A stretch of 61,842 nt of DNA, the filler included, from Hausera hauseri (taxonomy: Eukaryota): NCBI GenBank assembly GCA_046269625.1. It is 10 parts of 10 records of this genome, joined end to end, with 100 filler letters (N's around TTAATTAATTAA, not from the genome) between each part and the next. Parts side by side here need not be neighbours in the genome. Positions count along the whole stretch, not along the records: positions 12,294 to 20,628 come from JBJURY010684327.1; 9 more parts are not named here. One strand, written 5' to 3'. Numbering within the stretch: the stretch's first letter is position 1; the number at the start of each line of letters is the position of its first letter. The notes below the pieces were generated by a model. The model searched no databases. It saw only the letters and a program-made list of their open reading frames with translations, and was not told the DNA's origin. Shown here piece after piece: positions 1-61,842 of the stretch. Made by a program: the position numbers and the translations under genes.

Positions 1-12969: not shown

Positions 12970-13440
12970 GATTGCACTCGTTTTTGTTTTTAATCTTGAC
13001 AGTGCGTCAGCGTCGACGTGTTTGTTACCCAGTTTGTATTGAAATTCAATGTTATATCGCGAAATTTCCTCGATCAAACGATTTAATCTACCTGTCGGAT
13101 TATTAACTCGTCCTTTTAATGTTGTAACTGCCTAGTGATCCGTTACTATTATAATCTTCTGTCCGTATACATATACATTAAAGTGCCGTAATTCTTCCTT
13201 AACGGCTAACGTTTCTAATGCGGCAACTGAGTAATTTTTTTCTGCTTTCTTTAGTGAACGTCCGCCATAGGCTATCGGGTGTTCTAATTCTTCGCCTTCT
13301 CGTTTCTGAGCTAATTCGTATCCTATGCCTTCTTTACTTGCATCTGTTTTAATGATGAATGGTAGGTTAAAATCCGTATATCTTAGGACTGGTTCACTTG
13401 TCAAAATTTTCTTAATTTCGTCGAACGCTCCTTGCTCCAC
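12970..13440 (-). pseudogene. Gypsy RNase H
   Basis: FIIKTDASKEGIGYELAQ...PIAYGGRSL..AEKNYS...LETLAV...IVTDH, HVDADALSR. Confidence 0.92.
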
Positions 13441-13476
13441 TTCCGTCCATCTCCTCTTAGTTCCTTTTTTGAGTAA

Positions 13477-14289
13477 TCAATATGGTGGTGCGTTAATTTT
13501 TGAATTGTCTGGTACGTAGGTGGCATAATGTCCACATAGACCTAACCAATGTCTTAATTGTTTTTGATTCTGCGGTTCCATACAATCAGATACTTTATTT
13601 AGTAGGGATTTATCCGGTTTTGATCCTCCTTCTCTGATTATTATTCCGAGGTACGATATTGCGTTTTGTGCCCATTTACATTTCTTCGGGTTCACTTTCA
13701 GCCCTGTTTGCTCTAGTCGCATGAGTGTATCTTCAATGTCTTTTAAGTGCTTCTCATCCGTTTTTGATGCTATTATCACGTCATCTAAGTATGCGAATGC
13801 ATGATCAAGTCCCATGAGCATTTTATTCATCATTCTAGTAAAAATAGCTAGTCCTGTGGTGATGCCGAAAGGCATAACATTAAATTCGTATACGCCATCG
13901 TGTGTTTCGAACGCTGTTTTATATCGATCTTCTTCTTCGATTTCCACTTGCCAATATTCCGATCGTAAGTCGAGAGTAGTGAACAATTTCGCTCCTAATA
14001 ATCTGTCTAAAGCTTCTTTTACTGACAGTAGTGGAAACAAGTCTTTCATTATCAGCGTGTTTAATGCCCGATAATCCATACAAAATCGATGTTTCGTGGT
14101 TCCTTTCTTTTTAACCATCAGTATAGGCGAGTACCATAATCGGTAGCTTGGTCGAATTATTTCGGCCTTTAACCTTCGTTCTACTTCTTCAGTTATTTCT
14201 GGTCTCAACGGATGGGGAGGTGGATACCATTTCGGCATTTTCTGTTCTTGTAGATCAATTTCATCATTTGAGCCGGGTTTCTTCCTCAA
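13477..14289 (-). pseudogene. Gypsy reverse transcriptase
   Basis: WYSPILMVKKK..KHRFCMDYRALN, LDLRSEYWQV, KTAF, YEFNVMPFG, FAYLDDVII, KCKW, YLG. Confidence 0.95.
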
Positions 14290-14819
14290 TGAAATTGTTA
14301 ATCTTAGAGCTTTTGCTCTGCTTATATCTTCTTCATTTGTGCCATTATCGAACTGTATTTACATAATAATTCGTAGAACTTGCAATACGCCTCCGGAGAG
14401 AATTTGGTTTCGACGTGAGATTGAAATTCATCGCACTTGTACGGTTTTTCTTCTATTGTTATTGCCGATACTCAACAAGTGTTACCTAGAGTAGTGTTAG
14501 CGTGCAATCGTACGGGAATTTGCGCTTTGTTCACTAATCTGATAGGCATTCGTCCTGTCACTACTGTACATAAAATATTCCTAAACATAAGGTTTGGATC
14601 GGTATTCTCTTGAGACTCACAATATACCGGCAGATCTTCATCTTGACGGATTTGCGCGAAAATTATCATTTCAGTTCTAGGCTGGATGTCTTCATCTACT
14701 GAAATCCATACTTTGCCTGATTTTCTTTCTTTTATTACTTTTGTCCCTTTTACTGGTGCGAGCTCAATTAATTTTCCATTGTATACATCGATTGCGATAC
14801 CTGGTATCTGTTTCAATAT

Positions 14820-15080
14820 ATCTCAACCTAGTACTACATCGTATGTTAACTGATCCATTATCGCAAAATCATGTTGAAGTGCCTGGCCCATCATATAGAC
14901 GGTAGGAGTCCATTTAAATTTTGGCTTCGATACTTGCCCAAATGCTTTTACACTACCTGAGTCCGACGATGCGGGTGGACATAGTTGGTCTCGCAAATTG
15001 GTTGGTATAGATTCATATTTTATAAATGATATTTCTGATCCTGTGTCGATTAATGCATACACTTCCCAATCTTCGATGTT
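14820..15080 (-). pseudogene. Retropepsin-like aspartic protease
   Basis: VYALIDTGSEISFI...YDVVLG*D; the stop corresponds to Cys in copy 1. Confidence 0.88.
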
Positions 15081-15769
15081 TTTTTTAGCAAAAGGTTTCC
15101 CTTCTGCTACTCTTCTGTAGCAATTTGACGCTACCTTTGACTGTTGTATAGTAGAGACTCTATGTCCATTTATTGTTATTTCTGGCGATGAAATAACACC
15201 TTGCCTTAATTGTCTTAATTCGCCTTTCGAATACAAGTCGTTTTTTGTTATCTCGGAAACACGACTGTTAATGAGCGGTTCCTGGGCAGTGAACTTGAGA
15301 TCGAACACAGTTTCGGGTTCTCCCAGATAGGTGATTTCGATTCATTTTGACGCGGTATCCTTTTTGAGTACAATATTCCGTGGTCGTTTTCGGTTAGTCC
15401 TTGTTTGATAACATTCATTTTCCGTAGTACTCCATATTGTTTTGTTTTTTCATAAGGATCTTCGTAATTAATGGGCTTTTGATAGATTTCGGACCTGCAT
15501 AATACGATTGAATTGCGGTCGCAGTCTTCATATATCGGTGCTGTTGGCGGCAAGATGGGTAATGGCGCGTTAATCACTGAGTACATCTTGTGCATCTTCA
15601 TTCTGGAACTCACTTTTCCTCCCTTAAGCTCATCATCATCTGACTCATCCTTTCGTGTTACTATTTTCTTATTTTTGCGTTTATACAAAATCGAAGGCCT
15701 TCCTCGCCGTTTGCGGTTATAGTACCCGACGTGGCGTTCTACGTCATTCTTCCATAAATTTTCTTCGTA

Positions 15770-17600
15770 GGACTTGACCATTTTTCCAAAGTGTGTGATA
15801 ATAGCAGTCAAAATATTGCAACAGAATCCTATCAATGTGAATATTTCATATCTGTTTATAATAGCTTGGATCACTGCTTTAAATAACTTGACTAAGAAGT
15901 AGATGGCTAAGAATCCCGATGCAGCTTGTCCAAAAATTAGAAACCTCCCTAAATCTTGTACAATATTTCTGAAGTTACCCTTTGATAGTGACTAGCGCCA
16001 AGTAGCGATTCCCATTTCGCTTGAATGCGGTTGTCGTTCATGACCATTGACATGGCCATATTCAACTCATAGGTTCATTGTCGTGGAAAAGCTGAGAATT
16101 GCCTAAAGGCTTCTATGTCCTTTGGTCTATAAATTCATTTATTGGCCGTGTCTTCGAACTTCTGTTTTGATAATCCCTTTAGTAAATATGTTCCAGTTAG
16201 TTTACTAGGGGCTGTGGCAGAACCTCTATTAGGTAGACTTATCCAGTCGGTTCCACTACGTCGGAACATAGGTTCACCTAGACTCGTCTTACATTCTTTC
16301 AGTATGGTTGGTTCGGTTGAGTTTGTTAATAATACTCTGGTGAGTGGCATTGCTAGTCTTGGCATATTTTCATAGATGACCTGTAATTCTTGCATGCATC
16401 TTTTCTCTTCTACGTTAATCGGTACGTCTCTTTTCTCGCATTCGTAAGTTAATAGGACTTCTCCAGTAACTCGTCCAAAAACACCTTCTTTCATTGGTAT
16501 AATTGGCGATGCCAATTCTGGGTTGGCATAAATTAAGGCTAGTTTGGTTCTCATGACTTCAGTATCTAGTCTGCAGTCATTTGTTATCATTTTGTGGTAT
16601 AGTTCTGCTATTCCGGTTTTTCCTTTGTAATAAAAATAGTCGTCTCGATTTTTGAGATATTTCTCAATCCTTATGTCTTGCGTTTTCAAATCATACGTTT
16701 TCATGTTAATTTCGGTTTTTGCTACGAAAAATGCTTCGGAGTTTGTGGCATACATAATTACATAGCAACTTGTTAGCATATCTTTTCTAATAAACTCTAA
16801 TCCATGTGCATCCGATATCAATATCGTTGGTGTGGGATATTCTACTACATCTTCCCTTGATCTGGTATTTGTGTGTAGTTTATTTGTATAACGTTTTCCG
16901 GTTGTCTCATTAAACTTTAGCTCTTTGATTTTCATGAAATTGCAATCTCTCTTAGAAGGTTGGGTCCATACCACAATTGAACTCCGGAACGTGCAAGCAC
17001 CGTCATGAATGTGACACTTCGAATTTTAGGTAAATAGTTTGGTAACACTATGAACCATTGCTTTCAAGATCTTAACTCGGTTTCGTAAACATGTACGACT
17101 AGTATTCCTCCTTTCTTTCCCTTTCCAGTGCCATATTCCCTTCCAACACAATAACCGGTGTGCATATTTAGTTTTCCGACTGTCACTTTGTAGGCTCTAA
17201 TGATCTTTCCTTCTTGGGCTTCTAATTCCATGCCGTCCCAAACAATTTTGCCATTTAGCCGGGCTCCTAAACAAAGTTGTCTATCCACGTTTATTGGGAT
17301 TAATGATGTGGTTGGTTTGATAATTGAAGAATGCCCGTGCATATTACCACAATGAAAAACGCCGCGAGATTTCCCTATAATGCATTCCGTCGCATCCATT
17401 GAGATTAGTTCACGTTGCTGATATAATACATACCTTTTTTTCTTGTCTCGAGCTTATAAGGTCTCGCATCTTCGCATGTTTTTAAGTATATTAAGGAATA
17501 TTTCTGGCCTACCTTGAATTTGTCACAGTCTTATATGGCGACTGCTCCCACCTGCTTCACTAACAGCATTATTGTTAGTAGATTGAATAACCAAATCGAT
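15770..17600 (-). pseudogene. Chuvirus-like class III fusion glycoprotein, copy 2
   Basis: Signal WLFNLLTIMLLVKQVGA, AI*DC (YDC in copy 1), FHCGNMHGHSSI (cf. chuvirus YCGMHSH), TGYCVGREY, DCRLD..RTKLALIYANPE...GRVTGEVLLTYEC...RCMQELQV...PLTRVL, and TM FLIFGQAASGFLAIYFLVKL followed by a second hydrophobic stretch. Confidence 0.85.
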
Positions 17601-20600
17601 TCGTTCCCTCTACTTAAAGAGATGTTTCGTACTATGTCCTTTAAGTTATTGGTCCTTTTCGTATTGACCTCTTTTTCGAATAGTTTAGCCCATTTTATTT
17701 CTTTAGGTACCCTTCTCGCCGCTTTCCTAGCTAACCCGATAGTTTTGTCCAATTCAGTTTCTCGAAGAGGATTAGTTTTTGCAGCCAAGTATATCAAGAC
17801 TTTCCTTAATTTTTCCGTCGTATTGTCTATCATAATTCTGTCAATTACTGTTTCGTCAGGGAGGGTGATTTTAGGTAATTTAAATCGCGAAGTCTTTATT
17901 TTCTGAGCTGCATTACATATTAGTCTTTCCTTCTTGGATAATATGTCGCCTTGGAGTGCGGTATAATTGACTATCCTTATTAGATCTCTCATTAGCTCGA
18001 TTAGTTATTCGTTACCTGATCTCGGAGTGGGTATTAATAATTGTCTCAATTCCCTGATTAGATCTGCGTTATAGTCAATTTCCTTTATTTTTCTTAGTCT
18101 TCCGACCAGTCATTTCGGTTTCACCGGTAACGAAGTTTCTCTTAGGGGAACTAAGTTCCTATCGTATTGCAGTTGATCATCATCAGTCTATAAGTATTCG
18201 AAATACATTGCGGCATCTTGGATCCCCATGATTTTCCCAACGCAATGCTCTGTATGTGACTTTCTCATGGCTTCATCCTTGGTTTGCTCGCTGGCGACTA
18301 TGGCTATTATTCGATTCGCTTCGAGTGGTATAATCCCAACGTCTATTAAGAATTCTAGCTCATCTAATATCCTACCTCTGAAATAGAGTTGGTAGTTAAC
18401 TCCTTTCCTACCATCCTTATCCATTATCCTCTGTTTTATGTTCCCAACGGTGGGATAGGTAGTACACTAAAATTCCTTGTCATCCATTCCTTCGGATGAT
18501 ACTTTCACTTTAATTTCTGCTTCCGGTTTATTTTTCAATAGTTTCGCGTACTCTCTTATTAAGAGATTTAGTACGGTGCTGTATGCGGTATTTTCGCTAG
18601 ATAGTTTAGTCAAGGTTGGAATCAATTCCCTTAACTTCTCTTCGCTTATGTTTATTTTCAACATTCTGCTAGTTCCTTTAGCGAGCGTGAGATCAAGTAG
18701 CATTTGGACATCAAATTTCGTCTTCCATGCACCAGTAGGTGACTCATAAATTTGTATTGGAGTTCTTTTACTTTGCTCGGTTAGACCTTCGAGATATTTA
18801 TCCCATTTAGCTTTATTATCCGCGTCAGGTAACTCGTAGTTCGTTAGTGCCGCATGTCCGACCTGGACTCTTTTGCGTAATCCTCTTATTTGCGGCTGCA
18901 ATGTTTTCATTACGGATATTCTAAATCCGTCTCAATTTCCACACCCTTGATGTATCAATGTTATTAATCGGCACATTTTTTCTGGTTGTATCAAGTCTTT
19001 CCCCGATAACTAGTCATTTCCGCAAATCTGTCTCTTTGTCATCTCTGTATAAATTCCGTTTTGTCATTCATTTCAGATTCCGTAAGGAAATACTTGTTCT
19101 TGCAAACTTCTGTTTCTCTCAGTAATTCGTTTAGCTCGCGGTGCCTTTTTTCGGAGGGTAACCGGGTTTCTTTTAGCAGACGTATTTGATTTGATAGTCG
19201 TTTGGCTACTACTTCGTTAATTTCTGCCATTTCTGTTAATAATGAGATTAATTTGTGCATTTTATTCAATACTTCAGCATCCGGATCTATTGCATCCATT
19301 AGCCTGCCTATGAACTTGGCTTCATCCGCCGTTAACTGGAGATCTTTCCTTATTTCCGTTAGTTCGTTGTGGTAGAGTAGGTCGAACCCTGGTGTCCATT
19401 CTGGTGGATTTGTAAATACTTTAGTGTCTAATTCGAGAAGACAAGCACGCATTATTCTCCGTGCTTCTGCCTTTTCAGGGTAAACTATACCGATTCTTAA
19501 GTCGTTAATTTTAGCTCGTATCTTATTTTCTTTTTCAATACGTATTTTTAAATCTGCGTTTTTTCGAGTGCTATCCTTTATTAAGCTACACATATCTATT
19601 AGAAAGGAAATGTCGACTTGGTATATGCCCAATATCTCTAAGTCAGCATCAGTCAATTCATATACTGGCTTGTTATGCAGGTAAGAAATTATCGTTTCTT
19701 CGATTTCATATATCAATCCTTCTAGATTACGTCTTACGCGTTTTAGTTTTAGATTGTCCTTTAGTGCGTCTAATAGTCCTTGAGTTTGATTTATTTGTTC
19801 CAGAAATGGCTCATTTCTATTCCACCATATTTTCGGAAAATCAATCTCACTCTTTGTCCATAATTCTAATTTACTTTGCCAACTCTCTATTAAGTCTTTC
19901 GGCTTTTTCTGCAGTCTATAATGTATGTTTTTTTCCTTTTCTTGCGAACCGGTTTTAAGCTTTTTACATAGCTTTTTTATGAATGTTGTTCTTCTCCGGA
20001 AATATCCAACTGTTTGCTTTTCTCCTGGAGTTTTTGTAAGCTCTCCTGTAGCCTTTCCGGATCATTCAATGCGTCTCTTATTTTTGTTATTTCGCTACCA
20101 TTTTTCCCAGACTTTCTAATTTTTCCAAATTTTGTAAATTTTTCCTCTTTCGATTCCTCTTCACTAAGTGGTAACGGACAAACTTCATTAATTTCATCGA
20201 TATTCGAAATATCTGTTGTTTCCGGAACGTTTTGAGTTATAATAGGAGTATTTAACATCTCTTCATTTCTTAAAGTGATGATGAAATCTTCCTCCTTTCC
20301 TACATTCTTTTTAATAGGGGATCGTGAACGAGTTCCTGACCTTCTCCTAAGAGAAGGGATTCTACCTCTATTCTTGGTTATCTTAAGTATTAATGGTCCA
20401 ATAAATTCACTCTCAACTTCGTCAGTTGTTTTATCCTTAATTTGAGACAGTACTTCGGTATCTGCGTCCAAGTTTACACTTGAAAGCGTAGACAGTTTTT
20501 CTTCTTTCTCCTCTCTTACTGCTTAATTTAGATTTTTCTTCCTGGCCATAATAGTATTCTTAGGTGCTATAGCTTTTTCGTACTCTGTTTTTGGTTCTCT

Positions 20601-20628
20601 TAACCCATGATAAACTTCCATTTGCTTC
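17590..20628 (-). pseudogene. Large N-terminal polyprotein region (gag position), helical/coiled-coil, with an embedded ubiquitin-like domain at about 18290-18515
   Basis: ORF pieces 18467-18910, 18188-18424 and 17531-17992 share one frame that runs into the G signal peptide. RRRSGTRSRSP motif near 20330. No CCHC knuckle seen. Confidence 0.7.
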
Positions 20629-20762
20629 NNNNNNNNNNNNNNNNNNNNNNNNNNNNNNNNNNNNNNNNNNNNTTAATTAATTAANNNNNNNNNNNNNNNN
20701 NNNNNNNNNNNNNNNNNNNNNNNNNNNNTGATTCCAACTATAATCCCGATTACATACTTTAC

Positions 20763-21671
20763 TTGCGTTCTCTGACACTTAAACACCCATCTATAGAGCG
20801 CTACTTAAATTGTGCAAAACGGTGTTTCGAACAGTATGCGACATCGCAGAAATCATCGGGCTCGGAGAAACGGGAATGTAGCAAAAGTAGCGATTTCGTT
20901 ATTGATTGTATCTGCGAATATCCGTACGATGACTGGCGTATGGCGCAATGCGAATCATGCGGAGTACGACAACACATTGATTGCGCGCACGCCCATCCTA
21001 GTCAAGTGCAGAATTTTCTCAAACATCGCTGCCACAAATGCAGCGATATTAAAGCGGATATTTCGCGTGCTAAAGCTATTCAAAGTTCTCGTAAAATCTG
21101 GCATATGACGACTATGCAAGCGGATAAATTGTGCTATTGCATGAAATCAAAATCAGAAGATTTGAAGAAGCACAAGGATCTTTCTCTACAAGCTAAAACA
21201 TTGGCCACAGAATTCAATAAATTAACAGGTAAAAGCCTTGCAAATAGGGTTAACAAGCGTAGACAAGATTTAAGGGCATACGCGGAAAATGAAAAAAATT
21301 CAGAAGATATTCCACCAACAACAGCATCAGTTAATGAAGAAACTAGCAATGTTGTTGGTTCTAAAATTACTGCATTGGAATTAAACACGGCTCAACCAAC
21401 AAATGCACCGTTAAGTATGACTGATACAAAAGCAGATGATAACGCGCCCCTTAATGACGATTTACCAAACAAAGCTACTGACGGTTCTGATCTTTCGAAT
21501 GTTGTAGATGAATATGCTCAGCGATTGGCTCTTCTGAATAGGAGAAATCAGCCATTGAAAAAAGACTACAAAGAAGTTACGAAGAGTCTTTATTCGAATA
21601 ATCTACTTACCAAAGTTGAAAAACTCAAAGAAGGCAAAGAGGAAAAAACAGAATATTTTGGCAACAAGTAA
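20763..21671 (+). CDS. PHD-finger protein fragment (KMT2E/MLL5/UpSET-like PHD)
   Basis: VIDCICEYPYDDWRMAQCESCGVRQHIDC...CHKC...DISRAKAIQ: C4HC3 pattern with the QHIDC signature; 5' end at the contig edge. Confidence 0.7.
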   Translation: MRSLTLKHPSIERYLNCAKRCFEQYATSQKSSGSEKRECSKSSDFVIDCICEYPYDDWRMAQCESCGVRQHIDCAHAHPSQVQNFLKHRCHKCSDIKADISRAKAIQSSRKIWHMTTMQADKLCYCMKSKSEDLKKHKDLSLQAKTLATEFNKLTGKSLANRVNKRRQDLRAYAENEKNSEDIPPTTASVNEETSNVVGSKITALELNTAQPTNAPLSMTDTKADDNAPLNDDLPNKATDGSDLSNVVDEYAQRLALLNRRNQPLKKDYKEVTKSLYSNNLLTKVEKLKEGKEEKTEYFGNK

Positions 21672-22055
21672 TATTGAAGCTAAAAATGCTAGTGATGAAA
21701 CAAGTTCACGTTTTGCCGCCGAAAATGGCCATGTTGAGGTGTGTCAGTATTTGCTTGAATGTAACGCAAACATCAGTCATACGTCAGAAGGCGGAAGAAC
21801 TGTACTAATGACGGCTAGGCGAGCAGGCAATTTAGAGGTTGTTAAACTCCTTGTTGAAAGAGATGCAAATGTCGATCAATTAACTGATCAAAGAGATCAC
21901 AATGCTCTTAGTTTGGCATGTTCTAACGGACATTGCAAGGTCGTCGAATATTTGCATAAAGTCGGTGCTGGTCCAGCAATTAAATGGGGAGATAACTGTA
22001 CCATTCTCACCGACGCATTACGAAGGGACATTTTGATGTTACCGACTTATTACTG
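21660..22055 (+). pseudogene. Ankyrin repeats of ANKHD1/MASK type, one frameshift after the PHD ORF, cut off by the Gypsy insertion
   Basis: AAENGHVEVCQYLL, HTSEGGRTVLMTARRAGNLEVVKLLV, DHNALSLACSNGH resemble MASK repeats (HESEGGRTPLMKAARAG, DHTVVSLAC). Confidence 0.75.
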
Positions 22056-22411
22056 CGCGACTTGAGGGGAAACTCGGCCACCCTGCATTTGGGTGCCCGT
22101 CCCGCCGCGGCGGAAGTCCCGACCGTCAACCCTGCGCCGGTCGGTCGCACTGCGCCTTTCGCGTCGGCTTCACATCACGCCCCCAGGCGCACCACTCCTT
22201 CCCCTTCTATTTTCTGTTTACTCAATAATACCCTCATTTACACAATGATTATATAACATCTACACATTCCCACCCTTCGTACCTCCATTTTTTACTCAAT
22301 TCTTCCGATTTTTATTTCACCCATAACGGCGCTATCATACCTCTCACCGGAACCCTACCATCTTTCTCAAGCTACATTTGCCTCCACATATGTCTCCGTA
22401 TCCGTGGTGGC

Positions 22412-23402
22412 ATGAACTCTTCGCCAGCCATTGACACCAGGGATAAAACCACCACGAAACCAATACCCGTTATATTGCTCCAAAAATCCACTCCTAACAC
22501 TGCTAGCAACCTCCCATCCATTACATCTTCCGCTCCTTTCCCTATCTGCACCGAATTCTTCATTGACAACCAAGGCTCCAGCAAAACGTGGTTGCAATTC
22601 CACCAGCTTTGGCTGCAGACAAATAACACTACCGAATCTTTAACTAGAGCACATAATCTTCTTTTCCTACAGCCTAATAATATCAAGACCCGCATTCACA
22701 ACATCATCGAAATCTTTCAACTTCCAGATCCATATTCCCAACTTTCTAACGCAGTCCTGAAGATCACGGAACTTTCCATGGACAAGATTATACAACGTTT
22801 CTTCCATGACAACGTGATAGGCACCCAACGGCCGCCAGAATTCTTACGCACTACCTATCCAAATCCGGGCACTACTTACCGTGGTGGGGGACTCCACACC
22901 CCTTGAGAAATTAGCCGAGTTAGCCGATAGGACACACAATGTCCTACACGTAAATTCGCCACCAGTTATTTCAGCAGCAGTTGTCGTTAACGATATTATA
23001 TCCATAGAACAACGTAATCAGCTACGTGCTGAAAACATTGCACTACATGCAACAATCAACAACATCAATAATAAATTAAACGAATTGTCTCTGTCCCACC
23101 GAGGGGGTTTTGCCGCTGACCGCGCTCGTTCTGTGTCTAGAAACCGCTCACCTTCACCTACGCGTTCGGTGATATGCTGTTACCACAGCAGATTTAACAC
23201 TAGTGCTCAAAAGTGCTGCCTAGGGTGCAAATTTTATAAGAAGAATTTTTCCTCGGACACCGTTGTTTGCACTTACCATGCAAGGTTCAAAAGCCAAGCT
23301 CGTAAATGTATTCCAGGCTGCACTTTGAAATCCAATAAGAACGACGGACGTACTGCCTTTCCTTCTAATATTCGTCCTAATTCACCCTTCCAAAAAAACT
23401 AA
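22412..23402 (+). pseudogene. gag: Gypsy gag with two CxYH..F...A.KC...C knuckles
   Basis: PDPYSQL, IGTQRPPEFLR, LEKLAELADR, CCYHSRFNTSAQKCCLGC and CTYHARFKSQARKCIPGC; ends ...CAAAAAAACTAA. Confidence 0.85.
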
Positions 23403-26400
23403 GTTCGCCGCCAGAAGTCACGGCAAACTCTGGCAAAAGCACTACTTCACTTTCTGAACGCTGACACATCTCTTTTGCTGTCTTTACTCTAAAGGCTGCA
23501 ATCACTGCTCCTACAATACAATCTGTTGACTTTCCCATCTATACAGGTGCAGCGATTTCTTTATTACCACAAACCTTTCCTGTACAAAATTCTGCATTCA
23601 AAATTAAGCCCTTGTACACTGATTCAGGCCAACCGCTGCACATTTCTGGCATGGCTAAATTGCCTTTTACTTTACCCAATTTTCCTTTACCTTTCCACTG
23701 GACGTTCACAGTCGCTAATATCCAGATGGCAATTCCAGGGTCAGACTTTCTCTCACACTATAATTTACTGGTTGACTGCAGTCAGCGATGTTTGAGGAAC
23801 GGCACTACTGGCGACATTTCTGGACATGTAAATAGCATTTCGACTACCGCGCAGTCGACCGGAATGCGGAAGTCAGTCTTAAAAAGTCTATGAATAATTT
23901 GATTTTTTGTAACAGTAATTCCATTCGTAAATTTTTAAATAATAATATTGATATACGATCGAGGTTCGATGTCGATAATTGTGGTACTGCCACCAACGTT
24001 AACACATTCGACAACAATACTTCATCCAACACCATTTTGATTTCAACCATCTTACATAAAATACCACTTGACTGCACATCATCAAACAACTCACACATTG
24101 CATCTGCTACTACTCAAGCCCTTTCACCACTTTCACCGAATCTCTCAGTTGCCTATAACTTTACAACAGTTCGTCAACACATTATGTCCATGCGTACTTG
24201 AAAAAGGTCGTATGTTTACTCCCGCAAACAGTACTTTACACAACATAATCAGACAGCACCAACGTCCAATACACCAAAAAGTACGGCCTCTGTCACCTCG
24301 CCGTAGACAAGCCATAGAAGCCGAATTTCTTGAACTAGAACGTTCTGGCATAGTACGCCGTTCCAAATCTACTTGGTCATAACCTCTACACGTTGTACAA
24401 AAAAGAGCGGTACTTTTAGACCATGCGGTGATTACCGACAGCTGAACAACTTGACTATCATGGACGCCTATTCTTTACCACTCATCAAAGATATCCTGCA
24501 TCGTCCTAACTCAACCATCATCTGTTCAACCATTGATTTAGCTAAAGCATACCATCAAATACCGGTAGCACCCGAAGACATAGAAAAAACTGCTGTCACT
24601 ACTTCCTTTGGCCTCTATGAATACCTGTTTATGCCATTCGGTTTGCGGAATGCCGCACAAACTTTTCAGCACCACATTGATTTAATTCTTGCAGATTTCC
24701 CATTTGCACACCCTTATATCGATGATATTCTAGTCGTTTCATCTTCGGCCAAACAACACGAGGAACACCTTAGTGCTATATTCCAACGTCTTAACCACCA
24801 TAATCTCCAAGTCAGTTTCGACAAATGCCATTTCTTCAAAAAGCGCATTAACTTTTAGGCCACGTTATTACACCAGGCGATCATTCTCCCCTATCAGACC
24901 AAGAGGAAACTCTTAAAAACATCCAGTTGCCACGTACCACCACCGAAATGCGTAGCTTCCTTGGCACACTCCACTTTGTACATAAATATGTATCATATTG
25001 ATCCGAATTGACAGCACTATTTGCGCACCTAAGCGGCGGCAAAAAACATCAGCCAATCCAGTGGACACATGAATTGGTCGACATATTTGACAAGCTACGC
25101 GAAGGAATCAAAACCGTAGATATTTTAGATTTTCCCAAGCCTGATAGTTCTATAGAGAACTATTGGTCATCGTTCTCGCTTTAAAGCACTTCTCCCACCT
25201 ACTTGTCGCTCACCATTTTACTATACAAACCGATCACTAGCCCTTACTTAACATCATGGCCATGAAACACCCTTCCACACGGCAAGAACGACAAATATCA
25301 TACTTATCGACATTTAACTTCGATATTAAACATATTAATGGGGTTAACAATTTGATTAATAATGTTTTATCTAGGTCGGTTAGTTCAATTAATTTTTCTC
25401 CAATTTTTACACAAAATCAGCTTAAACAGAACCAGCCACCTCAAGACATGCTTAATTCTTTCCAGTTTTGCACAATCGTTGACGTCGTGGCTTTAGGAAA
25501 CTCCAAACCAGGCCACTCCGTAATAATTCTAGCACCAGCATTGCAAAGGCAAGCATTTTACAGCGTGCATTCACTACACCATCCTGGTGCTAAAGCCACT
25601 TTTCGTCTACTCCATCGACAAGTGATATGGCCGACAATACGTTCTGATGTGCAGGCATGGGTTAAGGAATGTGTGGCTTGCCAAAAATACAAAACAACTA
25701 AGCATTTAAAGCCACCACTATTCCACTTTCCCTGCACATCGCGTTTCGAATCCGTGCATATCGACATCGTTAGCCATCTTCCTCCAGACAACGGTCATCA
25801 ATTCATTCTCAGCACGATGGACCGTTCCTCGCGATGGCCAGAAGCCATCCCTTTGCGGAGCACAAATACCGACATTATAGCTGACGTTTTCATTCGCACA
25901 TGGATTAGCAGGTTTGGATCACCTCGCTTCATCATCATGGACCAGGGTCCACAGTTTGAATCCAACCTGTTCAAATCCCTCGTTAAGCGATTGGGGATCC
26001 ATCACATATATACTACGCCTTATCACTCCCAATCGAATGGCCTTCTAGAACGTTTCCACCGAACAGAGGAAACGTCACTAAGAATTCTGGCAGGGTCCAA
26101 CGCCAATTGGACGAATCTTCTTCCGTTTGTTCTGCTGGGCTGGCAAAACACTCCGTCCTCTTCTACAGGATGCTCACCTACTGAAGTCTTATTTGGAGCT
26201 CCTGTCCGATCATTATTCGAACTAACTGCCCTAGACGACACTCCTACAGATGAGACGATACGGGCGGCGCAAAATCACTTCGTCGAGGTCAGCAAAGATT
26301 CGTTTTACAGGATACTTCACAAAGACAAAACATACTTAACCGAAGATTTGTGTTCGGCGAAATTTGTATGGCTAAAGAATCAAGCACCTTAAGGTTTCCA

Positions 26401-26520
26401 GCCGCAGTACCTGGGGCCTATAAACTGATACAGCTACACTCACACATCGCCATTATCTCTAAAGACGGAAAAGACCTCATAGTACACATTACCAACTTAC
26501 AGCCCGCTTTCTTTGTCGAC
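23400..26520 (+). pseudogene. pol: Gypsy pol (PR, RT, truncated RH, integrase)
   Basis: IYTGAAISLLP (degenerate DTG), RPCGDYRQLN, IDLAKAYHQIP, MPFGLRNAAQTFQ, YIDDIL, HSLHHPG..CVAC, VHIDIV, DQGPQFES, YHSQSNGLLERFHR. Confidence 0.92.
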
Positions 26521-28349
26521 GACACCTTACTAACCGACACGTTAACTTCTTTTCTCACGCCTCCACTCCCTGCTATCCCTACATCTATTGCTACATCATT
26601 TCCACCTTCCTCTTCCGCGCCTAGCCTTGCTCTACTATTTTCTATACTTTCTACTTCTATTTTTACCACTACTTCTGTGTCATCTCCTTCTTCCACTCCT
26701 TCACTCAACACAATTTCAATCTCTACTCAAAGCTTTTCCTCTTTTACTTTATTTATCACTATACCTGTCAGCACACCTTCGTTTTCTAACACTTTTCAAT
26801 GCCTTTAACCATCCGCCTTCAACAAACACTCTTACNNNNNNNNNNNNNNNNNNNNNNNNNNNNNNNNNNNNNNNNNNNNTTAATTAATTAANNNNNNNNN
26901 NNNNNNNNNNNNNNNNNNNNNNNNNNNNNNNNNNNCCCAATAAAAACGTCCACCTCCACCCCAAACCATTTATAAGCAATATTGGAATTATATTTATTAA
27001 ATATCAACTGAAACTGACAAAGAAATGGATAGCCAGAATAATTAATTATTACCTAACCACTTCTCGCCCTCCCCCACCCCAATTAAAAAAAAATTAAGCG
27101 TTTGTTGGAAACATGAACCAGTATTATCCCCCGTTCATCTATAATGGGTTGCAAAAAGTGTAATTTTACTATGCCAAAAGTTTCAAGTTTGAACCAGATA
27201 TTATTTCACACCACCAAGCAACATCATACAGTATGATCTCACGAGGAAACTGGAGGACAAGAGTGCTGTAATAGTTCTGGGTGGCCTTCTTACACGGTGT
27301 CATGGCTGACGACTCATAGAACCACTAGGTTCAAAGAAGGCAAGGGTTTCTGTGACTGACATGCTACAAAGGAAAAAAAACCACCATAAGCTGTGTGAAG
27401 TTTTACTTTCTTAAAGGTAAAAAAAAATATAATTTGTATTGTGTATGGTGATGTCTTTGTCTACTTTATTTTGGTCTCAACCTAAAGGGATACAAGAAAC
27501 GCGGCTTGCTGTGAGTCAGCACAAGCACTGTAGCGACCGCGCAGATCCATTTCATGTTAAAGACTGATAACACCTCAGCCGCACAGACCGTTGGCACGTG
27601 GATGAGCAAAGAACTTGGTGAACAAAGCTCTTCAAATCATCTGCTAAATAGAAAAATGACCCTTGTCTTTAGCACGAGAAACGATTTTCCCACGTGGTCA
27701 GATTGTCCAGCTAATATCTCATGCAATAATTCTTAATAAACACCAGAGATATACCTCTTTCGAGCTCAGTTATTGGTAATTTTGTAATCGTTAATCGTTT
27801 ACACGTTTTTGTTAATTAATTTGTATGTTTTGTATTTTGGAAAACTAGCAAGGTAAAAGCTATAACATGCTACTGACCCTTTTAAAGATATGCATCACTG
27901 GTTTTGTTAGTGTTGGCGTTGTCCGTGCTTGTTTGATTCTTGTTGTCATAATATGGAGGCACACAACATTACACAGAAATACAAACATAATTGTAGTGTC
28001 AATGGCTGTTAGTGATTTGATATTTGACTTCATTTTTACTGAATGATTATTTGTAAAAAGAGCTTTTCCTGCTGTAATAAAAACATATATTGGGATATGT
28101 TTCATGTTTGCTATTTTCTCTGGTATGTGCTCTGGCTCTTTTATTGTATCACTGATTCATATGAGTATCACTACATGAAAAATGTAAATAAAAAATTCGT
28201 AAAAGATTATTCATGTCTGGATTGTCGGACTTGTGTATCCCATTATTCTCGTTGTGTTTTTCAGAGACGACGTGTATCGTGAGAGCTGTTTAGTGTCACT
28301 CTAACCAAATACTTTTCAAGGCTTATACCTTGTTACATACGTAGTTGCT

Positions 28350-30520
28350 GTCTTTTTTTTTCTTTCTTTCAAACGCTGTGATCTTTACACCAGTAGTCTT
28401 TTCCTTGTTATATAGGATGAGGTTTGAAGTAGATCCTCAATATTTACATACATTTTTCTATGTGAGTGAGTCTCTGTCGTCCAGTGCTCATTACTGTCTT
28501 GGCCGAACAGAGGGCAGTACTGCAGAATGTGCTCTGTTGTTTGGTCTCACATACAACATGGACATTTGGCATGTGGTGCCAGTTTTAGTTTGTGCATGTG
28601 TTGATTTAGACGGCCTTGACCAGCTCTGAGTCGGAACAGAATCACCTGGTCTGTTCGATCAAGAAGATGGATGCCGTCTCTTGGCTGAGGTGTTTTCCTC
28701 ATTGCTTTAACGAAGGTTCTCATTTCACTGTAGCTGACTGTAGATTCATTCTGTTTGCTCCGATTTTGCCCCGCCTTATGCTAGACTATCTGCCTTCTCG
28801 TTTCCGTGTATGCCACAGTGTGATGGAATCCACTGGAGTAGGATCCTTCTGCTGTCACTGACGTTGAATAAGGCCTTATTGAGCTCTAGCAGTTTATCTT
28901 TTTCAAGTGTTTACAGGACAGAAAGTACATAAGTGAAGAACACTGCCTGGTGGCATGTGTTCTTTGATCGGTTAATTATTTCAGCTGCTTTCTGAAGGGC
29001 TTGTACCTCAGCATCGTAGTTGGAACACCATGTTCCAGTAGGAGACTGAGACGTTTCATAGCTCCATCTGGATACCTTATGTATACCTCTGCGCCTCCAT
29101 TTTTAACTGATTGTTGCTGAGCCATCCGTATAGACATGAATCCAAGACTCTGATGGGAACTTCTCATCAATCATACTGCAGGCAAGAGTTCGTTTCTGCA
29201 GGTCATTTATATGTTCACTAGTGTGGTAGTCTTTAATAGTAGTGTTGATAACAATGTTATCAATAGGTTGCTCCCATAGTTTTGGTAAAGAAGTAGGCAT
29301 TTCTGGTGTGGCTGTACTGGGAAGCTCATTATTGTACATTCTTATTAATCTTTTAGAAGGATGAATAAAACTACTTTGTTTCAGCCGTCCACTGGCCAGG
29401 TCTTCAAATCTTGCTCTGTTGGGATGTATGCGGTTTTGTTGAAACTTTACACTTGCAATAAAGTTTAGTGTCCCTTCTGTAGCTAAGAGGTGGCTTTTTT
29501 CGATGTTTTCTATTGGGTTTGACATCATGGCCCCAAGAATTTGCATGAGGGCTTGGTTTTGGACTTTATCTAATGCTTGTTGATGTGAGGTTGCAGCTGT
29601 TGACCATGCTGCTGATCCATATTCAAGGATAGGCCTTACTGCGCCTGTGTAAACTCTTTTCAGTGTATTTGTGTTTGCTCCCCATTTGGTTCCAGCTAGC
29701 TAGTTTGTGTAAGATGGCCAGCCTTCGTCTTGCTTTTGATTCTATTGTTTTCAGTGCATTGTTTCCAGGTTGGTCTGGTGTCTGACACCTAGGTATACTG
29801 GGTTATTGTCTGCTTGTAGTGTCGCGCCTCCAAGTTTGATTTTTCCTGCTTTGTCCTTGTTGGACAAAGTGAAAAGTGTTGTGAAGGATTTCTTTATGTT
29901 GATTGTTACCATAAAGTTCTCAACCGACTGCCAGATTTTATTGGCAGCACTTTGTATTTGCTTATTTGCTTTTGTTAGATGTTCTTCGACACACCATTCT
30001 GCCAGATCATCTGCATAAAAGGCGGCTTTGATGCCTTTTCGGAGCTCTTGAATGAGGTCATTTATATAGACCAAGAAGAGAGTTGGTGATATAACTCCAC
30101 CCTGAGGTACTCAATGTCGCAGTAAAATCTTTCTGCTAACATGGTTTGCTGTTGTTATTCTAACTCTTCGATTATATAGAAAGGTTTGAATCCGTTTCCT
30201 CATTTGTCATCGAATACCATATATTTGCAGCTTTGCGATTAGTTCTCCCTTCCATACTTTATCGAATGCTTTCTGCAGATCGATCCATAGGACAAACACT
30301 TTCTTTTTCTCTCGGAAAGCGTCCTCGAGTCAGTTTCTTGAGACAGGTGAGTTATTTAGTCATCTGCAGCCTGCCTGCTCCGGGACAATAATTTTACTTG
30401 ATTCCATGAACCATGTAAGTCTGTTGTTGATTATCCTCCCTACTGTATTGCTTAAAGAGCAGGTGAGGCAGACTAGTCTGTAGCTGGAGGCTTTAGTTTT
30501 GTCTTTTCCTGTCTTGTGTA
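28350..30520 (-). mobile_element. 5'-truncated non-LTR retrotransposon of the I group (RT-RNase H-CCHC), decayed
   Basis: Minus strand: SYRLVCLT, PEQAG, DLQKAFDKVW, PQGGVISPTLFLVYINDL, FYADDL, YLGV, VYTDGSA, QWIPSHCGIHGNEKAD, RLRAG..RLNQH, CPC...QTTEHILQYCP; 3' tail GAAAGAAAGAAAAAAAAAGA. Confidence 0.9.
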
Positions 30521-31731
30521 ATTTTCGTCGTTAAGTTTCTTACTGAGTTTTTATACCTTGGTTCTTTCCTTATCAAAATTAGCCACGAGGAAGTTCATGC
30601 CAGTTTTTTCGTTGAGCTTGAAGTATTTCACTGGTGAATATAGCCATAGCTTTTGGAGAGAGCTGTGATTTTCTTGTGATGGGTGTTCTTCTGCCTTTGT
30701 ACGGGCTTTATTTAGGATATTCTGTAATTTCTGAAGCGAGGTGGTCCAGTAAGGTACATAGTAGTTATTGTTATTACGGTATGTATTTGCTGCCTTAAAA
30801 TAGCTTATTTAACACAAGAATATAGCAAATTCCCAAAGACATCACACACAAAAAAAAAAAAATAAAAATCATGCGAGAGAAATTCAGATGAATGTCAAGT
30901 TTTTGGTTCTCGTGTTTGATTTTTTTCCTTCTTTGCACCTACATGAAAAAAGTAGTATTAATCATGTATCATATTTATAACCTTCCAAATAATACCCACT
31001 GGACTTTTCTTTCTAATGCCTATTCATTCTGTTGTCAGTTTTGTAACTTATTTAAATATGAACACAAGCTTTTCTACAGATTTGACAAAAAAAAACATTT
31101 ACGCTAAATACAAGAATTGGTCATAAAAATTAAAATTAAAGTGTAACCTGATACTTGCCAAAAATTGTAGGTCAAGTATGTCGAGCCCGCGATAGACAGA
31201 TACAGCGCTCATACTTCAATCGTAGCACTATTCTATGAAGGGAAATTATTCTCTTTACAAACACTGTTTTACTTATAAAATATTTCTCTGAATACTTTTA
31301 AAGTTATGCTTTTAAAGTTATAAATTGTTAAGTATCCATATTACGTAAATATTCATATAACTTACGTGTCCATATAACTTTGAGCAATGGCAAAATCTAT
31401 AACGCAATGAATTATTCTTCTTTTGTTCACGTTGATCCATATCTGCAGATGTATCTCCCCCATGAACTGCACAGTGTTCTGGAGTTCTTAACGTAATGAA
31501 TAAATATGAACTGCGGTTTAGGCGAAGAGTTTAAATAACATTTTAAACGTATGAGTTCAATACAATAGAACCTGGGGGACAGAACAGGGTTGGTAGACCA
31601 TCAACAGCCTAGAGAAGGTCATTAACAAAGAAATAAAAAGCAACAAAGGCATCAACGAACGAAATGAAAATGCATTCGAACGTTAGAGATTGAGATCTAC
31701 AGTGATCGTCCTGTGTGTTCATTAAGCCAAT

Positions 31732-31975
31732 GGAGCCGCGATAGTGTAGTGATTAACGACCTCGCTTTCGATCGTGTGGTAGTGGGTTCATTCCCAGGTG
31801 GGAGCGGTGGAATTTTGTGTTCGACAAAAACGGCTCCAGGGGTCCACTTATCAACCAAAATTGAGTACCGGGGAAATTCTCTAGGAAAGTAAAAGCGGCC
31901 TGGCGTTATAGTGACCACATACCCAGTTACGGGCTGTCGGTCAAAACACGAAATCAGCCGAAACAACACACACAA
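31732..31975 (+). mobile_element. tRNA-derived SINE with Nin-like central domain
   Basis: A-box-like TAGTGTAGTGA, B-box-like GGGTTCATTCCC, body GGGGTCCAC...AAATTGAGTACCGGGG...GTAAAAGCGGCC...GTGACCAC, (CA)-rich tail. Confidence 0.7.
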
Positions 31976-32751
31976 TATACGGAATGCAAGTATACATAAT
32001 ACAAAGAAATAAAGAATGTACCATTTTGTATCGCTCCACCGATAAAGAGCTAAAATACTAGAAACAGATTGTAGAATAATCTGCGTGTGTCATATGCGTG
32101 TCTATGTTTCTTGCATGTATGTGAGTCTGTCACTCCCAATGCGGGTGATACATAGTGTACAAATATAAAACCACCCGCTAAAGCAAACTTCAAACACCGA
32201 GACAATGTCCAGAAAAAGATCATTCGTGTGGGACACGAACAAAAAGGGAGCTTCCATATTTACACTGTCCTTGAATTATCCAACATCATTTGCTGACATT
32301 AGATTACAGTTTGCCACCCTTCTATTTTCATCATCCCAAATGAATAATCTCACATTTGAAGTGTAGCCGAGTTGCGGTCTGTTACGATACGTTTTAGTTA
32401 AAATGTTACCATGCTGCCTTCATTTAAACTTCAGTGTTCTTTCTCAAAATAGCAAAATTGTATCTCTTGAACCAGTAGTTCACCTTCATTTCATGGAATA
32501 GTTAAAATGGAGTTGAAACAGGTGTTGATAATGTTTCTAAAACGGAATATTATCATTCGATTATATTTGAACTTTCAGTAGTGTTGCTGCTGTTATTATT
32601 TTGCATTTTCCCCCCAGAAGGTACACAGTGTTTTCCATGGACAGTTGTAAANNNNNNNNNNNNNNNNNNNNNNNNNNNNNNNNNNNNNNNNNNNNTTAAT
32701 TAATTAANNNNNNNNNNNNNNNNNNNNNNNNNNNNNNNNNNNNNNNNNNNN

Positions 32752-32828
32752 AACTGTAAACATGACGTAAGCTAACGCTAACTGATTAGCCTGTCTGTTT
32801 GCCTGTTACAGATGTTAACAGAATCACT
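32752..32828. repeat. 77-nt perfect inverted repeat with 38475-38551 at both ends of contig F
   Basis: Exact reverse complement for 77 nt, then divergence; probably an assembler k-mer boundary at a genomic repeat. Confidence 0.85.
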
Positions 32829-34725
32829 GCCTGGGGGGCGTCATTGCAAGGTGAACAAGCGTCATCAAACCGTAAGTGTACTGTTAACATTGTGTAAGAT
32901 TATTTAGCAATCTATCTTTCCATTATGATGTCATTATGATGTCATTTTATTGTTTCTAATGACTGCAACAATAAAAACAACACATAATGTCAACACCATT
33001 ACTGTAGGTGTGTGACAAAAATTGAAAACTTTCCCTAATTGTATAAAAAATCATTTTATCAGATGCAGCTAAAATCAAATAAGCTAATAATACATACTCT
33101 GTTGAAATTGGTTGGAAAATAAAGAAGTTATACAATTTTATTGGAATATAAACGGAAGTAAATTTTGGCAATGACTCAATCAGATTGCGGGCCTTAAAAA
33201 CTCACTTTAGAGTCTGCTTTTTTATGAAAGTTGCGCAGAATGTACAAAACAGCTTACACTAAAATATATTTAATTTTTTATTGAAAACTATAGATCCGCA
33301 GCATGACTTTTGATCACTTGAATCTCAAAAACATGCGCCAACTCACCTGTCCCTGTGATCAGTTTGTCACATACCTAATTACTGATATGTTTCATTCTAG
33401 CATATAGTGATCTATATTCTTAAATATGTAACATTATAAAATCAGCTGCAGGCTGAGACAAACCATCTGCTCTCTAGGCTACCTATGATGTTTCAAGCCT
33501 TAGATAAATCTGATAAAGTTCTGATTTCTTCCTCGGCTTTAATATACAGTAGTGTGGTTCTGAAAATTTTGAATATTTTGGTCTGTGGAAATTGGGGATA
33601 AATAACTGATTTCCTGACTACCATTGGCAAAATTAACCATTTTGTGATTCACTTGTGTTTATAAGTCTGTGCATCCTGAGCAGCTGGATATTCATGTATA
33701 GTATTTTATGAAGCAGATCTGAGCCCATGATATTTAAATGTATAAATTAAATTAATCTTTAAAGTATATTTCATTTTAATTTATAGGTAAACCATAAAAT
33801 TACAAAACTATTCAATACAAAATGTATTTATGCTGTTTGATGTTTATTTCAATCATCAGTGAAAATTATTTAAGGATACATAGATATTATGACTTGCGTC
33901 GTGCAGCTCTCATTATATTACTGACTGTCATTAACTCAAATGATCTACAGAATTTATATCTTGTGCTCCATCAATCCTGGTCTGTAAAGGTAAACTAGAG
34001 TTTGGAATCACAAACTAATGAGTTACACACAGGCCTACATTAATCTATAATTAATTTGTACTACATTTGTAACTTAAACTTAAGCCTTTGTTTAAAACTA
34101 TATTTCTGTATAAATCCCTGAGTATTTTGTCTTGTATTCCTGAATTATACAGGGTCAATGCTGAGATATGTGCCAGGAGGAGCTGAAAGCCAGGAGGAAG
34201 AATCAGGTGATCAACATCCAGGTGGTTCAGTCACCAACCAGCAGATCTGTGGGCTTGTCATCAGTACCCTACGAGTTCAGCCACAGACAACTCACATGCA
34301 CAAGCACCACTTTGTTTTTTTGTTGTTGTAAGTCATTGCACAGATCTTTTAAAATGATGATGTGGTATTCATTTATTTCATTTAATATTTGGGGCCTTTA
34401 GAACAGTTACAAATTGCTACAGGGGGTGGAGTGCCCTGGCTAATGAAGGTAAGTTGTAATCCTTGTTGAGATAATTTACTATAATAGACAATATGCTCAA
34501 ATACTAACACTGTAAAAAGTATTGAGCATGTACAGTAAAATGTTCCATCTGTATAAAACCATTGTAGGCAGTGGCTTTGGCTCATCAAGACTGCTGCATT
34601 AATGTGCAGATTGGATTTTACTGCTGTAGATGTTGGAGCTCAAAATGTTAAGTAGTGATGCAATGATCAAGATGTATGATCATGTCTGTAGCATCACTGT
34701 CCTTTGAGAACTATACATTTCTACA

Positions 34726-34770
34726 AATCAGAATCAGAATACTTTAATGATCCCCAGGGGGAAGTTGCAA
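34726..34770 (-). repeat. Teleost-type LINE 3' tail remnant
   Basis: AATCAGAATCAGAATACTTTAATGATCCCCAGGGGGAA, a motif typical of fish Rex/L2-type 3' ends. Confidence 0.5.
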
Positions 34771-35723
34771 TTTTTACAGCTGCAACTGTTCAAGTAAGCA
34801 TTATAAAGTATAACAGAACAAATATATGAGCACACAAGGAAGAAATAAGTATAAAAACTTTGGAGAAACAAGTAAACACAGAGAACAATAAGCATACTTT
34901 AGCGACTGTACAGTGTAAATAGAAATGACAACAGTGATAAACTCTGAAGCTAAAAACAGTATGACTGATGCAAAGATCCCATCAGATCCCATTAGACATA
35001 AGAATAGGTGATGATAGTCATATTGCACATGTTGGATTAAGGTGTCAAGTCCAACTTTTATGAGCTTGACGAACAGTTTGTTTATCTAAGAGTTTATAAT
35101 TTACTTAAAATAGAAAGTAAGACTTTTTTTCAAATCATAAAAGAGCACTTTAGTTTCAATCTAAATCAGCAGATCTGAAGATACGTAGTGCATGTTTTTA
35201 ATGCAGTGTATATAGACATAACTGGATAAAAAGCAATAAAAAACAAATTTTAAGCAAACTGTTTCAAAATTACCACAAAGATGGTTTATAATTCAACATT
35301 TTAGAATAAGAAAATGACATTGTAGAGATTTGTTTTCTTTTAATTTCTCACTTATGGGTTTTCAAATCTTAAACACAGAGAATTGTGCACATGTGATGTT
35401 GCCACCATGGAACACTACACAGTGATGGACAAATTATAATGAAAACCTAAATCTCTCCCTGTCTTTCTCCCCTTTGAGGTGATGTGCCTGTCCAGTGTGA
35501 TGGTCCTCTCGTGTTTCTCCACGCCTCTCATGCTCATCTGCTGCCTCCATGTGTCTTTTAGGTCCATCCTAGAGACTTTGCAATGGTTTCGTACACTTAG
35601 GCAACTGATAAATTAACAAAAATGCAGAAGATAAACAATGTATTTAAGAAGTGCTGGTATAACATCCATTTTTTTAAACATCTTAAGTTCCAATTAGTAA
35701 GTTGATTGCAGAGCTGTCTCAAT

Positions 35724-36929
35724 AGCTATGTTTACATGGACCTGAGTAATCGTATTACTGGCCATTTAGAATAAAAATGTGTCATGTAAACAACCCATTT
35801 GGATTATTCTGATCCAATTCAGTGTGATCCAAATGAGTTTGTAATAGGAATGAGAGGGGTGATTTATGCCGATTGATCATCTCATTTAATCTGATCATCT
35901 CATTCTGATTGTGGAAAACTGAGCTGACTACATATCTTTTGACTTTCATCCACTGGTTTCTGCTCGTTTGTGGAAGGAGGAGCAGCACCACTGTAGTTTC
36001 CAGCAGCACAGAACTTTTCCCACTGTATTCTCACTCAATAAAGGAGGATAATGCACAGTCTGCACTGCTTTACCAAAAAAAAAAAGATATCTGTGAATCA
36101 CCTGTAGCTCAACCAGGCCAGGGAATGTATTAATATCTCCACCACCTTGCGGGTCCATTCTGAGCGCTCAAATGGTTGTTTATGTTCATCATTTTTTTAT
36201 TTGGAGTGGGGGGGCACATGTCAGTGCTTTTATTCTGAATAAAAACCTGGAGTACCTAAACACTCGTCATGACGGATTATGTCATGTATGTTTACGTGCG
36301 TAAAATTCTTTGATTGGATTAAAGTGTATTCTGATTAAATAATCCGAATGTTTACATGCATCAGGCATTCTGAATAAAAACACTGACATGCACACTTGTG
36401 AAACTGCCCTAAAAAAACCAAAAAGTTTTATTTTCGGGATGAACAAACACAACCATCTTATGTTCAGTCAGGATGGAGCCACAACAAATTTTAATAATTG
36501 TGGACACATTACTGCTCTCCCTGGTTGAGCTGCAGGTGTTGTGAGGATTTCTTTTCTATTTTCTTGTGCAAAGCAGCACATGCTGTTTATCTTCCTTCTT
36601 TATTGAATGAGGGAGAAAAAGTTCTGTGCTGCTGGAAACTTCAGTGCTGCTGCTCCTCCCTCCACAAAGGAGCACAAACCAGTGGATGAAAGTCAGAAGA
36701 CACGCACTCAGGTCAGTTTTCCACAACAGAATACGATGATCAGATTATGTGTTTACATGCATGCTGTTTGGATCGTCAATCAGCATAAATCACCCCTCTC
36801 ATTCAGATAACAAATTCATTAGGATCGAGCTGAATCAGATCAGAATAATCCAAGTGAGGTGTTTACATGACACATTTTTATTCCGAATGGCTGCTTAATA
36901 CGATTGCTTATGTCCATGTAAATGTAGCT
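35724..36929. mobile_element. Long palindromic non-autonomous DNA transposon (MITE, Harbinger-like termini)
   Basis: AGCTATGTTTACATGGAC...GTCCATGTAAATGTAGCT termini; the arms are imperfect inverted repeats over several hundred nt; no ORF. Confidence 0.75.
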
Positions 36930-36963
36930 ACTGATCATGAGAAGACTTCTTTAGTACAATAGC

Positions 36964-37912
36964 ACAGAAGAGCACTGCATTCACCTAATACAGTTTTTTG
37001 ACTTCTGATCTCATAATTACGAGGTAAAATGTCATAATTATGAGATCAGGATCTCAAAATTACAAGATAATCTCAATTGTGATAAATTCTCATAATTACG
37101 AGATCAGGTTTGAATAATTATGAGATAAGATGTCATAATTACGAGATCTTGTTCTCCTGTGGATTTTGAGCAGGCACTAGTCCTACATGTGTAATGCCAA
37201 AAGCACGAGTGCCAAGAACAAGCTGAGATGTTTATCCACCTGAATTTTATAAAGGTATGACCCACCGAGTTGAAACTAGGGGAAGTGTGTGCTCTTTGTG
37301 TTCATACAGGACATAATTTAAGCATTTCAGGTGCATGAGCTACTTATAGCCACAGCATCACGTACTGCAGGAAGAGAGTGAGTTCCAGCATGTCAGACTG
37401 GGCTTTTTGCTTGTACAGCCATAAGGAAGACACCTGTGTAATGTCAACATACTAATATTAATGCCATCTGTAAGGTTTTGTTCGGACTGTATTGAATCGG
37501 GCTCTTATTTTGAAACATCCAGTTGCTAAACTGAAAGTACCACTACCAGCTAAATGACATGTTTGTGATGAATCTGCCGAAGCTGAATTAAACAGAACTC
37601 CCGTAGACCGAATTTTGACTGATTTATTAACAAACCTGCAGACAAAAAACCATCCACATTAAGTAAACTTAACATTGCCCAATATTTCATACCTATGAGG
37701 AAATAAAAGCAAATAAAATGTAATAGTGGAGTCATTGTTTACTTTTCCTGTAGTGTCTGTAGTGTAGATCATGGCCATTTAACTTTTCTCATACTTATGA
37801 GATCAGGATCTCGTATTTATGACATCTTGTCTCATAATTATAAGATCCTGATCTTGTATTTATGAGATCAAGGAGTCAAATTTTTATTTGATGAATGCAA
37901 TGCTTTTCCGTA
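36964..37912. mobile_element. MITE with subterminal arrays of short palindromes (TCTCATAATTATGAGA-like)
   Basis: Termini ACAGAAGAGCACTGCATTCA and TGAATGCAATGCTTTTCCGT are imperfect inverted repeats; arrays of ~20-nt units at 37005-37150 and 37785-37870. Confidence 0.7.
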
Positions 37913-40299
37913 AAAACAGTGTTTCAAAATGTAAAAAACTTGTACACAAACTTCTTGTAGTTACCATTTTATTTTACTGTTATTGTATTAATAAACTGAT
38001 TCGCAATGACATTATTCATTATTGGAATAACAGAAGTACAATATAAACTGACGGGTTGTTTTTAACATTCATTACTGTTATAATTAAACATTGTGTTTCT
38101 ATGAAAGCAATAAAATGTACAACAGCAATGTTCTGTATAAACTCAATGTTTGATATCCCACTATTGACTTATATTTACAAATATGAAGAACTCACACATG
38201 GGTATCAGTCCCTCATCTCTACTGTTGTAACCTGCCTGCATTACGTACATTAACCTGGTAGGAGTGGCTGCAGCTCACTTTATAATGTTACAGATTTCAG
38301 ATGAACACTATATGCTACAGGAAAACATATCAGTAATGGTGTTGACATTATGTCTGTTTTTAATTGTTGCAGACATTAGAAATAATAAAATGGCATCTTA
38401 CAGGAAAGACACTGCTGACTCATCTTACAATGTTGACAGTACACTTCTGTTCACCTCACCATGACCAGCCTCATAGTGATTCTGTTAACATCTGTAACAG
38501 GCAAACAGACAGGCTAATCAGTTAGCGTTAGCTTACGTCATGTTTACAGTTNNNNNNNNNNNNNNNNNNNNNNNNNNNNNNNNNNNNNNNNNNNNTTAAT
38601 TAATTAANNNNNNNNNNNNNNNNNNNNNNNNNNNNNNNNNNNNNNNNNNNNTCGAATTTGTCATTTTATGTGTTAGTAAATGGTGATTGTTTAAAAAAAA
38701 TAAAAAAGAAATAGATAGTATAAACTCAAGTGGTTGGTGTGGTGATGGAACACACCATAGCGTGGGACTCATTGACTTATGAGAGATGGTTGATTGGTTT
38801 ATCATGCCATGATTTGTTTGCAACTCAAGCGTATGAGATGATTGGAACACTTTATTAATTTCTATGTTGCCATCATGAAATTCACAAATTCTTGCGAGTG
38901 CGGAGTATCTCGAAAAACTATGTCGTGGATAAAGAATAAAGTGGAACAATGGTTTAATAGAATAGACGAAATTTAATATCTGAGGATTAAAGAAAAGTGT
39001 TTTAGTAAAATGGCCTGGAATTGCAACGAAGGTAAAAATTGTCTCGGAATGATTACAAAATGTATCAACAACAAACGCCTTCGCTGTATAAAGACAGTGT
39101 TTCAAAATTTCGAGACGACAGAGAACAGAAGAAATCAAAACAAATATAGAAAAAAATGCCAAGAAGGACTGGTGGCAAATTCAATAAAATTTGGGAAACT
39201 AATAAAAACTGCAATAATCAGAATTTGGCCAGCCTCAGTTTTCTTTAAACGGATGTAAATAATAATGGGGTTTACACGGGAAATATTCGGCCTCCCCATA
39301 GCATTATAATAGATATGACCAAAATCAACAATCTTCTTCAAAATTGTTCTAAGGAACCTCGGTGAAACAGTGTAGGTTGGCCCATTAGAAATCTTGTATA
39401 CCAACAACAAAGGGAACGACGAAATGGTTAGCAATAGCAATTTATGTACCCATTTTAAATCATTTATATCATTTATTATTCCCAAAAGAGTTATATTATC
39501 TATCGAGGGCGGACCTGCCGGACCAATTGACTTTAAAGTGTTGTTCAAAGTGAGTTTTGTACTTATCAGGACCCGGTGAGAGATGATTATCAATTCCTCA
39601 TTGAGGTAAATACTCAATCATGAAGGTAAATCGGATATGTCGGATATACTCACATCTGGAAAGGGTAACCTTACAATGGAAAATATATATTTTAGAGGGC
39701 AATGTTGTACCAAAAATGACTTGAATAGTAAAATACGATATAATTAGATAAGATATATCATTAACGAAAAATATATTAAAATATCTGCCGAACGAATGAC
39801 ACAAAATTACCAGTCTCACCCCGTCGTGTCTCCAAAAAGGTTGTCGATGATCTTATCTGACTGATGAAACCCTTTGAATTGTGACTTTCAAAGAATTTAT
39901 TCTTCTTTACTGATTCAGTATGCGTTGAATTATTGAAAGACAAGAGTTGAAGTTTGTTAATATTGATCGGAGTATTAGAGGTATATTCAGGAGCTATGAG
40001 CTTTGCTGTCGATTGAGACGGTAGAATTGATGCTTGTGAAAGAGGTGGTAAATTGCTTGTAATATTGACGGTGTTGGTCCGCTGGGTACATGTAACAGTT
40101 ATCGTACTTTTAAGTGATGAATCTGCAGAGTGGGACAATTTGCTTGAAATTTTGTGTATGTTTCAATCGTTCCGCTTCATTTTTAATGAGGTCCATTTTT
40201 TCATTTCGCTATTATGCATTTGCAGCGTTAATCGATTTCCCCGTCCGAAACTTAGGTAAACTGCTACATATATCGTCACAATAAGTGGAGAGATCACAG

Positions 40300-42672
40300 T
40301 GTCATCAAACCATTCATCATAACTAGCTACATCCAGTTTATCTGGTACCTGAATCCCATAAACGTGAGCAAGAATTTCCGCATACGAACAAATGAAACTC
40401 ATGTGCAGTGGATCGTTCCGATCAAATTTTATCGGAATCGGCTGTCTCTTCGGAAGCTGCCAGAATAAAGATCCGTCTTCTGATGTAGTATCTGGTGGAA
40501 AACTATGAACTTGACGAATTTCGTTCGACCTAACTGCACGTATTCTCTAAATGACATTGGCCTCTTTCTGATCACTTTCATTGACGTAATGAGGTCTTCA
40601 AAACTATACTCTGATGACGTATCCGTATGGCTAGCTTGACTCAGATATCACTTAACGGCTGACGGTTTCAAAAAAATGTATCAAAAAACTTTTCTCGACC
40701 ACATTCAACACAGTGTTCTATTTTTCCTGGAAACGACTTCAGAGTACAATAGGGAATTTCGGTGTCAACTGGATCACTCAAATTTGAATAATTCTCAGTT
40801 ATGTGAGGTATTATAACCTGAACATCACCTTTTGTACTCATCGTTCCAGATTCAATGAGACACGGTCGTCCATGTACCGTCTGCCTTCCACGTAATCGAG
40901 GGCAATTAAACAGATGTCGATATTTTCAAAGAAAGTATCGCTATAGACATTTTCAGTAGTCGGGCAAACCATGTTCTGATGAGCCTCAATTCTCAGATCG
41001 GAATTCATTTCCAGTACTGACAAACGGGCAACAACGCTCTGCGGTTCTTTAATGTGTTTCTCTTTGAACAGGAAACGACGGTTTGAATGGGATTTTTCTA
41101 TGAGGTCATTGTCCGTAATGTGAATCTTGCTTGTATTTATTTCGTTAGAGTATATTTTCACATCTACATTCGTTTTAGCGTCATCTCTCTGCCAGGCTGA
41201 GTGTCGGGGTTTAGTAACTGTGGTGGTGCTCATTTCGTCATCAGCATTTGTTACTAGAGAAAGTGGTGCATCGCCACAAGAATTCATTCTATCATCTGCA
41301 TTACCGCAATTGTTCTCCTGTTTCTTCTCGGATATATTTGCGCTAATTCCCAGTAGTGCCATATTCTTCAGAAGTTCACAACCTATTGCACCACATCCAA
41401 GCATAAACGCCCGAAATTTTTGAAGCTCATTCAAAAGATTCATACTAATGCATCTTCGCAGACCGTCATACCGGGTTTTAAAATTTTTTCTATGTGAATC
41501 TGTAACCAGAGACTCATTCGAAAAAACAACCATTGTTGAATTGGGATGAACTAATGGGTAACAGCTTTTATTGCTTCCTGGGCTACAACACCGCCCAAAA
41601 ATGCGCACATTGGTTGAAATTCTCTGGATGATGTAAAACAAAGATTTTTAACAATCTTCCAGCACTCGTTATTTAGCTCTGTTCGGATAGACAATTTGAG
41701 AGATTCGTCAGATTTCTTAACTTCATTGTAATCGTTGATTGAGCCTTCGTCCGAAAAACGATGGTTGAGTCGATGGAACTTTTTCAGTGCCAGGTGTAGA
41801 ACGTGTATATGTTTAGAATACTGTTGCCGGCAGAAATCAGTATTTATGATTCTGGGCTTTACGTACTGGCCGAAAAAGTTTTCAAACAATAGCTTTTTGC
41901 ATTTTCTTTGACAACAAATTCTGTTTTTCTCTTACTGTGAGAATTCAGATGTACCTAACTGAAGTCGAAGTTCCGATTTTAACGGTACAATCACTTTACG
42001 CTCCAGTCCATTTATTTCTACCATTCCCTCAACATCCTAGAAATTGATAGTCTCCTGTTTTCAATCCATGCGACTCCCCGTTTAGGGCTTTCAAGACAAG
42101 ATTGGTTTTATTTCCATTATGTCTAATATAGAACTCAACCACTTCCTCGTCATTTTCCGATTCAATGGTGAATGACTGTCCAAAATCGCAAGAAATCACA
42201 CCGAGCAAGCCGATAGCATCGGCGACGATAAACTTTATATCTTTGTTCTGACAAAAATTGCTGATGAATCCGATGTGGACGAGACTTGTTTCAGTTACAG
42301 TGATACGCGCAACATCCTCTAAATCTTACAAAATAGCTTTGTTCGCATCGTTTCTCATATGTTCTGCCAACGACGTTAGAGTAAATGACGGAACGGTTAC
42401 TTTCACACACGGATTTAGCAGGCTAATTTTCGGCAACGTGGCTTGGGCTCTAGTTTTCAACGAAATCACGTCCTTCTCATAAATATAGAACTGCGTACCA
42501 CAATCTTCAGTTATGCATGGATTGGAATCGTGCAAATATATTTCTTTTATTCCGCCAAGAACGAGATTCTTAGCTATCTCCACGCCTAATCCCTTTAATC
42601 CATAAACATAGACCGATGACTGTAACATTAGCTTCATTCCAAAATCACCTAAGACATAACGTTGCCGACTAT
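40300..42672 (-). pseudogene. UBA6: Ubiquitin-activating enzyme E1, UBA6 type; intronless, frameshifted, C-terminally truncated
   Basis: YSRQRYVLGD (UBA6-type; UBA1 has YSRQLYVLGH), GLKGLGVEIAKN, AFLGGVVAQEAIKAVT, GCGAIGCELLKN, TDNDLIEKS..NR.FLF, catalytic EIPYCTLKSFP, DGSLFWQLPKRQP; stop at 42326 and several frameshifts. Confidence 0.88.
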
Positions 42673-42674
42673 AA

Positions 42675-43040
42675 TTATAATAATTTATTCTTATTTCTGA
42701 CGAATTTTCTAGTCTGTTGCTCTTTTCGATATTCTTCAGCGCTTTTCTTTAATTCTAATTGGATCAGCTTTGTTTTGATAATAGTTTCGTTTAACTGTTT
42801 TCGCGTTTTATTTCTTACGTCAATCAATTCAGCAGAGAGATGTTTCAGTGCTACGACTGTGCTATTATTCTGATTTTCCAAATCTCTTTGATCCCACTGC
42901 ATACTCGCTTTGATTTCTATTACTTCCGTTACTTTCTGAAAATTCGTGTTTTCATACATTGGAGATGTCTGACACCATTGTTGAGTTTTGCTATTCGTGC
43001 TTAATTTCATGGTGTGTATATCCAGAAACAAAATTAGCAT
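42675..43040 (-). CDS. Hypothetical coiled-coil fragment abutting the UBA6 pseudogene
   Basis: 121-aa frame rich in E/K/Q/L heptads; no family recognised. Confidence 0.3.
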   Translation of the reverse strand: MLILFLDIHTMKLSTNSKTQQWCQTSPMYENTNFQKVTEVIEIKASMQWDQRDLENQNNSTVVALKHLSAELIDVRNKTRKQLNETIIKTKLIQLELKKSAEEYRKEQQTRKFVRNKNKLL

Positions 43041-44109
43041 AACAGTTTTTGTATTAACAAATTTTTTTTAATTCAAAAAGTCAATATTTTATTGATTCAC
43101 GTTACTACGTCATCATCCAAAACTATTAGTCTGTATCTTTGCTTATTAATGGAGTAGGAATAAAATCTATCTTCAGGACATTATCTGAATATTTGACGGC
43201 TACTTTTATTTCGGTAGAACACTATATCGAACCATAAACCGGAATATACAATTCTGGATTGCTGTAGTCTAGACGAGGCACTCCGACACGACGGCGCACA
43301 ACTAGCATAAACATGTCTATTCGTTGGCGATTGGAATACTATTTGATAAGTTTAAAGATTAGGATTACTTGGTCCTCCGACCTTAAACTTATACTCTTTA
43401 CTTTAAAAACTTGAGCCCTCTCCCTGTCTCAAGCTTAATTTATTATATTGTGGTAATCAGCGGCCTGTGGATCCGCCGAGATCGATTACTTTTAATTATT
43501 TGACCTTAGTGTATGAGTTTCGTCAGGAGGTACACTGACGTGGCTCACCCTTATTTACTAGAATTTTAACAACCGACCTTTAAAAGGAAGGTATACCAAA
43601 AGAGGGATATCTGTATTTTATTTTATATAAGACCTTATTACAATACTTACTATTTTATTGTTAGTTACTTATGATTATACGTATCAAATAAACCAAAAAG
43701 AGACAATTAAAATATTTAATAACAATGAAATCTATGTAAACAATCAAAAAATGAAAAGAAGACAAATAATACTACTTACAATTGTCATACATATCGAGAA
43801 ATCGGGTATCAGTATAACTAGGTTCATGTCATATCATATATAGTGTCAGTATTTATAGTAAATCTACAACCACAACATGTGCAGAAAAATAAAAACCATT
43901 TTTAGATAATTACAGAAAAATAAAACTCATTTAATTTTCAATCATAATGTTTTTGTCAATCATTTCAATTTATTTCAATTGTTTTTCTCGTCAATCACTT
44001 CAATTTATTTCAATTGTTGTGCCATTTGTTCCGTGTTCTGGACAGATCGGTTGCCTAAAACTGAAGAAATTCCATCTTTAATTCCTTGTACTATGGTTGC
44101 AAATATTGT

Positions 44110-44385
44110 TTAATCAATTCTGATCAATTCAAATTTAATTTTTGTTTGATACAATTCTAATTGCCATGTTAAACCTTGTGATGAAACAAAATGACAATTG
44201 TCTAAAGGAAATAATTTTCGTAATCTTGTAATAACATCACATGTTAACAAAACATCTTTTTTCATATACAAAATTTTGTAATCTTTAAGATTTTTTCATC
44301 CAAACTTTGAATCATATGTTTCAATTGAAAATTGAAATTGTGTTTCATTATACATTTGAAATGAAGTTATATATCCATACGGATA
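44110..44385 (-). pseudogene. pPolB fragment from a different, AT-rich Polinton lineage
   Basis: YPYGYITSFQMYNETQ...LKDYKILYMKKDVLLTCDV...LDNCHFVSSQGLTWQ...TKIKFELI matches the pPolB YPY / YLKTDVLLLADV / PGLSW region. Confidence 0.75.
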
Positions 44386-45102
44386 TTAGGGTTATAACTT
44401 TTTTACAATCTCATTCCTGTATCAGAATTCGATGAACTGTTACCCACATGTGAAGAAATATCTTTCAAAAAGTTCACCAAAGAAAACGTTGGTACTACAA
44501 TGTATATCTACAGTGATTCAACTATCTACAGTACAGCGCACATTGCACAGTTCACGTGCAGTATACTATACAAGGCACAATATAATGCATGGTTTACTTA
44601 GTAAATACCGGTAAATCACTGCTTGTTGCTCAAAATAAATCTAAGTTTAAGCTTTTCNNNNNNNNNNNNNNNNNNNNNNNNNNNNNNNNNNNNNNNNNNN
44701 NTTAATTAATTAANNNNNNNNNNNNNNNNNNNNNNNNNNNNNNNNNNNNNNNNNNNNTCACCGATTATACGATACAAATTATTTTAATACTGTTGAAAAT
44801 GTACGTGTTGAATTAAAGAACTTAAAATAGAAAATAAAAAGTAGTAATAAAGTCTAAGTTTTTGTTTACTATGCATGGAAAATAAAGGGAATCCAGTATT
44901 CCTAATGTGGTCATCTGGTTGTATGTCATAAATGTTCTAACGTAACGCTTCGTCCGGAATGTAAATGTTTTATAACGGAAATTATACAAATTTATTATGA
45001 ATAGAAAACGTAAGTATCAAAAGAAACAAGACAAATTAATAACTTTATTGGTATAACATACAAAGAAATAAAAAAATATTCACAATAAAATTTAACAATC
45101 AA

Positions 45103-45850
45103 ATACTATAATGCCCATATGCGGCACTCTTATTTTTGGATATCTAGTCCATTTTATCGTCAAAAGGGTCCGACGCCTTTTTTGTATTGACTGTCATTAG
45201 CTGATGATTTTTGGTTCCAATTCGCTCCTGATCAACTGTTGTTCCATATTCATTTTCAAGTGCTTGAAGAAAGTTGTCAAACTACAAATCTGCTTGTTTC
45301 AGATTTATACCTTTTCATTTCAAAACAGGCCTGTTTTGGGTTTTCAATGCATAACAGTTCGGCCGTAGGGAAATTCCTTGGTACTCGATACATCCCTTGC
45401 TTTCAACCTTAAATTTGCCCGTAACACATGCGAAACGAGTTCAGTAAATCGGGTCGCTGGTGTCATAATTTGAAGTCTAACTCTTCACTGGATATTATTG
45501 CCTGTAAAAGTTGGGATCGTAAATCAACTCCACGGAACTCAAGGAAAAGGCTGTTCGTATCACGAGAAATTATTAAATCACAATTAAATTGGTGCCTATA
45601 CTTCTCCATCTCGATGTAATTGAGCTCATACATCTGTAACTTGGAAAGATTAAATGCGGCCTGACCAATGTATCGGGGCCTCTCTAATGTAACCATGTCT
45701 TTATCTAGAAGAACGGCAATCAGGTTACCAGTTATAATAATGCTTTCTTTAAACTAGGCTTTGTTAGCATATATAACAAGCTTCTTATATTATTGAACAG
45801 TTTCAAGTTTGACTTCTTCAACATATACTCGACGGTTTTGCCATATGTTG
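45103..45850 (-). pseudogene. pPolB C-terminal fragment (Polinton)
   Basis: TYGKTVE, VTLERPRYIGQAAFNLSKLQMY, RDTNSLFL (degenerate DTDS), PFDDK, AYGHY. Confidence 0.85.
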
Positions 45851-48494
45851 AGACCAACTAACTAAAATATTGAGACCGACTAATGGAACACTTTATCAAC
45901 ATTGATTCATAACGACTGATCGATTATTAATTACGTTGTAATATTGCGTGATACATGTTGTGTAATTCTTCTTTTTGCTTTGTTGAGCCCAAATGATGGG
46001 TATATCTCACCCCTGTTAATATGAGTGCTATGTCACCCAACGGATGGATATTTGATCGACTGGCGTTGAGTTCGAAATGTGAATAGGTTTAAGAAACAAT
46101 TAGATGTTAAATATGTTAAATTCACAATTCGAATAAAATTAGTAACCGACGAAATAATGTCGCAATTCTAAATTTAATTTTATAAACAAATATCCGAATT
46201 TAAATTCGCAAAATGAATCACTGAATCACTGAAGGAATCACTGAACATGACATAAGAACGCACTATTCAAAAATAGAATTTAAAAATAGGGTGACACGAC
46301 ACGATTGCGTTTTTACTAAAATTGGAAATCAAAACAGACCTATATAAACGGTATGAGAAATACAAAAACACACAATTATTACTTTGCGAAATCTAATTAA
46401 CATTTTATCTGAACGTAGTCTTCGAACTACTAAAAATGAATTCCAATTCAAATTCTACTCCCATGGACGGGTTAGCGAACGATGTGAACGTACAAACAGT
46501 ATCTGATAGAGAAGATCGAGAGGTTACGGATTCGTCACGCGACATCAGAAATAGAAATAGAAATGATACAATAAATGGTAAATTAAAATTTTGATTTTCG
46601 GTGTCAGTTGATCAAATATTCATTATCTTTTGTCGAGTTTATTTGTATTAATTGTTGTGATAATAAAATTTTAAATCGCAAATAAATAAATTTACTGAAC
46701 CTGAAGAGAAAAAGGAAGATTCTTCGAGACGGGAGCGAAGAAATGATACGTGGTATGATAATCTCGTCTGACAGGGTATATGAAACATCATGCCAGGAAC
46801 CAGCTACACAGTATGAGGAAGTAGTCGGATCTCGCGATGATTCCCCGCGAATATGTGAATGTCAGTTTTCATGAAAAGGAAAACAAAATCTTTATGACAG
46901 AATTCGTTCGAAGCTTGATAATTGTTGGTGTCTGGTCGCTATATCTTTTGTGAGTTTGGACATTGATTAACATTGAAGATTGTTAGAGTGGTATCGTCGT
47001 TAAAAGGTAGATTTATATATGATAAACTCAAGTCAGATGTTGTTGTATTTGAATATATATATAATGGTACAACTGAGAATTTACATGAATGGAGTTAAAA
47101 CGTCGAGGAATCAGACTTAGATGATGTCAAATATATAATATTTTAGCAAAGTTTTATGATCCTTTATAAAAAGCAGAATTGTATTGACATTGTTGGATAT
47201 TCAGGAATTAATAGCGACAAATGGGGATATTAGATGTCATTGCTCTACTACGGAAATTTCCCCGTAAAGTTTAAAGGTAATCGTACGAATATAGGTACAC
47301 GCTGTAATAAAGACAATTAACTTACGATAACCTTATAATATTCAACATTATATATTTTATTTTAATATCCTTATGGGACTAGTCTACAATAACATCCCCA
47401 CTAATTCCGCAGCCGATTAATGATAAAATTTTTATCTTTAGGAGATCCTATAGTTAATGTTTTTATAATATTACCCATGACGAGGCGAGTCTCTCCTGTA
47501 GTAAAGATATATATTAAACTCTTAGGAATTGAATAGATTACATTCGTTTAGCGAGATGAGACGGCAGACGAGATTATCGTTATGATGGTGAATCGGTTGT
47601 ACTATTACCCCAAAATATAATATGGGAAGAAGAAAACCAAATACCGAGTGAGAACCGCGTTTGTTTCAAAAAGTTTCGACGTTTTGACTGATTTTGTGTG
47701 ATATCGATTTATACATTTTGTTTATATTATTCATATCGATTTACCCCTTTAATTTATATGTACATTAAAAAACAAATCACTACCTTCATTATTTTTCGGT
47801 CGATTAACGACCTCACGTCTATTTCAGTCATATGATGTATCGATTAATAAAAACCACAATAACTGAAGAGAGAAGATTGACGAAATAAACAATGGCTACC
47901 ATATCTCTTTTGCAGATCCTTTTGACCGACTTACAATCAGAGTTTAATGAGTACTTGTTTGTAAACTGGAATATGAATTAAACCTTACATGTCAGAATAT
48001 AGCCCTGTGAACCTCAACCGTTAAACACTCCGTATGATCGAAGTATCAACTTGATGATTATTCAAATTTAAAATACACTTCATCATATTTGCATCAATTC
48101 AAATTTAGAATATACTTAATCATGTTTGTATCGAAATTAAATCGAATTATCGTAAGAGTTCCGGCATTCAGTTTTATGAAGAATTTTACATGGTGAGGTA
48201 GAGTCGCGGGCGTAGGTGGAATCGATGGGGTCAGGATAATGCATATACCTTTGTGGCAGAAAATAAAACCTTTAATGGGAAGTTACCCAATGAGCAGTAC
48301 GAACTACACCTTCTACAATTAGTAAATAGCATGTTTTGTTGTGAAAGAAATTTTGAAAGCCCCGTAATCTTTATATGTGGATACACATTAAGGTTGAAAT
48401 AATACCCCTGTATCTAACATATAAACTGGTGCCCCGAGTGAGGACACCTACCAAAATATTAAGGAAGCATTTTGTGAAGTTGCTTTTATTACAG

Positions 48495-48766
48495 GACAAA
48501 GAATCGAATGCGGAATTTGTTGCAGCCAAATAACCCTTCATTATGCCCTTTTCGTGCGATGCACACATTTCACTTGCGTGAAGTGTGCTGATAGATGGCT
48601 GGCCGAACATCAAAACTGTCCGTATTGCAGGAGAAAAGTAACCAGTTACAACTGTATGGGAAATACAGTTGTGGTCATACCCGATAATGAGGAAATAAGG
48701 AAGGAGGAGGATCCTAATGAGTTGTACGTACTGGGTCCGAATAGACTTGTGCAGATGGCCATTTGA
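48495..48766 (+). CDS. C3HC4 RING-finger mini-protein exon
   Basis: After the acceptor TTTTATTACAG: IECGICCSQITLHYALFVRCTHFTCVKCADRWLAEHQNCPYCR. Confidence 0.8.
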
Positions 48767-48909
48767 TTGAAATCTATTGAAATATATATTGATAATTATC
48801 GGTATTTTAAGTTATTGTGGAACTATTACAATACGAATAATAATAACGAAAGTTGAGGGTCATTTAGTATAGTGTTGTTGGATTTGCATAAGGATGTACG
48901 ATAATAATA

Positions 48910-49140
48910 TTGAATTCAGCTTGCGCGATATGTCGTAACAGAGAATGTTGTTCGCTATGCCAGTTCATACGGGAACTGAATCAGGAAGACGATTTGTTTA
49001 GATGTGGCAAGTGCAACGAAATAGTCAATCTGGACCTGGCCACTATGGATGAGGATTATTCCTTGCTGTGCCCGGTGTGCACACTAACTAACGAAGATTT
49101 AGAAGAAGTCGAAAGATTAATTGGAATGGATAATTTATAA
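48910..49140 (+). CDS. Small Cys-rich zinc-binding protein
   Basis: Four CxxC pairs: CAIC, CSLC, CGKC, CPVC. Confidence 0.5.
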   Translation: MNSACAICRNRECCSLCQFIRELNQEDDLFRCGKCNEIVNLDLATMDEDYSLLCPVCTLTNEDLEEVERLIGMDNL

Positions 49141-49249
49141 TAGATTGTTAATAAATAATGAGAATAAATGTTGTAGTTTAGAATTGTTATATTGATTAAG
49201 TCATTTACGGTAAGAATAAATTATTATTTCTTAAGAAATTGAAGAAGAA

Positions 49250-49365
49250 ATGGAAAGATGCCCCATCTGTTTGGACAACATAACGGGCGAAAGGACAGTG
49301 TTACCATGCGGACACATATACTGTCAACCTTGTATCAATACCTGGCTAGAAGAACAAAGCAACTG
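49250..49365 (+). CDS. Second C3HC4 RING finger, cut by the contig end
   Basis: MERCPICLDNITGERTVLPCGHIYCQPCINTWLEEQSN; preceded by a possible 26-nt GT-AG intron at 49210-49235. Confidence 0.8.
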
Positions 49366-49465
49366 NNNNNNNNNNNNNNNNNNNNNNNNNNNNNNNNNNN
49401 NNNNNNNNNTTAATTAATTAANNNNNNNNNNNNNNNNNNNNNNNNNNNNNNNNNNNNNNNNNNNN

Positions 49466-52400
49466 CCTAAAGCAGTAAAACCGTAGTCAATGTAGAAAGT
49501 AATAACGACGAATACTCTTTTATTTACAGTATTTTAGTCATTAAAATATGACGAAGTGCCCAAGAAATCGTGTAATTGTTCAAAACAATATCGTGAGTAT
49601 TTTTCCGAATTGGACTTTGAAAGCTGGATGCCGATGAAACTCAAAACCATTCCGGCTTTTGAACGGCGTAATCCGACACCGTCAATCGACGTTTTCCGGT
49701 ACAATTCAGCAATAGAGATACCGACAGATGAGGAAATTTACAAAAATCCTCACGTGGACATAATCTATCGAAGTTGGAACCCGAATGGACGTCTTATATA
49801 CCTGTTTCTGTTGGAGCAGGCAGAAAATTTTCATCACATGGCTGTAACAAATCTGGTCAGACTGCTGAACACGGACCATGACCAGTTCATCCAAAAACAA
49901 ATACGCTGTAAATGGTGCCCTATATGTTTGCATGACTTCAGATCAGAAACGGCGCGGGAAAAACACGCGGCGCTATGCAGAAGAAATGTATCTGGAACAA
50001 CAATGTACGTGTTGCTCGTCAAAAGGGAGCTGAGATTCAGTGACTTGTCGAAAACGGACAGTCCAGCATATGTGGTCTATGCCGATATTGAAGCAATTCT
50101 ACCGCGGCACAACGTATACGACAAAAAGTATATCCCAATCGCCGTTGGTATTTTGCTAGTACTAATAAAATCCAAGGGATAACCGCAGTATTACGTTTTC
50201 CACGAATGGAACTGTACGTGATTTTTTGCACCAGTTGGAGGTAATAGTGGAAAGGGAAATTGCACCGTAGTACAGGAACAACAGCACTAAGCCTTTGATC
50301 TGGGCAGACGAAGACGAACACCTTAGGTTTACAGTCACATAAATGTTACCTGTGCCATGAAACATTACCATTCGATAAACAGGAACGGCTCGAACCTGAT
50401 CACGAACACTTTACTGGACGATACTTGGGATCAGCATGCAATTCATGCAATTTAGCACGGCGTGCGCGGCTATTCCTGCCGGTGATATTTCATAACTTCA
50501 GAGGTTATGATTGTCACCATATTTTGAAATGGGCCATTAATGGATTTCCACACTGGGAACTGTCCATAATCCGAACAACGATGGAGAAATACCTATCTCT
50601 GGCGGCACGTATAAACCGGTTCTAGGTGCGATTCCTTGACTCATTACAGTTCCTCAGTGAGTCTCTAGCAAAGCTGGTAAATGCCTTTCCGGATGTGCCG
50701 TTAACATCAACGCAGTTTCCGATGCATATTGCACGTAGCAAAGGTATATTCCCGTATGACTTTGCTGTATCGTACGAGCGGCTTCAGACAACAAAGGAAT
50801 TGCTGCCGCAGTGGCCCAGTATAACAGAAGATGAATATTGCAGCGCACAGGAATCTTGGTCAGAGATCGGCTGCAGAAGCCTATTTGATTACATGCTCCA
50901 GTATTTGAAACTGGGCGTGTACTTGCTGGCCGACGTGTTTTAGACATTTTGAACTAAGGCGTTGGCGGAAGATAGGCTGGAGCCGCTCAACTTTTAGTCC
51001 ATATCGGGAATCAGTTGGGCGTCGGCTCTGATATCACTGGTCCGGGACATTGAGTTGTTGAAAGACCTAGAAATGTACCGACTGTTTGATGTTGGTATTC
51101 ATGGCGGCATTACATTGTCAACAAGCACCACGTAACCAGTGATGATAACACCACGTCACTGCTGTACATTGACATTAATAACCTGTACAGCTGGGCGCTT
51201 TCTTAACCCTTGCCGTATAGTTCATTTAAATGGCTAACCGACAAGCATGATCTGGAGGCAATATTGGAAAATTTATTGAGAGCAGATACGGCAGAAAACA
51301 GCTCATTCGGCTACATGATGGAACTTGATCTCGTGGTACCGGATGAGTTGCATGGCGCTTTGGATCAATTGTCTGTCGCACTAATCAGCTAATGTCCGCT
51401 CGGCAGCTCAAAGATGAAGAAACTGCTCATGACGCATGAAGCGAAGATGAATTACGTGATCCATTGGCGTCTGCTACAGTTCTACATGCAGCTCGCTGTG
51501 CGCGTCACACGGCTGCATCGCGCAATCAAATTCAATCAGGCGCCGATATTCGAGGCATACATTGACGGAAATTCAGAAAAACGAGCCACAGCTTCCACAA
51601 AGTTCGAAATGCACTACTACAAGTTGAAAAATAATTTTCTCTAAGGCAAAACGGTAGAGAAGCTCAAAAAGCGACTCAGTGTGCTCCTATGTAGCTACGA
51701 AAAGCTGCTGGTTATGTACACCAGCAAGGCTCAGTTCAGGCGGTCAATGACATTGCCGATGGATTGATCGCCGTGTTGTTAAACAAGGAAGAAGTACTGG
51801 ACTGACCAAGCTATATCGGACAAGTGGTATTGGAGCTTTGCAAGTTGCGAATGTACGAGCACCAGTATCGCGACTTGGCACGTTACCGGCAAATGTTTGG
51901 CGGCGACGGTGGCTGTGAGATCGGTATCGTTGCCGGTGACACAGACAGCTTTTTCCTTGAGCTGAAAAACATCAATCCAGACCGGCTGCTCCGACAAATT
52001 ATGTCAGATGGACTACTATATACGTCCAATTATACGCAGAATCATCCGCTGTGTAGCAAAGCCATCACGAAAAAAATCGGCTGCTTCAAGGATGAAAGCG
52101 AAGGCCGTGTTCAGTACCGAGAATGTATATTCTTGCGCTCAAAGTGGTGGTCTCCTGACGGACTGTGGACCGAATATGCGCTCAAAAGGCGTTCAGCTGT
52201 CCCAGACGGAAATCAGCCACGGTAATTATTGCCGTATCTATGAAGCAGTAGCAGCAGAAGACAGGACGACAAAGAGGGGGAGGAGGAAAATCAATGGCTG
52301 TATATCATAACAAACACAAAAATCGCTTTGTCATGTAATGATGATAAGCGAAAGTGGATGGGGCGAAATAAGAGTTGGGCGTATGGGCATTGGCGTTTGA
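49466..52400 (+). pseudogene. pPolB, decayed but complete at the C-terminus
   Basis: PVIFHNFRGYDCH, FLDSLQFL, KGIFPYD, SLLYIDINNLY, YKLKNNFL*GK, AGDTDSFFL, IGCFKDE, DDKRKW, AYGHW. Confidence 0.92.
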
Positions 52401-52689
52401 AAGAACACATCTTATTCCTTATATGCTCCGATGATTCGAGGCAGACAGTTACAGTCATTTGTACATTGTGACAATTACTGAAATCTTGTGATTTTTACTG
52501 TTGTTATGTCAATAATGTATTTTTTTCACCAACTTTTCGTTTTGTTTTATAGTTTAATATTTTTCATATTAAATAATGAGTAAGAAAACGTTAGTTATAA
52601 TTAAATTTTAATACAGTATTAAAAAGTCAATTTAACACTACAAATGCAAATAAGTTTATTAAGCATTAATCACAAATCACAAAATTACG

Positions 52690-52914
52690 TCAAATCAAAC
52701 TGCATTTTGCCACTTTCCACATTGGGGATTTCACGAACGTCATCTCCTTGTAGCCTTTCAGCTTCAGAGTTAAGTAGCCTTTAGCTTCTTCAGGTAGCAA
52801 TGCTGAAGGAGCTAATGCTTGTGCTTCTTCATTTGAACGGGCAATTTTCCATATATTGCCCTTGAGAAAAAAATGAGGAGATATCTCGAATATATTTAGA
52901 CAACTCCAAGTCAT
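52690..52914 (-). pseudogene. 3' part of the conserved convergent Polinton ORF (paralog of 3407-3863)
   Basis: KIARSNEEAQALAPSALLPEEAKGYLTLKLKGYKEMTFVKSPMWKVAKCSLI*. Confidence 0.65.
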
Positions 52915-52954
52915 TGTCGAGTTTTTTCATTGCTTCCACCATTTTCTTAGCCTC

Positions 52955-53140
52955 CAGACAACCCCAGCAAGACGGTGAACTACCATATTTCGTTGGCAAC
53001 AGTATGTCTCTGGATGGTTGCGTACATTGGCACGTTTAGCATTTCCGGTGTTGAAGCCTATTGGAGCCGTGGCAGCAAAAACAGCACAGGATGTACTATA
53101 TGAAAACAAATCGATTTTACCATCATTGAAGGAACACACC
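52955..53140 (+). pseudogene. Polinton small core-protein fragment
   Basis: QQDGELPYFVG...SGWLRTLARLAFPVLKPIGAVAAKTAQDVLYENK resembles the QxGxGLPxFxG...LFRxAxPxLK...DVLxG family. Confidence 0.6.
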
Positions 53141-53145
53141 TTGAC

Positions 53146-53765
53146 AGAAATAATACCTACTGCCCGGTTTTAAAGCTATGATTTTGCTTAAACGAAGCGA
53201 CAATATCTTTTGTTTGAATGCCGCCGTTGCAAATCTCAAACCCATACTGAAAATTACCAAGGCACGATTATACATGCGTCGTGTAAGGGTAGAACCATCT
53301 GTGCTCATGGGACATCGATTGGGCTTTGGCACACAAAATGCCTGTTACCCATTACAACTCACAGAACTCGTCTTTTACGCCATACCCAAAGGTTCAACTA
53401 CGTTTTACAAAGATGCACTATTTGGCGACATGCAATTGCCGAAATTTGTGCTCGTTACATTTCAAACGACTGTTCAACAATCGGGCAGTTATAAGACCGA
53501 TTCGAAAACGTTTCGACAAACTGGCGGCAGTAGCTTTATTGTCAATACGCACACTTCATCGTTGCCGGGCGAACACTGGATTGCTGTGTACGTTCACCAT
53601 ACGACCAACGTCGTCAGAGTATTCGATCCGCTCGGATTTTACTACCCGTCATCGTTTGTTTCTCAAATTGAAAGACAATCACCATCGTTAAATCGTGTTG
53701 AACACAATCGATTTTATTATCAACATCCACTGACTGTATTGTGTGGACATTATTGCTTACTGTGA
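53146..53765 (+). pseudogene. In-frame fusion of a double-jelly-roll major capsid protein fragment (about 53146-53520) and an adenain-type cysteine protease (about 53530-53765)
   Basis: YLLPG..ILLKRSDNIFCL..LKITKARLYMRRVRVEPSVL..H...YP...YAIPKG...LFG..LPKFVLV (MCP), then IVNT...PGEHWIAVY...FDPLG...YQHP....CGHYCLL (catalytic H, D, Q, C). Confidence 0.85.
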
Positions 53766-54005
53766 CTAACGTTACAGACACTTGCATGAACAATGATTGT
53801 ACTTTGTGTTCATTTTGAGTGAAATACAGTATTTTGTTACACATGTGTTATTATTGCCATCATTTCGACGTCCCTTTGCTACAAGCACACACTCACTCTT
53901 TACGTCACAACTCGTTATTTCGTTTTGCATGCAGGCATGTTTGGAGCGTAACGCACACTTGTATCACGTCACGCCTCACTATTACACGTGTCAACTCGTC
54001 GTGTA

Positions 54006-54375
54006 CCGGCTTTGTCTTCTGCTACACGCAAAACCGACCGCACTACTGAACTCGCTGTTGTCGATTTGACCACAAGCCGTTCATTTACCGGCGCTAACAT
54101 CAATGGATCCATTGAAATTCACCTGCTTTTCCATTGGCGCCACCTTTTCCTCTCTTTGACTGACTTTCCTACTTTTCCCAAACATGCAACGCCCGTACTC
54201 TACTCTACACTTTCTCCAATCCATCCCTGCTCAAATTTTGCTTCTGGAAAAAGTTAGTTTTTTCTTTTGCATTTTCCGGCTTTGTCTTTTGAGACACAGG
54301 AAATCCGACCGCACTACTGAACTCGCCGTGGTCAAATTGACCAATCAGCATGCGAGCCGCTTGTGATTGGTCAAT
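54006..54375. repeat. Subterminal ~65-nt imperfect direct repeat pair and a CCAAT-containing hairpin
   Basis: CCGGCTTTGTCTT...CCGACCGCACTACTGAACTCGC...TTGACCA at about 54006 and 54276; TTGACCAATCA...TGATTGGTCAA inverted pair at about 54337-54374. Confidence 0.75.
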
Positions 54376-54771
54376 TAGTGCGTGGGTGGAACCCTCCCTC
54401 GCTTTGTCTTTTTTTCCCTCCTATCCTAAACTATATGTTTATGTTTGTACCACTAGCTTGAACGCACAGTAACATAAAAATTTTGAGTGCAAATATCTGA
54501 GTCTGCTGTACGTGAAGAACCCCCCACCCCCCAGCTGCTGTCGCCTGCATTCACCTGAGATTTCTCTCCAGGTACTGTTTGCCTCCTGCACTTTTCCCTC
54601 GGGTCCCTCTTCACCTCTCTGACTGCTGGTTCATGCTCTCTGCCTGCAGTGTGGACAGTCCAGTCAACTATTTTAGATTCTCTTTTGTTTATTTTTCCGA
54701 TTGTCTCAGAGTGTTTTCTCTGTCATTTTTTTTATGGACCTCTTCACCTTGTGTGTATCTGTGTCCTCCTA

Positions 54772-55030
54772 TCAAATTCAAATTCAATTCAAGTCACATA
54801 GCTCTAAGTTGCAACAAACATCGTCTCAGGTCTCAGTAACAAACAAAAAAAAAAACAGTTTATGTAAGGAAGCATATTGTGTTGAATCTTCATTTCATCA
54901 GTCTCCCATCCTGAGCAGCACATTGGTGACAGTGGAGAGAAAAAACTCCTTTTTAACAGGAAGAAACCTGCAGCAGAACCAGAACCAGGCTCAGGATTGG
55001 TGGGCTTCTGCCTCGACGGGCTGGGTTTGG
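54772..55030 (-). repeat. Teleost-type LINE2/SINE 3'-end repeat
   Basis: CAAATTCAAATTCAATTCAAG tail and GACAGTGGAGAGAAAAAACTCCTTTTTAACAGGAAGAAACCTGCAGCAGAACCAG, a motif common in fish genomes. Confidence 0.65.
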
Positions 55031-55364
55031 GACACAGAGAAACACAGAAGAGCTGGTCCAGGTGTATTTCCTTCTGGAAGCGAGGCCAAGGAGTAATTAT
55101 AATGAGCATGTAGAGCAGAGCAGTGGCATGTGCGGATATTTTGGGGGTCGAGTGGAAAAATAGTACACCTTGTGCAGTGCACTGAATTGCTGGCTGTCCT
55201 GGTAGTGGACGNNNNNNNNNNNNNNNNNNNNNNNNNNNNNNNNNNNNNNNNNNNNTTAATTAATTAANNNNNNNNNNNNNNNNNNNNNNNNNNNNNNNNN
55301 NNNNNNNNNNNAGTTCTATCTTGTGCAGAATTTAATTCTGCGTCGAATGGTGTATGAGACAACT

Positions 55365-56107
55365 TCATGGGACTTTTCCCTGTTGTGCCCATTCTAGAAT
55401 TTCACCGAAATAATTGGCACAAGAAACGTAGGTGAACATTCCGCCGAAGGGAATTGAATATCCCGATTGTCGTTTACGCAATGACAACAACGAATAGTCC
55501 GAATGAATGTTAATAAGCATGCCGATAAAAAACAAAATAACTCCTTGTAACAATGATATCAACAATGAACAAACCACAATTCTAAATCATACCGAAAACA
55601 CTGACCATTGTCATTTCACCGGAAACATTCGACATCTGCAGTGACTGCATCAATCCATTATACGAACAAAATACAAAAGCAAGAAATGTCGTCGATAAGG
55701 GCAACGGTTTTCCGTTTTGTATGAATTGGGGATAAATAAGACTTCTAACAAATATAGGATAAATTATGTAACAAATGAAAATACCTGTGAAAATAATGAA
55801 GACAAAACAAACATAAAATACACGTTGACGTTTGGATGCCTTTCATTATGAACAGCACAATCATAAAAACAAAAGGAATGATAAACGAAGGGAATTCTTG
55901 AAATATCCAACAATACTTAGCGGGTATGGGTGGGTCATATTTATAGTTGGCGAATTTACCGTATGGGGCATTATGTTTTAATAGTAACAGAAAACAGACA
56001 AATCCCACAAATATCATCCAAAAGCTGAGATAATTCAAAACACTTTGATTTTGCAAGTATAATAAAACAGTCGTTAAATGATCATATCCAAAATACGGTG
56101 ATTTCAT
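55365..56107 (-). CDS. SRD5A1: Steroid 5-alpha-reductase (SRD5A1/2 family), three visible exons, C-terminus missing
   Basis: APYGKF, WIFQEFPSF, HYFHR|SLIYP, FCSYNGLMQ, GMLINIHSDYSLLSLR, YSIPFGGMFTYVSCANYFGEILEW; GT-AG introns at 55745-55784 (40 nt) and 55544-55592 (49 nt) restore the frame. Confidence 0.88.
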
Positions 56108-56711
56108 AGGGAATGTGTCAAATAATGTGCCAAGTAAATTAGACTTAAATGTGTGCTATAGCTCTCAATAAAATTTAATACTATATAGATGTATCTAAAA
56201 GTCGTCTATTCGGTTCATTCTGGGTAACTTGAGCTCGCTTCTTAAAACAAAGATATTAATTAAACATTAATTCGATAATATAATCAATATTGCCTTAGAT
56301 ATTGAATAGCACATACGTCTGTTGTGCTTTGTTTATTGTGGCAGACATGACATCTTATAATATTAATATTACGACTAGATGAAATGACATCCAGTTTTTA
56401 ATATAATTATATTTTACATAGAATAGAAAATATTTATTAAAAAGATTTAAAAATTTAATTGTTTTTCCATTATTTAACCGAAATGAGTTGAAAAATAATT
56501 TTTTTGTTTAGCCACAACATAGAGAACGATTTTTTGAAATTTTTCTTTCACAAATTCGTTTTTTGATCATAAAATTTTGTTTCAGAATAAATTAAATATA
56601 TATTTTAGTATTAAACTTAAGCATCCAATAAATAATTTGTTTACATATTCTAAAGCAAACATTTTTGAGTTTTAATAAAGTTTCATTTTATTTTTGTAGA
56701 TTGTTCGATAA
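56108..56711. promoter_or_regulatory. AT-rich intergenic region between divergently transcribed genes (putative bidirectional promoter)
   Basis: SRD5A and ERCC6L are head-to-head about 600 nt apart. A possible splice acceptor TTTTTGTAG at about 56699 may indicate a 5' exon. Confidence 0.4.
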
Positions 56712-59700
56712 ATGATCGAGTTTTCAGATGACGATTATATATTAGATGTTGAGCAAAAGTATACAGATTTCTATAAAACTAGCAAGAGATTATATAATGA
56801 TGGACATCCAGAACAAAGTTTATTGTATTTAAGAAAAGCTTATAAATTAAAACCGAGTAGTGTATTAGAACAAAAGATAGAGTTATTGGTGAATTATATC
56901 AAAGAAGAAAGGAAAGAAAATGTTTTAGATATTGAATGTAGAAATACCGATGAGAAGGTACTGCTTGAAGATGGAATTTATGTTAATGCCGGTTATTACA
57001 ACAAACTTTACAGTTATCAACGTGAAGGAGTCAAATGGCTTTTCCAAATATTCAAAAGTAAACTTGGCGGTATCCTAGCCGATGACATGGGTCTTGGTAA
57101 AACGATCCAAGTGATATTTTTTATACGGGAATTATTTGAGGCGAAGAAAGTGAGTAAAGTATTCATCATTATGCCCAAATCGTTATTGCACACATGGGGA
57201 CGGGAATTCGACCGATGGGCGCCGAAAATCAAAGTATTAGAATTTTATTCCAATGACAAATTGAAAAATCTACGAAAAATCAAAGCCCAAAAGGGTGTTT
57301 TACTATCTACATTTTCGACAATTGTTAATAATTGGCCAGAATTAGAAAAGGAAAAAGATGTTTGGGATTTACTGATTATTGATGAAGGACATAAAATTAA
57401 AAATTCCCACACAAAATCCTTTAAATCCATTGATGGAATGAAAGCTGTCGTGAGAATTATCATGACTGGTACGGCAGTGCAGAATAATCTCAGGGAATTG
57501 TGGACGCTGTTCAATTTCACTCATCAAGGCCGACTGTTGGGTCGGTACAATACGTTTAAGAAAGAATATGAAAAGCCAATCACCAATGCCCGAAATCGAG
57601 ACGTAACCGAATATGAGAAAGCTCTTGGAGACGTCATGGCCAAAAGCCTTAAAGGTATCATTAATCCCTATTTCCTTCGACGGACCAAAGAAGAAGTAAC
57701 GAATATGAGCGATATGAATTTACCGAAATTGTCATTGAAAAATGATTTGGTAGTTTGGGTAAAAATGTCCGACATTCAAATTGAAATATACAAGAAATTC
57801 CTCGAATTGGATCAAATCAAAGAACTGCTCACCGGCAGAGTAAATCGCTCGCCATTGTTGGAATTGAATATTCTCAAGAAAATCTGCGATCATTTACGAT
57901 TGTTACCGCCAGACAAATGTAAAACACTAGGTGTGAAATTCAGTGTCAGCATTGGCGAAGTGGATATTTCCGATTTGTTAAAGGAATCTGGTAAAATGGG
58001 TGTCGTACAAACGTTGTTGAATAACTTGGTTGCCAATGGCCATAAAGTGTTATTTTTTTCACAGAGCAAAATCATTCTGAATATCATGGAACGGATTTTG
58101 CGGAATTTGAATATTCGCTTTTTACGATTAGATGGCGATATCATCTCGAATATCGAACGACAGACGATTATCGACACGTTCAACGGATCGAATTTGTATC
58201 GGGTACTCATTTTAACAACGCAAGTCGGTGGTGTAGGATTGACGTTGACCGCCGCCGATCGAGTTATTATTTACGATCCCAGTTGGAATCCGGCGACTGA
58301 TTCGCAGGCCGTCGATCGAATTTACCGAATCGGGCAGAACAAAGACGTTGTTATCTATCGACTGATAACGTGCGGCAGTGTCGAAGAGAAAATCTACCGT
58401 CGGCAAGTGTTCAAGGATTCCATTAATCGTCAGACGACATCCGTTCAGAAAGTCGATGAAAACGTATTCCGATATTTTACACAAAATGAACTGCGAGAAC
58501 TCTTCATAATGGGCGATCCGTCGTCGTCTGGTACGCAGGTTCAGTTGGAGGAAATGCACGCCGGGAATCGACAATCGTATCCGGCATTAGATCAACACAT
58601 TCAATGGTTGAATGGAATTGGGATATTCGGTATTAGTGATCACGATCAGATGTTTACGAAGGAGGATAAATCGTTTAGCATTTCGAAAGAGCTGAAGGAG
58701 CAAAGTAAACAGGCTGAACTGTGGCTGCGTCAGGATGCTGAGAATGTGGATTTACTCGGTGGATCCGATGGTTATCGATCGATAAAGACGGATAGTTATG
58801 AGTACTTTAACAAACGTGAGATGTTTGGTCAGAGTAATCAGCGAATACCGTTTTCGAGTCAATTGAAAATGATCGAGGATATGGATCGATTGTTGCCGCA
58901 TCAAAATACCGAGGTGAAGTCATTGCACCTCAACGACAGTCTCAATAAAGATAATGACTGTATCGATGTGACGGTATGGGTGTTGCTGACTGAACGACAG
59001 ATGTGCACGTATACAGCATGTGCCGATGGATATCCACTGAATGAGGCGTACATTATGAATGCTGAAATATATCGTCAGAAAGTCGACGTTCTCATGAGAG
59101 CTGCCGATGACATTCGTTTGCTGCCGGACGATACGAAACTCGTCATGGATATTGTCAACACGAAAACTGGCGCATTCCAAACCGAACCGAATCTCGTCGA
59201 CGAGTCCGGCAAATTGCAGCTGCTTTGTGCGTTGTTGAACGATCTGATCGCCAGTTACCAGATGACAGTGGTGCTTGTCGAGTCGGAGGAAATGCTGCAG
59301 CTCATCGATGAACAGTTGCGATTGAAACAAGTTCCATTCAAGAACCTGATAACGGCAGCAGACCCATTCATCAATTTCTACACGGGTAATGCCATATCGA
59401 CACGATCAACGATATCCAAAGTCACGACGGCTATGGTAACGAGAGTCATACTGTTTGACGCAGTACGTCATTTGGCTACCGATACTGACTTTATTCGACA
59501 TCTGTGCCGATCGAGTCGTCGTGCGAATTTCGTTGCATTTCGCCTGTTGACGTGTGGCACTATCGAGGAGAAGATTTATCGTCAGTTCGTGTTTTCTGGT
59601 CATTGTGAAAATATCCGCAACAATACGGAACGGCTATTCAAAGGACTGGACCAGACGGAGATCGTGGACTTGTTGTCCATGGAGAATCTGTCCATGTCAC

Positions 59701-60230
59701 TAACCCACATGCAATTGGAGGATATGGAAATGGATGCCGGCGGTGTGCCTCATTGTTGTCTGTCCGATATGGAGAAAATGTCCTTGTTACGACAGAACGT
59801 GTACGGCATCAATGATCACGCACGGGCTATGCGCATTGACGGACGGATTAATTTGCAACCGGTGTCGGAAATCGTCTTGGAACCAAACGGAAACTCGTCA
59901 ACAGAAATCGTTTATAAAACCAACGAGAAAACGTCGTCGATGTTATCGGAAAATTTCCACAATTACGCCAGTAGTTTGCCGGTAAAACGGAATTTGTCAC
60001 CAAATACGTATTTGGATACAGTATCGACGTCATACATCAAACGACGTAGACCTAAAGACCATTTCGTCAATTCGATGTATGTCAGATCGGCATTGAAAAA
60101 TCTAAACAATTCTGTTCAACGGAAATCCGGTTTTGTAGCTTATGAAGATCTGACGTACGATACTGGTGATGAAGGTGACGATGAAACATTGTCCAATGAT
60201 AGTGAGGATGACTTAGTGATCGTGAACTAA
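56712..60230 (+). CDS. ERCC6L: ERCC6L/PICH SNF2-family DNA translocase with a duplicated, degenerate second helicase-C/PICH-family module
   Basis: N-terminal TPR, GILADDMGLGKT, DEGH, TGTAVQNNLRELW, PICH-typical EKPITNARNRDVT.YEKALG, PYFLRRTK, LTTQVGGVGLTLTAADRV, WNPATDSQAVDRIYRIGQ, GISDHD; intact 1172-aa frame. Confidence 0.95.
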   Translation: MIEFSDDDYILDVEQKYTDFYKTSKRLYNDGHPEQSLLYLRKAYKLKPSSVLEQKIELLVNYIKEERKENVLDIECRNTDEKVLLEDGIYVNAGYYNKLYSYQREGVKWLFQIFKSKLGGILADDMGLGKTIQVIFFIRELFEAKKVSKVFIIMPKSLLHTWGREFDRWAPKIKVLEFYSNDKLKNLRKIKAQKGVLLSTFSTIVNNWPELEKEKDVWDLLIIDEGHKIKNSHTKSFKSIDGMKAVVRIIMTGTAVQNNLRELWTLFNFTHQGRLLGRYNTFKKEYEKPITNARNRDVTEYEKALGDVMAKSLKGIINPYFLRRTKEEVTNMSDMNLPKLSLKNDLVVWVKMSDIQIEIYKKFLELDQIKELLTGRVNRSPLLELNILKKICDHLRLLPPDKCKTLGVKFSVSIGEVDISDLLKESGKMGVVQTLLNNLVANGHKVLFFSQSKIILNIMERILRNLNIRFLRLDGDIISNIERQTIIDTFNGSNLYRVLILTTQVGGVGLTLTAADRVIIYDPSWNPATDSQAVDRIYRIGQNKDVVIYRLITCGSVEEKIYRRQVFKDSINRQTTSVQKVDENVFRYFTQNELRELFIMGDPSSSGTQVQLEEMHAGNRQSYPALDQHIQWLNGIGIFGISDHDQMFTKEDKSFSISKELKEQSKQAELWLRQDAENVDLLGGSDGYRSIKTDSYEYFNKREMFGQSNQRIPFSSQLKMIEDMDRLLPHQNTEVKSLHLNDSLNKDNDCIDVTVWVLLTERQMCTYTACADGYPLNEAYIMNAEIYRQKVDVLMRAADDIRLLPDDTKLVMDIVNTKTGAFQTEPNLVDESGKLQLLCALLNDLIASYQMTVVLVESEEMLQLIDEQLRLKQVPFKNLITAADPFINFYTGNAISTRSTISKVTTAMVTRVILFDAVRHLATDTDFIRHLCRSSRRANFVAFRLLTCGTIEEKIYRQFVFSGHCENIRNNTERLFKGLDQTEIVDLLSMENLSMSLTHMQLEDMEMDAGGVPHCCLSDMEKMSLLRQNVYGINDHARAMRIDGRINLQPVSEIVLEPNGNSSTEIVYKTNEKTSSMLSENFHNYASSLPVKRNLSPNTYLDTVSTSYIKRRRPKDHFVNSMYVRSALKNLNNSVQRKSGFVAYEDLTYDTGDEGDDETLSNDSEDDLVIVN

Positions 60231-61842
60231 AGTCTGGGGTAAATATTTTACATTGCTTTAACATAGGGGTCAGATTTATTCAATGTTGCTCACTGCATTT
60301 TACAGTTATTGCATTTCATGTTTTGGGGGAGATTTTTTATAATACATGTTTTTGCATATTCTTCTGACTCAAATACAACTGGGTGGGGGGGGAATCAGAC
60401 CGACTACATCTTATCAAATGTTCTCAACAATTAAATAATTTCGACAACCGATTCTATCAAGTAACGTCGACGTCGTGTTCCATGATGCGAATTTGGGGGG
60501 TGGGGGTTAACCCTCTAAACACTTCCCTTGAGCATTCCATTGGTCGGTTACATGATCGCTGACAGTAATATTATTTGTAAATATTGCGTCATTGGCTGTT
60601 ATTGTGATTATTCTCGAGTTGTAACAAATCGATTTGTTGCATCTTTTTTTTCACCAAGGTTTTGGAAAATTTAGAGATACTCGTTTTTCTGTACAGGATA
60701 ATAACATTTATATTTTTGTTTTCAGTTGAAATCTGAATAACAATTATGGGCGTGTATATGCAACATTGTGAAGTATTATTACACACTAATACACTTTATT
60801 ATTACTATTGCTTAGTAATTTCTAACATTTTGAAAGAGCTATGTTCATTATTTGACGAATATCCTATTGTTCTTATAGTACCATCCTGCTGCTACGACTT
60901 CTGGTACGATGTTAATGTTACACCGAGATGAAATTATCCATATAGTAATTAATCGTCTGTTATCTCACACAAGTCACTCAAAAATAAATTCGTAACCTTT
61001 TAATCTTTTTTCCCTCAGGTTAAATTGCTCGGAAATGGAAGAAAAAGATAAAAAAAAGGGGCCGCATTCTATGAAATTAACAATTATTGTCATACGTGGG
61101 ATTCAAGAAACAGTGGCTTTTGGAGACACGTAATTTTGAAAATGGTATATCAGAATCAGAAAACAATGACCAAGTCTCTAATAATCAAACATACAAACAT
61201 TATCAGCATTTCTGGTACAACAACGATAAGAACTTCACTGACATCTCAATCAACTATTAGCCCATAAAATTATCTCTATCCTGCTATTCGTCAATCTCTT
61301 TATCGTTAACAAATGTTACTGCTCAATCAATAAAACAAATCCATTTTGATGATCACGATGCATTTTGGCCGCTCCCATCAGGAAAATCTGTGCCATAGGA
61401 AATAAAAAATTGCAAACTATTCGAAAATAACATATTGCATCCGATTTCAGTGCATTTAGAAAGACTTCATACATTGGGAAATGAAGTTTGGTTCATTTTC
61501 GACTCTCTCCAACAATCTATTCACAATAGAAATACAATTTGTAAACAACGTTTTAAGTTTCTGTCCCTGTATTGGAGTTATATACCGTTCATAAATCAAG
61601 GATAATATTAACAATCAGTCAAGCAATTTCGAGTATTAAAATGAATATGATTTAGCTTCATTTCTCGGTGACTACTTTGGAAGTTTTATTTACAACCAAC
61701 AAAGCGGAGATTACTGGGATCCGAAAGATCCTTGTTGTGTTCCCATGCAGCACAAACTTTATCAAAGGGGCTAATATAATATATATTTGGTTTTTAAAAA
61801 AATTGTATAAATATTCATCAGCTGAAGCAATATTTTTTGTAT

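Follow-up and report, generated by a model that had tools for sequence, protein, structure and literature searches.

The window analysed here, 61,842 nucleotides of Hausera hauseri (GCA_046269625.1), consists of ten contigs joined by nine 100-base N spacers with a 12-base all-frame stop (starting at 6895, 12194, 20629, 26836, 32652, 38552, 44658, 49366 and 55212), and adjoining contigs are not genomic neighbours. The minus strand of the 8.3-kb contig at 12294-20628 (JBJURY010684327.1) carries a predicted ubiquitin-like (UBL) domain, within a decayed Ty3/gypsy element of the order cargo-Env-PR-RT-RH-IN. Stops and frameshifts are found throughout the element, and this copy is dead. The contig is cut at both ends, its 5' start at 20628 lying already within coding sequence. 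The features are as follows, with those of a second copy last; "Burro" is a planarian element to which we return below.

19042..20628, minus: coding sequence further upstream that lies in other frames, charged and of low complexity at first, followed by an open frame of 340 codons, and truncated where the contig starts; neither capsid nor knuckle seen in Pfam, PDB or the translation
18515..18931, minus: in-frame upstream region, a compact alpha/beta stretch (no Pfam match; single-sequence pLDDT about 55 over residues 40-135; best VIA Z 5.3 in the fold search with that model, not significant)
18290..18514, minus: predicted ubiquitin-like (beta-grasp) domain, 75 codons with 1 in-frame stop, without C-terminal GG (Pfam, PDB, profile, alignment, model)
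18467..18469, minus: in-frame TAG inside the UBL, one of several breaks in the decayed copy (translation)
17534..18289, minus: in-frame downstream region, 252 codons with 3 stops and a hydrophobic signal-like end (translation)
17540..17596, minus: hydrophobic internal segment, signal-like, with which Env opens; it shares the frame of the UBL (hydropathy 1.8)
15770..17453, minus: Env, a Monjiviricetes-type fusion glycoprotein in 3 frameshifted pieces (PF24664, E 1.8e-8, 7.8e-19 and 1.9e-9)
15527..15568, minus: proline-rich block with PTAP at 15547, placed in the tail beyond the Env anchor; a candidate late domain
14826..15341, minus: retropepsin-like protease (PF00077, E 0.0092, below cut-off)
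14475..14822, minus: insert between protease and reverse transcriptase, placed where Burro has a dUTPase-like domain; no relevant match in Pfam or PDB
13135..14358, minus: reverse transcriptase and RNase H (PF00078, E 6e-33; PF17919, E 2e-32)
12294..12900, minus: integrase start, cut by the contig end (identified by eye in translation, without a Pfam scan)
6995..12193, plus: second, diverged copy on another contig (nucleotide identity of 67-69% in env and pol)

The UBL frame is open from 18931 to 17534 with 4 stops, and it runs in the same frame through the signal-like segment of Env; the two other frames over 18828-17629 hold 7-14 stops per 100 codons. Because the frame ends in the segment that opens Env, some 230 residues separate the UBL from the Env signal that follows it, and the UBL would lie on the cytosolic side. 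The other junctions of the element are frameshifted in this decayed copy. The second copy likewise has a signal-like segment, near 7070-7120 (plus strand), and the hydrophobic anchor segments of Env begin near 15925 and 15844. The initial annotation had embedded the domain in an N-terminal polyprotein. This stands insofar as the UBL is integral on the Gag side and in frame with the Env start; fusion to Gag itself is a candidate arrangement, with neither a capsid nor a CCHC or zinc knuckle found in the 8.3-kb contig, which begins inside coding sequence. The GC content of the domain (0.39) falls between the values of its flanks (0.40 and 0.38), and this agreement points to a capture long ago. 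The regions neighbouring the UBL gave no match in Pfam, PDB or fold searches. A degenerate P-loop upstream and a BCL2-like domain downstream, both proposed by eye, were set aside as Pfam and PDB gave them no support.

Other contigs of the window hold a variety of further loci. A different, Env-less Gypsy element (reverse transcriptase at about 24330-24940, integrase at 25241-26389) is directly preceded at 20730-22062 (plus) by two frames, one cysteine-rich and weakly PHD-like, the other with ankyrin repeats, and another reverse transcriptase fragment lies at 29103-30110 (minus; PF00078, E 1.2e-10). Two diverged Polinton-like copies, 71-86% alike in blocks, are found at 846-3585 and 49483-53762 (plus), with weak matches to DNA polymerase B and to an adenovirus-type protease. 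Inverted arms of 121 bases (35761-35881 and 36771-36891, 85%) and short 43-base repeats at 37013-37855 possibly belong to a MITE or to a DNA transposon remnant. Pieces of a ubiquitin-activating enzyme E1 (ThiF twice, E1_4HB, UBA_E1_SCCH) occur as broken, closely spaced frames at 39779-42748 (minus) and look like a decayed, possibly intronless copy, while 56712-60230 (plus) is an uninterrupted frame of 1172 codons for a SNF2-family helicase, no introns being apparent.

Identity of the ubiquitin-like domain

The translation on which the domain had been proposed is exact: it reads 18514-18290 on the minus strand through a single TAG. With that stop read as X, the segment matches the Pfam ubiquitin family PF00240 (E 4.7e-4, 20.3 bits, under the 25.4 cut-off), whereas the same scan gave no match to PF11976. 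In a phmmer search of PDB, each of the best 60 among 264 rows is either a ubiquitin (variants and fusions included) or ISG15, with E values of 0.03-0.14 for single-domain matches. A library of 1.84 billion proteins yielded 55 matches, all of them over query residues that include about 160-195, i.e. the UBL part, and the six that were inspected are multi-UBL proteins. A profile built from 66 natural UBL units gives the segment 23.1 bits and the reversed segment 2.2, a test that is mildly circular because the proteins behind the profile were found using this query, as the Pfam and PDB results are not. None of 5000 shuffles reached the score (best 8.9), and when the entire window is scanned in six frames the segment ranks first, the next locus having 7.3.

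Alignment with ubiquitin, made earlier by eye, is upheld: residues 1-61 align without a gap and with 15 identities (25%), and the last strand fits after a shift of two residues. Core positions are non-polar in 13 of 15 cases, the equivalents of I13 and I36 being Lys and Arg. At 25% identity, a gapless register and a kept core suggest long selection for the fold. The C-terminal GG is indeed absent after the last strand, in support of an integral, non-conjugatable UBL. Without GG, a ubiquitin-like domain cannot be conjugated, nor can deubiquitinases clip it off as a tag.

In structure prediction the beta-grasp pattern is obtained with a borrowed ubiquitin alignment, not from the single sequence. 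The single-sequence model of 247 residues (pLDDT 43.6 overall, 27-52 in the domain region) left the domain unfolded, and fold searches with it gave no significant match. By contrast, a model of 83 residues, made with an alignment of 19 multi-ubiquitin proteins that is mis-registered at its ends, displays the beta-grasp pattern (pLDDT 75.4, pTM 0.61) and superposes on ubiquitin with a Foldseek TM of about 0.75; in VIA it reaches Z 11.8 and an rmsd of 2.2 over 76 aligned residues. As the alignment drives this model, it speaks for compatibility with a beta-grasp and is not independent proof. Its neighbours include the UBLs of Rad23, Dsk2, FAT10 and midnolin, and UBLs of many unrelated jobs, the RNA-binding UBL of SF3A1 included, are tied at VIA Z 10-11. 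Altogether we consider it very probable that the segment is a ubiquitin-like domain.

Other copies of the element

The second copy in the window starts downstream of the UBL and thus has no bearing on its presence. Two sequencing runs, X1 and X2, labelled as different organisms, carry the element family (22,539 and 2,106 contigs compared, respectively); X1 may be the source sample of the window itself, and no RNA dataset is among the runs listed as carrying the family. The domain recurs in other copies: three of the 16 pieces listed (24,739 in total), 15-19% different from this copy, span it or join it to either flank, namely X1 record 6 and X2 records 14 and 15. Among the pieces listed, 5 gaps fall across the domain in X2 record 15, and an X1 contig of low depth leaves out 18290-18400. 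Summed contig depth in the two bins over the domain is 10717 and 9281 in X1, where the 30 bins range over 2487 to 57645, and 171 and 194 in X2, a depth that resembles that of the flanks and is not to be read as copy number. The UBL is therefore quite probably a family-wide component of the element.

Intact relatives were sought in protein collections. For the UBL frame, 2161 candidates (proteins of 435-2000 aa) yielded no family homologue; for Env, 779 (519-2000 aa) yielded no relative; and among cluster representatives none of the 55 matches extends past the UBL part. A search of long proteins matched 39 of 2416 candidates, with 23-40% identity over 11-30% of the query, none of the 39 being annotated with PF24664 or PF00240. 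The viral contig collection searched gave no match, and two metagenome loci were discarded as chance matches to apparent bacterial ABC-transporter genes. As no intact family protein was found, the surface residues of the UBL are read from one decayed copy. In the env part of the two window copies, which alone of four pairwise codon comparisons is in clean register (the reverse transcriptase and signal parts are frameshifted, the tail too diverged), 113 codons show 25/15/48 differences by codon position.

Possible roles of the domain

The surface by which ubiquitin is recognised is remodelled here, with Glu at the position of L8, Gln at R42, Tyr at I44, Arg at K48 and Pro at K63. The Glu and Tyr codons at the L8 and I44 positions are each two base changes away from any Leu or Ile codon, so that decay by single hits is no explanation of these replacements. 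We take the UBL, its core kept and its face changed, for a candidate docking module. We propose tentatively, by analogy, that in active elements it is a non-conjugatable docking surface for proteins of the ubiquitin system, a reading that leans on the cargo of related elements. The domain would have been captured long ago from host ubiquitin or a close UBL gene, and would be placed in the cytosol, before the internal signal by which Env enters the endoplasmic reticulum. Lacking GG, it would undergo neither conjugation nor cleavage by deubiquitinases, and its remodelled L8/I44 face may fit a specific partner, such as an E2, an E3 or an apoptosis regulator encoded by the host or by the element, general ubiquitin receptors being less favoured. 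Budding would depend more probably on the PTAP-like block than on the UBL.

In our judgement a role in structure or assembly unconnected to ubiquitin signalling, whether as a folding unit or by binding Gag or RNA of the element itself, is rather unlikely. A core retained while the recognition surface drifted would agree with this, as would the tie between UBLs of unrelated jobs, that of SF3A1 among them; yet the nearest sequence is ubiquitin itself, and related elements carry a cargo biased towards ubiquitination and apoptosis.

The initial annotation had looked to budding, with the built-in ubiquitin recruiting ESCRT. Ubiquitin fused to Gag without GG substitutes for late domains and synergises with PTAP/PSAP, L8 and I44 being required and K48 and K63 dispensable (available part of PMC2958808). 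In favour of this idea, the element has an Env and a PTAP-like block of its own. Between the two copies the proline-rich blocks (15527-15568, minus, and about 9090-9135, plus) are identical in 11 of 14 residues, in tails otherwise about 33% identical, and chance alone would supply about 0.03 PTAP/PSAP motifs in a length of 2700 residues. The replacement of both L8 and I44 nevertheless weakens the case, the second copy reads STAP and not PTAP, and UBL and PTAP flank Env and may fall on different cleavage products. Recruitment of ESCRT by the UBL together with the PTAP-like block accordingly loses its place as the lead mechanism and appears unlikely. We give slightly less credit still to its fuller version, a natural ubiquitin and PTAP budding system in which an invertebrate lineage of endogenous retroviruses would have captured ubiquitin independently of the SUMO-like domain of Burro and would use it, with PTAP behind the Env anchor, to call ESCRT to one membrane-threaded polyprotein.

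Targeting to the proteasome had been suggested as well, and here the UBL would send the pre-Env part of the polyprotein to degradation in the manner of a UBL shuttle or a FAT10-type degron. An integral UBL without GG would suit such a role, and Rad23, Dsk2, FAT10 and midnolin are among the fold neighbours. Proteasome receptors, however, recognise the I44-equivalent face, which is altered here, and shuttle UBLs are usually N-terminal; moreover no fold neighbour stands out from the others, and the alignment drives the model. This role is improbable. Equally improbable is that the domain is a passenger insert without function, or that it resembles ubiquitin by chance. In favour of this are a Pfam score below cut-off, the break in this copy, the gaps and the deletion seen in one other copy each, and the failed single-sequence fold; against it are the shuffles, not one of which attains the score, the gapless register with its conserved core and the copies in two runs labelled as different organisms.

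Comparison with known systems

Errantiviruses of the GAG-ENV-POL HSV/gB type, from Nematoda, Bryozoa and Platyhelminthes, have Env before pol and a chuvirus-related fusogen, as does the present element (available part of PMC13524379); the word "ubiquitin" occurs 0 times in the main text and 0 times in 7 supplements. An earlier statement that there is no clear Gypsy capture of chuvirus glycoproteins (PMC10084718, in its available part) is superseded by that work. In what is available of PMC12440569, no link was seen between Troyka and this element.

Like engineered Gag-ubiquitin fusions, the element combines a ubiquitin fold lacking GG, within a retroelement structural polyprotein, with a PTAP-type motif; the engineered moiety is an intact ubiquitin that needs L8 and I44 (PMC2958808, same part). 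The UBL described here, in contrast, is 25% identical to ubiquitin over residues 1-61 and lacks both. The PTAP-like block constitutes a concrete candidate for the budding of these elements. The ubiquitin insert of BVDV acts as a cleavage signal that needs GG, which is absent from this UBL. The likeness to cytopathic BVDV lies in the capture of host ubiquitin sequence into a viral polyprotein (PMC2850149, as far as its available text goes).

The closest parallel is with Burro/GYPSM1, giant gypsy-like elements of planarians, as described in the available part of PMC6431247. Their polyprotein comprises Gag, cargo, a Ubi2/SUMO-like domain (PF11976), BCL2, an in-frame Env, PR, a dUTPase-like domain, RT, RH and IN; the Gag is N-terminal and bears CCHC knuckles, the cargo is rich in ubiquitination and apoptosis domains, and the elements have LTRs and a total size of about 30 kb (PMC6431247). 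The present element likewise has a ubiquitin-family domain upstream of a mononegavirus-like Env, an Env lying between the Gag side and the protease (from the placement of PF24664), an insert between PR and RT, and the gypsy order PR-RT-RH-IN (integrase by eye). Unlike the SUMO-like domain of Burro, its UBL matches PF00240. The region 17534..18289 takes the position of the BCL2-like domain of Burro, with no BCL2 match there by Pfam or PDB phmmer. In the incomplete contig 12294-20628 as a whole, the same searches gave no match to BIR, BCL2, MATH, RING or ankyrin, a difference from Burro to be read with the fact that several published Burro calls used HHpred (PMC6431247). Gag, LTRs and total size fall outside the 8.3-kb contig, and the likeness refers to Burro by its published description. 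The element is Burro-like in gene order and in the position of its UBL, and it may be a member of the Burro group. In the literature searched, a ubiquitin-family domain ahead of Env is mentioned for such elements in one paper (PMC6431247), and no report testing one was found. The layout is already known from Burro elements, and ours is a further case of this layout: it adds an enveloped Ty3/gypsy element with a pre-Env ubiquitin-family domain that is apparently of ubiquitin type rather than SUMO type. If the docking role is true, such elements would manipulate the ubiquitin system of their hosts as large DNA viruses do.
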